Origin: Limnochordia bacterium | Lineage (GTDB): Bacteria; Bacillota; Limnochordia; DTU080 | Direction of reading: 5' to 3' | Assembly (NCBI GenBank): GCA_050951545.1 | Contig: JBMNJG010000013.1 | Location: 1-64,000, forward strand | Length of the DNA: 64,000 nt | Shown here: positions 1-64,000 of the stretch, one piece after another | Layout of the letters: every line of letters begins with the position of its first letter | How positions within the stretch are numbered: position 1 is the stretch's first letter | Translations under genes and position numbers: made by a program | The notes under the pieces: model-generated | The model's input: the letters and a program-made list of their open reading frames with translations, nothing else | What the model was told of the DNA's origin: nothing | The model's database searches: none

Positions 1-61
1 CCCGATCTTTCCTGCGCGTGTAGACTGGTTGTTCATTACCGCCTGCCTGGCGCCGCCAAGA

Positions 62-1402
62 TCAGTTGGATTTCGCTTTACGGGCATCAATAGCGGGCTG
101 AACGACATCGTGAATATTCTGGAAGACCTCTACAGGAGCCTTCTCGCCTGCTGCGATGGATTTAAGGCCTGTAAGGAGAGGAGAGCCGAGTTTTCTCAGC
201 TCAGGAAACATGGGCCAAGGCTTTGTTCTCTCAACAGCTTCCATCTGAGCCTTCATGAGAAGCTTGACGCGAGGATCGGTTTGCCGCGCGATCCGCTCCA
301 TGTTGGCGGGGCGGGAAGCGCAGAGACGTCCTGGTTTGTGTTGATCAACGATTCTCATAGCGGAGGGACTGAATGTAAGGTAGATAGCGACGTGAACCGC
401 AGCTGCTGTGTGAGGGGCACTTGCCGTGACAACAGTGGAGTCCATTCCTGAATAGCCCCCGCCCTTGTTGCATCTTTGGAGAGGATTGGGGTGCCAACCA
501 TGAAGTCTCTGCCAAGAACCATATCCGGGTTAGCCCGCACCACATACTCGACCGTGTGGGGGTTATCCTGGATCATTGCCAGCTGGCCGCTTGCCATAAG
601 TGAGAAAGTACTCTTCCCCAAGCTAACGCATGGCGCGGTAACCCCCTTGACGGCCGTAAAGCTCCCGAAGCCATTCCGCTAGGTTGGACATCTCCTCGGT
701 GCGAACGGTTAGAACGTCATTCTCGGCGTCGTAAAGACGTGCTCCGAACCAATGCGGTAGACTGTACTCCTTTTGCCATGTCTCCAAAGGATCAAAAGCG
801 AATCGAGACACAGTACCGTCTGCGTTGGTTTTCCTGAGACGCGTCTCATACTCAAGAAGCTCCTGCAAGTTCCGCGGCGGCTGGTTTCTGTCGTACCCAA
901 CTTCGTCGAAAAGAGACGCGTGCCAATAGAAACTGTTGGTGGAGATCGCATAGGCTGGCAGGCCGATAAGCCCGCTTCTCCAGTTGAAGGTCTCAACATA
1001 CGGCATGATCTGGTTCTTGGGATTCCATAGTGGGGATTGGGAGACATAGGGGCGAATGTCTAGCGTGATTCCGGCTTCATGGAGGGAAGCAACATCCGCA
1101 AGGCCCCACAATATGGTGACATCCGGGGCCACTCCTCCAGCACAAGCAAGGACAAGACGTGGCGCTGGATCCCCGCCGCTACCAGGCAACTCAACAAGCT
1201 TCAGTTCAATGTCAGAATGCTCCCTGTTGAACTGCGCAACTATCTGTTCATAGAGACCGACGTAGTCCGGATAAGATGCCCAGGGATGAGCAAATGTAAC
1301 GATATCCTTTGCGGCGACATGGGCAACTACACTAACGAGCAACACGATGGATAAGAATGCTATCCAGCCCCGACGGACGATGGAATCTGAGACTCTCAGC
1401 AT
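62..1402 (-). pseudogene. ABC sugar solute-binding protein split by two +1 frameshifts (~622 and ~456)
   Basis: Signal peptide after ATG 1402 (RBS AAGGGGG); SBP_bac_1 motifs (AGGVAPDV, GLPAY, FYWHASLFDEVG, PPRNLQEL). ORFs 623-1447, 355-621 and 62-445 join on removing one base at each junction, the second in a G5 run. May be sequencing error. Confidence 0.75.
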
Positions 1403-1802
1403 CTGCTGTACCCCCTTGATAGATGAGTCACCTTTCGATGTCCTCATGCTGTATAGATGTTAATACGTTTGTGATTTCGTATGCTTTTGAGTTCTACTAG
1501 GAGCTCGCCACCTCCTTCATGCAGAACTAATGCATTAAGTAATGTCGTGGCACAGTGCCTCTCCCCGGTCAAATCGTGCTATATCCAACATCAGACTCGA
1601 CTGTTTCCTCCCACCTTCTCTTTGCCGCCGACATGCCCGCACAGCATCACATTATTCTCGAGGGAGGAATGTGGCAATCACCCACGAATTCAGACTAGCT
1701 CTTCGAGCGGAGCGCCACGACAGCGCTAGATGGTTTCCTGGACCTAGCTCCTGGGAATCTGACACGAGCGCGGGTGCGGAAACGGAAAGGGGGTACTGGC
1801 GC

Positions 1803-2231
1803 ATGTTTCACTATCTAGCGCGGGCCTGGATCACGTCGGGATCTTCTGTCTTGGTCGCCCACGAGATTGGTGCTGACAACACCTTTCTGCCTGGTGGGCA
1901 TATCGAGCATGGCGAGCCAGCAAGAGACGCACTTCAGCGGGAGATCCTGGAGGAGACAGGGGTGTTGGTGGAGGTAGGCGACTTCCTCGGCGCCTGCGAG
2001 GCAGCCTGGGAACAAGATGGACGCCTACACTGCGAGATTAACCTCGTCTTCGCTTGTCACTTGCCGGGCCTCGACGCGAGTTCGGCTGTCGAGTCGCTTG
2101 AGAAACACCTCGACTTTCACTGGATTCCCAAAGAGGACGTCGATGCCGTGAATCTCTTGCCAGAGTCCATGAGAAGGCTCGCACATCATGGCCCTTTCGA
2201 CGGTGCATTTTGGGGGTCAACCCTGGAGTGA
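1803..2231 (+). CDS. NUDIX hydrolase
   Basis: Nudix box LPGGHIEHGEPARDALQREILEETG; RBS AAAGGGGG before ATG 1803. Confidence 0.9.
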   Translation: MFHYLARAWITSGSSVLVAHEIGADNTFLPGGHIEHGEPARDALQREILEETGVLVEVGDFLGACEAAWEQDGRLHCEINLVFACHLPGLDASSAVESLEKHLDFHWIPKEDVDAVNLLPESMRRLAHHGPFDGAFWGSTLE

Positions 2232-2271
2232 GTGGTGGGACGCCGAATGGGTGGCTTCCCAGTGTCAACCC

Positions 2272-2377
2272 GCGCCATTCGGGCCAAGAAAGCCCAGGAT
2301 CTCGTAGAGCTTGTACCTCCCCATAGGCCTTGGTGAGACCCGCTATCTCGATGGCCAAGGGATTCTTCATCTGACCG
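2272..2377 (-). pseudogene. Remnant of the 5' end of an ABC ATPase gene (paralog of 8694-8828)
   Basis: Encodes QMKNPLAIEIAGLTKAYGEVQALR..; nucleotide match to 8694-8828 with a 29-bp internal deletion. Confidence 0.85.
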
Positions 2378-2461
2378 GGGAGGGGATTATTCACCATCCC
2401 GCCTCGTTTGGGCTGGTAAAAGCGGCGCGTGTTGGGTAGAGTTTGGATTGGGATCGGGGGC

Positions 2462-3490
2462 ATGTGGCCAATGCTTTTTATGGGTACTGTGGCACCAGGT
2501 ATTGAATCGATCGCGGAGTCTGAGATTCAGGACAAGCTAGCTGGTGCTTGGATTCAGGCAACCTTCCGTGGGCGTGTCCTTTTCGGATGCACCCTTCCGT
2601 TGCAGGAGCTGCTAACGCTCAGGTGTATCGACAACCTCTATGCTCATATTGCATGGCTCTCTATTGGGCCGACGAGGGAGGACCTTAGGCAGCTACGAGA
2701 CGTACTGTCGACAATCGACCTGGCCAAGGCGCTTTCCCTATTGCCTGATATTGCCCCAAAACCGAGAGTCTATGTGAGTGCTAGTCGGGCAGGCAAACAT
2801 ACCTATAGTCGCTTTGAGGCGGCCGAGGCTGTGTTCGCAGCACTCAGGGAACAGCACGGCTTCGCGAGAGGCGATCTGAACGCCCACGATATCGCTCTGC
2901 GGCTGGACATAATCGACAGCAACGCACTTCTCTCACTCAAACTGACGCCTCCTACTTTCCGCTTTCGTGGCCACGAACGGGGTTTTTCGGCTGCAGCGTT
3001 ACGGCCGCCGGTAGCTCACGCCCTGGTATGGGCTTCTGTTCCCTGCGAAGACGACGTCTTCCTAGACCCATTCTGCGGCTCAGGTACGATTGTTGCCGAG
3101 CGTTCCATCTACAGTGCCGAGCGTCTCATGGGTAGTGATATCTCATCGGAAGCCCTGGACATAGCCAGAAGGAACGTTCCGCTGCAAGCGGAGCTCTATG
3201 ATTGGGATGCACGTAATATCAAGATGGCGTCAAGATCTGTGAGTTGTGTTGTCACCAACCCGCCATGGGGAAATCAGATCTCCGCTGGAATGGATGTGGC
3301 GGAGCTATATGGGGGTTTTCTGAAGGAGGTCAAGCGTGTGGTTGTCTCGCGCGGAAGGGTGATAGCCCTCACGGATCAGGTGAGATCATTCGAACAAGCG
3401 TGCCAGGCGCTTGATCTACCATGTGAAACGCTGTGTCATATCAGCCTGCATGGGCTGCTTCCTAGTGTCTTTGTGGTCAAACCAACGTAG
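2462..3490 (+). CDS. THUMP/UPF0020 RNA methyltransferase (Trm14/RlmL-like)
   Basis: AALRPPVAHAL, FLDPFCGSGTI SAM motif, VTNPPWG catalytic motif. Confidence 0.85.
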   Translation: MWPMLFMGTVAPGIESIAESEIQDKLAGAWIQATFRGRVLFGCTLPLQELLTLRCIDNLYAHIAWLSIGPTREDLRQLRDVLSTIDLAKALSLLPDIAPKPRVYVSASRAGKHTYSRFEAAEAVFAALREQHGFARGDLNAHDIALRLDIIDSNALLSLKLTPPTFRFRGHERGFSAAALRPPVAHALVWASVPCEDDVFLDPFCGSGTIVAERSIYSAERLMGSDISSEALDIARRNVPLQAELYDWDARNIKMASRSVSCVVTNPPWGNQISAGMDVAELYGGFLKEVKRVVVSRGRVIALTDQVRSFEQACQALDLPCETLCHISLHGLLPSVFVVKPT

Positions 3491-3692
3491 AGTGGGCTCC
3501 GCGTAACTAAGGATACTCCAGTGCCATTCTACAGTTCCTTTGGCATGCGATAAGAACGGACGAGCTGTCTCCGACAAAGGGGAAAGGGAATGGCTCAGCA
3601 AGCAGGAATCCAGTAGTAGGCCATATGAGCCCCCCGGATCTCCAATTGGCGAGTGGTTCACAACAGACTGACCGGATAGGAGGTTTCGTAGC

Positions 3693-4397
3693 GTGAAAAT
3701 TGAGTACAAGGATATGTTGTTACACGAGTTTCGCACGGCTCTTGAGGCATGCCCAGTGGCCTATGTGCCAGTAGGGCTACTCGAATGGCATGGCGATCAC
3801 CTGTCCCTAGGCACCGATCTCATTCGGGCTGAATGGATTTGCCAGGCAGCCGCCACGAGCATAGGTGGTATCGTGCTACCGGGACTCTATGCTAGTTGTC
3901 CCGGCTATAGCTCGTATGAAGGAACGCTGGTCTTCAGCGTTGATACCGCCGTACAGCTTAGCCTGGAGCTGGCCGCTCAGTTGGAGAAAGTGGGCTTTCG
4001 CGCCGCTCTATTCCTCTCTGCGCACGGAGGCCCTGCACAAGACGAGTACCTGAGTAGGCTGAACGCCGAATACAGGGGCCGTATGCAGCTCTTGGCGCTT
4101 CAGGTAGGCGAACCGATTAAGGTGGGTGATCATGCTGGGCCGTTCGAGACGTCAGATATGCTGGCTGCAGCACCGGAGCTGGTTGACTTGAGCCGCTTTG
4201 CCTATCCTGAGAACCCGATCAGGCAGTACCCCGTGGCGGAAGAGCAACTCTGGCCTGCCGAGAAGCGCCCCTGGGTCTGGCGCAGTGATGTGCGTACCAC
4301 GGCTTCCTCGGAAAAGGGAAACGCCAATCTGGCGGGTATCATCGCCTACTGTAGGGAGTGGCTGAGTGCGAGAGGTCTCCTGAGTCAAGAGGGTTAG
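3693..4397 (+). CDS. Creatininase/creatinine amidohydrolase family protein
   Basis: PVGLLEWHGDHLSLGTD, SAHGG, DHAGPFETS motifs; RBS AGGAGG. Confidence 0.9.
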   Translation: MKIEYKDMLLHEFRTALEACPVAYVPVGLLEWHGDHLSLGTDLIRAEWICQAAATSIGGIVLPGLYASCPGYSSYEGTLVFSVDTAVQLSLELAAQLEKVGFRAALFLSAHGGPAQDEYLSRLNAEYRGRMQLLALQVGEPIKVGDHAGPFETSDMLAAAPELVDLSRFAYPENPIRQYPVAEEQLWPAEKRPWVWRSDVRTTASSEKGNANLAGIIAYCREWLSARGLLSQEG

Positions 4398-4459
4398 TTG
4401 GCTCGTGTTATCACACTCCGCAAAGCAGACTTGTCTACGGGGGATAAGGAGGAAGATGC

Positions 4460-5794
4460 ATGACATCGAAGTTGGCGTTGTATGGTGGAGCCAAAGCAGT
4501 GCAGACCCCTCCCGGGAATATCTTTACGTGGCCGATTGTGACTAAGGAAGATGAAGAGGCTGTGCTCGAGGTTCTACGCAGGGGTGCTATGTCGGGCACT
4601 GACGTAACCAAGCAGTATGAGCAGGAGTTCGCGACCTGGCAGGGTTCTCGCTACGCCCTGGGCTGCAACACTGGTACCGCAGCTCTTTTTTGTGCTTTTT
4701 TCGGGTGCAAGGTCGGCGTGGGCGATGAAGTGATCTGTCCTAGCCTTACCTATTGGGCTTCGGCGTTACCCCTGTTTGCTATGGGAGCCACGCCCGTTTT
4801 TGCTGAGGTAGATCCCAATACGCTCTGCTTGGACCCCAAGGACATTGAGCATCGGATTACTGAGCGCACTAAGGCGATCGTCGTTGTCCACTATTCCGCC
4901 TACCCTGCGGACATGGACCCGATTATGGAGATCGCTAAGCGGCACAATCTCAAGGTCATCGAGGATGTATCACACGCTCAAGGCGGCCTGTACAAAGGCA
5001 GGAAACTGGGCAACATCGGAGATGTTGGAGCCATGTCTCTGATGAGTGGCAAATCGTTTGCTACTGGTGAGGCGGGCATGGTCGTCACCGATGACCGCGA
5101 GATCTACGAGCGTTCCATTGCCTATGGACACTATGAGCGCTATACACTGGCTAATATCGAGACCGAGGATCTCAAACCCTACGTAGGACTCCCCTTAGGC
5201 GGACAAAAACTGCGCATGCATCAGCTGAGCTCGGCGATGGGGCGCGTGCAGCTCAAGTACTACGATGAGCGCATGGCTAGGATCCGCGAAGCGATGAACT
5301 GCTTCTGGGATCTCTTGGAAGGAGTCCCGGGCCTGCGTGCCCACCGGGTGCCCAAAGGCTCTGACAGCACGATGGCCGGTTGGTATGCGGCCAAGGGCTT
5401 GTATGTCCCCGAGGAACTGGGCGGCCTATCTGTCACGCGGTTCTCGCAGGCTGTACGCGCCGAAGGGACGGCCTGTACACCGGGCGGCTACAGGCCATTG
5501 CACTATCATCCGATCTTCAACACATGTGACATCTACGGACACGGCAAGCCGACTCGCATCGCCAATTCGACACGTGACCTGCGGCAGCCGCAAGGTGGTT
5601 TGCCGATTACCGAGGGTCTCGGTGGCCGCATCTTCTCCATCCCTTGGTTCAAGCACTTAGAACGCAAGATCATCGAAGAGCATGCTCTGGCCTACCGCAA
5701 GGTGGTTGAGAACTGTGAGGAGCTTCTGAAAGACGATCCGGGGGATCCGCCAAGCCCGGGTGGATGGAGTTCCTTTCGCCAGACATCGGCCTAG
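4460..5794 (+). CDS. DegT/DnrJ/EryC1/StrS aminotransferase
   Basis: NTGTAAL, GDEVI, IEDVSHAQG, SLMSGKSFATGEAG (PLP Lys); RBS AGGAGG. Confidence 0.92.
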   Translation: MTSKLALYGGAKAVQTPPGNIFTWPIVTKEDEEAVLEVLRRGAMSGTDVTKQYEQEFATWQGSRYALGCNTGTAALFCAFFGCKVGVGDEVICPSLTYWASALPLFAMGATPVFAEVDPNTLCLDPKDIEHRITERTKAIVVVHYSAYPADMDPIMEIAKRHNLKVIEDVSHAQGGLYKGRKLGNIGDVGAMSLMSGKSFATGEAGMVVTDDREIYERSIAYGHYERYTLANIETEDLKPYVGLPLGGQKLRMHQLSSAMGRVQLKYYDERMARIREAMNCFWDLLEGVPGLRAHRVPKGSDSTMAGWYAAKGLYVPEELGGLSVTRFSQAVRAEGTACTPGGYRPLHYHPIFNTCDIYGHGKPTRIANSTRDLRQPQGGLPITEGLGGRIFSIPWFKHLERKIIEEHALAYRKVVENCEELLKDDPGDPPSPGGWSSFRQTSA

Positions 5795-6972
5795 TGGTAG
5801 AGCTACGGTCGCTAGGTAAGCAGTGGCCCATTGCCGGGCCCGAAGAGGAGAAGGCCCTGTTGGAGGTTCTTCACAGTGGAAAGTGGTGTCGAGTAACCCA
5901 CCAGGATCGACCATCGAAGGTAGACGAGTTTGAGAACGCGTTTGCAAGCTACCAGGACGCCAAGTTCGGCATTGCCGTAACCAATGGCACGCAAGCCCTC
6001 GAAATTGCTTTCAAGGCTGCTGGTGTGAAGCCGGGCGATGAAGTGATCGTTCCTGCACTGACTTTTGTGGCCACCGCCACTGCGGCCATTCTTGTCAACG
6101 CGGTCCCTGTCATCGTTGATGCCGACCCCGAGACCTACAACATCAGTCCAGACGCTATTGAGGCCGCCATAACCGACAAGACGCGGGTTATCTGCCCTGT
6201 CCATAACGGCGGATATGCTGCAGACATGGACCGGATCATGGCCATTGCTCGCGAGCACAACCTCATGGTCGTGGAAGACTGCGCCCACGCGCAAGGAACC
6301 CAGTGGAAAGGCAAAGGTGTGGGTTCCATCGGCCACTTTGGCTGCTTCAGCTTCCAGCAGGGGAAGACCATGACTGCTGGCGAAGGCGGGATCATTCTGA
6401 CCAATGACGAGGACTTGGCAGCCGAGGCATATTCCTATCATAACATCGGTCGTATTGCCAACCGGCCGTTTACCGAGTTTCACAAGGTGGCCACCAACGC
6501 TCGTATGACGGAGTTTCAGGCTGCTATCCTCCTCGCTCAACTATCAAGAATGGACGAACAGGTAGCTATCCGCGAACGGAACACAGCGTACCTGGCGGAG
6601 GGTATGCGGGAGATACCGGGTTTGGCGCCACTGGAGCGCGACCCGAGAATGACCCGTTGGTGTTTCTATTACTGGAACTTCAAATACAAGCAGGATGAGT
6701 TTGCGGGCTTGCCGAGAAACACCTTTATTCGGGCCCTGTCGGCTGAAGGTGTTCGCGTTGGTGTAGGTGCCCATGGGGGACCGATCTACCGCAACCCGGT
6801 ACTGCAGGGGAAAGGCCTCGCCAGGGTGTGCGATTGCCCCGAAGCACAACGGATCATTGACACAGAGGCTCTCAGTTTGGCTCACTCGTTGTTCCTGGGT
6901 GATAGAGCAGAGATGGACCTGATTCTGGCCGCGATGCGGAAAATACGAGAGAACGTGGGTGAGCTGCTCTAA
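5794..6972 (+). CDS. DegT/DnrJ/EryC1/StrS aminotransferase (BtrR/RifK-like)
   Basis: TNGTQAL, VEDCAHAQG, SFQQGKTMTAGEGG; GTG start overlapping the upstream stop (start uncertain). Confidence 0.92.
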   Translation: MVELRSLGKQWPIAGPEEEKALLEVLHSGKWCRVTHQDRPSKVDEFENAFASYQDAKFGIAVTNGTQALEIAFKAAGVKPGDEVIVPALTFVATATAAILVNAVPVIVDADPETYNISPDAIEAAITDKTRVICPVHNGGYAADMDRIMAIAREHNLMVVEDCAHAQGTQWKGKGVGSIGHFGCFSFQQGKTMTAGEGGIILTNDEDLAAEAYSYHNIGRIANRPFTEFHKVATNARMTEFQAAILLAQLSRMDEQVAIRERNTAYLAEGMREIPGLAPLERDPRMTRWCFYYWNFKYKQDEFAGLPRNTFIRALSAEGVRVGVGAHGGPIYRNPVLQGKGLARVCDCPEAQRIIDTEALSLAHSLFLGDRAEMDLILAAMRKIRENVGELL

Positions 6973-7065
6973 CGTGTCGGCTCTGGGCTCGACAGTGACG
7001 GCGAGCCAAACCCCGATAGGCCAACCGCGGAGCTGACGTAGTGAAGCAGCTTCGTCCGGCGCCGC

Positions 7066-7905
7066 CTACGCCCGAGTTCGCTCTCGCAATCCGGGCAACT
7101 TCCAGCTTCGCTCGCCGCTCACCCGGATGTCACGGCGCAGGAATAGCAACCAGGCACCAGCGGCAAGGAGTAGTGAGGCAGTAAGGAGACCTGCCAGCCA
7201 GTTGACCTTGAGCCCTTCCACCGCGGTGCCGCCCTGGTAGTAATAGAGAGGGGTGAAATTCATCACTGGCTGCAGACCATCGATGATGTTGGCCAACCCG
7301 GAAAGCAGGAAGTTACCCACCAGTAGGGCCCCTGTGAACATGGCCGCGATGCGTGCCGTAGGCATGACCATGCTCAGCAACAGTGCTATGGCCGCGAACA
7401 GAAGCAGCACCACGAACAGTGGGATGAAGGGGCGCAGTAGCTGAAGCCAACTCAGCTCGAATCCTACTCTGCCAGCCGGTAATGCCCAGCTTAGCCAGCC
7501 CGCCACCTGAATGATGGCCAGGCTCGTGCCTAGAGCAAGTAGGCGCCCCCAGAACAGGCTTGTTCGGCTCACCGGATGGGCCAGTACCAGGTCAAGAGTA
7601 CCCCTTTCTTCGTCCCCCACAGCCAAACTAGCTCCGGACCCAATGGCCAGGATGCCCATAATCAGATGCATCAAGGAGAAGAAGTAGACGTCCAGATACC
7701 CCATAGGCGTGTCCAGGGCGCGCATGTTTTCGAAGAAAGCGTACATTTCCTCAGGGTAGAAGCTTAGGAACTCGTCGAGGTTCTCTATTTGGCCGACACT
7801 GGGATAGAAGAAAGCCATAAGTAACCCATAGAGAGCGACGCCGACAGCCCAGCCGACGGTCTGCCCGCGCAGGCGGCGTAGGGCGTGTCTGAACTCAGCT
7901 ATCAT
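7066..7905 (-). CDS. ABC-2 type exporter permease
   Basis: Six hydrophobic segments; GDEERGTLDLVLAHPVSR motif; RBS GGGAGG. Confidence 0.9.
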   Translation of the reverse strand: MIAEFRHALRRLRGQTVGWAVGVALYGLLMAFFYPSVGQIENLDEFLSFYPEEMYAFFENMRALDTPMGYLDVYFFSLMHLIMGILAIGSGASLAVGDEERGTLDLVLAHPVSRTSLFWGRLLALGTSLAIIQVAGWLSWALPAGRVGFELSWLQLLRPFIPLFVVLLLFAAIALLLSMVMPTARIAAMFTGALLVGNFLLSGLANIIDGLQPVMNFTPLYYYQGGTAVEGLKVNWLAGLLTASLLLAAGAWLLFLRRDIRVSGERSWKLPGLRERTRA

Positions 7906-7906
7906 G

Positions 7907-8821
7907 TCAGCTTTCCTCCCTTGGCTCATCTTTGTAGTAAGCTAGGAATGTTTCCTCCAGCGACAGGCGTTCGGTTTGGAGGTCACTCACAGGAAAGGCA
8001 GCGAGGGCCTTGATTAACGGGTCAATCTCTCCCTCCACCTGAAGAGTAACCTGCAGGCCGTTATGCTGCTCAAGCAAAGAGATACCTTCCACTCTCAGTA
8101 GCGGTCCGATATCAACCTGCTCACGGAAACGCAGCCAGATCTGACGCAGGGACATGCTGATGAGCTGGCGGGGTTCGGCTTCTTCGACAACAACACCCTG
8201 TCGGATGATCGCTACCCTCCCGGCGATAGCTTCCACCTCGCTGATGACATGGGACGAGAAGAAGACAGTGGCACCGTCAGCTTTGGCTTCTTTGAGCAAG
8301 CGGTAGACCTCCTGTTGCATGAGCGGGTCTAGGCCGCTAGTCGGTTCGTCTAGGAGCAGCAGTTCGGGTCGAGCCATAAGCGCCTGGACCAGGCCCACCT
8401 TCTGTCTGTTGCCTTTGGAGAGATTCTTGATGGGTGCGGTAGGATCCAGCTTCAGGCGTTGCGTGAGCTGGTCAACAAACTTCCAGTCGCTCTTGTTACC
8501 GCGCAGGTCATCAAAATAGCGCAGTGCTTGTATGACAGTCAAGTTGCCCTCAAAATGGAGCTCACCAGGGAGGTAGCCTATGAGAGCGCGTACCGCCACA
8601 GGGTCTTTCGTAGGGTCAATCCCGAGGACCCGCATGTTTCCTGACTGGGGCCGGATCAGGTCCAGTAGGCAACGTATGGTCGTGGTCTTCCCGGCGCCAT
8701 TGGGGCCAAGAAAGCCCAGGATCTCACCGCACTTGACTTCCAGGTTCAGACCTCGTAGAGCCTGTACCTTCCCATAGGCTTTGGTGAGATCCGTTATCTC
8801 GATAGCCAAGGGACTCTTCAT
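7907..8821 (-). CDS. ABC exporter ATP-binding protein
   Basis: Walker A GPNGAGKTT, signature LSKGNRQK, Walker B LLLLDEPT, SSH. Confidence 0.95.
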   Translation of the reverse strand: MKSPLAIEITDLTKAYGKVQALRGLNLEVKCGEILGFLGPNGAGKTTTIRCLLDLIRPQSGNMRVLGIDPTKDPVAVRALIGYLPGELHFEGNLTVIQALRYFDDLRGNKSDWKFVDQLTQRLKLDPTAPIKNLSKGNRQKVGLVQALMARPELLLLDEPTSGLDPLMQQEVYRLLKEAKADGATVFFSSHVISEVEAIAGRVAIIRQGVVVEEAEPRQLISMSLRQIWLRFREQVDIGPLLRVEGISLLEQHNGLQVTLQVEGEIDPLIKALAAFPVSDLQTERLSLEETFLAYYKDEPREES

Positions 8822-9069
8822 CTGACCGCCTCTTTCAATCATAGGCAACTGCGAGAGGGCAGCGTCGTCTCAAGTATACCATTGCGAAGGAACATATTGG
8901 CCGAAAGTAACGGTGGACTACACATCCTCGTATGAGGCAAACACTGCGTTGTCAGCAGAGCATTCAGCATGCAATCGAAGGGAAAACACTGAGCACGTCG
9001 AAAGCGGCCACGCCAGTACTGTGACTGCTGCCTATGGGGAAACGACTCGACTGTAAAGGGGCTAGATTC

Positions 9070-10167
9070 ATGACACAACCGAAACGCTGTCGGGCAAGAG
9101 ACTTAGGGATAGCCATTGGTACATACGCTACGGGAGGGTTCAACGCCATCACGGACGTTGCGGGTGTCCGAGTAGGTCACGTTACGCTCATTCGTGGCGA
9201 GGGTCCGTTGCGGATTGGGGAAGGCCCTGTGCGCACTGGCGTTACGGCTATACTCCCACCTGGCGAGAACTGGTTTGAGCAGCCCGTTGAGGCAGGGCAG
9301 TTCACTTTGAATGGTGCGGGAACAACTTGTGGGTTGTCGATGATTGACGAATTCGGTCTTGTCAACACGCCGATTATGCTGACCAATACCCTGAGCGTAG
9401 GTGCGGTGTACGAGGGTGTCATCCAGTACATGGTCGATCGCCTTTTCCGTCCACAGGGTAGAGTGCCCTGGGTCAGTCCGACAGTGGGGGAGACGGCAGA
9501 CGGGTATCTCAACGATATCGGTGGACTTCACGTACGCCCAGAGCATGCGGTGCAGGCCATTGACGAAGCCAGGACTGGCCCCGTGGCGGAGGGGAATGTG
9601 GGCGCCGGGACTGGCACGGGTGCTTTCGGGTTCAAAGGTGGCATCGGCACGTCGTCTCGCGTCGTGGAGATCGCAGGTCAACAGGCGACGATTGGTGTGT
9701 TGGTTCAGACCAATTTCGGCGGGAAACTCACTGTGTGCGGCGTGCCCATGCCCGATCTGAAAGCCTCAGCTTCGATCGTTCCCGATCAAGGTAGCTCCAT
9801 CATGATGATCGTGGCCACGGACCTGCCGCTTGATGCCCGCCAGCTCCAACGACTGGCCCGGCGGGCGATTTTCGGCCTCGCACGCACCGGGGCGGACGGG
9901 GCTCACGGTAGTGGCGACTATGTTATTGCCTTTTCCACGACTCGTCGTCAGCGTCAGAACGGTTCCGAAATCCAGAAGGCACTCGAGCGTGCCGAAGGCC
10001 TGATCGATACTGCATTCTGTGCCGTTGCCGATGCGACCGAAGAAGCGATTCTCAACGCGATTTTCATGGCGGAGACGATGTGTGGTCGGGACGGAAACGT
10101 GCGAGAGGCAGTGCCCATCGATCGAGTGATGGAAATCCTGAGAACGAGTGGGGTTACCCTTGTGTGA
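9070..10167 (+). CDS. Peptidase family S58/P1 (DmpA-like L-aminopeptidase/D-esterase)
   Basis: NAITDVAGVRVGH, EGNVGAGTG, KGGIGTSSR, QGSSII autoprocessing site, HGSGD. Confidence 0.92.
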   Translation: MTQPKRCRARDLGIAIGTYATGGFNAITDVAGVRVGHVTLIRGEGPLRIGEGPVRTGVTAILPPGENWFEQPVEAGQFTLNGAGTTCGLSMIDEFGLVNTPIMLTNTLSVGAVYEGVIQYMVDRLFRPQGRVPWVSPTVGETADGYLNDIGGLHVRPEHAVQAIDEARTGPVAEGNVGAGTGTGAFGFKGGIGTSSRVVEIAGQQATIGVLVQTNFGGKLTVCGVPMPDLKASASIVPDQGSSIMMIVATDLPLDARQLQRLARRAIFGLARTGADGAHGSGDYVIAFSTTRRQRQNGSEIQKALERAEGLIDTAFCAVADATEEAILNAIFMAETMCGRDGNVREAVPIDRVMEILRTSGVTLV

Positions 10168-10170
10168 CCA

Positions 10171-11535
10171 CTAGTTACGCAAGCTGTGAAGAGGGGCCGG
10201 GATGCGTCCACCGCGGGCGATGAATTCCCTGCAGCCATATTCATTGATCGACATGACGGGGCTCTCACCCAACAGGCCCCCAAAGCTGACGTGGTCGCCA
10301 GCTTTCTTGCCGGGGGCAGGCACGAGCCGCACTCCTGTTGTCTTGTTGTTGATTACCCCTATGGCGATCTCGTCGGCGATAATCCCGCTGATCGTCTCTG
10401 GGGTGATGTCACCAGGTACGACGACCATGTCTAGCCCCACCGAGCAGACTGCTGTCATGGCCTCTAGCTTTTCCACGCTCAGCGAGCCACGAGTGACCGC
10501 TCTCGTCATCCCCTGATCTTCACTTACTGGGATGAAAGCGCCGCTTAGGCCGCCCACATAAGAGGAAGCCATCGCACCGCCTTTTTTTACTGCATCCACC
10601 AAAAGGGCCAGTGCCGCAGTTGTACCGGGGGCACCGCATGATTCGAGACCCAGGGCCTCGAGGATATCAGCCACGCTGTCGCCTACGGCCGGCGTGGGCG
10701 CTAGGGAGAGGTCTACGACGCCGAAGGGCACACCTAATCGTCTCGAGGCCTCTCGCCCGATGAGCTCACCGACACGCGTGATCTTGAAGGCGGTCCGTTT
10801 GATTGCCTCGGCCATCGCTCCCAGGTCTCCGCTTCTCTGCCTGCGCACAGTATTCAGCACCACGCCAGGCCCGCTGACACCTACGTTGATCACGTACTCT
10901 GGCTCCCCAACACCGTGCATCGCACCAGCCATGAACGGGTTGTCCTGCGGGATGTTGGCGAACACAACCAGCTTGGCGCAGCCAATGCCATCGCGGGCGG
11001 CCGTCAGTGTCGCCGTTTCTTTCACCAGACCCCCCATGAGGCGTACTGCATCCATGTTGATTCCGGACCGGGTACTCGCTACGTTTACAGAGGAGCAGAC
11101 TGCTTCGGTCTCTGCCAGCACCGCGGGGATAGATGCCATCAGACGCACATCTCCTGTGGTGTAGCCTTTCTCCACAAGAGCACCGTACCCGCCGATGAAG
11201 TTGATACCCGCCTCTCGAGCGGCCGAGTCCAGGGCGAGCCCCAGGGCTTCACATTGCTCTCCTGGTGCCAAGGAGTTCGCCAGCAGCGCTATGGGTGTGA
11301 CGGCAACCCGACGGTTGATGATGGGCACGCCGAATTCCTGTTGCAGAGCATCGGCTATCCGTACCAGGCGGCTGGCCGGGGGCACGACTTTCTCTCGTAT
11401 ACGCTGACCCACGACCTTGGCCTCTGGCCCGGCGCAGTCCAATAGATTGATCCCGAGGGTAACGGTGCGGATATCGAAGTTCTCCGCCTCGATCATGCGA
11501 ATGGTCTCCAGTATCTCCTGCGTGTTAAGCCGCAA
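10171..11535 (-). CDS. PFL-like DUF711/UPF0210 protein
   Basis: [47 protein letters not shown]. Confidence 0.93.
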
Positions 11536-11551
11536 TGGTTGCTTCGCCCCC

Positions 11552-12085
11552 CTATACGCGATGCATGAAATCGAAAACGGTGTCGAGCTGAATGACCACC
11601 TTCAGATGCATCTCTGATCCTACATCGTCCAGGGCTGCTCTGAGTTCGTGGAACGAGACATCCGCGCCAGCGATGTTCACTACCATGGTCATGGAGAAGA
11701 GATCTCCGAAGAGGGTCTGGCTGATATCCAGCACATTGACCCCGTGGGAAGCCAGGGTCGAAGCAATGGCCGCGATGATGCCTACGCGATCACGCCCCAA
11801 CACTGTGATCACTGCCCGCTGAACCTCGGTACAATCAGTCGCAGGAGTTTGCGGGCGGCTAGCAGCTCCCTTGTAGCCCAGACAGAGAAGCGAGCTTATC
11901 CCCTCTGGCTGTGGTGAGGAAATGACCGGGGCCTCAGGCATAGTCGCCTCGGCAAATGTGACCTCAATGCCTTGTTCGGCAAGCCAGTCACGGGCCGCAT
12001 CAGTAAGCACTGTGCCTGCCTTTAGCTCAACCGAGCGGCACACCCCCCAGTGCTGTACTTCAGGCAAGGTGAGTATTTCGGACAA
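11552..12085 (-). CDS. ACT-domain protein (UPF0237) with an extra N-terminal domain
   Basis: C-terminal [28 protein letters not shown]; usual partner of DUF711; RBS AAGGGAGG, TTG start. Confidence 0.85.
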
Positions 12086-12251
12086 GAAGGCGCCTCCCTT
12101 GATGTAAAACTACCAGCATGCTCTTCGTGACGAAGCATGCCCTAAGAATCCATGCTCGCTGCAAAGACCAGAAACGGGTTCCTCTGTGGAGCCCGTCTCT
12201 GGCCGCCAAAGATCAATCTCGGTCTCCCTTCGCCATGGGCTGCTCCACCGC

Positions 12252-13481
12252 CTATTGTGCCATGAGCGGTTCCACTTGGCGCTGGAGGTTTTCGGCCATT
12301 GGGCGAGCCGGGGCCTCATTGCGCCAGAACTTGCCAAACTCAGTGTTAAACACGTTCCACACATTGCGGTTGGCAATCGCCGGGTACGGGGCACCGACCT
12401 CAAAGGCCCGCAGTATATAGGCCTGGTAGTTGTGTGTCACCGACATGGTCATCGCGATACGTCTCAGTGATGGGAATCCGGTATTCATCTCTGCGGCGAC
12501 CTTTTGCCCCTCTGGCCCTGCGAAAAAGGCCAGAGTTGCCCAGGCTGCCTCGAGGTCTTTCGTCCCGGTCGGGATGATCCATGAGTTGGCCCAGACCCGG
12601 GTGCCTGGCTGTGTGTTCATGGGCAGGTTGGCTGCGCCCCAATCGAGTTCGGGGTATTTCGTGCTGTCTGGTACTCCAGAGCCCCCAACCTGCATGGCGG
12701 CCCGATCGGTCAGGAAAGCAGTGGCCGCGTTAGTCATAGCATTGCGCTGGGCTGGCGTTGGGGTGACGCCGTGCGTGTAGATCAGGTCCTGGAGAAACTG
12801 CATGACTTCTATTGTTTTCTCATCCGTCATGGTAACCCGTGATCGGTCAGCGTTAAACCAGTCAGCGCTGTTCGTCGAGTACCAATGATATTGACCATCG
12901 AGCACGAAGTCCATGGCGAAGCCCCAGCGAGTGACCTCTTCGCCCTGCACCCGGTGAATGCTCTTCGCGGCGGTCAGAAAATCGCGCCACGTCCAATCGT
13001 CCTGTGGAAAGGCTACGCCAGCTTCATTGAAGTGCTTGCGGTTGTAGTAGAAGACCTTCGCAGTAATATCTCGGGGAAGTGCGAAGTACTGCCCTTTCCA
13101 TTGCACTGCGCGTTGTATCGTGGGAAACAGCTCTTGTACCGGGAAGCGTTCACGCACCAGCTTGTCAATGTTCATCGCCACGTTGTTGTTCGCCATAGCT
13201 CCGATCCAGTCAAAACCGAGCATCGCCACATCCGGAGACGTTCCAGCAGCCACTAGAACCTGCAGCTGATCGTAGTACTGACTCGATGGCACCGTCAGGA
13301 ATTCGATCTCATACTTGGGGTTTTCCGCCTCGAACCGAGTCTTCATCACATCTAGGAACTCCCCTGGCGAATAGGTGTACCAGGAGGATACTCTCACTGT
13401 GGTTCGGGCAGCGGTGGAGACAGGCACCATGAGGACGAAGCACAACAGGACAACTGCGGGTAACCGTCTGACTCTGAACAT
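12252..13481 (-). CDS. ABC sugar solute-binding protein
   Basis: Signal peptide; AAGTSPDV, YFALP, YYNRKHFNEAGV, WTWRDF. Confidence 0.9.
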   Translation of the reverse strand: MFRVRRLPAVVLLCFVLMVPVSTAARTTVRVSSWYTYSPGEFLDVMKTRFEAENPKYEIEFLTVPSSQYYDQLQVLVAAGTSPDVAMLGFDWIGAMANNNVAMNIDKLVRERFPVQELFPTIQRAVQWKGQYFALPRDITAKVFYYNRKHFNEAGVAFPQDDWTWRDFLTAAKSIHRVQGEEVTRWGFAMDFVLDGQYHWYSTNSADWFNADRSRVTMTDEKTIEVMQFLQDLIYTHGVTPTPAQRNAMTNAATAFLTDRAAMQVGGSGVPDSTKYPELDWGAANLPMNTQPGTRVWANSWIIPTGTKDLEAAWATLAFFAGPEGQKVAAEMNTGFPSLRRIAMTMSVTHNYQAYILRAFEVGAPYPAIANRNVWNVFNTEFGKFWRNEAPARPMAENLQRQVEPLMAQ

Positions 13482-13792
13482 GCTTAGGCCCCCTTATGTC
13501 ATGGAACTGTCAAGCCCTGTGAGACACCGACGAGTGCACTGCGTGTACTAGCGGATCTGTACCACCTCCCGAGGGCGGTTGAAGATACTGATGGGACGGC
13601 TGGTCGCTGTGAGGGGTAGCTGCAAGAGCCCTCTTGTGGCGATGAAGTGCGTCACGGCAGTATTTCTGCGACACGCACCCATTTCCTCTACAAGCAGTTG
13701 TGTGATACCAGACTACGCGATATCTACCAGGGCATCGCTGTGTTACGGCGAACTCTCTGGCGTGAACGGTCTCAATAGGACGGGAGGTAGGC

Positions 13793-14977
13793 TTGGTGGA
13801 GAAGCTGAAGGTCGGAGTGCTGGGGTTGCGGCGAGGGGTAGCGCATTTGCGCAACATGCTTCGCCTGGATAACGTGGAAGTGATAGGTGTCTGTGACCGC
13901 TTGCCTGTGCTTCAGGAAAGAGCGGCCCAACTAGTGGGTGATCGGCCTACCAAGATTCTGACAGAATATGAGGAACTGCTAGGGCTCAAGCCGGATGCGG
14001 TGGTGGTCGCCACCAACGGCAAGATGCAGGTTGAGCACTCGATTCAGGCTATGGAGGCTGGTTGTGCGGTGCTCTCCGAGGTACCCGGGGCGTACACATT
14101 AGAGGAAGTGATACGGCTGCGAGCAGCTGTGGAGCATACCGGGTGCTTCTATATGTTTGCTGAGAACGCGTGCTTTTGGGACTTCATGCGCTATTGGCGG
14201 AAATGGGTCATAGAGGGGCGACTCGGGCCCGTACCAATGGCAGAAGGCGAGTACGCCCACTACTTGCCCAACACTCTGGACGCTACGGATGGCACAAGAC
14301 TGACACCTAGTCAGGCTGCAGGCCGCAAGGATGTGGCGCCCATTTGGCGGGCTGACCAGCCACCCATTCAGTACCTCACCCACGATCTAGGCCCCCTGCT
14401 GGAGATGATGGACGATCGGTGCGTCTCTGTCACCTGCCGCAATGCTCCCTGGTGGAATCCGGAGACGCCCTTGCGTAGCGATGGGCAGGTGGCCCTGCTT
14501 GAGACGGCTAAGGGAAGCCTGATCCGAATTCTGGTCACGCTGAGCACCACCGTGCCCTCTGACCATCGTTTCCGTCTGTTGGGCACACAGGGCTCGCTGG
14601 AATGGTTCTTGTACGAAGGGTTCACACGTGTGCATGGGCCCGCATTCGGCGACTTCGCAGGCTGGTCAAAAGCACCGGTATCCATCACTCCGCCCGGACA
14701 TGACCCCCACACGGGTCATGGCGGTTCTGACTACCTGATGGCTCAGGCTTTTGTAGATGCGGTACTAGAGGGCAAGCCTTCTCCGATCGATGTCTATCGC
14801 ATGGCCGACTACACTCTGCCGGGAATCACGGCAGCTGAGTCCGCACGCCTAGGCGGTGTGCCAGTCTCCATTCCCAATCTGCATCGTGGGCCTTACGCGG
14901 GGACCCATTTCTGGGATGTTCTCGGTTTGCCGGAGGAGGATCCGGAGATCGAGCCCTGGCGTCCTACAGAAAAGTAG
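13793..14977 (+). CDS. Gfo/Idh/MocA oxidoreductase
   Basis: KVGVLGLRRG Rossmann motif, VLSEVP, GHGGSD; RBS GGAGG. Confidence 0.9.
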   Translation: MVEKLKVGVLGLRRGVAHLRNMLRLDNVEVIGVCDRLPVLQERAAQLVGDRPTKILTEYEELLGLKPDAVVVATNGKMQVEHSIQAMEAGCAVLSEVPGAYTLEEVIRLRAAVEHTGCFYMFAENACFWDFMRYWRKWVIEGRLGPVPMAEGEYAHYLPNTLDATDGTRLTPSQAAGRKDVAPIWRADQPPIQYLTHDLGPLLEMMDDRCVSVTCRNAPWWNPETPLRSDGQVALLETAKGSLIRILVTLSTTVPSDHRFRLLGTQGSLEWFLYEGFTRVHGPAFGDFAGWSKAPVSITPPGHDPHTGHGGSDYLMAQAFVDAVLEGKPSPIDVYRMADYTLPGITAAESARLGGVPVSIPNLHRGPYAGTHFWDVLGLPEEDPEIEPWRPTEK

Positions 14978-15025
14978 CAGGCGCACTTTGGGAAACTAGC
15001 TAGACTGCGGATCGGGGGGGCACCG

Positions 15026-16513
15026 ATGGATCAACCGACTGTGATGGCCATTGATCAGGGGACTTCGGGGACGACTGTGATGCTCTTTGACCAGGAAGGG
15101 CAGGCGCTGTATCGTGCCTACCGCGAGGTAACCCAGCACTATCCGCAACCCGGGTGGGTGGAGCATGACCCCGAACAGATCATGGTGGGCGTGGTCGATG
15201 CCATCGGTGAGGTCCTCAGCCACAGCAAGGCCTGGCCGAGGGCCATCGGGATCACCAACCAGCGTGAGACGATCGTTGTGTGGGACAAGCGCACGGGTCG
15301 GGCTGTGCACAACGCCATCGTTTGGCAGTGTCGACGCACAGCCACAGACTGTGAAAGATTGCGGGCCGACGGGGTAGAGGACATGATTCGCCAGAAGACG
15401 GGCCTGCTTCTAGACCCCTACTTTTCGGCCACCAAACTCTCTTGGCTGTTGCGCCAGAGGCCGGAGCTAGCAGGAGCGGCGGCCCGAGGCGAGCTGCTTG
15501 CGGGAACCATCGACACGTGGTTGGCCTGGTGCTTGACCGGGTCTCACGTTACGGATGTTTCGAATGCTTCACGGACGATGCTCCTCAATGTCCATACGCT
15601 GAACTGGGATCAGCAGCTGTTGGATCTTTTCGGCATTCCCCGTGAGCTGTTGCCTGCGGTGGTTGACACTTCGGGCGTCATCGGGGTCACGGGCCGTGCG
15701 TCAGACCTACCCGCAGGTATTCCTGTGGCATCATTGGTTGGCGATCAACAGGCGGCCTTGTATGGGCAGACGTGTTTTCGGCCGGGTATGGCGAAGTGCA
15801 CCTATGGAACCGGGGCGTTCCTTCTCATGCATTGTGGAACACAGCCAGTGGCACCACCGCCCGGCCTGTTGAGCACCGTGGCTTGGCGGTACGGAGGTAG
15901 AGCCTGTTACTGTCTCGAGGGCAGCGTCTTTGTAGCTGGGGCCGCGGTGCGTTGGCTAAGGGACGGGTTGGGCCTGATCGCTTCTGCTGATGAGACGGAG
16001 AGCTTGGCTCGTCTGGTGCCCGACACTGGGGGTGTAGTGTTTGTCCCCGCTTTTTCAGGGCTCGGTGCACCCTACTGGGATCCGGCGGCCAGAGGAGTGA
16101 TCATCGGCATCACAGCTGGTACTCGACGTGAGCACGTCGTACGGGCGTGCCTGGAAGCGATCGCTCAGCAATGCCATGACGTATTGGAGTCTATGACGGC
16201 GGAAACCGGCGATCTGCAGATGCTTCGAGTCGATGGCGGGGCGGCCCGTAACGACTTTCTACTGCAGACGCAGGCGGATCTCTCAGGCGTCGAGGTGCAC
16301 CGGCCCGTGGTGGCAGAGACCACAGCCCTGGGGGCTGCGATGCTGGCGGGCCTGGCCACTGGCGTTTGGCGCGATGAGGCCGAACTGCAGTCTGTCTGGC
16401 ATGCTGATGCGGTCTTTCGCCCGACCTGGTCTGACAGCCAGCGTCACGTTGCCCGCGCGAATTGGCTGCGCGCTGTGGCCAGCGCCCGTCAGGCGGCCGG
16501 AGGTAACCCATGA
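15026..16513 (+). CDS. glpK: Glycerol kinase
   Basis: AIDQGTSG, GITNQRET, IVWQCRRT, DPYFSATK, GDQQAAL, KCTYGTG, RVDGGA. Confidence 0.93.
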   Translation: MDQPTVMAIDQGTSGTTVMLFDQEGQALYRAYREVTQHYPQPGWVEHDPEQIMVGVVDAIGEVLSHSKAWPRAIGITNQRETIVVWDKRTGRAVHNAIVWQCRRTATDCERLRADGVEDMIRQKTGLLLDPYFSATKLSWLLRQRPELAGAAARGELLAGTIDTWLAWCLTGSHVTDVSNASRTMLLNVHTLNWDQQLLDLFGIPRELLPAVVDTSGVIGVTGRASDLPAGIPVASLVGDQQAALYGQTCFRPGMAKCTYGTGAFLLMHCGTQPVAPPPGLLSTVAWRYGGRACYCLEGSVFVAGAAVRWLRDGLGLIASADETESLARLVPDTGGVVFVPAFSGLGAPYWDPAARGVIIGITAGTRREHVVRACLEAIAQQCHDVLESMTAETGDLQMLRVDGGAARNDFLLQTQADLSGVEVHRPVVAETTALGAAMLAGLATGVWRDEAELQSVWHADAVFRPTWSDSQRHVARANWLRAVASARQAAGGNP

Positions 16514-17418
16514 AGGCCTCGGAGCGCGACCCGCTGTACCGAGAACTCGGCCTTGACCCCCGCCAAGTCACCGAGCAAGCCACTCTTTCTGCGCGACACG
16601 GCCATCGCATCTGGCGGATCCGTGTGGGTGACAGCACATTTGTGGTAAAGTGCTTTCCCAATGCAGCCAGTGCCGTCGTTGAGATTGGCTCCTATCGACT
16701 GCTTCAGGAACTCGATGTACCGACATTGCAGGTGCACAGCATGTCAGATCGTGCGCTCCTCCTTGAGGACCTTGGTTTCAGCCCGCGCTGGCGGTTGGCG
16801 TCGGAAGACGACGTGGCGAGTCCGGCAGTGGGGGCAGCCGTGGGACGATGGTACAGATACTTTCACCAGCGAGGCAGCGACTTTCTGCAGGGGCCGCAGC
16901 CAAAGCGCTCGTTCTTACAGCGTGAGTCCGACGTACTTACCGTGCAGACGATCCGCGAGACTGCAAGGGCGCTGGGCCTAGCCAGTAACCCTGTATGGAA
17001 GGTGGCGATAGACTGCCTTCCTTTGTTGAAGACGGTGGAATCAAGCCTGAGTGCCACACTCAACTACAACGATTTTTATTGGACGAATCTGGCGGTTGGG
17101 TGCGAGGGGGGTAGGGTGTCGGAGGCCGTACTCTTTGACTTTCATCTTCTCGGAATCGGCATGCGCTACAGCGATTGTCGAAATGTGACGGGGTCACTGG
17201 GCCCAGGGGCGGCTGCCGCGTTCTGGGCAGAGTATGGCGATGTCGACCCCCGGGAAGAGCTGATCGACAGGCCCCTCAGCACCCTGCATGGGCTTGTGGT
17301 GGCAGCTCGGAGGCCGCAGTTTCCCGCTTGGGCACACGAGAGCAGAGAGCTCGTCACGAACGGAGGCCTGCTTGGCAGCCTGAAGGCGGCTGTCGAGGTG
17401 GCCACTGAGGTGGGATGA
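16510..17418 (+). CDS. Aminoglycoside phosphotransferase/choline kinase-like protein
   Basis: FVVKCF, LLLEDL, TLNYNDFYWTN (Brenner-like), LFDF; ATGA overlap with glpK. Confidence 0.7.
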   Translation: MKASERDPLYRELGLDPRQVTEQATLSARHGHRIWRIRVGDSTFVVKCFPNAASAVVEIGSYRLLQELDVPTLQVHSMSDRALLLEDLGFSPRWRLASEDDVASPAVGAAVGRWYRYFHQRGSDFLQGPQPKRSFLQRESDVLTVQTIRETARALGLASNPVWKVAIDCLPLLKTVESSLSATLNYNDFYWTNLAVGCEGGRVSEAVLFDFHLLGIGMRYSDCRNVTGSLGPGAAAAFWAEYGDVDPREELIDRPLSTLHGLVVAARRPQFPAWAHESRELVTNGGLLGSLKAAVEVATEVG

Positions 17419-17650
17419 TGCTTATCTGGGTATCGTCCTTCTGCCGTCTGGCGAGACGTGTCTGCTTGATGAGGACGAGCTCGACGAGGCTCTGATGGAA
17501 GGCCGGATGACTCAGGGCCAGTACGATCGGGTTCATCGAGAAGCCGAGCGGTTGCTGAAGGCTATTCGCAAGGGTGACTTCGTTTTGCCTTGGTTGGCTG
17601 CCCAGCATCTGGCTGATCTCGAGGCTAGGTGGGCAGCTCACGTTAGTTGA
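17411..17650 (+). pseudogene. 3' remnant of a DUF402-like gene
   Basis: Startless frame WDDAYLGIVLLPSGETCLLDEDELDEAL..AHVS* resembles the DUF402 C-terminus. Confidence 0.6.
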
Positions 17651-17664
17651 GAGAAGGCGTTAGC

Positions 17665-18585
17665 ATGGACGTCGACGAGTATTGCGGCCTCATACAGGAC
17701 TATCCGCGCTTCGACTTGAGTAGCAACGTCAGGGGTGAGCTATTCACCTACTCGACTGTCGATGATCCTCGACTGTCGGAGTTGCGAGATACGTATGGTT
17801 TGGGCCAAGTCGCGGGTGAAGGTGACTGCTGGAGCAAAGCGACGCGGCTTCTGAGTTGGACCTTCGAGCAGCTGTTCCACGTCGGCCGGACCATCAGTCC
17901 GGAACCGCGCGACGCGCTAAACATACTCGCCCATCGCAAAACGGGCTCCCTGTTCTGCATTCACAAATCTATCGTTCTGAATGAGGCCCTACTATCGGTC
18001 GGGCTCCCGTCGCGGCTGCTATGGTGCTACCCATACGAGTTCGATTCGGACTGCCATGTGGTGGTCCTGGTGTACGTTCCTGAGCTTGGCAAGTGGGCTG
18101 TCCTCGATCCGGCATTCAACACCTATTTTCACGGCGATGACGGCGCGCCATCATCGGTGCTAGAGGTTCGTGGAGCGTATGCTAGCGGCAGCCTGCCTGC
18201 ATTCCGGAGTATCACGATTGACAAACGATGGAAGCTCGTCATGAACGGCGTGACCTGCGAGACTTATGACCGCTTCTACCAGCTCTACATGGCCAAGAAC
18301 TGCTTCCGCTTCTCGTCGCCCGCGGATAGCCGGGTTGGCTGCAGCACTGATCTTCAAGTCCGAAGGGTGTTTCTCAACCCGAAAGGGTTTACCACGACCA
18401 ACCAGTATGACAGTAGCACTCGGGACCCAGCCTCAAACGTCTACATAACGAGTGCACTATGCCTTTTTCGCTCAACCTTGAAGGGCGTTTCGCATGCTGA
18501 GGCGAACGACCTTTCACCGCAGCGTCTGGAGGTTGCAACGGGTCGAGGGATTCATAGACCGCTGAGCGCTGCTGTGATTCCGTGA
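17665..18585 (+). CDS. Transglutaminase-like domain protein
   Basis: Cys (LFCIHKS), His (DCHVV), Asp (KWAVLDP) triad pattern. Confidence 0.75.
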   Translation: MDVDEYCGLIQDYPRFDLSSNVRGELFTYSTVDDPRLSELRDTYGLGQVAGEGDCWSKATRLLSWTFEQLFHVGRTISPEPRDALNILAHRKTGSLFCIHKSIVLNEALLSVGLPSRLLWCYPYEFDSDCHVVVLVYVPELGKWAVLDPAFNTYFHGDDGAPSSVLEVRGAYASGSLPAFRSITIDKRWKLVMNGVTCETYDRFYQLYMAKNCFRFSSPADSRVGCSTDLQVRRVFLNPKGFTTTNQYDSSTRDPASNVYITSALCLFRSTLKGVSHAEANDLSPQRLEVATGRGIHRPLSAAVIP

Positions 18586-18650
18586 GGCATGCAAGTTCCC
18601 TCCTGAAGGCACCAAGACCAGAACTTGCGGAACACTGGAGGTAAAGGTCC

Positions 18651-19169
18651 GTGTTAGGTTTGCCAAAAGGGAAGGTATTGCTGGCACCTTGGAGTTTGGA
18701 GTGGGAGAAAGAGTATGAGAATGAAAGGGATTGCATCCAATCGGCAATCGGGCCGTTTATATGTGCCATGCATCACATCGGGAGTACTGCCGTAAGGGGT
18801 TTGGCGGCAAAACCCATCATCGATATGGCTATTGAGATTCCACGCTTTGATACTGGAATACAATGCGTAGCTGGACTCGAGCGTCTAGGCTATTCCTACA
18901 AAGGTACCAACGTGCTGCCGGAGCGGCATTACTTCAGCAAGGGCAGTCCGAGGACCCATCAAATCCACATGTTCGAGGTGGGGAATCAGTATCTACTGAA
19001 GCAATTGGCCTTTCGAGATTGCCTAAGGAAAGAGGACTCGGTTCGGCAGGAGTACGAAGAGTTGAAGCGCGCGCTGGCAGAAAAGAACAGCCACGATAAG
19101 CTGGCGTATGCTGACGCAAAAACCGATTTCATAGATGCAGTGCTAGGCGAACTTGGATATAGTGTTTAA
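18651..19169 (+). CDS. GrpB/UPF0157 family protein
   Basis: HIGSTAVRGLAAKPIIDM, THQIH, AFRDCLR, YEELK, YADAKTDFI; RBS GGAGG. Confidence 0.92.
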   Translation: MLGLPKGKVLLAPWSLEWEKEYENERDCIQSAIGPFICAMHHIGSTAVRGLAAKPIIDMAIEIPRFDTGIQCVAGLERLGYSYKGTNVLPERHYFSKGSPRTHQIHMFEVGNQYLLKQLAFRDCLRKEDSVRQEYEELKRALAEKNSHDKLAYADAKTDFIDAVLGELGYSV

Positions 19170-19227
19170 CGCCTAACAGGCAGATGGATCGGCACATGGG
19201 CTGGACAGAAATGCTACACCGAATGGA

Positions 19228-19300
19228 ACGGGTGGCTCAACCCCGACAGGGTGGCTCTATTTTGGTGATCAAATGGCCTCATTCTCGATTGACAAACACA
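19228..19300 (+). mobile_element. Isolated IS21-family terminal sequence
   Basis: Repeated GTGGCTC/ATGGCCTC motifs ending ..GATTGACAAACACA, the multi-repeat CA-terminated architecture of IS21 ends; abuts the istA truncation point. Confidence 0.65.
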
Positions 19301-19529
19301 CCTCTTCGTTGGCGGCTAAGCACTCAAGGATAAGAGGCTCGACTATCTCTTGCAGAGGGGTCCGCCTGGGCTGAGCCCTTTGTCGTTCGCCGGGCAATCT
19401 CTCCCCTTCGCAGTAACGAGCGAGTGTGTCGCGGCTAATGCCCAACACACTGGCGATCCGGCGTTGCGGCATTTTGTCGACCGCGAAAAGACGCCGAATC
19501 CTGTTGTAAGTGTCCACATCAATGGTCAT
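19301..19529 (-). pseudogene. istA: IS21 transposase N-terminal fragment
   Basis: MTIDVDTYNRIRRLFAVDKMPQRRIASVLGISRDTLARYCEG is an IstA-type N-terminal HTH; truncated at 19300. Confidence 0.75.
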
Positions 19530-19545
19530 GGACTGGCACATCCTC

Positions 19546-19908
19546 TCATTTTCCCTGGGGAAAATTCGGCGTTTCCAAAAGCACTTCAAGGCGCAGGGCA
19601 AAGGCCTCCGACAGCTCCCGGATGCGGCGAACAATAGTGCATTGGCGTTGGCTCACTGCGGTGGAAGCAAGAGTCACGATTTCTTCGAGCAGGCGGCGCA
19701 ACAGGCGCGATGCCTTTTCAAGTCGTTTGTTGGTGGCGTCTTCCTCTACCGCCGGCCGCCCAAGCCTTTCGGCGTCCCTTCGGATGGCATCCAACGTGTC
19801 TTGCGGGCAAGCTAAGATCCGCTTACGCAGCTCGTCCGAAGCGCCCGATGCGTTGTACAGACTGACCAGCTTTTCAACCACAGATTTGGGGATTCGATCG
19901 GCGACCAC
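19546..19908 (-). CDS. Hypothetical helical protein immediately upstream of istA
   Basis: 120-aa ORF whose stop is followed by the istA RBS (GAGAGGA). Confidence 0.45.
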   Translation of the reverse strand: MVADRIPKSVVEKLVSLYNASGASDELRKRILACPQDTLDAIRRDAERLGRPAVEEDATNKRLEKASRLLRRLLEEIVTLASTAVSQRQCTIVRRIRELSEAFALRLEVLLETPNFPQGK

Positions 19909-20300
19909 GCGACACGCACAGGCAGGTGGTGTGCAGACGGCAGTTTGGCAATCTCTTGCGCCGTTTGGAGGGGGTGCTTCGAACGCTCACTCTTTTCCCG
20001 AGAAGAGGGTTTTCTGCATTCCGGGGGTTGGCCCCTACCGCGGCCGCGCACCATCGCGAAGAAAACAACTGCGTGCCCAACTAGATAACAGCCAGAAACA
20101 ACGAATAAATGAATCAATGGATGTCTTTGGTCGGGGCTGTGGAGTCTGTGGGCAACTCATGGAGGAGTTGTCCATCAGAATCCATGGCCCGCAGCTTGGG
20201 GTCTGGATCGATGGCAGGTTTTTGGTGAGCGCGCTGTTTTGCCGGCCTAGCTTACCGTGAGCTTTCTAGGCCATTTTGGTAGGGTCGAAGTGAAGCGTAT

Positions 20301-20897
20301 CCAACCCGGTGAACGGCTGGGCGCTGGACATGGGGAAAGACCATCGATGGCGTCGCGTTATGTGCAGTCCACTGGTCGGGGTGCGGCTTTTGAGGTGGGG
20401 AAACAGCGATTTGGGGGGCAGATCCGCCGTTTTCGTGGGTTGAGTCCGCCGAAAGTGGTCCGAGAGGGCGCCATCGCTGCGCATTGACCACGTTTGTCGG
20501 CTCCAGGGCTCCAGGGTCATCTGTCGCCGCCCGCCGCCTCCCGCCCCGCCCACCCGATGGACGGCTGGGCCTGGACATGGGAAAGCCATCGATGGCGTCG
20601 CGTTATTACAGTCCGCTGGTCGGGGGGCGGCTTTTGAGGTGGGGAAACAGCGCATGCCGTCCCTGGGGGGCAAATCCGCCGTCTCAGCCCACCCGATGGA
20701 CGGCTGGGCGCTGGACATGGGAAAGCCATCGATGGCGTCGCGTTATTACAGTCCGCTGGTCGGGGGCGGCTTTTGAGGTGGGGAAACAGCGATTTGGGGG
20801 GCAAATCGCCGTTTTCGTGGGTTGCGTCCGCCGAAGGTGGTCCGAGAGGGCGCCATCGCTGCGCATTGACCACGTTTGTCGGCTCCAGGGGTCCAGG
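20301..20897. repeat. Array of three long imperfect tandem repeats (A 20301-20515, B 20548-20682, C 20687-20897)
   Basis: Shared blocks ACGGCTGGGC.CTGGACATGGG, CCATCGATGGCGTCGCGTTAT, GGCTTTTGAGGTGGGGAAACAGCG; A and C also share a ~95-bp tail ending GGCTCCAGGG. Confidence 0.95.
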
Positions 20898-20999
20898 TGG
20901 TGCCAGCGTGTCGCCTTATGATGTACAAAGGAGCGCGACTTGCCCGCTCAGCCCACCCACCGGGTGACTAGGCCGCTTGACACAGGGAAGGAACGGTGA

Positions 21000-21021
21000 T
21001 GCTATCCGGTTATGTGCTGTG
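21000..21021. repeat. Direct repeat flanking HTH-nuclease gene 1 (downstream copy)
   Basis: TGCTATCCGGTTATGTGCTGTG vs TGTTGTCCGGTTATATGCTGTG at 22309-22330 (19/22). Confidence 0.75.
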
Positions 21022-21135
21022 TGAAGCAGGACTGAAGGGTTACCAGAGCGTGGAACGACGTTTCTAGACGCTCCTACTCCTAGGTGAGGAGACGCATCTT
21101 CAGTGGTTTCGCCTCAGCGAAGGGGGCCCCGCGGA

Positions 21136-22191
21136 CTAAGCTTGTGGTGTTTCCGTAGATCCACTGGGCGCCCAGCCGTGCTTGGCCTGCTCGCGGTACC
21201 GCCGGCACCTGGGCTTGAGAAGCCGGAACAGCTTCCGGTTGATGCGTACGTCGCGCCGCAGCGGCAGTCGTCTGCCAATCTTCTTCTTGATCGTCTCCCA
21301 CGAGAGCTCGCGGGACTGGATCACGATCAACTCTATGTCCTCCTCGGCACAGGTCTGCTCCTTTGTCTGGTCACGCTTCTGCTGCTCAAGCACTTGCTCA
21401 GCTGAGTAGAGCTTCGTGACACCGTAGTGTTGCGGACCATTAAACTCGAAGGCCGTATAATGAAGATAGTAGAAGAGATCCAACTCCAGCCTCTGACCGG
21501 TGTCGGGGTTCTCCAGGAAAGGGGGGCGGATGCGGGGCGTGTAATGCTGAGAGTCCACAAGAGCAGTGCAGATGCCTGTCATAAGTGCTTCCCCGTAATA
21601 CTCAGCCGTGTCGAGTTTGTGCTGTATGCGCCACACTTCTTCGCTGTGCTTCTTATCGATCGGGTTGAGGAGGGTAAAGCGAATCACGGCCTGTTTGTGT
21701 GGCTGCTCCATCTCGAGCCAGCTCAGTTTGGCTAATCGCCGCACCGCATGTTTTACGGTCTGAGGGCTCAGATGCATCAGCTCGGCGAGCTCAGAGTATT
21801 TGAACTGCCGCAGACGATACTCCGGATCGTCTTTGCCTACAAGTACTGCATAGACGACTTTGGCCTGGGGGTTGAGTTGGGTGGCCATGATCAGCTCGAC
21901 CGGAATCTGAAGCCAGCCAGGGGGCAACCACTGCTCTGATAGTTTATTCATGAGCCGAACGGTTGCCAAAACAAACCGCTCCTCGCTGAGCAGTCTGGCC
22001 ACAGCCTTGCGAACGGTCGATCGCGACATGCCCGTGCGCCGTGCCAGGCGGCTGGGCGAATAGAGAAACGCCTCGTCCAAATGAGCATCCATAGCCAAGG
22101 CCATCCAGACCACTTTTTCGCTAGCTCTCAAATCGCCAGCGCAAAGTATCGAATCAGGCACACGCGCTTCATCTATATGCAGGGAATACAA
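21136..22191 (-). CDS. Tandem winged-HTH + C-terminal PD-(D/E)XK/DUF559-like endonuclease (paralog 1)
   Basis: RBS GAGGTGA + TTG 22191; two HTH repeats (SPSRLARRTGMSRSTVRKAVARL; YSELAELMHLSPQTVKHAVRRL); nuclease motif LELDLFY..AFEFNGPQHY..QQKRDQTK. Confidence 0.8.
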   Translation of the reverse strand: MYSLHIDEARVPDSILCAGDLRASEKVVWMALAMDAHLDEAFLYSPSRLARRTGMSRSTVRKAVARLLSEERFVLATVRLMNKLSEQWLPPGWLQIPVELIMATQLNPQAKVVYAVLVGKDDPEYRLRQFKYSELAELMHLSPQTVKHAVRRLAKLSWLEMEQPHKQAVIRFTLLNPIDKKHSEEVWRIQHKLDTAEYYGEALMTGICTALVDSQHYTPRIRPPFLENPDTGQRLELDLFYYLHYTAFEFNGPQHYGVTKLYSAEQVLEQQKRDQTKEQTCAEEDIELIVIQSRELSWETIKKKIGRRLPLRRDVRINRKLFRLLKPRCRRYREQAKHGWAPSGSTETPQA

Positions 22192-22212
22192 GAAACTCAC
22201 CTCACATAACCT

Positions 22213-22226
22213 GGAACACATGTTCG
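22213..22226. promoter_or_regulatory. LexA/DinR (SOS) box
   Basis: CGAACATGTGTTCC on the minus strand = GAAC-N4-GTTC, ~10 bp upstream of the RBS. Confidence 0.75.
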
Positions 22227-22308
22227 CCCCGTTGTGACTTCTTTCTACCCGACCAAGCAGGATCCTGCCTTCTCGTGCAAAAAAGCTAACTTCACCAAAT
22301 ATCGACAT

Positions 22309-22330
22309 TGTTGTCCGGTTATATGCTGTG
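22309..22330. repeat. Direct repeat flanking HTH-nuclease gene 1 (upstream copy)
   Basis: Matches 21000-21021. Confidence 0.75.
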
Positions 22331-22436
22331 CGCCAGTCCATGCCGAAAACATCGTTCGTCCTGTTGTGCTCGGCCGAAAGAGTGGGCCATCCGCAAATAC
22401 CCCTGCAACCCATAGGCCGGAACGGGAGACATCGCT

Positions 22437-23130
22437 GTGCATGAAACTGAGCGAGACTATGAGCGACTAGCTGCACGTTTCTGGAACCTACCGCAAAAGG
22501 GCGAAGAAGAAGCCCGACGCGAGCAGTTTTTTATGGACGACATCATCCAGAAGGCTCACCTTGACCGCGAGGTGGAACGGTTAGTAGGCGGAGTCGACAC
22601 CGCTTTTGACGGCGGCGCGGGAGTTGGCCAAGGAAGCTGGAGTTGAAGACAGAATGAGTCCCAAGCATACGCAGTTGCTCACTGAGCTCGTTCGGATAGC
22701 TAGGAAAGCGGTGGTTGTGAGTGTGTCAAGTTGTCTAGGGAGCTTGCCGTACTTTCTCAACCCTATACAGAAACAGCACTACATTATGGATGAAGGTACG
22801 AGTGATCCCCTAGTTCACTGGTACGTACGCAACGAAACCAAGCAGCTTGAGGCATGGAGGCCTGACTTCGAAGCCATGAGCAATTTCCTTGTGACGGGGT
22901 TACCGAATGACCCGGACGAACTCTATGAGCGCATGGAGCTTGGCGAGGCTCCGTGGCCAATTCATTACTGCTTTCTGCCAGACGAGATCAGATCGGTATT
23001 GGAGACTGCTGGATTGAGAGACGTCAAGCTTTCAGGACCGGGTGCGTTAGCCAGATCCATTCCTCGGGAGATTCTGCAGAGGCTTCTTCTAACTCCCGAA
23101 TACCGAAAGCGCTTCCTCGACCAGGTCTGA
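22437..23130 (+). pseudogene. Class I SAM methyltransferase, frameshifted and internally deleted
   Basis: AFDGGAGVG motif I in one frame; LTELVRIARKAV..EIRSVLETAGL in the next; motifs II-IV largely missing. Confidence 0.6.
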
Positions 23131-23235
23131 CAAGCGCATTTCGCGGACGGAGTGGTAGGTTGGCGCCACTGGTAGCAGGTGAGTGTGTTGTCACTGATGC
23201 GCATGGCCGTTGGGCCGACAATGGAATGGGGCGAC

Positions 23236-23772
23236 ATGATAGTGGGTCAGCATGACTTGGTAACAGATCGTCTACTTCTTCGGCAACCCGTCGCTGGTGA
23301 TGCTGAAGCGATCTATGGCGGATACGCAAGCGATCCTGAAGTCACCAGGTATCTGCAGTGGTCCCCCCTTACCGGAATTACGGCTGCTCTTCGGTTCATC
23401 CAGGGCTGCGAAGAGAGGCGTGCCTCCGGAACGGAATTCACTTGGGCCATCACGATGAAGAGTTCCAGCGGAGTAATCGGTGTAGTGCATTGCAGCCCTC
23501 GAGGACACAAAGCGGAACTGGGCTACGCACTTGCGCGTTCGTACTGGGGACAGGGATACATGACCGAGGCGGCGCAGGCCGTCATGGACTGGCTCTTCAC
23601 ATCGCCCAAGATACACCGTGTATGGGCAACCTGCGATGTTGAGAACGTTGGATCGGTACGAGTGCTAGAAAAGCTGGGGATGACTCGAGAAGGGACGCTC
23701 AGGCGATGGGCTGTTCAGCCAAACATCTCTGCAGAGCCCAGGGACTCCTTCATGTACGCCAGGGTTCGGTAG
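23236..23772 (+). CDS. RimJ/RimL-type GNAT acetyltransferase
   Basis: TDRLLLR, ELGYALARSYWGQGYMTEA, NVGSVRVLEKLGM. Confidence 0.93.
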   Translation: MIVGQHDLVTDRLLLRQPVAGDAEAIYGGYASDPEVTRYLQWSPLTGITAALRFIQGCEERRASGTEFTWAITMKSSSGVIGVVHCSPRGHKAELGYALARSYWGQGYMTEAAQAVMDWLFTSPKIHRVWATCDVENVGSVRVLEKLGMTREGTLRRWAVQPNISAEPRDSFMYARVR

Positions 23773-24026
23773 AGAGGGTTGGCGGTCTGCTCCTCGTGTT
23801 GGGGAAACGCGGGCCCAGCGGCGCATTCACCGGACGGGTGCTCAGTTGATATCTTGGCCGCCACCGGTAATGCGCAGAGTCGTTCGCCGAATACGGGCCT
23901 TCGGCCCGACGGACAGAGACCGACTCCTTCTCCAAGCGACAGACGATCCCGCGTTCGGTGTACCCTGGATGAGCCCACCTGTTGTGGGTACAGGCAGTGC
24001 TCTTCCCAAAAGAAAGGGGCTACGGA

Positions 24027-25046
24027 TTGAGTGTGAAAATCGAGTTTGGCTATCCATTTTCGGGGTACGCACGCTTGGACTTCACCAATTGTTTCGCCAG
24101 CACCTATATGTGCCTTGAAGGGTACGACGGCACTGAGGACTGCTATTGCGGGGCCAAACTCAAGGTCTGCGATAGTTGCGGCGACTGTAAGGCGTCACTG
24201 GCCAAGAAACAGGAGGAGCTGTTCTTCTACTTCGGTACCATGACAGGGCGCAATGCCTTGCGTGCCGGATTTGACGGGCCAACCAGGATGCAGCAACTGC
24301 TCAATGACACGGATGAGAGTATCGACATGACGATGAAGATTGCGGGTTATACGTACAAGAAAGTGGTCAACGACTTCAGAAAAGCAATCCGCGAGTCGAT
24401 CAATATTGGCCAGCCTGTGCTGGCACGGATCACAGATACAGGCAAAGGTAACTTCAGGGTGATCAACGGCTATGACGGGGACACGTTGATATGCCCGGAG
24501 CCGACAGGCGCTCAGCACAGACCCGACGGGCCACCGAGTCTCGATGAAATCGGTGAGGTCTATGTGATCACTGGTAAGACGCTGCCATTAGATATGAGGG
24601 AGTGTTTCAAGTGGATTGTTCGAGTGATGGAATGCAACCGCGACAACGCCGTATGGGATGACTGTATCCGGCACTTCGACTATTGGAAGGACCTAGCGAA
24701 AGCTGACCTTGGGGAGATCAGACGACGTTTCAAGAGAATCAGTGACATCATGTGGTACACCTTCAACTGTCATAACTTCGCTGAGACATTCCGTCGGGAG
24801 CTCTTTCACAGGATCGAGGATACCACCCTGCGTGATTTGCTGTACCGCCAGATTGACATGGCATACGATTCGACTCACAATACGGCATGGCAGGTCATAG
24901 CTCTGAATGATTGTCGTGACTGGTCAAAGAGGAGGTACCACGAGCTCGAGTGGGGCATGTGCGGAAGCGTCATCAACTGCCTTCAGACGCTGAAGCGCAA
25001 CGATGAGATCGTGCTGGAGACGATGAAGGAGGCCGTCCACATGTGA
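24027..25046 (+). CDS. Hypothetical Cys-rich protein
   Basis: RBS GAAAGGGG; 339-aa ORF with CYC..CDSCGDC cluster and GQPVLA..FRVINGYDG. Confidence 0.7.
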   Translation: MSVKIEFGYPFSGYARLDFTNCFASTYMCLEGYDGTEDCYCGAKLKVCDSCGDCKASLAKKQEELFFYFGTMTGRNALRAGFDGPTRMQQLLNDTDESIDMTMKIAGYTYKKVVNDFRKAIRESINIGQPVLARITDTGKGNFRVINGYDGDTLICPEPTGAQHRPDGPPSLDEIGEVYVITGKTLPLDMRECFKWIVRVMECNRDNAVWDDCIRHFDYWKDLAKADLGEIRRRFKRISDIMWYTFNCHNFAETFRRELFHRIEDTTLRDLLYRQIDMAYDSTHNTAWQVIALNDCRDWSKRRYHELEWGMCGSVINCLQTLKRNDEIVLETMKEAVHM

Positions 25047-25126
25047 GCGACCGGATGGCCTACCGTCCGCTACTGCACTTCGGATCGACAGTTGCTTGAA
25101 AATGGTGACAAGTTGGTGGTAGTAGA

Positions 25127-25657
25127 GTGGGGCGCTCTCGGATCGTCAGGCGGTTACGGTGGTTACGCAATTGGGAGCTGTTCGATGTTGGTCTATTCCT
25201 AACTCTGTTGGTCTGGTGGGTTACCGCCCGAGATCCGTCAACATGGCTGTTGACCGCCTTTGGCGTCTCTCTCGTCTGCTATCTGCTGTTGCAGGGCGGC
25301 TTTTACTGGCACCTAAAGGCTCAGGCCGTAGCGAGCCGGTCCGGTCGGCTGCCAGCCTACTTCTGCGGCCTCTTTACTCATCTGCGATATAGTTCACTCG
25401 TACTCCTGGCCTGTTTCCCACTCATTGTAGTCAGTGCGCGGACGGTGAACTCGACAACGCTTAGCGAGCTATTACGGTCATCTGCCATCGTTGCCTTTGC
25501 AGCGCTCGAATACGTCAACTACTATCACTATCAACTGATGCATGATACGGTGAACGACCTTCGATACTTGAAGATGCATAGACGTCTGCGGAGGGCTCCA
25601 TTGGCCGATGACCTGGCTCGGTGTCACAGCAAGCGTGTTCAGCGGACGGAGCGGTAG
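25127..25657 (+). CDS. Hypothetical membrane protein
   Basis: Four hydrophobic segments; LLQGGFYWHLK and ALEYVNYYHYQLMHD. Confidence 0.75.
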   Translation: MGRSRIVRRLRWLRNWELFDVGLFLTLLVWWVTARDPSTWLLTAFGVSLVCYLLLQGGFYWHLKAQAVASRSGRLPAYFCGLFTHLRYSSLVLLACFPLIVVSARTVNSTTLSELLRSSAIVAFAALEYVNYYHYQLMHDTVNDLRYLKMHRRLRRAPLADDLARCHSKRVQRTER

Positions 25658-25902
25658 GCGAAAGACATCAGTTAGCTGACTTCGCGGGTGGGGTGATAGG
25701 GGGCAGTGGGGAGTCCAGATGAATGCGCGGAACGTGTATTGGATCGGTAGGCTGGGGGCTCGGAAACGCGAATCGCGCGACAGCGCGCTGGCGCTGGTAG
25801 TTGGCACGGCCTCTTGTTGATCATCCACCGCCAGTCGCGACGGTCGGACACATAGGGTTCTCCCTGGTGGAGGTGTGGAGCAGCGATGCGAGGAGGAGAG
25901 AC

Positions 25903-26511
25903 ATGAAGGTAACGGACTCTGTTGGGTGTGCCAGGTACCCGTGCATTGATGTGAGGCATGAGTGCCATCTTGTGCCGGATATCGAGGTCGATCCCGAGAC
26001 GATTTCCATGGTGATGATCTCAGAAGCTGCTCCAGCAGATCCTGGCGACTACTACTACGCGAAAGGCGATGCGCTCTTTGAGCAAACCACAGTACAAGCA
26101 TTCAGGGATGCTGGGGCCGAGGTCGAAGAGATACGTGACATTCTTGCGATGGGGGTGTACCTCACCACAGCGGTGAAGTGTGGCAAGACTGGCTATGGTA
26201 TCAAGGCGGGTACGATCAAGGAGTGTTCGCGGCTGCTAGAGGCGGAACTGGCCCTGTTTCCAGCAGTGCGGGTCTATCTTCTGATGGGAGACGTGGCGAT
26301 CAAGGCGCTGAACTTTGTAGCGAAGAGGCAGGGAGAGAAGCGGGTAATACCTACCGGGTCAACGTACAAGATCCGTGGGGAGGCGTACCATTACAGGGGA
26401 GCGCGAGTGTTCCCATCGTACTTGCAGGCAGGGCCAAGCTTTTTCATTGAAAAGAGCAAGCGGAGGATGATCGCGGAGGATATCGCTGCGGCACTGGAAC
26501 TGGTGCGCTAG
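25903..26511 (+). CDS. Uracil-DNA glycosylase superfamily protein
   Basis: RBS AGGAGG; MISEAAP, YLTTAVKC, ECSRLLEAEL, LMGDVA, FPSY. Confidence 0.8.
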   Translation: MKVTDSVGCARYPCIDVRHECHLVPDIEVDPETISMVMISEAAPADPGDYYYAKGDALFEQTTVQAFRDAGAEVEEIRDILAMGVYLTTAVKCGKTGYGIKAGTIKECSRLLEAELALFPAVRVYLLMGDVAIKALNFVAKRQGEKRVIPTGSTYKIRGEAYHYRGARVFPSYLQAGPSFFIEKSKRRMIAEDIAAALELVR

Positions 26512-26656
26512 CATGATCCGAGGCCGCCATTGCATCGTAGAGCCACTGTTTGAGGCCGTCCGCGCAGAGTTCGCGCACCGGGGAGAGTGCTACTCGTCTA
26601 CGTCCTCGCAGGCCAGAGACGCTTGATTCAGCAATACGACTCTCGTTCAGCGGTCA

Positions 26657-27234
26657 CTAGCCAATCCGGCCAACCACCTCAAGCAACTCCACCCGCGGCC
26701 AAGAGATCACGACGAATGACGGCAGGCCTAACCTCTGCCAGAGTGTATACGGCTCCATTCCGGTTTCCCTTGAGACAAAGAGGCTGATCACCGTCCCATG
26801 GGCGACAATCACTAGCGTTTGAGATTGGCTTTTGCTAGCGGCTGCGCTCAGTGCTACTCGGAATCTAGCGTATGCCTCATCAGCGGTCTCGCGTCCAAAC
26901 ACGAGTGTGCGTGGATTCGCGAAGAACTCCGACACCGCTATCTGAAACTCCAGTTGCCCTAGGAGTGGTACACCCCTACGATCATGCTCGTGTAGATCAT
27001 GCATTTCGCTCAATGATAGGCCTAGGTGCTGTGCCAAGGTGCCAAGATCTCTGCGGTCTCTCGCGCCTTGGGCTCCTGGCTTGAGACAACGGCTTCCGGG
27101 CAGTATGTCCTCAGCCTTTCAGCTAGTCTTAGCGACTGAACTCGCCCCTCTGGCGACAATGCCCAATCGGCAGCAGATAGCGCCGGGTCAATGATCGGCA
27201 TCGCATGTTTGACCAAGATCAAGCGCCGTACCAT
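26657..27234 (-). pseudogene. Histidine phosphatase family gene disrupted by an 8-bp duplication
   Basis: LILVKHA, SSQEPKARETA, LHEHDR, IVAHGT across two frames; GTGCCAAG tandemly duplicated at 27031-27046. Confidence 0.85.
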
Positions 27235-27238
27235 TCCC

Positions 27239-27580
27239 TCAAAGTTCTTCCCATGTCAGCGGCGCACGTTCCAGGTCAGTGACTATCGACTGTGCCCTGA
27301 CATCAAACCACTGCTGGAACAGAGCGAAGCTTCGCTTCTTGGGCCAAAGACGCCGGTCCTCATCCCACCCCTCTAGCTCGTACTCGAAAATGCGGCTGAA
27401 GTAATCTGTGACTGGCGCCGACTCTTCGCTACCCTCAGGGTCTTCTGCAACCAGGTACACCGACACCTGTTCCCGCAGCCATTCTGTCTCTCCTTGGAGC
27501 GAGGGATCCAGACTAACGATCCACTGGATATATGGCTCCTTCGGCACAATCACCAAGGCAGATCTGTTGATGGTCCTCAT
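27239..27580 (-). CDS. Conserved hypothetical protein
   Basis: RBS GGAAGG; INRSALVIVPKEPY..IFEYELEGW..WPKKRSFALFQQWF. Confidence 0.75.
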   Translation of the reverse strand: MRTINRSALVIVPKEPYIQWIVSLDPSLQGETEWLREQVSVYLVAEDPEGSEESAPVTDYFSRIFEYELEGWDEDRRLWPKKRSFALFQQWFDVRAQSIVTDLERAPLTWEEL

Positions 27581-28170
27581 CAGACACCTTCCCTTGCGTT
27601 ACTGCTCGTTCTGTGCAGCTTCTCAGCTTCCTTCGATCAGTACCAGATTACTCCCTCGGCGGCGTAACACCTGCGTGGCTATCGCCAAATCGATGCTGCC
27701 GCAGTAGGTACAGCACCCGTATCGGTTCCAGAGGGCTAGCCTTCGGTGAGGGAGCTCAGTGACGCAAGAACGTTGGGCGGGTAGAAGAGATGCGTCAATC
27801 AGACCCACGGTCTACGGAGAAAGGCAGTGAGATGTCCGACGCTTGGGACCTCACCGCGCTGCGGATTCCGCCTTTGCACAGGCGGTGGATGACGCTCACA
27901 CCATGGGCCAGTTGCGCCTTGCGTTGACCATGGCGATGACGCGACGCCGTCCTTTGGGTCGGCTAGGGATTGTGTAGGTCCTCGCCAGTTGGCGCGGCAA
28001 ACCGTGTCGGGTTCGATCGTTTCTGGTGCTCCAGACGACGAACCGGAGTGACCAGCGCCGCCTTTTCACGGCCAAGCGGGGCTGTGGGGCGTGAAAGCGG
28101 GACATGAGACGCGGTTTCAGTCAGAACCATTAATCGAAACTGCCCTTTCTTTCCACCTCCCTGGCATCAG

Positions 28171-28288
28171 GTACTGGCTGATCGGCTCAAGAGCATTGAT
28201 TGGCGAGCTCGTCGGGCGGAGTACCTGGAACAGGTCCCGCCTGAGGTACTGGACGAGGTTGTCGGGGACTCACAAATCTCACAGATAA
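28171..28288 (+). pseudogene. MazF/PemK toxin C-terminal remnant
   Basis: VLADRLKSIDWRARRAEYLEQVPPEVLDEV resembles MazF ..LADQVKSIAWRAR.. Confidence 0.7.
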
Positions 28289-28681
28289 GGAGCGAGGAAA
28301 TGAGCACAAAATCCAGCGAGCCTTCTGTCACCACCGGGCTTCCAGCAGGGACACCACACACGACAGTATAATCCGATGATAGTCAGGCTTTTCATCCATT
28401 TGCGAACACCCCCCCAAGGAATATTGGCCCGCATAGTCGAAACCCAGCTTACCAAATGACCGAAGGAGCGCTCCATCATGTCATCAGCTTCGTGGCGGTC
28501 ACATGCGATGGCTTTGCAGCTTGCGTTTCTGTGCGTTTTCTTTCTTGCGGTGGGTGCCAAACCTACTCTAGCTGCGGGTCATGATCTCCGTTTTGATGGC
28601 CAGACTGCTCGTAGTGGATAACATGCCGAAAGAGGCCCGCGAGCAAATGCGCAAAATGTAGAAAAAGGAGCTAGTGTAGCC

Positions 28682-31600
28682 ATGCGCCCACATTTACCCG
28701 TGTTGACCCTCTTCCTGATACTGGTCTTTTGTGCTGCCTTGGTTCACGCCTCTTCACTTGTACCCAATGGTAGCTTTGAGGAACTAGACACCCGGGGCTT
28801 GCCCGTCGCATTTACGACTTGGGTAGCCCAGGGTCAGCCGGAATTCGCGATCGATGCCGAGTCAGCCCACACTGGCCGACGCTCCTTCCGCATTTCCGGT
28901 GACGGGAGCGCCCGCGCCAGTGTGAATAGCACAATTCCTTTCGCAAGGGGGACCTATCGGGCCACCCTTTGGTACCGAATCAGTCCTGGGATGCAGTTGA
29001 GCGGTGTGACAGTGAGAATCATGGTTTTCCATGGTTCCGGTTCCAGTGAAAGTGACAAGGTAAACTGGGATATGAATCAAGTGGCAGCCAGCCCTGGGAC
29101 AGCGACTCTGCTACAGGGCAACAATCTGCACGTTGTGCCAGACGGGGAGCCAGCTGCTGGCGAGTGGCATCCCTTAGAAGTGGTCTTCACTATACCTGAG
29201 GAAGTCGTACGCCTTCAGTTTAACCTGTTCAACTGGCTCGGAGAGGGCACAGTCTGGTATGACGATCTGCACCTTGAACCCACCACTTTCGATTGGGTCT
29301 CCTATCAAGCCACGCGTCAGGAACGAGAGCTACGCGCCTTAGGGGAACCGCTCATGCTGGAGGCTCTACGGGAAGAGCACCCGCGCTTACTTATGGACAA
29401 AGCGGATTTGCCCCGTCTTCAGGAGTTGGTGGCCCATGATCTGCAGGCAAAAGCTTGGTATGCGGCACTAAAGGTCAGTGCCACGAATCTACTCCACCAG
29501 CCGCCTTCACAGTACGAAATCCCCGATGGCATCCGCCTGCTGGCGACGAGCCGCCGGGTGCTCGACCGCGTGACTCTACTCGCTTTTGTACACCTCATGG
29601 AAAACGATATGCGCTTTGCCGAGAGAGCCTGGCGGGAGTTAGAGGCGGCGGCCCGTTTCCCGGACTGGAACCCCCGACACTTCCTTGATACTGCCGAGAT
29701 GACTCACGCCTTCGCCATCGGCTATGATTGGCTGTACCAGGTGTGGACCCCCGAACAGCGCGATGTACTGCGTACGGCTATCGTAGAGATGGGTCTGGAA
29801 CCCGGCCTGAATGCCTACAGGGGTAGCGCCTCTTGGGTGCGGGCTACACATAACTGGAATCTGGTCTGTAACGGCGGCTTGGCCATGGGGGCACTCGCCA
29901 TTGGTGACGAAGAACCCGTTATCGCAGAACTGATACTACGGTTTGGGTTGAAGAGCGTACCGCTGGCCATCACCCAGTTTGCCCCTGATGGCGGATGGGA
30001 TGAGGGCGTCGGCTACTGGCATTACTCCATTCGCTACCTGATCCCCTACATTGCCGCCCTTGAGAGCGCCCTTGGTAGTAGTTTCGGCTTGGCCGACACA
30101 CCTGGTCTAGAGTCTGCGGGCACGTTCCCCATCTACCTTACTTCGCCTGCTGGCATCACTTTTAACTTTTCCGACAGCGGAAAAGGCGTCGTCAACGCCC
30201 CTGAGATGTATTGGATGGCCCAACGCTACGAGCAGCCCAGTTACGCCTGGTGGCAGAATCGGATGTCCGGTGACAAGGGTAGTGTCCTAGCCCTACTATG
30301 GTACGCACGGGACCTCTTAGTGGACTTCACCCCGGCTACCCTCCCCCTAGACAAGCACTTTCGCCATGTCGAAGTGGCGACGATGCGTAGCGCCTGGGAA
30401 GAAAAAGACGCGCTCTTCGTCGGCTTGATAGCAGGTGACAACAACGCCAATCACGGCGATCTAGACATGGGCCAATTCGTTCTTGATGCGCTCGGACAGC
30501 GCTGGGCCGTTGATCTGGGGGCCGACGATTACAACATTCCAGGCTATTGGGGCACCCAACGTTGGACCTACTACCGCAAACGGGCGGAGGGGCACAACAC
30601 GCTTGTCCTTGACCCTTCAGCCGATGTGGATCAGGATCCGCGTGGGGTGGCGCACATCGTCTTCCAGGGGGCAGGAGAGGGCGAAGCGGTTTCTATCGCC
30701 GATCTCACCCCGGGCTATCAGCGCCACGCCCTCTCGCTTAAGCGTGGCATCGCCCTGATGGATGATCGTAGCCAAGTGCTTGTGCAAGACGAGATCGAGA
30801 CCCCGGTGCCCACCGAAGTCTGGTGGTTTATGCATACCCTAGCGAATATCACTTTAGACGTTGACGGCACTTCAGCCCTTCTCGAGCAAGGAGGGAAGCG
30901 ACTGGCCGTGCGTATCCTGGCGCCTGTCGGAGCCACCTTCACTGTACTACCCGCCGCTCCATTGCCCACCTCGCCAAATCCGGCGGTTCAGGCCGTCAAC
31001 CACAATGTGCGTAAACTAGCGATCCATTTCACCAACATCACCAATACCCGTATCGTCGTGCAGTTCACCCCGCTAGTAGCCAACGAGTTGGGTTCTCTGG
31101 CTCCTGAGGTGAAGCCTCTCAAGGCCTGGCAAGAGGGACTTGAGGATGGTCGCCGCCTTTGGACGCCACTGGAGCGCATTGCGCTTGATATCGGCTTACC
31201 CTCGGAAGCTCTGCGCGGCGTGGTACCCATCACCATGGAGTGGGGCCTACCTTCCTCTGAACGGCTGAAGCAGGTGTGCGTCATGGTGGATGATGAGACG
31301 CTCTACACGGGAACCCAATTGCCCGAGGAGCTTCCGCTCGATACCCGTTCCTTGAGCGATGGTCCCCATCACCTGACAGTCCAGGCTATGGTGGAAGGTT
31401 CACTGGTCGAGCGAACGTACCCCTTCCGGGTGGCCAACTGGTGGCAGATCATCGACCGGATGGAGCCGCCCATAGATAGCGGTTGGTTCGGTACGTTGAT
31501 CCGCTCAAAAAACTAGCTCGGAAAGTGCTGGTTGGGCCTACACGACCGTGGCCTCAAGCACGCAACTTGGGGGAGCCGACCGACGTATACGGACGGAGGA

Positions 31601-31913
31601 CACCGAAGAACAGCTCACCTGGGAAACCCCTAACCTGCGACGTATTAAGGTTCGCCTGGAGGCCCCCCGTAGCACAGTAGGGTCGGGGCTGCGTCTTTCC
31701 ATCTCACAGGACGGAGAGACCTGGCAGCATCTGCCTTACACCACACACGAGCTCGGCATCTCGCCAGAGGGGTTGCATGCACTAGTCATGGAGGCCGAGC
31801 TCCCTACAGATACACATGATGTACACTGGTGTCAGTTGCGCGTGCTACCAGGTCACTTCGCTGCAGACAAGCTACAGATTGGGCAAGCGGAGTTCACGGG
31901 TCTCCACGAATAA
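28682..31913 (+). CDS. Secreted heparinase II/III-like polysaccharide lyase with N-terminal carbohydrate-binding domain; +1 frameshift in an A6 run near 31510
   Basis: Signal peptide, LVPNGSFE CBM-like start, HPRLL, WNPRHFLDTAE, HNWNLVCNGG, EGVGYW, NHGDLD, GHNTLV; removing one A joins ORF 31548-31913. Confidence 0.85.
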
Positions 31914-31918
31914 TCGAA

Positions 31919-31940
31919 GGGCCACCTCGGGGTGGCCCCC
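31919..31940 (+). terminator. Stem-loop after the lyase gene
   Basis: GGGCCACC-TCGG-GGTGGCCC; no clear U-tract. Confidence 0.5.
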
Positions 31941-32197
31941 ATAGTCACATTCCCGGGCGATCTTTCTCATGCGGGCTGCGTTTGGCTTTCTCCATAGCCT
32001 TGCTCTGAAGGTCGACCGCACCGTGTGGTTCGGTCGCCGAGGGCTGCATGGTATTCCAGCTCGTCAGCGCAGCCTGATCTGTCTCTGGCTTGCCCGTGCA
32101 TGGTGCCGATGCTCTTTGGCGAGGTGATTGAATGCAGAGCGAGACATCCTCGGCAAGCTATCCTGTCTCCCGCTTGCTGAAAGCAGAGTGGGGGATT

Positions 32198-32464
32198 GAG
32201 CTCACGGAGCTACTGCTTGTGAGGCACGGTCGATCACTGGCTGACGATGAGCAGAGGATTGAAGGCGGGGGCTATGACTCCCCCTTACGAATCTTGGCGT
32301 GGAGCAAGTTTGAAAGCTCGCTGTCAGATTACAGAGAGAGGCTGTGTAGTCGCCCATGGCGGAACGTTGCACATATTGGTCAGACTCGCTCTTGGTCTTC
32401 CCATGGTTTTGCCTTATTGGCAACAGCAGGGATTTCGATTCCGGTAGCTGGTACTGCGCAGTAG
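32198..32464 (+). pseudogene. Histidine phosphatase remnant
   Basis: LLLVRHGRS..DSPL, then VVAHGGTL in another frame; middle missing. Confidence 0.65.
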
Positions 32465-32481
32465 GGAAGGAGTGGAAGCGT

Positions 32482-33114
32482 ATGAGCTGTTTGGCGGCAT
32501 TGGCCCATGGTATCCCCTTCTATGGCGACACTCGCGCTGATATGGTTAGGTTTCTTGCCTGCCATGGTCACCACAAGACCATCAGCCACAGTATGTGCGT
32601 TGCCGAAGAAGCAGGGCGCTTGGCCATACGATGGAACGAGAGTGCTGCGCACGCTCAGGTGGCCGGCTGGCTGCACGATATTAGCGCTGTGATCCCAAAT
32701 GGCGAACGTATCTCGGTCGCCGAGCACTTAGGTCTCGACATATTGCCCGAAGAGCGCACTGCGCCCATGATCATGCACCAGAAACTGTCGGCGGAGATCG
32801 CCTCAGAGTTGTTTGGGGTTTCGAACAAAGAGATCCTCAGCGCCATCGCCTGCCATACAACGCTGAAGGCAGACGCCTCAAAGCTGGACAAGATCGTGTT
32901 TGTGGCAGACAAGATTTGCTGGGACCAATCTGGGGATCCGCCGTATCTAGGGCAAATCCTTGAGGCCGCAGAACACTCTCTGGACAAGGCCGCATGCATC
33001 TACCTGGAGTATCTCTGGCGGAGGCGGAACGAGCTGCCAGTCTTACATCCACGGGTTGAAGATGCGCACAAGCAGCTGCGCTGCAGTGGTCTCTTCTCGT
33101 ACGAAGGACCCTGA
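32482..33114 (+). CDS. HD-domain YqeK-like Ap4A hydrolase
   Basis: TISHS, AGWLHDIS, IMHQKLS, AIACHTT, VFVADK; RBS AAGGAG. Confidence 0.85.
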   Translation: MSCLAALAHGIPFYGDTRADMVRFLACHGHHKTISHSMCVAEEAGRLAIRWNESAAHAQVAGWLHDISAVIPNGERISVAEHLGLDILPEERTAPMIMHQKLSAEIASELFGVSNKEILSAIACHTTLKADASKLDKIVFVADKICWDQSGDPPYLGQILEAAEHSLDKAACIYLEYLWRRRNELPVLHPRVEDAHKQLRCSGLFSYEGP

Positions 33115-33145
33115 ACCAGCGTTCGGCGGCTGACCGAAGGAGGAC

Positions 33146-33736
33146 ATGATGACAACTATCTGTATGGTACGGCATGGAGAGACTGACTGGAATGCAGCGG
33201 GAAAGATCCAGGGTCAGAAAGACACCGCACTCAATACAAAAGGGCGCGAGCAAGCTAGACTCGCCGGGCTCTATCTGCGTAGATGGCGCTGGGATGCTGT
33301 CTTCACTAGTCCCTTACAGAGGTCAAAAGAGAGCGCCTACATTATCGCGCGTGCGATAGGCATCCATGAGGTACAAGAGATGAACCATTTCCTCGAACGG
33401 GATTTTGGCCAGGCCGAAGGACTTACCTCCGAAGAGAGGCGGCGAAGGTACCCAGATGGAACCGTGCCGGGCCTTGAGCTTTGGGAGCAGCTACGACATC
33501 GGACCATGCAGGGATTAGATGTCCTAGTGAAGGGCTATCCTGGGGGGAAGCTGATCTTAGTAGCTCACGGTGGCGCGATCAATGCCATTCTTGCCACCAT
33601 TTCGGCAGGAAGCATCGGGAGCGGGAAGACGGTCCTTCGCAATGCTGGCCTCAGTTTGATCCACTTCCAGCACGCGATATGGGAAATAGAGTTCTACAAC
33701 TACACGGCTCACCTGGACGCACGTGATTTTGGTTGA
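33146..33736 (+). CDS. Histidine phosphatase (phosphoglycerate mutase family)
   Basis: VRHGETDWN, TSPLQR, ERDFG, VAHGG; RBS AGGAGG. Confidence 0.93.
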   Translation: MMTTICMVRHGETDWNAAGKIQGQKDTALNTKGREQARLAGLYLRRWRWDAVFTSPLQRSKESAYIIARAIGIHEVQEMNHFLERDFGQAEGLTSEERRRRYPDGTVPGLELWEQLRHRTMQGLDVLVKGYPGGKLILVAHGGAINAILATISAGSIGSGKTVLRNAGLSLIHFQHAIWEIEFYNYTAHLDARDFG

Positions 33737-34203
33737 CTGACCTAGGCAATCGAACACTTGCGCGATCCCTGCAAAACTGGTATCATCGAGACGCAACTGA
33801 CCACCATTGGCGCGCCAGGGCATGCACTGAGTAGCGCGCCGATGATGAAGATGAGTGCTGGGATCACTTGGAAGAGAAGCCAGCGGAGACTGATGAGTCG
33901 TCGTTTTACCTCGGCGAGACAGACAATCTAGGGTATCCGGTGAGCCTGGAAGGTAGCGAGATAGTCATCAGGTCGGGAATGTTGTCGTTTGGCTTCATGT
34001 GCTTTCTGGCCCCCTCTGCGGAGGAGGTTCTGGATTGCGGGCCTCTTGATCAGCCCATGTACGATTTCGCAAGCAAGTTCATCAAGTCCTAGGGTGCTGG
34101 GGCAATGCAGGCGATCGCAGTCCTCGGGCGCCACGCCCTCCGCGGTTGGCCTTCCTGGGGTGCAACTCACTTTAGGGGTAGACGGGAACGATCAACAGCG
34201 CAC

Positions 34204-34418
34204 TTATGCTGTAGCTGAGATGCGGGTACGGCGTCACCAGCGTTCGTTTCGGGAACGTGTCTTGGGGGCCTACCGACGCCAGCGTGCGTTCTGTAGGTTG
34301 CGACACGACGAGCTACTGGATGCTGCTCATGTCGTGCCTGATGCCCATGGCGAGGGCGAGCCCATCGTGCAAAATGGTCTGGCCTCGTGTAGCCTTCACC
34401 ACAGAGCTTTCGATAGGG
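34204..34418 (+). pseudogene. Diverged fragment of an HNH endonuclease gene (paralog of 52371-52585)
   Basis: YAVAEMRVRRHQRSFRERVL..LLDAAHVVPD..NGLASCSLHHRAFDR. Confidence 0.9.
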
Positions 34419-34623
34419 ATTCTATGGAAGTCACGTGCCATGCGGAATTCTGTGCGGCAGTGCAGTGTGTAGGGCCTTACAGTCTAGCGAAAGCCATTTC
34501 GCATCGGGGGCGGGCCGCCTTTGCTGGGGCGGCCCGTTCCAAATCGAGTCCACACTGGTGGGCTTACCTCGCGCCTCTGAGTGGTACTCTGCTAGCATGG
34601 CATCGCCTATACCTTGGACATCG

Positions 34624-34714
34624 TCAATAATCGACTTCGGCACGGACGCGCCTCATGAACCATTCGCTAAAGAAGGCCGGAAGATCTGTACGTCTGCTCG
34701 CTGAGATGATCAAC
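34624..34714 (-). pseudogene. DUF1848 N-terminal remnant
   Basis: LIISASRRTDLPAFFSEWFMRRVR matches the DUF1848 N-terminus; stops after ~30 codons. Confidence 0.7.
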
Positions 34715-34806
34715 CGATCCCCTCTTTTCTCACGTTCGCCTCTTCTGGAAGGAAAACGGATAGTGGCTCCTAAGATTCTACCAGGTAATCGTCGGGAGAG
34801 GATACT

Positions 34807-35751
34807 ATGCGTCTTCAGGATTTGCACACCCACAGCAGCTATTCCGACGGGAAAAACGACGTGGGCCTCATGGTGTTGGCCGCCGACGTCTACGGTCTAG
34901 ACACCATCGCCATCACGGACCACTACAGTGACCGATATGCCTTCAACATCACTGACTTGGTCCGCGACTGCGAAGCAGCGCGAGAGTGGGCGAACTGCGA
35001 CGTCATGGTTGGTGTAGAGGCCGTGATCACCAGTATCGCGGGCCATGTCTCTGTTACTGATGAGGTATTACCGCACCTGGATCTCGTGCTATGCGAACTA
35101 GGCCCGCAGGTCGTGGAACCCGTGATGACTCTTCCCGTGGAACGTCGGGCGGAGAGTCTTACCCGGGCTATGGTCAATGCGTGTCGCCGTAACCCGTGCA
35201 TACGCATCCTGGCCCATCCCCTCAATATGGCCGCGATTGCGGGCGTCGATCTCAATCAGTTCAGCGAACCCCTCCTGGATGAGTTGGCCACCACATGCAT
35301 CGAGACGGGCGTGGCGTTTGAGGTCATGAGCGACCAGTGGTGGTGGTTTCGCCATCAGCCCATCGATGCCGTCACGGGCAAGTACGCCCGCATCGTCTCC
35401 TACATGGCGTCTAAGGGTGTCGAGTTCACTCTCGGAAGCGACGCCCATAGCCATCAAGGCGTGGGTAACTTCACCTGGGCCCGCCGCGTGCTGTCGTTGA
35501 CAGAGGTGAGCGAGGAACAGATTGCGTACATAGACAGGGGAAGTAGCATGTCTTTGAAAAACATACATAAGACGTCGCCGCGATGTGCCACTTGTTTCTT
35601 GTGGCTGGGTTCCCAGCGCGAGGTGCGTCGGGGAATGCCGAGCATCATCCAATTTGAGGACAACGAACGGGCTACCTGTCGACAGTCCGGCTTGACTAGG
35701 GCCGCTTGGCACGGGGGAGGATGTAGGGACTGGAAACCCTGGATCCGCTAG
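34807..35751 (+). CDS. PHP domain protein with Cys-rich C-terminal extension
   Basis: DLHTHSSYSDG, IAITDH, GVEA, ILAHP, LGSDAH. Confidence 0.88.
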   Translation: MRLQDLHTHSSYSDGKNDVGLMVLAADVYGLDTIAITDHYSDRYAFNITDLVRDCEAAREWANCDVMVGVEAVITSIAGHVSVTDEVLPHLDLVLCELGPQVVEPVMTLPVERRAESLTRAMVNACRRNPCIRILAHPLNMAAIAGVDLNQFSEPLLDELATTCIETGVAFEVMSDQWWWFRHQPIDAVTGKYARIVSYMASKGVEFTLGSDAHSHQGVGNFTWARRVLSLTEVSEEQIAYIDRGSSMSLKNIHKTSPRCATCFLWLGSQREVRRGMPSIIQFEDNERATCRQSGLTRAAWHGGGCRDWKPWIR

Positions 35752-35802
35752 ATCCGAATGAAGGCCAAAAGAAGGTGCGCGAATTGAACACCGTAGCGTT
35801 GT

Positions 35803-35920
35803 ATGGGCGATGGGAAGGGTGTTTCCCGGCCAATCAGCGTTGCAGACAGGGAAGAGTCTGAAACCCAAGAGGTTGAGCGGAAGATCGACCCCGGCAGCAA
35901 GACCACAGGTGTGGCTACTC
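35803..35920 (+). pseudogene. IscB (RRXRR/RuvC-I) remnant
   Basis: DGKGVSRPISVADREESETQEVERKIDPGSKTTGVA matches the IscB pattern ..Q.v.lkIDPGSKTTG.A. Confidence 0.7.
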
Positions 35921-36109
35921 CGATCATCGATCTAGGGGTCGATGCGCCTGTGCCTGACGTGTGGTAGCGAGCCTCGTTAGGCAGAAGGCTGGGTCAGAGA
36001 GGGGGTACCGCATTTGCGGATCAAGGTGAAGCGACCACTGCACGAGCTGTCAACATGCAAGCGCAAAGACGGTACATATGGCCAGGGTTGAGTCTCTGCC
36101 CAGAGCGCG

Positions 36110-37078
36110 TTAGACCCGGGTCGCGTCCCCCAGTGAGGCTTCCCGCAGGTACTTGTCCACGGCGAGGGCAGCTAGGGTTCCTTGAGCGGCCGCTACTACG
36201 ACCTGTCGCACCTGGTGGCAAGCCACGTCGCCGGCGGCAAACACACCGGGCAGCCCCGTGGAGCTATCCTCTGGATCGACTTCGAGGCAGCCTTCGGCCG
36301 TCGTTTGTACGCTGCCGTCCAGATAATCAAGCACAGGCTGATTGCCCGTCAGGTACACAAACACGCCCGACACGGGGCGAGTCTCCTTCGCACCGTCGAC
36401 CTGCAGTGCCACGCCGGTCACAAATCTGTCGCCCTCAATGCCGACAATGCGCGCCCCTTCCAAGAAGGTCACCTTAGGATGTTGCGTGATGATCGCGCGG
36501 TCCTCTGCTGAGAGCTTGCCATGGGGGATCAAATACACTTTCCGGGCGAATTTCGCAACGGTGGCCAGTTCGTCAACCATCATCTCGCTATGACCGACGA
36601 CCGCCACGTCTTTCCCCTCGAAAAACGCCGCATCACAGGTGGCGCAATAGCTGACGCCCTTGCCTATCAGTTCGGCTTCGCCGGCGATGGACGGTTTGCG
36701 TCCCGTCGCCCCGGAGGCGATGATGACGGTACGAGTCCGAAATACGCCATCCAGCGTGATAACCTGCTTGGGATCGCTCCGCAGATCTGTCGTCAGTACC
36801 TGCGACTGGATGATCTCCGCCCCAAAACTCCGAGCCTGCTGGCGAAAACGGTCGAGCAACTCGCTGCCGCTAATCGCTTCGGGCACGCCGGGGTAATTGA
36901 CGATGCGTTCAGTGAGGCCGAGTGCTCCCGCCCGGGGATGCATGTCGACCACAAGGGTTTTGAGTGTGGCCCGAGCGGCGTAGAGGGCCGCACTCAGTCC
37001 AGCTGGCCCTCCGCCGATGATGACCGTATCGTACACTTCTGTCGGTGCTCTTGATCCAAAGGAAATATCCAGTTCCAA
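36110..37078 (-). CDS. trxB: Thioredoxin reductase
   Basis: IIGGGPAGL, GVSYCATCDA, VFAAGDV; NADPH motif altered (VVGHSE). Confidence 0.9.
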   Translation of the reverse strand: MELDISFGSRAPTEVYDTVIIGGGPAGLSAALYAARATLKTLVVDMHPRAGALGLTERIVNYPGVPEAISGSELLDRFRQQARSFGAEIIQSQVLTTDLRSDPKQVITLDGVFRTRTVIIASGATGRKPSIAGEAELIGKGVSYCATCDAAFFEGKDVAVVGHSEMMVDELATVAKFARKVYLIPHGKLSAEDRAIITQHPKVTFLEGARIVGIEGDRFVTGVALQVDGAKETRPVSGVFVYLTGNQPVLDYLDGSVQTTAEGCLEVDPEDSSTGLPGVFAAGDVACHQVRQVVVAAAQGTLAALAVDKYLREASLGDATRV

Positions 37079-37084
37079 AGCCCT

Positions 37085-37783
37085 CTACCTCACGATCAAG
37101 CCGGCTAGCGCCGCTTCTTCCTTAGTGACTTTGCCCGCAGCCATGAGGACGTGCAGGACAGCGGCATCCTCGGGGACCGCCCCTTCTACGTGGTGTTCTT
37201 CATTGATCACTGTGCGCGGCACTCCGTACACATCATAGCGCCGTGCCAGTTCTGGGAACTCCTGTGCCTCCACCATGTCCGCTTTGATCAAGTCGTTGGC
37301 AATCGCCATTTTGTGTGCCAGACGCACAGCGGGCGGGCAATACGGACACGTCGGAGTCGCAAATACTTGAATGTGCACAGGTTTGTCGATCTGCGCCAGC
37401 CGTTCCGTGTTTTCGGGTGACAACCCTGACGATCCCCTGGATACGTCGATCAGGGCCCCCACAAACGTGGTGAACTCGTACCCCGCCGGAATGCCGTAGA
37501 AGCGCACTCCGTAGTCTTTCTGCCCCACAATGGCGATCGCAGGGGCACGAGCAATGCCGTATTCCTCGGCCTCATCTCGGTTGGCATTAAGGTCGTAGAC
37601 CTCGACCGTGATGGAGTCAGAGAGCTCCCCCACCTCAGATACGAGCTGAACCGTCTCCTCACAGTACATGCAGTCTGACGCGTCATGCCCATCTGCAGTA
37701 AATGCGAGCACTCGTACCGGAGCGGTTAGTTCTTTGTCAAATAGCTCCGTCAACGCTTGACGATCGGCTTTCTTGATCAGCAT
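37085..37783 (-). CDS. Protein disulfide oxidoreductase (two thioredoxin folds, AhpF-NTD-like)
   Basis: CMYC and CPYC, RFYGIPAGYEF, VYGVPR, EGAVPE. Confidence 0.9.
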   Translation of the reverse strand: MLIKKADRQALTELFDKELTAPVRVLAFTADGHDASDCMYCEETVQLVSEVGELSDSITVEVYDLNANRDEAEEYGIARAPAIAIVGQKDYGVRFYGIPAGYEFTTFVGALIDVSRGSSGLSPENTERLAQIDKPVHIQVFATPTCPYCPPAVRLAHKMAIANDLIKADMVEAQEFPELARRYDVYGVPRTVINEEHHVEGAVPEDAAVLHVLMAAGKVTKEEAALAGLIVR

Positions 37784-37884
37784 CGTGCATCCCCTTTCCG
37801 GGACTTGCCCGTGGTCTTTACCTGCTACGGGATCCGGCAAGCCCCTTGCCCTGATTAAGGATATAGGGAAAGCACATCGTTTCG

Positions 37885-37902
37885 ATGTACGTTTTCGTAC
37901 AT
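37885..37902. promoter_or_regulatory. Palindromic Crp/Fnr-type operator candidate
   Basis: ATGTACG-TTTT-CGTACAT (TGTA-N8-TACA geometry) upstream of the PDO-trxB operon. Confidence 0.5.
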
Positions 37903-37912
37903 TGGCGGGGAT

Positions 37913-38605
37913 CTATGTGTCGGCTAGGTCTTGTTGGAGACGGGCGGGATAGACCCGGAGAGGGCCAGTCCGGCGGTAGTCGATGTAGCCAGCGGAGCGG
38001 AATTGGGCAAGCAAAGTGGTGACCTGTTCCCGCGTGGTGTTGATGCGGCTAGCCATTTCCTCATGGGTGGGGCCGTTGTGACATACGCTGCTGCCGTCGG
38101 GCTGGGCTTCGCCGTCTTCAGCCAGGCGCATCAGAAGCAAAGCGAGACGAGTCCGGACCTTGGCGAAGGCGAGTTGGGCGATTTGCTCCTCAAGCGAGCT
38201 AATGCGGTGACAAAAAAGTTGGAGCATGCTTAAGGCACCGTCGCGAGTGGCCGCGAGGTCGATGATCTCCTCGACGCCGATGTGCACCACCTTCGACGGC
38301 TCAATGGCTACAGCCTGCTCGTTGCGATGGTGTTGCTGGCAAAGGCAAAATTGCCCGAACATGTCGCCGGGACCGTGAAGACCAGTCACGAGTTCACGTC
38401 CCTCAGGCGACAACGTGCTCGTGCGCACTTGGCCTGCCTTGACAAGATACAGGCTGTCCACGGGATCACCGTAACCGTAAACTGTTGCCTGGTCTTCCAC
38501 GTCATACGTGCGGCCGAGTTCGGACAACTGCGCGCGTCCGGTCTGAACGAAGTCGAGCAACACCTGGCAATGTCTATGGGAAGGAAAGCCCAAAGCTTGA
38601 TTCAT
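37913..38605 (-). CDS. Crp/Fnr family transcriptional regulator
   Basis: LYLVKAGQV, GPGDMFG, RTRLALLL, THEEMASRINTTREQVT HTH. Confidence 0.92.
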   Translation of the reverse strand: MNQALGFPSHRHCQVLLDFVQTGRAQLSELGRTYDVEDQATVYGYGDPVDSLYLVKAGQVRTSTLSPEGRELVTGLHGPGDMFGQFCLCQQHHRNEQAVAIEPSKVVHIGVEEIIDLAATRDGALSMLQLFCHRISSLEEQIAQLAFAKVRTRLALLLMRLAEDGEAQPDGSSVCHNGPTHEEMASRINTTREQVTTLLAQFRSAGYIDYRRTGPLRVYPARLQQDLADT

Positions 38606-38891
38606 GGCCACTGATCCCTCGCCACAGTATTCGGTGTCTGCAGGGTGTTTCCTACCAGTGAGGCTAGTGCACGCGAGTGGGAGGGGTGGACCAAGGAAAC
38701 GTCCGTGCCGTACGAAGCAGGTCCTTGCACAAGTAGAGGTGAACCCGATGGAGGAAACAGTCATCACGGGCGGCTGTTATTGCGGCGCTATGCAGTAAGT
38801 TAGGAGCCACTTCCGCCAGGCACGACATCCGGATAGGTCGGGGTAGAGTTTGAACGATATGTGGGTGTGTTGTCGAACACCCTTACGATAT

Positions 38892-38966
38892 GTCTGGCAG
38901 GCGTTTTCAGCGGACGGGACTGAGGTTGGCGGGTTTCGCTGGCGCTGAAACGCAAGATCGTTAGGC
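38892..38966 (+). other. Integron attC-like site (degenerate left core)
   Basis: GTCTGGC..GCGTTTTCAGCG...CGCTGAAACGC AAGATC GTTAGGC: inverted L boxes with one extra base and a GTTRRRY core. Confidence 0.6.
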
Positions 38967-38984
38967 AGAGAGGTGACGATCGAA

Positions 38985-39515
38985 ATGAGTGACTCATCCG
39001 TGCAAGAAGAAGGGCAAAGCGTACTCAGCATTTCCGTCCCCGAGGCCAATGGTATCTGTCACTATGTCCGGTCCCGGTACAATGGAGAAGTTCCGCCGGT
39101 TGGCGTTCCAGCTCACATCACGCTACTTTACCCATGGATGCCACCAGGGCGTATCGATGAAACAGTGCTTGCTGAGCTCGCAACAGTGTTTGCCAGTTTT
39201 CCTGCCTTCGAATTCTCGCTTGACTTGGGGTGGTTCGGCCATGAGGTACTGTTGTTGGTTCCCAACGATCCCACTCCGTTCATCGACATGACAAAAGCAA
39301 TCATGCGCCAGTGGCCTGAGTTCAAATACTATGACGGTGATTACGGTGACATAGAGCCTCATGTCACATTGGCGTACGGCAGCGAGTCGAGCCTATCAGA
39401 AGTCGCAGCGGAGATTGCCAGGCAAGTCCCAGTGCGGGCGCGTGCTGGATCCATTTGCCTTAACGTCGGAAAGCCTGGGCAGATGATGACCCGTAAGATG
39501 TTTTTTCTAGATTAG
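38985..39515 (+). CDS. 2H phosphoesterase (2'-5' RNA ligase family)
   Basis: Two HxT motifs (AHITL, PHVTL); RBS GAGGTGA just after the attC core. Confidence 0.88.
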   Translation: MSDSSVQEEGQSVLSISVPEANGICHYVRSRYNGEVPPVGVPAHITLLYPWMPPGRIDETVLAELATVFASFPAFEFSLDLGWFGHEVLLLVPNDPTPFIDMTKAIMRQWPEFKYYDGDYGDIEPHVTLAYGSESSLSEVAAEIARQVPVRARAGSICLNVGKPGQMMTRKMFFLD

Positions 39516-39868
39516 AGAGCCTTGTTGACCATTTGGTAGCCCGCCAGACTGCCGCAGTACCATAGACTGGGGGATAGCACTGGAATCATGAATCTGATCC
39601 ATATAGATAGGGACAACCGAATGCAGCGAGCGTGGCGGATTCTCAAAGGACTCGGCCTATCGACTTCCGCTATGGAGCACGTTGGAAGCCACTCAAGCGA
39701 ATTGACCATGCGTCTACACTCGCAGGTCTACTGACGGAATAGGCATTTGCGTAACCATCAGCAGGAAATGGACCCTGTGGGCGAGCCAGGCGTATCCAGT
39801 TGGCCAAACCTAGCGTACTGTGAGGAGAGATCGAGATAGACTCGCAAAGACTTATCGACAGACCCGCA

Positions 39869-40447
39869 TTGCTTGAAGTACTTTCTGAGATCCTGCCAAG
39901 GCTTCAAGCGGTCCTTGGACAGAGCGATTACAGGTTGGTTGGGACTGCTGCGGCCCTGCTTCACGGCTGCGAACTGCCCGTAGGGGATGTTGACTTTCTT
40001 ATGCGAGAACGAGACCACGTTGATGCGTTTGCAGATGCATTGTCTACTCACAACTGCTTAGTCGAGCCGACGTTCCTGCAGTGGTCACCACCGCCCCGTG
40101 AAACAGGTCAGTATTGGTGCCGCTACGATGCTCACGGAATCTGTGTTGAGGCAAGCACAGTGGAGGCAACTACAGAGTCCGACTGCATTGAGGTGATTGG
40201 ATCAGGGCCATGGACTCACTATGTCAGCATAAAGGCAGGTGTGCATCTCTTGCCTACCGTCCGGATTGAACTCAGACTGGCCACCGAACTCAGTCGTAAT
40301 CGAGTACAGAAGTATGAACCGATCGTTGACTGGATGACCAAGAGCGGTTGCGATCTGAGTCTAGTGAAACGAGCTATGAACGCCTGTCGGGTGCCAGCGG
40401 AACGGCAGCGCGATGTCATGTTGAGGCTTACAGGCGTTGCATCGTGA
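39869..40447 (+). CDS. Nucleotidyltransferase-fold hypothetical protein
   Basis: YRLVGTAAALLHG..VGDVDFL; start uncertain. Confidence 0.7.
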   Translation: MLEVLSEILPRLQAVLGQSDYRLVGTAAALLHGCELPVGDVDFLMRERDHVDAFADALSTHNCLVEPTFLQWSPPPRETGQYWCRYDAHGICVEASTVEATTESDCIEVIGSGPWTHYVSIKAGVHLLPTVRIELRLATELSRNRVQKYEPIVDWMTKSGCDLSLVKRAMNACRVPAERQRDVMLRLTGVAS

Positions 40448-40474
40448 GCTTCTCGCTGTTGCTTAGCGCCTGCT

Positions 40475-40564
40475 GCCCAACAGGTGCATTCACCGGACGG
40501 CGACGGTGTGGGCGCAACTGGCGGAACTGGCGACGGCGGGCGGTGATGCGCAAGATCGTTAGGT
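40475..40564 (+). other. Integron attC-like site
   Basis: GCCCAAC (RYYYAAC)..GCATTCACCG...CGGTGATGC..GTTAGGT (GTTRRRY); 90 bp; 28 bp after a stop codon. Confidence 0.72.
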
Positions 40565-40631
40565 GGTTGGAGCAGGTCGTTAGGGTGAACAGGTCACGTC
40601 GGGAGTGTTGTCTGATGATAGAGGAGGCGGA

Positions 40632-40907
40632 ATGACCACCGACGAACTAAGCACTCACATCTTCTATGTGTCGGGCCACAGGAGCACTAGCGCCAATTGG
40701 ACCAGTGCGCGGGCTGTAGCCGACATCCTGCTGGCATCGGGGTTGGTCGAGCAGGCGGACGTGCGGATAACGGTTGCACCGCCGTCTCGAGAGACGCCTC
40801 ATCAGACGCAGGGCAACGAATCGGAGGAGACTAACGTGGAATCGGGGCCAATCGCTGGGGCCTCGATCGAAGAGAGTGTGCCGCGAAGCATGCCGTCACA
40901 GGCTTAG
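40632..40907 (+). CDS. Hypothetical protein or gene remnant
   Basis: RBS GAGGAGG after the attC site; short ORF. Confidence 0.4.
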   Translation: MTTDELSTHIFYVSGHRSTSANWTSARAVADILLASGLVEQADVRITVAPPSRETPHQTQGNESEETNVESGPIAGASIEESVPRSMPSQA

Positions 40908-41001
40908 TTCCTGCGATCGCTGTGAGCATCCAGCTTCACCTGCCGGAAACCGAGTGTACGAGAAACTGCTCGCTGCGCCGTGAGACACCTCCTAACGCCC
41001 A

Positions 41002-41532
41002 ATGACTAGTCGCGATCTGCTTGACTTCCTGGTTCAGCGGACAGCAAAGGCGAAGCCTGAAGCTCATCGGATTCTTTCGCAACACGAGCGTTCTGCATCA
41101 CGTGTAGTCATCCGCGAGGGCTTGCTACGTCGCTTGTCTGGTTTACCCATCGACGTTCAGGACCGTTACTCCGAAGCCGTGAGTTGCCTTGAAAGGGGCC
41201 TTCGCCGTGGGGCAATCGTCATGGCATGGGCAGGGCACTTCCATGTGTATGGAGGAGCTGCCTCCAAACCCATGAGAAATGGGGTTCGGGTGGCCAGGCC
41301 GAAGTGGTTTTTCCGTGATGCGACAGACAAGGAGAACGTGGTTGAAGCACAGATCCTGGATGTCGGCAAGGACGTGGGCTTCATCGGGAAACCCCGCCTG
41401 AAGGTGCTCCAAGGACGATTGGCTACTCGGAACCAGTGCGCTCGCTCAATTTCCCAGTGTCAGTCAATGAACACCGCAATCGGGCATATTTACGATATGC
41501 TTCGTCAGACGATCAGCTATTTCTCGCCCTAA
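41002..41532 (+). CDS. HEPN-like hypothetical protein (probably degraded)
   Basis: YSEAVSCLERG.RRGAIVMAW and RNQCA(R) where HEPN has R-x4-H. Confidence 0.45.
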   Translation: MTSRDLLDFLVQRTAKAKPEAHRILSQHERSASRVVIREGLLRRLSGLPIDVQDRYSEAVSCLERGLRRGAIVMAWAGHFHVYGGAASKPMRNGVRVARPKWFFRDATDKENVVEAQILDVGKDVGFIGKPRLKVLQGRLATRNQCARSISQCQSMNTAIGHIYDMLRQTISYFSP

Positions 41533-41786
41533 CGGGCGTACCAGCGGGCGCTAGGCGGGGTGAGAGACTGCGGGGCTACAACCGAGAGACCTTCTCTCAG
41601 ATGCTTGCCTCAGAGGGGATTGCGAAACCCCGGATGACCGAGATGAACCGCCCCCAGGTGTTTGCATGGAGGTTGCGCTCTGCGCGAGGGCGAGTGCGAG
41701 CGGGAAAATCGCACGCCGGCGACTGTGCGGGGGGCGCCGGGCAACCGACGTTCCTACCGCGGGGAAGGACCAAAAGGAGCGAAACG

Positions 41787-42659
41787 GTGAACAAGAATCC
41801 GTCACTCGAAGGACCTCAGTTCGTCCAGTTCTTTGGACCTGTTCTTGACGCCTTGAGGGAGCTGGGTGGCTCAGCCCGTCCCGTGGAAGTATGTACCAAG
41901 GTTGCTGCAAACCTGGAGTTGTCGGATCAGGCCCAGGAGGAGCTCTTGGATAGCGGTTCGTCGCGGTTTGCCAATCGCGTGGCGTGGGCTCGCTTTTACC
42001 TTGCTAAAGCCGGTTTCATTGACTCCTCGCGTCGCGGTGTCTGGACACTGACAGATCAAGGGCGCACGGCAGTGCTCTCACATTCTGAGTCGGTGGCCGT
42101 TTTCAGAGAGATCCACGGCCAATTTCAGACGTCTCGTCGTAACACCGAACCAGACGTGGTCGACGAGACGTCGTCTCCGGACGATGAGTCAGAGGCTTTA
42201 GATAGCTATCGTAGAGTCGTGTCACGCACGCTTCAAGAGCTACCTCCAGACGGCTTTGAACGGTTCTGTCAACGTCTTCTGCGCGAAGCTGGATTTCAAG
42301 ACGTTGCCGTTACGGGTCGCAGTGGTGATGGAGGCATCGACGGAATCGGTATGTTGCAGGTAAACGCACTAGTAAGTTTCAAGGTCTTATTTCAGTGTAA
42401 GCGGTATCAGGGTTCCGTAGGGGCCGCCCAGGTCCGTGACTTTCGCGGTGCGATGCAAGGGCGTGCAGACAAGGGTATCATCATTACTACCGGGTCTTTC
42501 ACGTCGGAGGCTCGCAAGGAAGCCGTGCGGGACGGAGTTCCCCCAATTGAGCTCGTGGACGGGGAGAAGCTCATCACCATGCTTGAGGACCTTGAGCTTG
42601 GTTTGGCGCCAATCCGAGCGTTCCGAGTCGACGATGACTTCTTTGACGATTACCGCTGA
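41787..42659 (+). CDS. mrr: Mrr type IV restriction endonuclease
   Basis: Mrr_N (PVLDALRELGG..NRVAWARFYL..RGVW) plus FERF, GRSGDGGIDG, QCKRY, ITTGSFT, ELVDG; RBS AAGGAG. Confidence 0.92.
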   Translation: MNKNPSLEGPQFVQFFGPVLDALRELGGSARPVEVCTKVAANLELSDQAQEELLDSGSSRFANRVAWARFYLAKAGFIDSSRRGVWTLTDQGRTAVLSHSESVAVFREIHGQFQTSRRNTEPDVVDETSSPDDESEALDSYRRVVSRTLQELPPDGFERFCQRLLREAGFQDVAVTGRSGDGGIDGIGMLQVNALVSFKVLFQCKRYQGSVGAAQVRDFRGAMQGRADKGIIITTGSFTSEARKEAVRDGVPPIELVDGEKLITMLEDLELGLAPIRAFRVDDDFFDDYR

Positions 42660-42934
42660 GTTGTCGCTCCCTAACAAGCGTCTTCAGCGGTCGCATGGGA
42701 GGCCTGTCGGCGAATCTGGGGCACTGTGGTGCGCCGTTGACACGCAGGACCGTCAGGCGCTCGTACACCGTATCGGCGACCTCCCGGACAACTGGCCATG
42801 GTTACGTAAGGAGGGTCTGGTAGGTTACTCCCTAGAGTACTGCAGGCAGCTATGTGGGGACCAATCGCGCCTGCGGGCATACGAGGCGAAAAAGCCGTGT
42901 TTGGGAGTAAGGCCCAATCAGTGGAGGCGACGAC

Positions 42935-44362
42935 GTGAACCACCAGATGTGTGAGGCATTCCCGCTTAGAATCACACTCGAAGAAGCTGGTTTGTCAGAG
43001 CCGCGGCTTGCTCGGTTTTTCGCAACAATCAACGAGCAGCACCTGGACTTGAACAGCCTGCTCCTGCTAAAAGGCGGGAAGCTGGCATTCGAGTATCATG
43101 CGTATCCGTACGACCCGGATACTCCCAGAGCGTCTTTCTCCGCGATCAAAGCGTTCATCGCGCTTGCTGTAGGAATCACTGTTGACAGAGGGCGTCTGGA
43201 CGTTGATGAACGCATTCTGGACATCTTCTCAGAATATCATGTCGCCAATCCCAGCACGAATTTGCAGCGGATGACTGTCAGACACCTCTTAACGTCATCG
43301 ACTGGACACGATGGTCCGGCACTGCAATGGGTCCCGGACGATTGCGACAATATTGTCACGTGGTTTCTTCAGCAGGATGTTCCGTTTCCACCGGGAGAGC
43401 GGTGCCGCTATGAAAACCCATGCTTTCTCATCCTGTCATATATCCTCATTAGGCGCAATGCATGCAGTGTGCAACAACTGCTTGAGGACGAGCTTTTCCA
43501 CAAAATAGGTATGGGGAAGGTCGGATGGATCACGCGCAGGCCCGATGACATTATTCTCGGGATTCAGGCCACCCCACGCGACTATGCGCGTATTGGTGTG
43601 TTGCTCCAGCATTACGGGTACTGGGGCGCTGAGCAAGTTGTTTCGGAACGCTGGCTGAGGGCGGCTACATCCAAACAGGTTCTCTATCCGGAAGGACGTC
43701 GGGCAAGTTGGTATGGCTATCTGCTGTGGTGTGACAATATTGGCGGCTTTTCCGCCGTGGGCGACCATGGACAGCGGATTCTCGTGCTGCCTGAACGTGA
43801 TCTGGTGATAGTCATGACAGGAACCGAACCGCAACACGGGAAGCTGTATGACGCGTTTGTCACGTTTCTCATCGACAAAGAGGAGCATGATTTGGCGAAT
43901 GGTGCCCTACTAGACGAAGTGCTGACAGCAAATCGGCCCATGTCGCACACACCAACGCTGCCGAAAACAGCTCACGACATCAGTGGTGTCGTGTACAGGT
44001 TTTCTCCGCAGGAATACTCGTCACCCTCTGAATTGCAGTTCCATTTCGATGGCTCAGATACATTCCTGCTTGACATTGGCAATGCTGAAGGGCGGCACGA
44101 TCGTCTGAGAGGGGCATTGAACGGCACATTCCATATTGGAACAGTCTCCCCCGAAAACGTCTTCGGTTTTCAGCAGAATAACTATACGGAAACCGAGGTC
44201 GCCGTACGGGGCCAGTGGACATCCGACTCGGTGTTCGAATGTGAGATTCGACCGTTGCGGTACGGGATGGCGTATCACTATGTGCTGACCGTGCATGATG
44301 GCGGTGTGCAACTCTATTGCAGAATGAACCGGCGCACAGAAACGCTGAATTCGCTAGAATAA
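42935..44362 (+). CDS. Serine hydrolase (beta-lactamase/NylB-like)
   Basis: FSAIK (SxxK), TVRHLLT, YEN, TPRDYARIG, YGYLLW, GQRILVLP. Confidence 0.85.
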   Translation: MNHQMCEAFPLRITLEEAGLSEPRLARFFATINEQHLDLNSLLLLKGGKLAFEYHAYPYDPDTPRASFSAIKAFIALAVGITVDRGRLDVDERILDIFSEYHVANPSTNLQRMTVRHLLTSSTGHDGPALQWVPDDCDNIVTWFLQQDVPFPPGERCRYENPCFLILSYILIRRNACSVQQLLEDELFHKIGMGKVGWITRRPDDIILGIQATPRDYARIGVLLQHYGYWGAEQVVSERWLRAATSKQVLYPEGRRASWYGYLLWCDNIGGFSAVGDHGQRILVLPERDLVIVMTGTEPQHGKLYDAFVTFLIDKEEHDLANGALLDEVLTANRPMSHTPTLPKTAHDISGVVYRFSPQEYSSPSELQFHFDGSDTFLLDIGNAEGRHDRLRGALNGTFHIGTVSPENVFGFQQNNYTETEVAVRGQWTSDSVFECEIRPLRYGMAYHYVLTVHDGGVQLYCRMNRRTETLNSLE

Positions 44363-44503
44363 CGTTCTCTCCAAATAGCGAACGCAACTCGCGGTCTATA
44401 GCTGGTCTCAGGCTTACTGCGCCGGTGACAGAGCGATAGGGGTGTGCGCAGACGTGTCGATTACCTGTAGCGTGTGGCTGTGCGTGTTATCTGGAACCGG
44501 ATA

Positions 44504-44628
44504 ATCGAGATAGACTCGCAAAGCCTCATCGACAGACCCGTATTGCTTGAGGTTCCTTCCGAGATCCTGCCAAGGCTTCAAGTGTCGACACAGTGATTTC
44601 GGGTTAGTTGGGGACTGCTGCGGACCTG
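44504..44628 (+). pseudogene. Degenerate copy of the 5' region of the nucleotidyltransferase-like gene (39830-39958)
   Basis: ATCGAGATAGACTCGCAAAG..GAGATCCTGCCAAGGCTTCAAG..GGGACTGCTGCGG shared. Confidence 0.85.
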
Positions 44629-44630
44629 TC

Positions 44631-45836
44631 TCACGGCCGCGCATCCATCTGTTTCAATGCCTGGATCAGGCTGCTGTAGAGGCTCATGAAACGTGACTCG
44701 TCCAGCGGCTCCACATTGTTCCAAGTGGCGCTAACTGCGAAGAACCTGCCAGACTGGCTCACCAACCATGTCGTCAGGTTGAGCACCCCGGGCTCCGAAC
44801 CGCCTTTGAATGCTATGCGTTGCCAATCGGCAGGATACGCAACACCGGGGTTGATGCTCATGAGCGGCAAATCCTGAACATGGGCCATCAGGTTTACCAA
44901 CTCGCCGACAGAGAAGAACCACTCGACATCCAAGGCCAGAGGGCCGCCGGAGAAGGCGGAGGCATCAGGCAACGGCGCCGCCTGGATGGCGGGTAGCATC
45001 TCTCTTTTGGCTTGCGCATCACTTTGACGGTAAGCGTCGAGTAGGGACTCATTCACAGGATTCTTCAGCGCAAATGCTTCTCGGGTGCTCAAAAAAGGCC
45101 GATTTACCTGGGTATACGCTTCGATGGTTTCTCGACCGACCACATCGATCAGCATGTCGGTCGCTGTGTTGTCACTCATGGATATCATCAATGACGCCAC
45201 TGTCTGAATGGTTAAGGGCGTGCCGATCGGCCAGGCTTGCAGGATGCCGGTAGGCAGGCTGACGTGCTTCTCGGATAGCCTCGCAACTGTGTCCCAGGCT
45301 AGTGCTCCGGAGTTGATCTTGTCTTTCAACGCAGCCAGAATCGCCAGCTTGAACGTGGAGCCTACCGCCAATCGAGCCTCCGGAGCGATAGCGCCCATCA
45401 CGCCAGTGTCGGAGGCGACCAGAACGCTGACTTGGCCCGGCAACTCGGAGAAGCCCGCCAGAGCCTCTTCGAGGTCGGCAACCTTAGTTTGCGGCAAGCC
45501 GAGCCAAAAGCTGGCAATCCGGGCGTTTTCATCCAACACAATCTGCGCAGGAGCAGTGCCTCGGCTGAATACCAGCGTGTACGCTGGCGCTTTTCCTTCG
45601 GCGCACACATAGTCGCCTAATGTGCCCCGATACTGCTGCACAATCACTTCAACTTGAGATACAGGCACCTGGGCAAGAAACGTTGGCGCAAACCAATTGG
45701 CGTCAATGGCGTCCGCCTCGAAAACTTGAGCCAGTCGGTCCTCAGGGGTCACGGCGGCGCCCAGGGCTTGACCGCTGCACATCAGCAATACCGTCAGCAC
45801 TGTAAGTGTGATAGTACGATAGGTCATGGTTACCAT
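44631..45836 (-). CDS. Secreted class A beta-lactamase-like serine hydrolase with N-terminal extra domain
   Basis: Signal peptide; GSTFK, SDN, FKGGSEPG. Confidence 0.88.
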   Translation of the reverse strand: MVTMTYRTITLTVLTVLLMCSGQALGAAVTPEDRLAQVFEADAIDANWFAPTFLAQVPVSQVEVIVQQYRGTLGDYVCAEGKAPAYTLVFSRGTAPAQIVLDENARIASFWLGLPQTKVADLEEALAGFSELPGQVSVLVASDTGVMGAIAPEARLAVGSTFKLAILAALKDKINSGALAWDTVARLSEKHVSLPTGILQAWPIGTPLTIQTVASLMISMSDNTATDMLIDVVGRETIEAYTQVNRPFLSTREAFALKNPVNESLLDAYRQSDAQAKREMLPAIQAAPLPDASAFSGGPLALDVEWFFSVGELVNLMAHVQDLPLMSINPGVAYPADWQRIAFKGGSEPGVLNLTTWLVSQSGRFFAVSATWNNVEPLDESRFMSLYSSLIQALKQMDARP

Positions 45837-46339
45837 CTCTCCACTCGGGTTGAGTAGTATCACTACGCATTTACATTTAGAGACACAGCCAGCGATTCCT
45901 TTGCTGTGGTGGGCTACATCCTGGCTGAGTGATCGCGCCAGCTCGGAGCAGGGAGCCATGTGTTCGCGGCTGAAGAAGACAACTGAATTGTGGTTATGTG
46001 TCAGGATTTCAACTCATCGACATGCAGCGTCAAAGCAGAGTTTGCTGCTTGAGGATCTTCAATCCACTCCCAGCTGGAAATGGCGTCTGAAGACGACGTG
46101 ACAGCTCCATGCGTTGGAGCCGCAGTTGCCCGCTGGTATAGACCGGCAAGCTTGCGTGGGAGGATGCGTCTCGTAGATCATGGGATGACTTTGAGTTTGC
46201 ATTCCCAGAGGGTGAATCGAACCGGGCAGCCCAGGTTCGAGGTAGGAGGGCGATAGATAAGCTGGTGGAGCAGCATTCGGGCGAATGCACTGTGGCCGCG
46301 TCTCATGGGACGCCTCTGGCCTTGATCGTGCACTCCTAT

Positions 46340-46900
46340 GACAGTGCGTACGGAGAACGTTCTCTGGAATATGCCAGACGGCGCGCGGCAGAAGCACAGT
46401 TACCTATTGAATACCGCCGTATGGACTTCTTTACGATGGAATACGTCGACGTCTTTGATGCTGTGGTTCAAGTGTATGGCGAGCTTTGCACCTTCTCCGA
46501 TGAGAAGCGGGACACCCTGTTGCGGTTGATTCACAGGGCTTTGAGAAAGGAAGGCCAACTCATCTTTGACGTGACCACCCGAGCGCTGAGGGAGCGAACA
46601 GGACTGCGGAGTAGCTGGTATATGAGCAACGGAGGCTTCTGGCGCCCCAGCAGGCATCTGGTTCTAGAGCAAGGGTATGACTACCCGACTGCCTCGGTCT
46701 GGTTGGATCAGTTCATCGTTATCGATGACCGGAACGCCACCATCTATCGAAACTGGTTTCACGACTATTCCTTGGACGCTCTCAGCTGCGCCCTCACGCA
46801 GTCAGGATCTGTGACCAGGCATGTCTGGAATGGCCTGACGGGGAGTACGTTTGCTGAAGGTGGCGACTGGATCGCCGTCGCTGCTACAAAGTCTCCATAG
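46340..46900 (+). pseudogene. Class I methyltransferase, 5'-truncated
   Basis: SLEYARRR..RMDFF..FDAV..ALRKEGQLIFDV; motif I absent. Confidence 0.7.
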
Positions 46901-47268
46901 CTACACTCTGGCTGTGTTCCGTCCAGGTAGTACCAGACGCCGGTCTGGCGGGCGCTTGCAGGCATGGCACCATGGGCTGAGTTGCTCAACAAGCAGAAGC
47001 ACTCGCGTCTGGAAGACGGTGTCGACGTGTCCACTAAGGCGAGGTAACTCCAACGCTAGACCACCCATTTCTCACTCCGGGCAGAAGTGCCAGGCAGCGC
47101 TGCTCATCGTAGGTGGTCTGATGAGAATGGGGTTTCTCCGCAAATCAAGCAGGGAAAGAACTCGCACGGTGGAACGAGGCCATGTGTCAGGCAGAGGCCC
47201 TGTGTGGCAACCGTTGAACGGCCACAAATCAGAGGGTCTTCAGACGCTGTCGAAAGAAGGGCAATGAG

Positions 47269-48804
47269 ATGACGAGGTGTCTCAGTTGGCGGCTGCTCTT
47301 GGCTGTTGTGCTCGTTGGTGCCCTTGGTGCCGTGGTAGCGATGGTGTCCGTTACATGGGGCGCGCAGGCGGAGCCCTTGGATAGGTCTGCTGTCGATCGA
47401 TTCGTAGCGGGACAGATGGGCAAGCATCGCATCCCTGGCGTCGTGCTGGCCGTGTTCGAGAACGGCGAGGTGACGTACACGAAAGGCTATGGTACGGCCG
47501 GGCGCGGGCAGCCGATGACGCCCGATACCCCGATGATCATCGGCTCGACGACGAAGTCGTTTACAGCCGTGGCCATTCTACAACTTGTCGAACGTAGCCT
47601 GGTTGATCTCGACGCGTCCGTGCGTACCTACCTGCCGTGGTTCCGGGTTGCTGATTCGGTCGCTTCGGCCAGTGTTACTGTTCGTCACCTGCTCAATCAC
47701 ACAAGCGGGCTCTCCGAACTCGGCTATAACCGGGTGCTGAGTCCGAATACGACGCTTGAGCAAGGGGTGCGTGATCTCCGTTTCGCTCGACTGACCGCGC
47801 CTGTGGGGACGAAGTTTCAGTACTTTAACCCCAACTACGCCACCCTGGCGCTGATCATTGAGACGGTCAGCGGGCAGTCCTATGGAGACTACGTGACTGA
47901 ACACATATTCGCCCCTCTAGGGATGACACACAGCTATGTCGGCAGAGACGACGCGCCAAGGGCTGGGTTAGCCCAAGGGCACAGCAAGCTGTTCGGTTTC
48001 CCGGTTGCCCGCAATCCGATCTTCCGCGCGTACATGGTAGGCGCAAACTACATCGTCTCCACGGCAGGCGATCTGAGCCGTCTCCTGATCGCCATCGACA
48101 ACGGTGGGCTCTACCGAGGAGCCAGAATCCTGTCCCCGGCTAGCGTGGCCCTAATGACGTCGCCCCCTGTGCAGGCCCTGAACAGCCCCTACGGAATGGG
48201 TTGGGTGGTTGGCTCACACCGCGGGGAGAGGACGGGCGGTCATGGAGGTGCGGACGAGGTGTTCACGTGCCAAGCGGTGCTGTTCGCCGATCAGCATCGC
48301 GGTTATGTCGTGTTGATGAACCAGCAGCACCTCCTCGACGGGGCCATCGCCTCCAGGCAGCTCGAGGCCGGCATGCTTGATCTGCTTCTTGCTCGACAAC
48401 CCGATGCGGGCGGCATTTCCGTGCGGTTGGTTGGTGCGGTCATCTTGGTGGTTTTCCTCGTTGCGCTGGCAACGACGTTCCGTTCTTTGGCGGGCCTGCG
48501 TGGGTGGCGAAACCAGGTCAAGACTCTCACGGCCGGGCAGATCGTATCACGAATTGTGCCACACCTGCTGATCCCGGCGCTCATTGCGTTCGTGTTGTAC
48601 CGCTACCTCGGGACACTGCTTCTGGGGGAGCCGAGAGCCTGGAATTTCCGTTGTGTGGGAGCGTACTTCATGCCAGACATTGCACTTCTGATGCTTCTGG
48701 CGATCGTACCTGACCTGTTGCAGGGCGTGTACATGGCCGCAACGGCGATAGTCGATCGCATTGTCAGACGATCGGTCCGATCGTGGTATCGGAAGATGGG
48801 ATAG
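47269..48804 (+). CDS. AmpC-like serine hydrolase with C-terminal membrane segments
   Basis: Signal peptide; GSTTKSF, TVRHLLNHTSGL, YFNPNY, HGG; three C-terminal TM helices. Confidence 0.9.
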   Translation: MTRCLSWRLLLAVVLVGALGAVVAMVSVTWGAQAEPLDRSAVDRFVAGQMGKHRIPGVVLAVFENGEVTYTKGYGTAGRGQPMTPDTPMIIGSTTKSFTAVAILQLVERSLVDLDASVRTYLPWFRVADSVASASVTVRHLLNHTSGLSELGYNRVLSPNTTLEQGVRDLRFARLTAPVGTKFQYFNPNYATLALIIETVSGQSYGDYVTEHIFAPLGMTHSYVGRDDAPRAGLAQGHSKLFGFPVARNPIFRAYMVGANYIVSTAGDLSRLLIAIDNGGLYRGARILSPASVALMTSPPVQALNSPYGMGWVVGSHRGERTGGHGGADEVFTCQAVLFADQHRGYVVLMNQQHLLDGAIASRQLEAGMLDLLLARQPDAGGISVRLVGAVILVVFLVALATTFRSLAGLRGWRNQVKTLTAGQIVSRIVPHLLIPALIAFVLYRYLGTLLLGEPRAWNFRCVGAYFMPDIALLMLLAIVPDLLQGVYMAATAIVDRIVRRSVRSWYRKMG

Positions 48805-48819
48805 GAGGGTCACCTAGCC

Positions 48820-51741
48820 ATGCACAAGAATCTGCGGCAACTTTTGGCCTTACTTGTCTTATTCGCATCATGCATAGCGCTAACCACGTCTACCGCAGCC
48901 GCCCCAGGGCTCACTATCCCCGAGCTCCGCCAAGAGGGTGACAGACTGTGGGCCGGCCAAGGATACCTCATGGAGCGAGACGGCATCAAGATCCTGCACG
49001 TGAAGGGTTCACCCATGGAGATGGGCATGCAGCATGCTCTCTTGCTCGGCGACGACGCAGATAGGCTTAGAGCCTATGTCGATCCGACTATGCAGGAGCA
49101 CAAAGGCTTGGATGCCTTGGCCTGGCGATTCCGTGATTTCTACATGACTGCCAAGCTGTCACCGACATTCGTGCGCAACCTGCCTTCACGGTACATAGAA
49201 GAGATGCAGGGGTTTGTCTATGCTGCTTCGGGCGGTCTGGAGACGGATGTGGAGCCTGTTCTGACCGGAAACGTCTTCCAGGAGCTAGCCCTGTTGATGT
49301 GCACGTCACTAGCCGCTTATGGTGCCGCCACGATTGACGGTCAACTCTACCACGCCCGCAATCTCGATAACAACCTGCCGTTGGAAATGGTACAGAGCGC
49401 GCTTGTGGCTATAGTGGAACCGGAGGGCCGCCTGCCCTACATCACGCTCTCCTATCCGGCCAACTTCGGCGTGATGCACGCCGTAAACAGTGCGGGCATC
49501 ACTGTGAGCATGAACTACTCAGTCAGCACTGATGCCACTATAGACGGCATGCCGTTCGTTTTCATGCTACGGGAGATTGCCGAAACGGCAACCACGTTGG
49601 ACGAAGCTGTACAGATCATCAAGGAAACTCCGCGGACGGTCGGGCTAAACATTGTGGTGGGCGACGCCAAAATACCACAGGCGGTGGTGGTGGAGGTTTC
49701 GGCTAACCGCTATGCAGTGCGACCGGCCACGGACGGCTTCGTCTCGGCTACCAATCGATATGCCACGGCGAGTATGCTGCCGTACCAGCTCCCTGGCTGG
49801 CACAGCTCGGCCCTGCGAGATGAGCGTCTGGCAGAGCTGGCTCAAGGTCAGCACGGCTCGTTTTCGCCGACAGTGATGGCTGAGGTGTTGCGAGACAAGT
49901 TTGCGCCTGGCACGCTTCCGTATTCGAAACTGCTGTTTGGAATCGAGAACGTAGCTACCATGGCCTCAGTGATCTTCGATGGCGCACGCCAGGTGATGTG
50001 GGTAGGGGTGCAAGATGCATCTGCGCCGGCATCAGATCGCCCGATGCTGGCCTTTAGCTTACCAGCGGCGTTGGCGGGTGCCGACCCGCGGCAGTCTTCC
50101 CTGGACATTCCGTTGCAGAACCCCGACGGTGAACACCGGCTGGACTGGCTCGAGTTACACGAAGCAGAGCGTTTGATGCTGGCGGGCGATTATCCAGAGG
50201 CCCAGCAGCGGCTCCACCCGTTACTCGACAAGTACCCCACGTCCGAGTACATACTGCTCCTCACAGGTTGGACGCACATGCGCCTGGGGGACCACGACAC
50301 TGCAGCCCATCATTTTCGGCTCATTACCGAGCTGGAGGAGGTGGCCAACGCTCGTTACCTGCAGGAGGCCACCTATCAGCTGGGCATCCTCGCCGATAGT
50401 AGGGGTCAGCGGCAGGAAGCGCTGAAGTGGTACAGAGCTTCGCTGGATGTAAACGTACCTGATGTGACTGGCCATGAGCACATCCGCAAGCAGGCGCAGA
50501 AGGGGTTGCTCAAGCCGCTGAGACCGTCGGAATCACTACTGGCTTCGTGGTGGCGAGCGCTCGTGTTCCTTGGCGAACCGGAGGCGTATCCGGCGCCCGG
50601 CGGCGAGGTAGTCTCTATCTCGGTTCTGGGAGTCCACCGCACCGATCCGACGTGGATTACCAGATGGTTGGGCGTAGACATCGGCGACAGAGTCACCGGC
50701 GATAGTGTCAGAGCTATGCGACGGTCGCTCCTGTTGCTCGGCGCCTATGAGGATGCCGTAGTAGCCACAGTGCCTCTGGGTGAGGAGAGAGTGCATCTGG
50801 TCATCCGCATTCAGGAGGGTTTCGGTCTGTACAAGGAGCCAGTAGGGTTTATCATAGATACGGCCATCGGTCTGTCCCAGCAGACGCTAGCTCTGCGATA
50901 TGACAACCTGGCCGGAAGGGCGATCAACGTTGGTGGCGCATACAGCTGGGGTCCATCTCGCCAACGCTTAGCCTACGTCGAGGCTCCTCTGAGCTTGGCT
51001 GGAGCGAACCAGATCAGGCTGCAGGCGCAGACGCACCTGGTTTCCTACGAACCTGAATACGGAATGTATGCTGGTACGAGGGAGACGGTACATCGGCAGG
51101 AGTTCCAGGGAGCGTTGAGCCGGGTACTCAGCCCGACGTGGATGCTGACAGTGCGAGGTCGCTTGTTTGATAGCCGTACAGAGACGCTACAGCCCACGGC
51201 TGGTTATACGCCAACAAACGGACGCTTCGTGTTGGCCACTAGCACCCTAACACGCGCTAGCGGGAACAGAGCGAGGGCGAGCACTTTCACCATCACCCCC
51301 GGTCTGTTGGTTGCCCCGACAACTGAGCACCAGGCACTTCCACGCCTGTCGGCAGAGCTGGATGTGAAAAGTGCGGTCGGCCCTCGCACACAGCTGGCCG
51401 TGTTCGGCGACGTCGGCTGGATGGATGAAGAGACCCCGCTGGTGAACCAGTACTGGCTGGGCGGTGGCCACACTCTGCGCGGCTACGCAGCGGTGATCCC
51501 GACTACCACGTTTGCCCATGCCACGCTGGAGTGGCGTCGGTTCATGCAGGATAATCTGTACGCGGCGGCGTTCGCCGATGTCGGTGTTTTCCACACAGCC
51601 AGTGGAGCTCAGTCTTTGTGGACTCCTGGAGTGTCACTGCGCTACCAAACGCCAGTGGGTCCGGAAGTACGCTTCACGGCCGCACACGCTCCCGAGCAGC
51701 AAAGCTGGCGATGCGATTTTGGTTTCGCTGCAGCCTGGTAG
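48820..51741 (+). CDS. C45 Ntn-hydrolase - TPR - POTRA - Omp85/BamA barrel fusion
   Basis: Signal peptide; KGSPMEMG.QH, LMCTS nucleophile, HARNLD, ATNRY; TPR helices; POTRA (ISVLGVHRT..LGVDIGD..LVIRIQE); LGGGHTLRGY; terminal Trp; RBS AGGAGG. Confidence 0.8.
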   Translation: MHKNLRQLLALLVLFASCIALTTSTAAAPGLTIPELRQEGDRLWAGQGYLMERDGIKILHVKGSPMEMGMQHALLLGDDADRLRAYVDPTMQEHKGLDALAWRFRDFYMTAKLSPTFVRNLPSRYIEEMQGFVYAASGGLETDVEPVLTGNVFQELALLMCTSLAAYGAATIDGQLYHARNLDNNLPLEMVQSALVAIVEPEGRLPYITLSYPANFGVMHAVNSAGITVSMNYSVSTDATIDGMPFVFMLREIAETATTLDEAVQIIKETPRTVGLNIVVGDAKIPQAVVVEVSANRYAVRPATDGFVSATNRYATASMLPYQLPGWHSSALRDERLAELAQGQHGSFSPTVMAEVLRDKFAPGTLPYSKLLFGIENVATMASVIFDGARQVMWVGVQDASAPASDRPMLAFSLPAALAGADPRQSSLDIPLQNPDGEHRLDWLELHEAERLMLAGDYPEAQQRLHPLLDKYPTSEYILLLTGWTHMRLGDHDTAAHHFRLITELEEVANARYLQEATYQLGILADSRGQRQEALKWYRASLDVNVPDVTGHEHIRKQAQKGLLKPLRPSESLLASWWRALVFLGEPEAYPAPGGEVVSISVLGVHRTDPTWITRWLGVDIGDRVTGDSVRAMRRSLLLLGAYEDAVVATVPLGEERVHLVIRIQEGFGLYKEPVGFIIDTAIGLSQQTLALRYDNLAGRAINVGGAYSWGPSRQRLAYVEAPLSLAGANQIRLQAQTHLVSYEPEYGMYAGTRETVHRQEFQGALSRVLSPTWMLTVRGRLFDSRTETLQPTAGYTPTNGRFVLATSTLTRASGNRARASTFTITPGLLVAPTTEHQALPRLSAELDVKSAVGPRTQLAVFGDVGWMDEETPLVNQYWLGGGHTLRGYAAVIPTTTFAHATLEWRRFMQDNLYAAAFADVGVFHTASGAQSLWTPGVSLRYQTPVGPEVRFTAAHAPEQQSWRCDFGFAAAW

Positions 51742-51846
51742 AAGGCCTTGTACTGGCTGGGACGAGGTGCATTGGGGGTGGAGGCGCATGGCCGTAGAGC
51801 ACCGCCGCTGATGCGCGGAGTTGTAAGGTAGACCGAGTGAGGGAGG

Positions 51847-52779
51847 ATGGCCGAGATCGTGGAAGATGCGCGTGTTCGCTCTGCAGCGTTTTCGTGGTTG
51901 GCCAAGCAGACAGAGAAGCATGGCGATGTGCTTCCACGCAGTCTGCTTGCGACTGGCTTCGAACTCGACGGGCAGCGCGTTCACCTAGTTGGTCCACAAG
52001 GCATCTTCAAACCGAAGGTGCTGGATGAGTTGCCACTATCGATCACGACTGCTCCTGGTGGCCGCTATGATGATGCATTCGATGCCAACGGGCTCTTGCG
52101 GTACCGCTATCGCGGTTCTGATCCGGATCATCCTGACAACCGCCGCCTTCGGTTGGCATGGCGCCGTGGTGTGCCGCTGATCTACTTTCATGGCATCGTT
52201 CCTGGGAAGTACTTAGCCGCTTGGCCTGTGTACATAGTTGGCGACGACCCCTCGGGTCTATATGTTACGGTTGTACTTGAGCAACCGAACTACTTCGACA
52301 TAGCTGACGGGGCTGCAGACTTGGCTGGGGCTTTGGGTGGAGCTGACTTGGCCAGGGAAGCTGGTCGCAGTTACGCTACAGCTCAGATGCGGGTACGACT
52401 CCATCAGCGTTCGTTTCGGGAACGTGTCCTGGAGGCGTATCGACGACAATGCGCGTTCTGCAGATTTCGACACGAGGAGCTGCTGGATGCTGCTCACATC
52501 GTGCCTGATGCCCACAGCGAAGGCGAGCCGATTGTACAGAATGGTTTGGCTCTGTGCAGTCTTCACCACAGAGCCTTCGACAGGCATTTCATAGGAGTCA
52601 CGCCAGATTACCGCATTGAGGTGCGGCCAGACATTCTGGAGGAGAGCGACGGCCCAACGTTAGTTCACGGTTTTCAGGTGCTCCACGGGAAGAGGATCCT
52701 ACTGCCGAGAGCTTCGAAGCTATGGCCTGATCGCGATCTCTTGTCGAAGCGGCATGAGGAGTTTCGGGCGGCCGTGTAG
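51847..52779 (+). CDS. HNH endonuclease with SRA-like N-terminal domain (putative type IV restriction enzyme)
   Basis: GIFKP, YDD..LRYRYRG, DN..L; CAFC..LDAAHI..NGLALCSLHHRAFD; RBS GGGAGG. Confidence 0.85.
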   Translation: MAEIVEDARVRSAAFSWLAKQTEKHGDVLPRSLLATGFELDGQRVHLVGPQGIFKPKVLDELPLSITTAPGGRYDDAFDANGLLRYRYRGSDPDHPDNRRLRLAWRRGVPLIYFHGIVPGKYLAAWPVYIVGDDPSGLYVTVVLEQPNYFDIADGAADLAGALGGADLAREAGRSYATAQMRVRLHQRSFRERVLEAYRRQCAFCRFRHEELLDAAHIVPDAHSEGEPIVQNGLALCSLHHRAFDRHFIGVTPDYRIEVRPDILEESDGPTLVHGFQVLHGKRILLPRASKLWPDRDLLSKRHEEFRAAV

Positions 52780-52797
52780 TGCGTAGGGCTGCACGAC

Positions 52798-55083
52798 CTA
52801 TCTGACGATTACCTCATACCAGAGCGTGCGATAGTCAGGGCCGATGGCAAAGGCACTGCCTGTGTCGGTGTTACGCACTGGCACCTCTGTCATCCGCTCC
52901 CCATTCTCACGGAGAGCATAGACCTGTACCCGATCGGCAGAGGTCGTCAGCTCTACATCCGCTGGAATACCTTCAACCCGAACAGGTGACGCCCCCCAGG
53001 AACCATGAATAGTCGCCCGCGTACCTGTCAGTGGAGTTAGCAGCATCCCTGTGTTCTCGCTGTAGCCTGTGGCCGTGAGCAAGGCCCTGAACGGACCAGC
53101 GAAGCTCTCACCGTCATGCAATGTGAGCGTGATGGTAGACCACCCATCAAGTCGGGTGTTACCCGGCTCAATCGTCACCTCATGCAGGTCGAAGCATCTG
53201 CCAGCTCCGTAACCGACGACTGCCTTGGAGCGAGAGGTGTCAATGGTAACCACACCTCGATCGGTCTGCGTACGATCCCACATCAGCTCCTCCGTATCCG
53301 TCACATGGCGGAGGCCAGAAGAGCTGGGGATCTTCGCTGTGACACCGGGAGTGATCGCGTCAAGCGTCCGGGTCATGCGATACCGCAGGGGGAGTGTCGT
53401 CGGGACACCCCTGGACCAGGCGTTGTAGTTGGTACCCATGTTGGTTTTCCGTTCGGCCATCAGGCTTTTCTGCGTAGCATCGGTTAAGGGAATCTGCACG
53501 ACATCTACCCCCGGCTGCACATCACCACGCAGTAGCATAGCTGTCGCCGCGGGCAGAGTCGCTTGCTTTACCGTATGACCTTTGATATTGAAGTAGTTCG
53601 TGATCCGCATGGGCCAGTAATCCCGCGACAGACTCCAGTCGAAGACGGTGATGCCGTCCCAGTCTTGGAAAGCTCCATATGCACAGGCCAGCACAAAGGC
53701 CTCGGAACCGTAGCTGTTAGGCGCCGGATGATTGTACTCCGACAGAGTGAAAGGTTTGCCCTCGACACGCAAGCGTGCTGCCATGGACAGCGGTCCGCCT
53801 CCATCGTGGTTGACCAGTGAGCGGTTTTCCACATAGAAGGAGCTCCACTGGTTGGAGGAAGAGGGAGTGGTAGTCTGCGGATGAGCCCAGTACATGTGGG
53901 CGTCGACGTAGTCGAGCTGTGCTTGGATACTGGGCGGACTAAGAGTGATCTGGGTCCCGGCTACTAGGTTCTTGGCACCCAGCTCTTCCTTAATAAACTG
54001 GTACATGCCGGTGAAGAAGGCCTGCTCCGTATCCCAGATGAAGTCAACATAATCACTTTGACAAATTGGCGTGCGTTGGCCTGCTTCAGTCCAGATGAGG
54101 CGCCTTACTCCAATCTCCAGACTCTCGCCTTCGGGCAGTCCGACTAAGCCTCTAGCTGGTGCGGAGCTGTCACCCCAGGCTGCCCGCAGTGCTGCGGTTG
54201 TGCCGTATTTCCTGGCCAGCCAAGCGGTCCATTGCTGTTCGAGCGGTGCCACGAGATCATCGGGTGTCTTGTCAAGCTCCCCACGGTTCCAGGTGTAGAA
54301 CAGGCCGTCTTCGTTATTCAGCTCAACCTGGACTAGAGAAGGCTCTTCCGCGTAGCGATGGCCAGTGTACGGGTTGCGATGGGTAAGCAACTCCCTGATG
54401 TGCTCCCTATGCAGTACGGCTACATCGGGGTGGAATATGTCTAGACCGCGGTCAGAACCTGGCCGTTTGTCGGACAGAGGGAACCCTTCCTGCGGCTGCA
54501 CGGTGCGAGATGTCTTCAGGTTGAAATTGACATAGATCCCGTTCTTCTTGAGTTGGGCAACGAAGTAGTCGAGGTTGTCTAGTTGGTCAGGGTCGATGCG
54601 GCGGGGAAACACTCCGGCCTGGAAAAGGCCATCAGGAGCTTCATAGCGCTCGATATTGTGAAAACGTACCAGGTTGATACCGAAACGGGCCAACTGAAGG
54701 GCCAGTTTCTCGGCATCGGCGTGGGACGGAAACGCCGCGTTATAGCAGAAATTGACGCCGAAAAAGCGGATGCGCTTGCCGTCGCCAGTGTAGAAACTCC
54801 CCTCATGCGCTGTGATGAAGCCTGCTTTACCAGCTGGCTTGTCGAGCAGGTGGGAAAAGTTAGTTACGTTGTCGGGGAAGAGATCGCCCTGAGAGACTGT
54901 GAAGGGAAACAACGGTGCGAAGCCCTGCTCGGCAGCATTCACCGGACCAGCGATGCCCAGCAGAGCAGCAACAAACGTACAGATGAGCCATGCCCCTCCA
55001 ATCAGGGTCGGCAGCCGTGCGTCGTCGCGATGGATGATCGTAGTGGGGGTTGGGCGCCCATGCGCCGTCGTTGTGTCAGCCAT
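52798..55083 (-). CDS. Secreted clan GH-A (GH5-like) glycoside hydrolase
   Basis: RFFGVN, GINLVRFH, LDYFVAQLKKNGIY, ELNNE acid/base, KPFTLSEY nucleophile. Confidence 0.8.
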   Translation of the reverse strand: MADTTTAHGRPTPTTIIHRDDARLPTLIGGAWLICTFVAALLGIAGPVNAAEQGFAPLFPFTVSQGDLFPDNVTNFSHLLDKPAGKAGFITAHEGSFYTGDGKRIRFFGVNFCYNAAFPSHADAEKLALQLARFGINLVRFHNIERYEAPDGLFQAGVFPRRIDPDQLDNLDYFVAQLKKNGIYVNFNLKTSRTVQPQEGFPLSDKRPGSDRGLDIFHPDVAVLHREHIRELLTHRNPYTGHRYAEEPSLVQVELNNEDGLFYTWNRGELDKTPDDLVAPLEQQWTAWLARKYGTTAALRAAWGDSSAPARGLVGLPEGESLEIGVRRLIWTEAGQRTPICQSDYVDFIWDTEQAFFTGMYQFIKEELGAKNLVAGTQITLSPPSIQAQLDYVDAHMYWAHPQTTTPSSSNQWSSFYVENRSLVNHDGGGPLSMAARLRVEGKPFTLSEYNHPAPNSYGSEAFVLACAYGAFQDWDGITVFDWSLSRDYWPMRITNYFNIKGHTVKQATLPAATAMLLRGDVQPGVDVVQIPLTDATQKSLMAERKTNMGTNYNAWSRGVPTTLPLRYRMTRTLDAITPGVTAKIPSSSGLRHVTDTEELMWDRTQTDRGVVTIDTSRSKAVVGYGAGRCFDLHEVTIEPGNTRLDGWSTITLTLHDGESFAGPFRALLTATGYSENTGMLLTPLTGTRATIHGSWGASPVRVEGIPADVELTTSADRVQVYALRENGERMTEVPVRNTDTGSAFAIGPDYRTLWYEVIVR

Positions 55084-55115
55084 GGTGTAAGCTCCCTTCG
55101 CGCGTCTATGCCGAA

Positions 55116-55559
55116 TCACTGGTCTCGCTGCTGTTCCAGATATGCGTTAACATGTTGGGCGAATTCAACAAAATCGTCGAGTTGTTCCGTAAGTACGCGG
55201 TGCACCTCTCTCAGATCGACTGCGGTGTATTCGTGGACAAGGATGTTCCGAAAGCCTGCCATCGGCGCCATCCGTTCGGCGAATGCCTTGGGCAGAATAC
55301 CCAATGGGGCCAGGGCTGAGATATTGTCGCGATATCGATCGGGAACTGGGCCCCCGAGCGAGGCTACACAGTGCGACGCCACATCCAGCACTGACTGAAC
55401 GCAGAGTTGCAGGCCGTGCTGGACCGCCCAGTACACTTTTGGACTGGCCGCCAGTTCATCCAGCGTCATTCCTCGGTACTCCCTGAGCACCTGCACGGCA
55501 TCAATCAGGTACGTCAAGCGCCGCTCAATCACGCCGCGGTCAGGCATGGCCCCGGTCAT
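55116..55559 (-). CDS. HepT-like DUF86/HEPN ribonuclease toxin
   Basis: GFRNILVHEY (R-x4-H); overlaps the upstream antitoxin stop. Confidence 0.9.
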   Translation of the reverse strand: MTGAMPDRGVIERRLTYLIDAVQVLREYRGMTLDELAASPKVYWAVQHGLQLCVQSVLDVASHCVASLGGPVPDRYRDNISALAPLGILPKAFAERMAPMAGFRNILVHEYTAVDLREVHRVLTEQLDDFVEFAQHVNAYLEQQRDQ

Positions 55560-56029
55560 GGCTGTTCACCTCGTCTCGGCCGCAGGGCGGCCAGTTGTCG
55601 TTGCAGACGGGCGGCTTGAAGGTTGCGCAGTGGTCGGGTATCCTCGTACTCTTGGAAGGCCCTAATGGTGAACTCCGCAATCACTTCCATATTGACAGCG
55701 TAGAGAACATGCCCGTCGCGAACCACGCGATGCAAAAGCAGCGGTGGTGCGCCGTTCAGGATGACCACGTCAACGTCGGGGCGTTCCCATATGCTCATCA
55801 TGTCCAAAACGAGTTGTGGGCGGTTTACTCGGGCTTCCACCCCGCCTCGGGTGAGAAGAACGCCCAGGTCGAGGTCGCTATCAGGACGTGCCTCGCCCCG
55901 GGCCAGCGAACCAAAAAGGAATACTGCCGCGATCTCAGGCCGTTGAGAGAAGTACCTTCTCAGTTGTGTCATTTTTCCGGTGGAAAACACGGCCTCGGGT
56001 GCACCTCCTAGCCCTCGCCTCTTCGGCAT
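55556..56029 (-). CDS. MntA-like minimal nucleotidyltransferase antitoxin
   Basis: FLFGSLARGEARPDSDLDLGV (GS-x10-DxD), VDVVILN; start uncertain. Confidence 0.88.
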   Translation of the reverse strand: MPKRRGLGGAPEAVFSTGKMTQLRRYFSQRPEIAAVFLFGSLARGEARPDSDLDLGVLLTRGGVEARVNRPQLVLDMMSIWERPDVDVVILNGAPPLLLHRVVRDGHVLYAVNMEVIAEFTIRAFQEYEDTRPLRNLQAARLQRQLAALRPRRGEQP

Positions 56030-56313
56030 GACGCCCGTGCTGTCTTATTCTGGCCCCCGCCTCACTCGTGACCTCACTGTGATTCGTTCTCTGTTGACAG
56101 TCACTCTTCCTTGGCGGCGTGTTCTCGAAAAACCCACGACAGTCAGCTCTCCTGCCTGAGGGCCGAGGACGAGTATGAAAATGGTGACTCGTGGCCACAG
56201 GGTAGTCTTTCCCTCGTAGATCAGGTACAGTTGGCACATGATTCGCGTTCCACGCGTGGAGGTTGAGACGTGGGCGAACAAGCAGTCCCTGTAACCTAGG
56301 CCCGTACGCAAAC

Positions 56314-56620
56314 GGGCGATCTCACCAGTTTGGCCTCCATCAGTCCCGGACCCGGCTGGTGAGTCGGGGCCCGGGGCCGGTTACATTGCCCAAATCGGCA
56401 AGAAGAGGGTGATGCTCACTGGTTTCACTTCCGTCAGTCCCGGACCCGGCTGGTGAGTCGGGGCCCGGGGTCGGTTACATTGCCCAAATCGGCAAGAAGG
56501 GGGCGATGCTCACTGGTTTCACTTCCATCAGTCCCGGACCCTGCTGGTGAGTCGGGGCCCGGGCCGGTTACATCACCCAAATCGGCAAGAAGTGGGCGAT
56601 GCTCCAGTTTCATCTTCGAT
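56314..56620. repeat. Tandem array of three ~94-bp structured repeats plus a partial fourth
   Basis: Units start at 56321, 56415, 56509, 56602; core CAGTCCCGGACCC.GCTGGTGAGTCGGGGCCCGGG..CGGTTACAT..CCCAAATCGGCAAGAAG. Confidence 0.95.
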
Positions 56621-56889
56621 CACAGGAGGCCGACCAGGCGACGAGGCGGGTTCTGGGCAGGGCAAGATGGCTATTGGGCGGAACATTGTGATTTCGAGGC
56701 GGTTACAGCCGGAAGCGGGGCGCCCGTTGGCGCACCACTGGTCTGCTATTGTCACGACTTGTGCCGAGGGCACCTGGCGAGGGCATAGGGGCACCCGCTC
56801 TAGCGAGCGGCAGCGAGAGGTTGCTGAAACCCCTACTGTGAAGGGGGACAGATGATTCGAGGCTATGGCGCACTCTTGGCCGTCGTTGG

Positions 56890-57918
56890 CTACTCGCTGG
56901 CGGCATCACTGGCGGGCGCCCAGCCACCCTTAGCCGTCTCGCGGTAGAAGCGGCTCCTCAGATCGAGGTACCTGAGGAGTTTCTTGTTAAGGTCGCTTCG
57001 CAACGGCAGCAGTTGGCCAGCCTTGAACTTCATGGTGAGCCAGGACAGGTCCTTGGCATGGATCACAACCAACGTGACGTTGTTCTTCTCACACAATTCA
57101 CGCTTGGTCTTGTCACGTTCCATCTGCTTGGCGACCACGTCAGCCGAGAACCGTTTGGTAGGGGTGTAGTGCTGTGGCCCGTTAAACTCAAAAGCCACCG
57201 CCTCGAGGTCATAGTGGCGGTCGAGCTCCAGTAACATGCCAGTAGCCGGGTTGACTAGAAAACGGGGAGACGCGTTGTCTTTGTGGTCATCGGAGTCGAA
57301 AATAGCCGATAGGTATTCCTGCATCAAGGCCTGTCCGAAGAACTCAGCCTCGTCGAGTCGCTGCTGCGCCGCTAGCAGTTCATCCATGTACCTGCGGGCG
57401 ACCGGGTTGCAGAGGCTGAAGCAAATGGGAGCCTGCTTGTGCTCTTGCTGCATCTCCAGCCAGCCCAGCTTGGCCAGTTGTCGAGCAGCCCGCTTGACCG
57501 TCTTGGCACCTAGACTCATCATCCGAGCCACAGACGCATATGTGAACACGCCCTGCAAATTACGGTAATCCGGCGTGGCCTGCAGTGCACCATAGACCAC
57601 CTTGGCCTGAGCACTGACTTCGGTGGCGATGATCAGCTCAGTAGGCATGACCACTCTTGGCCCCGACAGCTCTTTTGCTGGGGCCTGGTTGACGCCTGTG
57701 GGCAGACTGTACCAGCCCTTAGTGGTTAGCTTTGCCGTAGCCTTGCGGACGGTGGGTCGGGACAAACCGGTACGAGCAGCCAGGCGAGTGGGCGATAGAC
57801 GAGCTCGCTCCCCCAACTCAGCGTCGAGTGTGAGGGCCAGCCAGACTACCTTATCCGTCGCTCTTAACTGGCTAGTGAGCAGCAACGAGATCGGCACGCG
57901 AACCTCTTCGATATCCAA
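56890..57918 (-). CDS. Tandem winged-HTH + PD-(D/E)XK/DUF559-like endonuclease (paralog 2)
   Basis: RBS GGAGGTGG + TTG 57918; HTH repeats SPTRLAARTGLSRPTVRKA and YASVARMMSLGAKTVKRAARQL; LELDRHY..AFEFNGPQHY..QMERDKTK; colinear with 21136-22191. Confidence 0.82.
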   Translation of the reverse strand: MDIEEVRVPISLLLTSQLRATDKVVWLALTLDAELGERARLSPTRLAARTGLSRPTVRKATAKLTTKGWYSLPTGVNQAPAKELSGPRVVMPTELIIATEVSAQAKVVYGALQATPDYRNLQGVFTYASVARMMSLGAKTVKRAARQLAKLGWLEMQQEHKQAPICFSLCNPVARRYMDELLAAQQRLDEAEFFGQALMQEYLSAIFDSDDHKDNASPRFLVNPATGMLLELDRHYDLEAVAFEFNGPQHYTPTKRFSADVVAKQMERDKTKRELCEKNNVTLVVIHAKDLSWLTMKFKAGQLLPLRSDLNKKLLRYLDLRSRFYRETAKGGWAPASDAASE

Positions 57919-57935
57919 GGGCGCCACCTCCAGCC

Positions 57936-57968
57936 AGAATGTCTGTTCGGGTCCCGAATACATGTTCG
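57936..57968. promoter_or_regulatory. Two adjacent LexA/DinR-like boxes
   Basis: Minus strand CGAACATGTATTCG (57955-57968) and CGAACAGACATTCT (57936-57949), directly upstream of the RBS. Confidence 0.68.
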
Positions 57969-58159
57969 GCACACTCCGGTAGAGTTCCTCCATCAAAAGG
58001 TCGATTCAGACAAGACCAGAGGCGGCGTGCACCCAGCTCTTCAAAGCGAGGCGCGCTGATGCACGCGTTTTCCGGTCGTGATGGGTCGCATCTGGGTAGG
58101 ACAGTGCTAGCCCGCCGCGGTGACCAGTGCCGTCCTGCCAAGGTAGACCAGTGCACACA

Positions 58160-58209
58160 CCAGTTACATCACCCGATTCGGCAAGAAGCGGTCGATGATC
58201 ACTGATCTC
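58160..58209. repeat. Degenerate half-copy of the 94-bp unit upstream of paralog 2
   Basis: CCAGTTACATCACCCGATTCGGCAAGAAGCGGTCGATGATCACTG vs array CCGGTTACATCACCCAAATCGGCAAGAAGTGGGCGATGCTC. Confidence 0.85.
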
Positions 58210-58550
58210 GTGGGCCCACATGGGCACGATGTTGATCGGAGATGCCAGCGGCCTTCAGTTGTCATCCGGAGAAGATGCCTGCGACTTCTCTCGGTGTTTG
58301 CCGTTCGTGACAAGGTGGCTTCTTGCGCGTAGGGTGCAAACACCGACCGCCGTTGCCTCGACTTCTGTGTGTCGTTGGCCGCCCACATGCCTATTGCCCA
58401 GGGTACCGAGACTTGACGCAGGCCCGTGAGCCGAGTCTGAGCATCGGGTTGTATGGTATAGTAGATCGAGATGGTAGCGGTTGATGGGGGAGTGCTGTGT
58501 ACACAGATTATGTCGAATGTGACCGCTAAATACGTGGAGAGGCCGATCAC

Positions 58551-58934
58551 TTGTTGTCTGCACTCGGGCTACATGGGATCCTATCACATTACGGTTTCCC
58601 CCGGGTGACAGGCAGCTACGCGCTGAGGCTGATGACCTGGAGAGACTTGGATATACCTCGTGAGCGATCAGATGTCGGTCTTGTCGTTCTTTGGCTTGGT
58701 GGTCGCCTGGTGGAATGCCTATCCCCAGTGAGGATGCACTACAGGAACGAACGCCTGGCGAGGACGCAGGGCCTGCCGAACGGGCTGTATTGCGGGATCT
58801 ACCTTGGAGACGAGCGGGCAGGAGCGTGGAAGATCGGTATACGGGCGGTGGACTCGAGGGAGTGTGATCGTCTCACAGCGTTCATCGATTCGATAGCGGG
58901 CCGTCTTACACCCAAGTTACGACATCGAATTTAG
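58551..58934 (+). pseudogene. Nucleotidyltransferase-like gene remnant
   Basis: VTGSYALRLMTWRDLDI motif; no clear start; short. Confidence 0.55.
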
Positions 58935-58946
58935 GAGGCCGTACCA

Positions 58947-59633
58947 ATGGCAAACGCCAGTTTCTCTCAGGTAATGGGTAGCATCCAGGGGGCGTTTGAC
59001 TCAGTTCTGCAGCCTAAGGGTTTTCAGGCGCATGAGTATACGTATAACCGGGGCATGGAGGATGGCCTCATCCAGGTGGTCGACATTCAGCTATACCCGT
59101 CGAAGCTTCCGTATCCTGGTTGGGAGAAGTATCGTGCTCGGTTCACGATCAACTTGGGCGTCTATGTTCCCGAGGTAGGTGAGCACTACAGTGCTACCCT
59201 GGCGCAGACCCCGTGGGTTAAGGAGAGCGGCTTAGTTGTAGCACCGCTGGAGCCTTGGGTGCTTGACATCCAGTGCGCTCTGCGGGAACGGATTGGCCAC
59301 GTATCAGAGGATGCTAAAGACATCTGGTGGCCCCTCCGTGAAGACGAGATGATTATCGAGGATGCTCTTTATTACCTTCAGACCTACGGGATTCCCTTTG
59401 TTGAGCACTGGTCCAGTCGAGACAGGATACTGGAGAACTGGGATGAGAACACAGCTAGAGGCATGAACCTGGCACCCAATGTTGTGAAAGCGATCATCTT
59501 GTCAGAAAGGGGCGACATGGAGTCTGCTCGGGTACTGCTGGCGGAGCATGTGCACGAGCTGGATAGTCCGGATTCCGAACACTTTTTTCGGAGGCTCGCC
59601 AAGAGACTGGGGATTTGGAGGCTAGACGGCTAA
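58947..59633 (+). CDS. DUF4304-like hypothetical protein
   Basis: RBS AGGAGG; LQPKGF, IQVVDIQ, FTINLGVY, RERIG, DIWW. Confidence 0.7.
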   Translation: MANASFSQVMGSIQGAFDSVLQPKGFQAHEYTYNRGMEDGLIQVVDIQLYPSKLPYPGWEKYRARFTINLGVYVPEVGEHYSATLAQTPWVKESGLVVAPLEPWVLDIQCALRERIGHVSEDAKDIWWPLREDEMIIEDALYYLQTYGIPFVEHWSSRDRILENWDENTARGMNLAPNVVKAIILSERGDMESARVLLAEHVHELDSPDSEHFFRRLAKRLGIWRLDG

Positions 59634-60217
59634 CAAGCTGCCCGCCATGTCACAGGAGGCTATTCGCATACTGGTCTCGAGCTAGCGCCTGGGGTGCTGG
59701 TTGAGGACGCGACAGTGGCCTTGCCCTCATCTGCATGTTAAGCGAAGCGCGTCTTTGATGAGATGCCATCTATATAATAGACAAAACACGTCGATACTAG
59801 TCGGAGGATTCTAGATGGAGTCATCGAAGGAAACTGAGAAGTGATTACCAGGTTTTAATTAGACTCGTTCTCGCGGGGCACATACCATCCGGACTATTTC
59901 GTACAGAATCGGCCGCGGTGAATGCACAAACTGGGCCCGATCCTAAGGCGGTCGAGGAGGTGCGAACTGGTCTGAGGACGGAGGTGAACGCTGCGCGATG
60001 GGAACTCGCCCCTCAGATGCCACAGAGGCTCTCCAGGTGGCGATCGATTCGGGGGTATGGCGCCGCATCGTTTTGTGGTAATAGCTAGGAAAGACGAATA
60101 TCGCGCACACAGGAGTCGGTCTTTGCCGCCCAGGACGTAAGAAACTCTGTTATTCGCAGCTATGGTTCTACCATTCGCATGCACTTCGCATGATCGGGAA
60201 ATAGACAAGAGGGAGAG

Positions 60218-61558
60218 ATGTCAGTGCGCAAGCCCAGTTGGCGATGGGGATGGGCGTTTGCCTTATGTTTGTGTATATTGTTGGCAGCAACACTCGGCGT
60301 CAATGCAGTAAGTAAGGCGAAACTCGAAGTCTATGTCAGAGCTGCGGGCATTGCTGGGGGTACTGCGGCAGAGACAGAATGGGAAAATCAGATGTACGCT
60401 GACTTCCAGGAAAAGCACCCTGATATCACACTCGACTTGATAACCCCAGTAGGTAGTGCTGGGTACTTAGAGAAACTGATCACATTGTGGGCCGTTGGTC
60501 AGCCTCCTGATGTGTGGGACCATGGCGGATTTGTGGCTAGCTACATTGAAAAGGGCTGGCTACTGGACTTGGCCCCCTTCATTCAACGCGAACCTGACCT
60601 AGGCAAAGACTTCTTCCCGGGTGCTTGGCGAGCATATCAGCAAGGCGGCCACGTGTGGGGGATGCCGCATGTATCGATGTCATCTCTGATCTGGTACAAT
60701 GTCGACCTCTTTGAGCAAGCAGGACTGCCGCTGCTCCCCGTTGACTGGGACGATCCCTCGTGGACCTGGGATGCTATGGTCGACTACGCGAAGAGATTGA
60801 CACGACTCACACCTGACGGACGCTTCGAAAGAGCGGGCGTCTCTGTCGGCTTGGGCGGGGGCATAGAAAGCCCCGTCTACTCTAACCTGTGGGGCGGTGA
60901 CTGGTTCGATGAACAGACCCATAGGACAGGGGAACCGCATGTGAGTACCATCGCCAGCCCCGAAAACATCAAGGCCTACGAAAAAGTAGTGGATCTCATT
61001 CAGAACTATGGCGGCAATGTAGCTGGTGGCTACGCTGGTGGCAAGGTGGGCATGGCGGTTCGCACGCCGCTGAACATCGCTGCCACGGCTCGACAAGACG
61101 CGTTTTTCTGCCGTTGGGGTTTTGCACCGATGCCCGCGGGTACGCACCGGGCTGCCGCACTCTATACAGACCCCTGGATGATTAGTAGCCAAACCAAGCA
61201 CCCTGAGGAAGCATGGCTGTTCATCAAGTACATGACCAGTGTGGAAGTGATGAAGAACTACACTGCCTTCGGGTTTGGCCTGGCACCTGTGGCCAGAAGA
61301 TCAGCCATCAAAGGCTACATTGACAGACTTGTGGATGCCTCCGATGCCCAGAATTTCAACCAGATTCTGTCGGTACTATCGGGTGGGCAGGTCTATGGAC
61401 GAGAAGTATATGACCACACCATCGCGGGGTGGGCAGATATCTGGAGGGTAACCCGTGAGGAGTTCCCATTGATGGTTCAGGGGGCCAAGAGCGTACAAGC
61501 TGCCCTTCTGCAGGCACACGATGCAATCACGGCCATCATCAGCGAGCGGAAGCGCTAG
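60218..61558 (+). CDS. ABC sugar solute-binding protein
   Basis: Signal peptide; VGQPPDV, WLLDL, WYNVDLFEQAGL, WTWD, TKHPEEAWLF. Confidence 0.9.
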   Translation: MSVRKPSWRWGWAFALCLCILLAATLGVNAVSKAKLEVYVRAAGIAGGTAAETEWENQMYADFQEKHPDITLDLITPVGSAGYLEKLITLWAVGQPPDVWDHGGFVASYIEKGWLLDLAPFIQREPDLGKDFFPGAWRAYQQGGHVWGMPHVSMSSLIWYNVDLFEQAGLPLLPVDWDDPSWTWDAMVDYAKRLTRLTPDGRFERAGVSVGLGGGIESPVYSNLWGGDWFDEQTHRTGEPHVSTIASPENIKAYEKVVDLIQNYGGNVAGGYAGGKVGMAVRTPLNIAATARQDAFFCRWGFAPMPAGTHRAAALYTDPWMISSQTKHPEEAWLFIKYMTSVEVMKNYTAFGFGLAPVARRSAIKGYIDRLVDASDAQNFNQILSVLSGGQVYGREVYDHTIAGWADIWRVTREEFPLMVQGAKSVQAALLQAHDAITAIISERKR

Positions 61559-61577
61559 ACGCTTCGTTACTGGCTAT

Positions 61578-61613
61578 CACACCGCCAGATGTGAGCATGC
61601 GTCTGGCGGTGTG
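61578..61613 (+). terminator. Strong stem-loop after the SBP gene
   Basis: CACACCGCCAGATG / CGTCTGGCGGTGTG 14-bp stem; no U-tract, so possibly an mRNA stabiliser. Confidence 0.55.
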
Positions 61614-62289
61614 TCGCGCAAGAGGCCGCCGTGGGACGGAGACACCTTCAGTTTCATTAGTAGCGACGCACATTCGCTCAACGTGCCAGCCACCACCCGT
61701 TCTGTGCAAGGGACTATGCCCGAAAACAGCAATGATAAAACAGGTGGAATGGCCTTCTGCAGGTGCCAGTGAGTAGGAGCTCTCTTGCCGCGCGGCATTC
61801 AGCTCACAGGCGTGATGCACGCCCTATGTATAACGTGTCCTTGTCGCACGCCTTGCCCTCAGAAGAGCATCGTGCTTCGGCTCGCAGCCCAGAGACCCAG
61901 ATGCACAAAGTCACCGAGGCCCGCAACAACTTGATGTGGAAGGCCGTACGCGACCAGGTGGTACCGAGCAAAAAGACTGCGAAGCAGGTCATCCTGGAAA
62001 TCGCTGAGGCGGTGCGGGCGTTGTGCAAGTAGGGTGCAAGGATCATCTTTCAGATAGCTGTGACTGAGATACGGTACCAGGGCATTGATGTTATCGGAAA
62101 ACAACTCCTGTGAAAGAAGGAAAGGCACTAAGCGACTCGAATGTGACTATTGATGCCTCGTATCCGCTGTGGCCTGCGCCGTTTTCCATGGTGATGCCGA
62201 TATGGTCGCAGGGCGAGCACCTGTCGCCACAGCGCTTCCGGAGATCGCGAGGCGGTGAGCATACCCACATAATGGAGGGACACAAGCCG

Positions 62290-64000
62290 ATGATGAGTCT
62301 GGCCGCCGTAGACTTCACGCGGGTGAGGCTGCAAGATCGGTTTTGGGCACCACGCCTAGAGACAAACCGCAAGGTAACGCTGCCAATCCAGTACAAGCAC
62401 CTTCGGAAGACGGGACGCATCGATGGAATTGACCCTGACCATAAACCAGGCGATCGCACAGCCCATCACATCTTCTGGGACTCCGATGTGGCCAAGTGGA
62501 TGGAGACTGCCGCATACAGCCTGGCCACCCACCCTGATCCCGAGCTCGAGGCCCAACTCGACGAAGTGATTGCCAAGTTCGCCAAGCTCCAGACGTCCGA
62601 GGGATATATCAACAGCTGGTTTACCGCTGTTGAGCCAGAAAAGCGCTGGACTAATCTGCGCGATTGGCATGAGCTGTATTGCGCTGGGCACCTCATGGAA
62701 GCCGCTGTAGCGCACTTCCGTGCCACAGGCAAGCGCGGCTTTCTAGACATGATGTGCCGTTACGCCGACTGCATCGACAGCGTCTTCGGCACCGAGGAGG
62801 GGAAACTGCGCGGCTACCCCGGCCATGAGGAGATAGAGCTGGCACTAGTAAAGCTCTATGACGTTACGGGCGAAAGCCGCTATCTTGAGCTGGCTAAGTA
62901 CTTCGTGGACCAACGTGGCCAGCAACCCCACTACTACGACGAAGAGGCCAGAAAGCGCGGCGATGACCCATCAAAGTGGACTACCGAGCGCTATCGGTAT
63001 AACCAGTCGCACCTGCCAGTGCGGGAGCAGTCTGAGGTTGCTGGTCATGCCGTAAGGGCTATGTATTTGTACTGCGGCATGGCTGATGTGGCCAGAGAAA
63101 CGGCTGATCAGAGTCTGGTTACGGCCTGCAACACGCTCTGGGACGATGTCTGCCTTAAGCATCTTTACATCACTGGAGGAATCGGCCAGTCCAACCGCAA
63201 TGAGGGTTTCACATTCCATTACGACCTGCCTGAGGAGACCGCCTACTGTGAGACCTGCGCGGCGATCGGGTTGGTATTCTGGAACCACCGGCTATTGCAG
63301 TTGCATGGGGAAGCTCGCTTTGCCGACTGCATGGAGCGTGGCCTATACAATGGTACCATCAGCGGCTGGTCGCTTTCGGGAGATCGCTTCCTCTACGTCA
63401 ACCCACTGGCGAGCACGGGGAATCACCATCGACAAGAGTGGTTTGGCTGTGCTTGCTGCCCTGGCAACATCTCGCGTATGTTGGCCAGCGTAGGGCAGTT
63501 CGTGTACTCAGAGAGGGACGACTCTGCCTGGGTGCACTTGTACGCTGAGGGTGAAGGACGGCTCCAGGTGGGAGGTAGACAGGTTACCATTACGCAACAG
63601 ACAGATTACCCCTGGGACGGCACTGTGAAACTCGAACTAGGTCTTGCTGGGCCTCTATCCTTTACTCTAGCTATGCGCATACCAGGCTGGTGTCGCGAGG
63701 TCACCATCATGCTCAACGGCAACCCCGTGGATATCACCTTCATAGTGGAGAAAGGGTACGCCAAGCTGACCCGGGAGTGGCGCGATGGCGACACGATTGA
63801 GCTATGCATGGCTATGCCCGTAGAGCGCGTAAGAGCAAATCCTGCTGTGCGCCAGGCAAACGGCAAGGTGGCACTGCAACGTGGTCCGGTGGTCTATTGC
63901 CTGGAGGAAGTAGACAATCCAGTCGCCCCGCTGAATCGTATTGCGCTACCTAGGGATTCCGTGTTGGAAGCTCGCTACGATGCGGATCTCCTCGGCGGGG
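62290..64000 (+). CDS. GH127 beta-L-arabinofuranosidase-like protein (runs off the window)
   Basis: Read directly from sequence: FWDSDVAKWMET, HELYCAGHLME, GHEEIELAL, GHAVRAMY, YITGGIG, NEGF, YCETCAA, CACCP, LQRGPVVYCLE. Confidence 0.92.
   Translation, partial: MMSLAAVDFTRVRLQDRFWAPRLETNRKVTLPIQYKHLRKTGRIDGIDPDHKPGDRTAHHIFWDSDVAKWMETAAYSLATHPDPELEAQLDEVIAKFAKLQTSEGYINSWFTAVEPEKRWTNLRDWHELYCAGHLMEAAVAHFRATGKRGFLDMMCRYADCIDSVFGTEEGKLRGYPGHEEIELALVKLYDVTGESRYLELAKYFVDQRGQQPHYYDEEARKRGDDPSKWTTERYRYNQSHLPVREQSEVAGHAVRAMYLYCGMADVARETADQSLVTACNTLWDDVCLKHLYITGGIGQSNRNEGFTFHYDLPEETAYCETCAAIGLVFWNHRLLQLHGEARFADCMERGLYNGTISGWSLSGDRFLYVNPLASTGNHHRQEWFGCACCPGNISRMLASVGQFVYSERDDSAWVHLYAEGEGRLQVGGRQVTITQQTDYPWDGTVKLELGLAGPLSFTLAMRIPGWCREVTIMLNGNPVDITFIVEKGYAKLTREWRDGDTIELCMAMPVERVRANPAVRQANGKVALQRGPVVYCLEEVDNPVAPLNRIALPRDSVLEARYDADLLGG

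Follow-up and report, generated by a model that had tools for sequence, protein, structure and literature searches.

Classical insertion sequences (IS), MITEs and mobile insertion cassettes are characterized by terminal inverted repeats and target duplications and, to our knowledge, all well-studied bacterial transposons use a handful of enzyme classes. TnsA of Tn7 cuts the 5' ends only and needs the DDE protein TnsB. The iterons of Rep initiators are roughly 20 bp long. The prototype of the EDxHD/Vsr-like homing endonucleases, I-Bth0305I (PDB 3r3p), has been described as possessing an N-terminal DNA-binding region and a C-terminal nuclease with the Vsr fold (PMC3239194).

In the present study, a window of 64,000 nt from a Limnochordia bacterium (contig JBMNJG010000013.1, assembly GCA_050951545.1) was analysed, together with the rest of its genome (3.64 Mb; assembly completeness 94%); the organism is found in bioreactors and digesters. 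The locus flagged by the original prediction, locus 1, is a damaged, truncated subfamily A copy of a multicopy selfish DNA element of ~2-4 kb. The element resembles the EDxHD enzymes in domain order, fold (3r3p), matches to PHROG families and selfish, patchy spread. Unlike those enzymes, which carry NUMOD motifs, its protein has two HTH_36 winged helices; its gene lies outside any intron, intein or single homing site and occurs in 28 copies at unrelated sites; and it is accompanied by cognate tandem arrays and, in one subfamily, by inverted repeats and 9-bp duplications.

The inverted repeats, 9-bp duplications, multiple copies, deletion derivatives and nesting with other ISs are features shared with classical ISs. 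In contrast to these, the element encodes no DDE, HUH, serine, tyrosine or Cas1 enzyme, its only ORF being a predicted PD-(D/E)xK nuclease, and has long tandem arrays in its interior, with a LexA-type box within one of its ends. TnsA is likewise a PD-(D/E)xK nuclease used in transposition, whereas the element has neither a TnsB partner nor a second gene, the domain order differs and the fold match is weak (1t0f_A, Z 6.6, 111 residues aligned). With the Rep initiators Pi of R6K and RepE of F the element shares a tandem winged-helix module and direct repeats beside the gene; it differs from them in its repeat units of 94-405 nt with a 9-nt core, its chromosomal and multicopy state, its fused nuclease and its lack of plasmid relatives. 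Literature searches retrieved no named system with this layout, in agreement with the original prediction. What is new here are the inverted-repeat ends and 9-bp duplications of subfamily B and the LexA-type box within the right inverted repeat.

Organization of the element copies in the window

The features of the window that bear on the element are as follows.

19239..20303, no strand assigned: remnant of an IS21-family element, adjoining the array at 20303/20304 and lying outside the nuclease element
20304..20897, minus strand: tandem array of subfamily A, made up of two full units (~105 + 105 nt) plus a short one
21000..21021, minus strand: downstream direct-repeat motif, with its core ACATAACC at 21008-21015, kept in 4 of 4 subfamily A copies
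21136..22191, minus strand: nuclease gene, 351 aa, with winged helices at about residues 8-177 and a predicted Vsr-like PD-(D/E)xK domain at about residues 195-310
22189..22225, minus strand: start region, comprising a TTG start, the RBS GAGGTGA, the core motif in inverted orientation at 22204-22211 and a LexA-type box
22309..22338, minus strand: upstream direct-repeat motif, with its core ATATAACC at 22317-22324
27899..28162, plus strand: detached fragment, 87% identical over 265 nt to the subfamily A array-to-terminal-repeat segment
56310..58204, minus strand: locus 2, a subfamily C copy consisting of array, gene and left-end motif

The gene with its two HTH modules and ELD..AFEFNGPQHY..RD..K region, and the LexA box at the RBS, were found where they had been predicted. 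The array (about 20301-20897), described beforehand as three tandem repeats ~240 bp past the stop, contains a ~105-nt core three times, twice together with an extension of ~105 nt, and ends 239 nt past the stop codon; TRF gave it no score because its units are uneven. The number of units in the subfamily A array varies between copies and between metagenome populations, and unit-number joints were seen in Logan contigs (runs X2 and X7). The 22-bp direct repeats, one on each side of the gene (21000-21021 and 22309-22330), are 86% identical; they are not element ends, each being an example of a core motif that is found again in all units of the arrays. Homology with the other subfamily A copies stops at 22330-22338.

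Repeat X (19300-20303) had been considered as a part of the element and was rejected, since it is the end of an IS21-family element. A complete copy of the latter lies on contig C14, where the N-terminus of a 501-aa ORF closely matches the window ORF 19269-19634 and a further ORF follows. The IS21 name rests on a reading of the sequence, and the IS21 transposase model gave weak, HTH-level matches only to the nuclease protein.

In other subfamily A copies the segment between the array and the terminal repeat measures ~400 nt. The window copy lacks both terminal inverted repeats of its complete relatives and still encodes an intact protein; having lost its ends, it is probably immobile on its own. 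The idea of a self-contained, damage-inducible unit consequently holds in part: the element is mobile, probably damage-inducible and equipped with cognate repeats, whereas the window copy is not self-contained, its ends being missing and an IS21 element adjoining it. When region 18500-24000 was compared with Logan contigs of three DNA runs and one RNA run, the contigs broke at the repeat edges and no joint skipping the element was seen. The RNA run yielded three short contigs, of which one (214 nt) lies inside the gene; this is too little for a claim of expression, and DNA carry-over is possible.

The recurrence of the layout at 56.3-58.2 kb, with a clearly diverged paralog, was borne out. At locus 2, the array (56314-56604; 94 nt x 3.1) is accompanied by a gene (56890-57996) whose protein is 48% identical to that of locus 1, the likely start being the ATG at 57963 within the box CGAACATGTATTCG (57955-57968), and by a unit-like left-end motif at 58162-58199. 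A search for the empty site, in which window 54000-60500 was compared with two same-genus genomes, gave a single 185-nt match whose divergence (77% identity) made it uninformative.

A four-subfamily family in the source genome

From 34 tblastn matches, 28 loci of the family gene were delineated in the genome, so that the gene is not single-copy, and they fall into four subfamilies (A, n=4; B, n=15; C, n=7; D, n=2, in the tally of LexA boxes) with 45-55% protein identity between subfamilies and an array type of its own in each. The block at 20304-22338 is found again on three other contigs at 94-97% identity, and the four subfamily A proteins are 98.6-100% identical; the recurrence of the locus 1 layout is far beyond chance. 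Repeated DNA, counted as sequence occurring at least three times in the genome, amounts to 126 kb and consists mostly of elements of the nuclease-gene family. The left flanks of 10 subfamily B copies are mutually unrelated. Comparison between copies gave dN/dS values of 0.17 in both B (66 pairs) and C (3 pairs), 0.25 in A (3 pairs) and 0.08 in D (1 pair), revealing purifying selection on the nuclease gene in all subfamilies (0.08-0.25). The element is mobile and exists in many copies, and selection maintains its protein. A search of a plasmid collection for relatives gave no match, and PADLOC returned only HTH-level matches and no relevant defence family.

Domain architecture of the encoded protein

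Two HTH_36 matches (Pfam E 8.5e-11) were identified in the locus 1 protein. The N-terminal half is matched by phrog_270, a phage replication initiation protein (E 8.5e-11), and by fold resembles the Pi initiator (2nra_C, Z 8.3, 170 aligned) and RepE (1rep), which agrees with the likeness to phage replication initiators proposed earlier. A resemblance of the C-terminal region to Vsr/DUF559-like nucleases of homing-type elements had also been proposed, and was recovered by fold in matches to Vsr (1cw0_A, Z 8.3, 105 aligned), to the DUF559-type structure 3hrl_A (Z 7.8) and to I-Bth0305I (3r3p_B, Z 7.6-7.7, 93/98 residues), all of these Z-scores (7.6-8.3) being middling. The homing type was indicated by PHROG 9084, 'homing endonuclease' (E 1e-9 to 2e-8), and by PHROGs annotated 'intron encoded nuclease'. 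The full-length model had a pLDDT of 85.5 and the C-terminal-only model 88.6; Foldseek on both returned nothing at E <= 0.001, its N-terminal matches to initiators having TM 0.45-0.48 on the target. No RNase H fold was present in the protein model, and a sequence-profile search of the PDB gave only HTH regulators.

Among 77 family members Lys277 is invariant, and Asp238, Glu249, Gly252, Gln254, His255, Arg273 and Asp274 are each at least 90% conserved. The conserved catalytic residues of the EDxHD enzymes are E, D, H and D, to be compared with D238, E249, H255, D274 and K277 here. Taken with the models, these data point to a tandem winged-helix DNA-binding module joined to a PD-(D/E)xK domain of the Vsr/DUF559/I-Bth0305I type, and hence to a predicted sequence-specific nuclease.

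The core motif and the repeat arrays

A 9-nt core, A[CT][AG]TAACC, is present on both sides of the gene and in the array units. Inside elements, 102 occurrences lie on the gene strand and 2 on the other, out of 334 genome-wide on both strands, and direct copies flank the gene in every subfamily. An array adjoins its cognate gene at 4 of 5 A loci, at all seven C loci and at all 15 B gene loci, as well as in ~9 decayed B remnants; A and C carry it on the side of the gene opposite to that in B. Gene-less arrays had been entertained as intact 'empty' homing targets, a view that was rejected because they derive from subfamily B by deletion or by IS disruption. Whole array units are conserved, including the stretches between motifs. 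In this the arrays are unlike those of CRISPR or other guide-RNA systems, as they have no variable spacers, and Rfam gave no match; the suggestion of array-derived guide RNAs is not supported.

LexA-type boxes at the promoter and in the right end

The locus 1 box, GAACATGTGTTC (22214-22225), lies 23-34 nt upstream of the start codon, is of the Cheo type and conforms to the operator sequence CGAAC-N4-GTTCG. The lexA promoter of the genome bears CGAACTTTTGTTCG and a stretch beginning GGCGAACATGTGT, which equals the element box over 13 nt. The promoter box is perfect in 4/4 A and 2/2 D copies and has one mismatch in 15/15 B and 6/7 C copies, having been lost from the broken C copy C6_141671. Ten copies contain a further perfect box, 23 nt inside the right inverted repeat; at the IRR-like end of one subfamily A copy (contig C7) the arms of the box are kept and the central 4 nt differ. 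Perfect GAAC-N4-GTTC boxes are not enriched genome-wide (63 found, 51 expected), and the elements hold 17 of the 63; the argument is instead drawn from their position, their conservation across subfamilies and their likeness to the lexA operator. On these sequence features the element is probably damage-inducible.

Terminal inverted repeats and target duplications in subfamily B

The largest subfamily, B, shows the footprints of true transposition. Complete B elements have imperfect terminal inverted repeats with no other gene inside. The left repeat (IRL) is GGGGCCACGCAAAAAACTGCGG and the reverse complement of the right repeat (IRR) is GGGTGCACACGTGAAATCGCGG; both begin with GGG, and 11-15 of 22 positions match between them across the five copies bearing target duplications. 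Perfect 9-bp duplications occur at five of the eight two-ended B loci (ACCATACGG, AGCTGCTTG, CACGCCCGA, ACCTTCCCT and TTCGCGAAG); among the others, one gene-deleted derivative matches at 8 of 9 positions and two have no duplication. IS-type ends with a duplication of fixed length were found in B only: each subfamily A copy has at best one recognisable end, and the seven C copies have no inverted-repeat ends within 2 mismatches and no target duplication. The transposase family search covered DDE_Tnp_1 (PF01609), and no match to it lies inside any element. The ends are not shared with the three complete ISs, the 824-bp repeat or the C3 repeat segments, the termini of which are unrelated.

Occurrence in other genomes

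The family was detected in 14 of 41 related genomes, where it is patchy, multicopy and often broken, with in-frame stops (17 matches in genome G004 and 13 in G009), and was absent from both same-genus genomes searched. The co-occurrence of box and array that had been expected of homologs holds in the source genome and is not universal: among 40 distant loci, a perfect box was found at 3 and an array close to the gene at ~5. Of 30 distant loci, one (L068; 336 nt, 94%) had clear flanking direct repeats, in a test blind to 22-bp motifs. Ten copies from G009 are too old to define ends, as only the gene and, in some pairs, an upstream repeat are conserved, at 70-84% identity. A scan of 96 loci of other genomes for inverted repeats with duplications yielded as many candidates (17) as a reversed-sequence control (17), and therefore no end signal outside the source genome. 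The inverted-repeat consensus had no match in five related genomes and the IRR pattern none in metagenome contigs; the subfamily B protein was found there on one 1.7-kb contig from which the flanks are absent. The empty-site alleles that had been looked for in relatives were not recovered from the same-genus genomes or from Logan contigs.

A proposed mechanism and its alternatives

The reading that we favour, at a probability of about 0.5, is a transposable element that is gated by the SOS response and uses a non-DDE nuclease for its movement. LexA would silence the gene, and perhaps the right end too, until DNA damage occurs; after damage, the winged helices would attach to the core motif, to the ends or to both, and the inverted motif copy beside the RBS could provide autoregulation. 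The nuclease would break the element ends and make a 9-nt staggered break at the target, and the insertion would be finished by host repair, for which fill-in and end-joining are at hand, since the genome has a Ku gene. The arrays may represent multiplied binding or cleavage sites that grow and shrink by unequal recombination or break repair. No transposon known to us depends for its movement solely on a PD-(D/E)xK nuclease; the joining of strands would fall to the host. This counts against the reading, as do the restriction of ends and duplications to B, the two two-ended B loci without duplication, the lack of an end signal in other genomes and the middling fold scores. At an assembly completeness of 94%, a transposase acting in trans could have been missed. 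The wider proposal, that of a new class of prokaryotic transposon in which a winged-helix plus Vsr-like nuclease acts as transposase, moves by cutting and host end-joining/fill-in with 9-bp duplications and is tied to the SOS response by LexA operators, is tentative, and our doubts about it outweigh our confidence.

A different explanation is that a homing-endonuclease-like cassette, with its own recognition motif at its flanks, settled in a non-autonomous inverted-repeat carrier (a MITE or mobile insertion cassette) that is moved by a conventional transposase in trans, and spread between carriers by break-induced gene conversion. The closest relatives of the nuclease domain, by sequence and by fold, are indeed of the homing type, and the direct motif copies that flank the gene in every subfamily suit such a cassette; against this, no transposase is present in any element with these inverted repeats, and the gene, under purifying selection in every subfamily, persists inside the mobile unit. 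Also in its favour are the gene-plus-array block, the orientation of which relative to the IRL-like and IRR-like ends is opposite in A and B, the right arm of B, which is modular and contains an IRL-like sequence, and the lack of inverted repeats in C. Against it, each of the 10 right ends of this type belongs to a B element or to a deletion derivative of one, none being found in an independent gene-less family, and the 'orphan' arrays are decayed B copies. A 1695-bp IS family of this genome also makes 9-bp duplications, but its termini are unrelated to those of the element. On balance we consider this explanation unlikely.

Homing or recombination alone is a still weaker candidate, and to us an improbable one. 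Here, A, C and D copies would arise where the nuclease breaks motif-like sites and an existing copy serves as the repair template, or from integration of an excised circle via the direct repeats, and the inverted repeats of B would be a lineage-specific addition. In its favour, subfamily C is bounded by direct and not inverted repeats; the right end of three C copies repeats the motif and ~85 nt resembling the leader behind the left motif, and two C copies share their position relative to the similar, tRNA-containing flanks that lie downstream of them. The C flanks are otherwise unrelated, so that homology for homing is not available. The different array side in A and C as compared with B is what a circle cut open at varying places would give, yet neither circle junctions nor empty sites were seen in the same-genus genomes or Logan contigs, and the element encodes no recombinase.

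A repeated host function (an iteron-type module for replication or partition, a regulator induced by damage or a defence nuclease) or an array-RNA-guided nuclease, brought to mind by the initiator-like N-terminal half, the arrays beside the gene and the LexA box, is disfavoured and highly improbable given that 28 copies occupy unrelated sites and that decay products and target duplications occur, and given the array units without variable spacers, the lack of plasmid relatives, of a relevant defence-family match and of an Rfam family, and the absence from the two same-genus genomes searched.

Implications

If the SOS-gated transposable element is real, a unit of ~28 copies that encodes only a restriction-like nuclease would represent either a new mobility mechanism or a new partnership between a homing nuclease and a transposon; in both cases, homing endonucleases would be linked to transposons. 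With a LexA operator placed in a transposon end, transposition would be directly coupled to DNA damage. The compact protein, which would read a 9-nt core, and the four diverged protein-and-repeat pairs within one genome would offer a ready system for the study of sequence-specific nucleases.

Locus 1 and locus 2 in the window

The layout that the original prediction had described at locus 1, the subfamily A copy of the element at 20304-22338, was borne out: the ORF, two HTH modules, the box (a LexA-type GAAC-N4-GTTC palindrome), the 22-bp repeats, the array and a diverged paralogue with its own array (locus 2, a subfamily C copy at 56310-58204) are all present. Scanning the window with Rfam at gathering thresholds gave zero matches.

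Features of the window
21136-22191, minus strand: locus 1 gene, 351 aa, TTG start behind the RBS GAGGTGA
22214-22225: perfect GAAC-N4-GTTC palindrome
21000-21021 and 22309-22330: 22-bp direct repeat, 86% identity between copies
20301-20897: uneven tandem array of locus 1
56890-57996: locus 2 paralogue gene, 48% identical to the locus 1 protein
56314-56604: locus 2 array, 94-nt x 3.1
19239-20303: repeated element abutting the locus 1 array
27899-28162: detached fragment of a ~400-nt segment missing from the A copy of the window

Homology of locus 1 to the other A copies ends at 22330-22338, giving way to unique DNA; at the opposite edge, the array meets the end of the abutting element at 20303/20304. 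Further copies of the latter (98-99% identity among copies) lie at C14:2152-4505, C7:70981-71323 and C11:344586-344818 of this genome (G000; C numbers denote contigs), and C14 carries the full copy, with a 501-aa ORF, which begins like the window ORF 19269-19634, and a second ORF. Judged by its sequence, this element is a member of the IS21 family. Its end was seen repeatedly in or beside nuclease-element arrays, of subfamily A in the window and of subfamily B on both C7 and C11, and it may have a target preference for them.

Two neighboring features were recorded by eye. Overlapping ORFs of 69 and 174 aa (22437-23130), starting ~100 nt from the edge of the element, look like a single frameshifted SAM-methyltransferase-like gene with a DGGAGVG motif, and two overlapping minus-strand ORFs of 147 and 157 aa beside locus 2 (55116-56029) look like a HEPN/DUF86 and nucleotidyltransferase toxin-antitoxin pair. 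ARAGORN called a 96-nt tRNA-Ile(GAT) at 3325-3420, ~20 nt above the usual length. Elsewhere, C4:141547-147253 holds a tandem run of four paralogues, each a secreted solute-binding-like protein of ~425 aa.

Four subfamilies in one genome

The assembly (3.64 Mb, 16 contigs, 93.9% complete), in which the window is contig C13, yielded 34 tblastn matches, which resolved into 28 gene loci of four subfamilies and three short fragments. Protein identity is 98-100% inside subfamilies, whereas it is 45-55% across them, and each subfamily has its own array type.

Subfamilies of the element (dN/dS is pairwise, restricted to equal-length pairs)
A: 4 loci, those on C8 and C9 having common flanks and being one duplicated region; array units of ~250-262 nt, downstream of the gene; dN/dS 0.25 (3 pairs)
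B: 15 loci, 2 broken; array units of ~405 nt x 2.1-5.7, upstream of the gene; dN/dS 0.17 (66 pairs)
C: 7 loci, 1 broken; 94-nt array units x 2.1-4.6, downstream of the gene; dN/dS 0.17 (3 pairs)
D: 2 loci; dN/dS 0.08 (1 pair)

The arrays almost exclusively adjoin their cognate gene, and gene-less B arrays are deletion derivatives or IS-disrupted copies. Sequence with two or more other copies totals 126 kb in this genome, and the elements account for most of it.

A core motif, A[CT][AG]TAACC, occurs as direct copies on both sides of the gene in A, B and C, and each array unit contains one core, or ACATAACG in the A units. Inside elements, 102 cores were counted on the strand of the gene versus 2 on the opposite strand; the genome-wide count on both strands is 334. 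Since the core is found around the genes and once per array unit, the 22-bp repeat is one instance of this motif and was rejected as the end of the element. In subfamily A, a single inverted core lies between the box and the RBS.

Element ends and target duplications

The left terminus of 10 B copies is GGGGCCACGCAAAAAACTGCGGTAATC..., preceded by unrelated DNA, and the right terminus is ...CCGCGATTTCACGTGTGCACCC. These termini (IRL and IRR) are imperfect inverted repeats with GGG at both starts, matching at 11-15 of 22 positions in the five copies scored. Directly outside them, perfect 9-bp direct duplications were present at five of the eight B loci having both ends and absent at two; in the gene-deleted derivative on C12 the duplication matches at 8 of 9 positions. 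The only Ku gene of the genome (C3:133716-134384) starts ~150 nt outside the IRL of a B copy.

The B right arm is modular. In several copies it contains both a second, inner end and a module of ~300-440 nt with a short ORF behind an RBS; in one such module of ~300 nt (C11:347134-347441) a 19-codon ORF follows AGGAGGAG, and near the end of the module an outward ATG reads through the inverted repeat and overlaps the LexA-type box. Right ends of this type number 10, all of them inside B elements or their derivatives.

Among the A copies, the one on C7 carries two such ends: an IRR-like one, 383 nt upstream of the gene, and an IRL-like one past the ~400-nt segment on the far side of the array. An IRL-like end is present in the C8/C9 copy, and locus 1 has neither IRL nor IRR. 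Upstream of the C8/C9 IRL-like end (C9:78675-79200; likewise C8) we noted GAGCCGTATGCGAGGTCCGCACGTACGGTTC, which by eye resembles group II intron domain V, suggesting an intron insertion in this left arm. The subfamily C copies examined had no B-type inverted repeats or duplications. Their left end is one unit-like motif, which three copies repeat, with ~85 nt, at the right end.

A predicted nuclease domain joined to an initiator-like N-terminus

Pfam identified two HTH_36 modules in the 351-aa protein and gave no match to its C-terminal third. AlphaFold2 models reached pLDDT 85.5 (full length, 11 sequences) and 88.6 (C-terminal 168 residues, 40 sequences). Compared with 48,161 chains using VIA-align, residues 3-177 matched the Pi initiator on iteron DNA at a middling Z of 8.3 (170 aligned). 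The C-terminal domain gave similarly middling matches to Vsr (Z 8.3, rmsd 3.2, 105 aligned), the DUF559-type protein 3hrl_A (Z 7.8) and I-Bth0305I (Z 7.6, 93/98 residues), and also matched RAP-domain proteins and TnsA (Z 6.6). Foldseek returned no match at E <= 0.001, its weak list again consisting of PD-(D/E)xK nucleases.

Sequence evidence agrees with these fold matches. In PHROGs, the N-terminal half hit 'replication initiation protein' (E 8.5e-11), and the C-terminal domain hit 'homing endonuclease' and 'intron encoded nuclease' (E down to 1e-9). The tblastn hits in nuclease genes of large phages (Bacillus, Enterococcus, Staphylococcus) were confined to residues 167-313, and 30 of 77 members weakly matched DUF2726. 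K277 never varies among the 77 members, and conservation reaches at least 90% at D238, E249, G252, Q254, H255, Q270, R273 and D274.

Predicted link to the SOS response

Upstream of lexA lie CGAACTTTTGTTCG, CGAACAGGCGTTCC and GGCGAACATGTGTGTTAC, the last matching the box of subfamily A exactly over 13 nt. The promoter box is perfect in all four A and both D copies and has one mismatch in all 15 B and six of seven C copies, overlapping the probable ATG start in C. Ten copies have an extra perfect box, located 23 nt inside the right inverted repeat; in the A copy on C7, the IRR-like end keeps the arms of the box and differs in the central four bases. These elements hold 17 of the 63 perfect boxes in the genome, a total showing no enrichment over the 51 expected. 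LexA is predicted to bind these boxes, although their true ligand could instead be the winged helices of the element itself.

Distribution of the family

A profile search of 1.84 billion representatives produced 361 clusters at E <= 1e-30, most of them full length. The family was found in 14 of 41 related genomes, often as many copies and with in-frame stops, and was not found in two same-genus genomes, both fragmented assemblies. Homologues occur in named records whose labels are Limnochordia, Symbiobacteriaceae, Thermaerobacter and other Bacillota MAGs.

Perfect upstream boxes were seen at 3 of 40 distant loci (28-38% identity; all three from one MAG) and 2 of 11 loci from relatives, and arrays near the gene at ~5 of 40 and 1-2 of 11, respectively. 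Boxes and arrays being only sporadic in distant loci, half of what was to count against the original prediction was therefore found for the protein family at large, though not for the lineages of this genome.

Organism and element were detected in at least 15 runs from bioreactor, digester and landfill. In three of those runs contig depth over the gene was ~4x that of the flanks, and joints had arrays differing in unit number.

Mode of spread

An autonomous, SOS-gated transposon is the reading we prefer, at a probability of about one half: the nuclease of the element would make the breaks, and host repair would complete insertion, a Ku gene being present in the genome. The main rival, which we regard as rather unlikely, is a homing-type cassette carried in an inverted-repeat element that is mobilised in trans. 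No termini shared with the elements were found among three complete ISs, an 824-bp repeat and the C3 repeat segments, and all 14 matches to PF01609, the single transposase family searched in the 93.9% complete assembly, lie outside the elements. One of these repeat families is a 1695-bp IS with a 525-aa ORF and termini GTGTGTGTAAGATG... (C2:219040-220734, C9:24088-25782, C16:149380-151074), each of its three copies being flanked by a perfect 9-bp target duplication.

An abstract-level literature search found no published description of such an element. Its copy number, decay products, patchy distribution and target duplications give good support for its being selfish and mobile; subfamilies A, C and D may spread by other routes.

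Follow-up and report, generated by a model that had tools for sequence, protein, structure and literature searches.

A single gene and its flanking repeats, at one of two related loci in a 64,000-nt stretch of a Limnochordia bacterium genome (the window; positions 1 to 64,000 of contig JBMNJG010000013.1, assembly GCA_050951545.1), are on balance best explained as one copy of an autonomous, SOS-controlled selfish mobile element of an undescribed kind. A literature search covering titles and abstract openings returned no description of this element.

Results

Organization of the element at locus 2

The copy under study (locus 2) and a relative elsewhere in the window (locus 1) are laid out in Table 1. 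Tandem Repeats Finder (TRF) reports a single tandem array in the 64-kb window, the one of locus 2 at positions 56314–56604 (period 94, 3.1 copies, 90% matches). Each array unit consists of a ~45-nt module, which carries an 8-bp internal inverted repeat and the core GGTTACAT, followed by a G+C-rich hairpin spacer. At the other end of the unit, positions 58160–58200 are a fourth, direct copy of the final part of the 94-bp unit (85% over 41 nt), and the original prediction of an array downstream of the gene with a direct half-unit upstream is thereby borne out. The right boundary of the element can be placed to within about 10 nt. The array of the window copy begins within the conserved module: its first module is without the outermost two thirds that the other six copies described below possess. 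This copy also lacks the diverged second copy of segment 'P' that precedes the array in 3/7 copies. Among the open reading frames of the window none other than the gene itself lies inside the ~1.9-kb unit, and the unit contains no transposase or recombinase. A public catalogue places the start of the gene at residue 12 (ATG at 57961–57963).

Table 1. Features of the two element copies in the window
Feature	Position	Strand	Basis or remark
Locus 2: whole family-A element copy, ~1.9 kb	56314..58204	-	blastn of 55800-58800 vs own genome
Locus 2: tandem array, 3.1 x 94 bp, gene-3' element end	56314..56604	.	TRF
Locus 2: conserved non-coding spacer, array to stop codon	56605..56889	.	aligns in 7/7 copies; Rfam blank
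Locus 2: gene, 368 aa from TTG; two winged helices and Vsr/EDxHD-like nuclease (predicted)	56890..57996	-	
Locus 2: LexA (Cheo-type) box-like palindrome	57955..57968	.	1 mismatch to CGAAC-N4-GTTCG; overlaps residue-12 ATG
Locus 2: sub-terminal segment 'P', upstream of gene	58080..58159	.	left vs right end alignment
Locus 2: half-unit (single direct module), gene-5' element end	58160..58204	.	repeat search; present in 7/7 copies
Locus 1: family-B element copy, same window	20301..22338	-	
Locus 1: array	20301-20915		
Locus 1: gene	21136-22231 or longer	-	protein compared: 21136-22476
Locus 1: LexA-like box	22213-22226		
Locus 1: direct 22-nt repeats	21000-21021 and 22309-22330		

The unit recurs in the genome with the same limits

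Comparison of this region with its own genome revealed six further copies of the family at 93–95% DNA identity, all with unrelated flanks. Homology among the seven copies is limited to between 56310–56375 and 58120–58211, and the suggestion that the direct repeats could be element ends thus holds. The array and half-unit arrangement is repeated in 7/7 copies, which argues that their pairing is not due to chance, and the 94-bp unit is absent from the rest of the 3.64-Mb assembly. The two ends behave differently. At the gene-5' end, which is the fixed one, positions differ by no more than about 10 nt over all seven copies, homology stopping 8–17 nt past the GATG of the half-unit, while the opposite end is variable and the array ranges from 2.5 to 4.6 units. 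Terminal redundancy reaches about 75–110 nt in 3/7 copies. No inverted pair joins the two element ends, i.e. there is no terminal inverted repeat; the direct-repeat ends bear no likeness to IS21-type inverted ends. No target-site duplication was seen in the seven family-A junction pairs, where the array-side boundary varies, and no target motif could be defined from these junctions together with the single empty site described below.

In total the assembly harbours 28 copies in four families (seven in A, and 4, 15 and 2 in its sisters B, C and D), at 28 unrelated intergenic sites on chromosomal contigs with ordinary genes alongside. Open frames are retained in 25/28 copies (A 6/7, B 4/4, C 13/15, D 2/2), and the ratio dN/dS is about 0.2 (0.23 for A over 15 pairs, 0.24 for B over 6 pairs, 0.17 for C over 78 pairs); the gene is under purifying selection within the element. 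Family-A copies differ from one another by 5–7%, and their last bursts are therefore not recent. The same genome contains a mobile 344-nt repeat that does not carry the gene, which lands in or beside these arrays, as well as other mobile-element enzymes, e.g. IS21-like genes on contig 14.

Four families with their own repeats

The four families are only ~49% identical as proteins. The protein of locus 2 aligns with that of locus 1, from family B, at 48% identity over 347 residues (BLASTP, E 1e-104), end to end as had been proposed, apart from an N-terminal extension. Also in agreement with the original prediction, each paralogue carries its own repeat family: the array lies downstream of the gene in A (94 bp) and B (~140/262 bp) and upstream of it in C (~405 bp, with 21-bp iteron-like sub-repeats inside the units), while family D showed neither a tandem array in TRF nor a bracketing repeat. 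In family C the array-side end, here gene-5', is fixed in 10/14 copies and the gene-3' tail is a mosaic. The modules of families A, B and C share a core 8-mer, A[CT][AG]TAACC, in one orientation: it reads along the strand of the gene and is hardly ever seen on the other. The module sites of B and C resemble each other more than either resembles A, and the protein tree (FastTree) agrees. The agreement fits the proposed co-evolution of protein and target site, a comparison that extends to three informative families only. The paralogues are better explained as lineages of an element, in which gene and repeats move as one, than as host paralogues.

The protein resembles replication initiators and homing nucleases

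The AlphaFold2 model of the 368-aa protein has a mean pLDDT of 89. A Foldseek search of the whole model against the PDB gave nothing at E<=0.001, and the following domain matches have Z values of about 8, a borderline level in the structure-comparison tool's own terms. Residues 26–198 align with the iteron-bound Pi initiator (2nra_C, Z 8.1, 163 residues), and RepE54 is matched with a TM score of 0.44–0.46. PHROG families of replication initiators match at E 1e-8 to 2e-10, and Pfam returns HTH_36 twice, plus other winged-helix models only. The N-terminal part is thus modelled as two winged helices like those of plasmid and phage replication initiators, and is predicted to bind DNA.

Residues 215–332 resemble Vsr (1cw0_A; Z 8.2, rmsd 3.1, 107 residues aligned), the homing endonuclease I-Bth0305I (3r3p_B; Z 8.2, rmsd 2.8, 93 of 98 aligned) and 3hrl_A (Z 7.5). 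The Vsr-like assignment on these borderline scores is backed up by agreeing sequence matches, namely the PHROG 'homing endonuclease' phrog_9084 (E 1.8e-7) and the 'homing nuclease' ORF194 of Bacillus phage 0305phi8-36 (tblastn, 31.7% identity, E 2e-6); phage sequence matches are limited to the nuclease domain. Across 41 sequences E222 is at least 90% conserved and D259, H276 and D295 are invariant, with N or H four residues ahead of H276 in the pattern AFEF[NH]GxQH. From the aligned ranges these positions map to E170, D196, N208, H213 and D222, the catalytic residues of I-Bth0305I as given in PMC3239194. The C-terminal domain is accordingly modelled as a Vsr/EDxHD-type nuclease that keeps the composite catalytic motif, and its activity is predicted.

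Other searches yielded little. Neither DUF559 nor Vsr came up in Pfam at E<=1, a DUF559 cluster appearing only as a weak language-model lead (score 0.83), and a sequence search of solved structures with the family profile returned weak winged-helix regulators only and no nuclease. PADLOC defence models gave only weak matches, none of them outside the helix-turn-helix region (mad1, E 5e-5 and 0.009; CARF, E 0.006). No transposase catalytic family (DDE, HUH, serine or tyrosine) was found in Pfam or NCBIfam at E<=1; the rows named for transposases are sub-threshold and fall in the helix-turn-helix (IS21 in NCBIfam, scoring 15 bits where the cut-off is 160; HTH_Tnp_ISL3 in Pfam, at E 0.17).

A LexA-type box at the start of the gene

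A LexA-type box with at most one mismatch is located at the 5' end of 27/28 copies, in all four families, where the whole genome has 134 such sites. The host lexA itself has three of these boxes upstream, one of them perfect, and in other genomes the box occurs at 13/64 homologue loci against 0.4 expected. The start ATG lies inside the box in families A and B only, the family-C ATG at this place being out of frame. From these sequence motifs we predict that the gene is SOS-controlled by LexA.

Distribution among relatives and in metagenomes

The family is patchy, being present in 14/41 genomes among relatives, the source genome included. Two genomes of the same genus (95% and 91% complete) have no member at E<=1e-10, as opposed to the 28 copies of the source genome. 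For example, the tRNA-Arg locus occupied by a copy on contig 16 spans ~2.3 kb in the source genome and about 78 nt in both of these genomes, although this lone empty site is too diverged for base-exact junctions. A second such locus is rearranged in the relative, and a further one was matched via tRNAs and scattered non-syntenic stretches only. For the window locus, no empty site was found by DNA in 30 relatives, and in the same-genus genomes not even the flanks were found.

The element occupies the window locus in 4/4 metagenome runs, from four studies, and the contigs of these runs, which miss rare forms, contain neither an empty-site nor a circle joint there. The excision that had been proposed is therefore without a trace at locus 2 in these contigs, and presence/absence polymorphism, also anticipated, is seen at the level of the genus for another copy and not at locus 2. 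One joint in one run jumps 95 bases backwards inside the array, which fits copy-number variation. RNA runs contain only 6–16% of the sequence words of the stretch. For at least two further copies (5a and 5b on contig 5), the flanking sequences show up as loose ends in the metagenome contigs, and those insertions, too, therefore look old and fixed.

Homologues form a protein family of 388 clusters at 50% identity (E<=1e-30), or 1868 at E<=1e-10. Across the family, tandem repeats are over-represented in the vicinity of the gene, with 24 arrays in 22/80 loci where 8.0 were expected. The core 8-mer is not enriched beside homologues elsewhere (gene strand, 2/80 loci upstream and 2/80 downstream), and bracketing direct repeats are no general feature of homologues in other genomes, most of which lack them; ends built in this way may accordingly be peculiar to the lineage studied here. 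Paralogues within other genomes are older (75–83% DNA identity), with homology mostly in the coding region only. A collection of 72,556 plasmid records gave no match at E<=1e-5.

Discussion

Alternative explanations

Since the N-terminal half of the protein looks like an initiator, the unit could be an integrated mini-replicon, i.e. a true initiator with iteron-origin arrays that circularizes via its terminal direct repeats and re-integrates elsewhere. The resemblance of the tandem winged helices to iteron-bound Pi and RepE, the PHROG matches and the direct module repeats with 21-bp sub-repeats would all suit such a replicon, and homologous recombination between the terminal direct repeats, which are redundant to the extent given above in three copies, would give the circle. 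We nevertheless regard this explanation as unlikely. The family is missing from the plasmid records and sits throughout in chromosomal contigs among ordinary genes; the circle junction is absent from the contigs of the four runs, though rare forms escape contigs; array periods of 94–405 bp far exceed iteron spacing; the conserved nuclease domain would go unexplained; and random re-integration of a circle would not produce an end as tightly fixed as that found in every family-A copy. Alternatively, the unit may be a non-autonomous cassette moved by an enzyme encoded elsewhere, with the nuclease as cargo, e.g. an SOS-induced toxin or a factor in addiction or competition. No strand-transfer chemistry is known for the protein, the genome does encode other mobile-element enzymes such as the IS21-like ones, and the gene-less 344-nt repeat is mobile as well. 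We doubt this explanation, too, as four divergent families each keep a selected gene together with their own repeats, which is expected if the two cooperate; moreover, the PADLOC matches are weak and confined to the helix-turn-helix region, and the direct-repeat ends differ from those that an IS21-type enzyme would use.

Ordinary duplication of a host gene for an SOS-induced site-specific nuclease or regulator, with incidental repeats, would account for the older paralogues elsewhere whose homology is mostly coding, for the usual absence of bracketing repeats in other genomes, and for LexA boxes common to several genomes. It is very improbable in view of the seven family-A copies, whose homology limits coincide with the repeats amid unrelated flanks, of the 28 copies against none in two same-genus genomes, and of the three-fold enrichment of arrays beside the gene over 80 loci. 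The prediction had also raised the possibility that an RNA transcribed from the array serves the protein as guide or scaffold, and here the two hairpin-capable segments in each unit and the family-specific repeats could be cited in favour. This idea is not supported, and we consider it hardly credible. An Rfam scan of 55500–59000 at E<=1 returned a lone animal microRNA family at chance level, outside the array (20.7 bits, E 0.7; gathering score 80); in a scan of 56200–58400 for sigma-70 promoters and terminators, both the array and the region upstream of the gene came out empty; inspection of 20 units by eye revealed no convincing compensatory changes in the unit hairpin; the folds of the protein belong to binders of double-stranded DNA and to a DNA nuclease; and the family-C array lies upstream of the gene rather than downstream.

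A possible mode of movement

For the autonomous, SOS-controlled element that we favour, we propose the following route. LexA would repress the gene, as its sequence motifs suggest, and DNA damage would lift the repression. The winged helices may then recognise the modules of their own family, much as iterons are bound by Rep proteins, an idea based on the likeness in fold and on the family-specific repeats. The nuclease would nick or cut beside the single gene-proximal module, at the end whose position is fixed. To our knowledge, a Vsr-type nuclease has no way of joining DNA, and host functions must therefore be invoked: host repair or replication could copy from the fixed end through the gene into the array, and the copy could be joined to a new site with a variable junction on the array side. 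The array might offer several stop or pairing points, with slippage changing its length.

More tentatively still, and with less than even confidence, we propose that the unit could be the first example of a class of transposable elements new to prokaryotes, which moves without a DDE, HUH, serine or tyrosine enzyme. In such a class an SOS-induced protein would bind iteron-like end modules by means of winged helices of the replication-initiator type, a nick by its Vsr-type nuclease would prime a one-ended replicative copy that ends in the array, and protein and modules would co-diversify into mutually exclusive lineages inside a single genome.

Relation to known systems

The closest likeness of the C-terminal part is to the EDxHD homing endonucleases I-Bth0305I and ORF194, which share the nuclease fold (3r3p_B, above), the five composite catalytic positions and, for ORF194, a sequence match, and which likewise have a separate N-terminal DNA-binding region and follow a selfish-gene logic. 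These enzymes reside in introns, inteins and phage genomes and home to one cognate allele via flanking homology, and their DNA-binding part is of NUMOD type according to PMC3239194. In contrast, the element described here occupies 28 unrelated chromosomal sites, has two winged helices in place of NUMOD, and brings its own repeat ends and array. The N-terminal part instead recalls the initiators Pi (R6K), RepE (mini-F), phage O-like and HTH_36 proteins, in which two tandem winged helices have the same mutual arrangement, and the genes of iteron-type initiators also adjoin directly repeated sites. Unlike the element protein, however, those initiators have no nuclease domain; iterons measure about 20 bp as against units of 94–405 bp, with 21-bp sub-repeats in family C only; and iteron-type initiators are found on plasmids and phages, whereas the element family has no match in plasmid records.

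As a discrete multicopy unit with defined ends the element is like classical insertion sequences, from which it differs by having neither a transposase nor terminal inverted repeats. Terminal inverted repeats are also missing from IS91/ISCR elements and Helitrons, whose ends are functionally different, one fixed and one variable, and which use an HUH tyrosine transposase that binds DNA covalently. The absence of inverted repeats, the functional difference between the ends and the pairing of a fixed with a variable end are points of likeness; the differences are that no transposase family of Pfam or NCBIfam scores above cut-off here and that a single module, directly repeated, makes up both ends. 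REP13E12 of mycobacteria and the Rpn/YhgA PD-(D/E)xK proteins of E. coli are multicopy chromosomal nuclease genes that seem to be mobile or to promote recombination without a classical transposase. The element resembles them in having several chromosomal copies of a nuclease gene and no such transposase, but their nuclease folds and domain make-up are different, and we know of no tandem array or module repeats in either.

Significance

In Limnochordia and Symbiobacteriaceae, elements of this kind break genome assemblies made from short reads, and tool builders could take an interest in a modular winged-helix nuclease whose sites are long and differ from family to family. Four co-resident lineages with their own repeats constitute a natural system in which to follow joint change of nuclease and site. 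Should the nuclease drive the spread of the unit, an extra type of mobile element would stand beside the few known enzymatic routes of DNA movement in bacteria, and homing endonucleases, iteron-binding initiators and the SOS response, usually studied apart, would be linked. The same reading, if true, would explain a sizeable protein family whose members now bear only the database labels 'helix-turn-helix' or 'hypothetical'.

A repeated unit with two defined ends

The sole tandem array that TRF detects in the 64-kb window lies 3' of the locus-2 gene, and a repeat search places a fourth, direct copy of the last part of its 94-bp unit on the gene's 5' side. The protein encoded between them is 48% identical over 347 residues (E 1e-104) to that of locus 1, the other element copy in the window. 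The original prediction of a roughly threefold 94-bp array downstream, a direct half-unit upstream and a gene paralogous to locus 1 is thus borne out in all three respects.

A blastn search with window positions 55800-58800 returned six further copies in the same genome, 93-95% identical. Because homology among these copies starts at 56310-56375 and stops at 58120-58211, with unrelated flanks beyond, a unit of ~1.9 kb is delimited by the array at one end and the half-unit at the other. The 94-bp unit is confined to these seven places in the genome; the array varies from 2.5 to 4.6 units among copies, and two copies carry 12-nt microsatellite expansions. In four metagenome runs from four studies, contig depth was 5-10-fold higher inside the unit than in its flanks, as expected of a repeat.

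Directly left of the locus-2 element is a toxin-antitoxin-type gene pair, comprising a HepT-like ribonuclease (E 1e-29) and a Polbeta-type nucleotidyltransferase (E 2e-18). The window also holds two HNH_2 endonuclease-domain genes with a common 237-nt stretch (81% identity) and two dispersed direct-repeat pairs (80-110 nt, ~90% identical).

Coordinates of the element and of other features in the window and on other contigs
Feature	Position	Strand	Remark
Locus-2 array	56314-56604		TRF: period 94, 3.1 copies, 90% matches
Array units with CCAAATCGG or CCGATTTGG	56377-56604		also on other contigs
Locus-2 open frame	56890-57996	minus	368 aa
LexA-type box	57955-57968		overlaps residue-12 ATG
Half-unit match	58160-58200		85% over 41 nt
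Complement of GCCGCTGGC	58249-58257		45 nt right of element
Locus-1 gene	21136-22476	minus
Locus-1 22-nt brackets	21000-21021, 22309-22330
344-nt repeat	19960-20303		abuts outer end of locus-1 array
344-nt repeat	contig 7, 70981-71323		in family-C array
344-nt repeat	contig 11, 344586-344818		in family-C array; one end truncated
Family remnants	contig 4, 35754-36165; contig 6, 159654-159833; contig 12, 189527-189709
HNH_2 genes	33989-34630, 51847-52779		common stretch 34199-34435, 52366-52602
Direct-repeat pair	2269-2377, 8691-8828
Direct-repeat pair	39830-39971, 44504-44641
Toxin-antitoxin-type pair	55116-56029

Four families, three with their own repeats

A six-frame search of the 3.64-Mb, 16-contig assembly gave 33 matches, representing 28 gene copies and two small fragments. 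DNA clustering of the gene copies defined four families: A (seven copies, locus 2 among them), B (four, including locus 1), C (15) and D (two). Frames are open in 25 of the 28 (A 6/7, B 4/4, C 13/15, D 2/2), and pairwise dN/dS is 0.23 in A, 0.24 in B and 0.17 in C; the protein has remained under purifying selection during the spread of copies. Remnants of the family comprise a piece of family-B array fused to the final ~290 nt of a gene, and two short gene fragments.

Repeat architecture differs by family. In family B a compound array with ~140 and ~262-bp periods lies 3' of the gene, and a 22-nt direct repeat flanks the gene on both sides. In family C the 5' side of the gene carries 2 to >5 units of ~405 bp, each containing 21-bp iteron-like sub-repeats, and in 5 of 15 copies a short derivative with the same core lies 3' of the gene; no array was seen in family D. 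The repeat modules of A, B and C have in common the 8-mer A[CT][AG]TAACC, always on the gene strand, and the stretch common to the B and C sites is longer than the one that either has in common with A. This likeness parallels the protein tree, where all 25 intact proteins from the genome fall into a single clade (support 97) of topology (A,(D,(B,C))), with 115 database homologues outside. The original prediction that each paralog carries its own repeats therefore holds for the A, B and C architectures, the simplest reason being that gene and repeats travel together.

Among the array units of the seven family-A copies, some have the in-module 9-mer CCAAATCGG swapped for its reverse complement CCGATTTGG. 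The change is an inversion in place, between short inverted flanks, and hints at hairpin-mediated template switching. Contig 14 and two family-C arrays contain further copies, 98-99% identical, of a 344-nt repeat that stands beside the locus-1 array, and each family-D gene has related pieces of 60-80 nt upstream. The 344-nt repeat looks like a gene-less relative, small and recently mobile, that lands in or beside these arrays.

One fixed and one variable end

No inverted repeat joining the two ends was found, and no target-site duplication is visible at family-A junctions. The gene-5' end of family A is nearly fixed, unit similarity stopping 8-17 nt past the module's GATG in 7/7 copies, and the array-side end is variable. 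The window copy begins inside a module on this side, and three copies begin either at the start of the module or inside the hairpin spacer. In the other three (contigs 16, 5 and 6) the segment found before the gene-proximal module has a second, diverged copy ahead of the array, so that these copies have a direct terminal repeat of ~75-110 nt. The defined end of family C is likewise the gene-5' (array) end: 10 of 14 copies open with a common 48-nt leader, to which the final ~128 nt of a unit are joined, and alternative segments make up a mosaic gene-3' tail. From these comparisons, families A and C are alike in having a fixed end upstream of the gene and a variable end downstream. The alternative family-C tail segments are exchanged at a recurring GCCGCTGGC, 60-110 nt past the stop codon; its complement also occurs beside the window element, and the recurrence may be chance.

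An initiator-like region and a predicted nuclease

Pfam returned winged-helix models only (HTH_36 twice), NCBIfam gave no match above cut-off, and PADLOC defence-model matches were weak and all in the helix-turn-helix region. We built an AlphaFold2 model from 41 sequences (mean pLDDT 89) and compared it by VIA-align with 48,161 chains. Residues 26-198 resemble the Pi initiator on its iteron (2nra_C, Z 8.1, 163 residues) and residues 215-332 resemble Vsr (1cw0_A, Z 8.2, 107 residues), the I-Bth0305I catalytic domain (3r3p_B, Z 8.2, 93/98) and 3hrl (Z 7.5), Z values of ~8 being borderline by VIA-align's own note. These scores are backed by agreeing sequence matches: the second winged helix has PHROG matches among replication-initiator families (E 1e-8, and 1.7e-10 for the locus-1 protein), and the C-terminus matches the PHROG 'homing endonuclease' phrog_9084 (E 1.8e-7) and, by tblastn, the ORF194 'homing nuclease' of Bacillus phage 0305phi8-36 (31.7% identity, E 2e-6).

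In I-Bth0305I the EDxHD active site consists of E170, D196, N208, H213 and D222 (PMC3239194), whose counterparts here, going by the aligned ranges, are E222, D259, N272, H276 and D295. E222 shows at least 90% conservation, D259, H276 and D295 do not vary, and position 272 is N or H across the family. Given this conservation, the predicted nuclease is probably active.

A LexA-type box at the gene start

In 27 of 28 copies, and across all four families, the 5' end of the conserved coding region carries a palindrome that departs from CGAAC-N4-GTTCG at one position at most. At locus 2 it overlaps the ATG at which a public catalogue starts the protein, and in most family-C copies the start codon follows 14-23 nt on. 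The genome holds 134 such boxes in all; host lexA has three within ~150 nt upstream, one perfect, and recA has none in 350 nt upstream. In other genomes the box is present at 13 of 64 homologue loci, against 0.4 expected for an equivalent 170-nt window.

Distribution and occupancy of sites

A family search (8,000 candidates scored) found at least 166 proteins at E<=0.001, without exception unnamed or labelled 'helix-turn-helix', 'ArsR' or 'hypothetical', and only from Bacillota, Limnochordia and Symbiobacteriaceae MAGs; at E<=1e-30 a full HMMER scan gave 388 clusters. Confirmed loci in GTDB species genomes number 139, often many per genome, of which 80 were kept. At 22 of these 80, tandem repeats of period >=30 occur no more than 700 bp from the gene; the 24 arrays there compare with 8.0 expected from the remaining parts of the same loci (P ~4e-6). 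Their periods all differ and they lie on either side of the gene; a unit copy across the gene from the array was seen in 3 of 22, all weak cases, and direct brackets around the homologues are rare.

The family occurs in 13 of 40 relatives and is absent from both same-genus genomes. Both retain the flanking genes and tRNA-Arg of the contig-16 copy, with ~78 nt in place of the ~2.3 kb present here, element included; the intergenic DNA is too diverged to place junctions. At the window locus the insertion is carried in all four metagenomes, flank contigs running in to 56369 and out from 58112-58163. The proposed comparison with genomes lacking the gene yielded an element-free site in both same-genus genomes, at the locus of the contig-16 copy.

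The 1.5-kb flanks of five of the 28 copies contain tRNA genes (10 tRNAs; L002, L006, L011, L019 and L021), two family-A copies adjoin different tRNA-Arg genes, and promoter-like TTGAC motifs follow several family-C ends within 10-60 nt. This may point to the element favouring DNA upstream of promoters or tRNA genes.

Proposed mode of movement

The unit behaves as a transposon: it occupies many unrelated sites with sharp limits, is patchily distributed, and its sole gene is under purifying selection. We weighed this reading against a plain host gene family, an integrated mini-replicon, a cassette moved in trans by another enzyme, and a guide-RNA scaffold.

Although transposon-like, the unit lacks the known transposition enzymes and the usual end structure. 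We read it as an autonomous element, its driver being a winged-helix nuclease, predicted to be under SOS control, that would act on the end modules; its movement would most likely proceed by a copy primed at the fixed, gene-proximal end.
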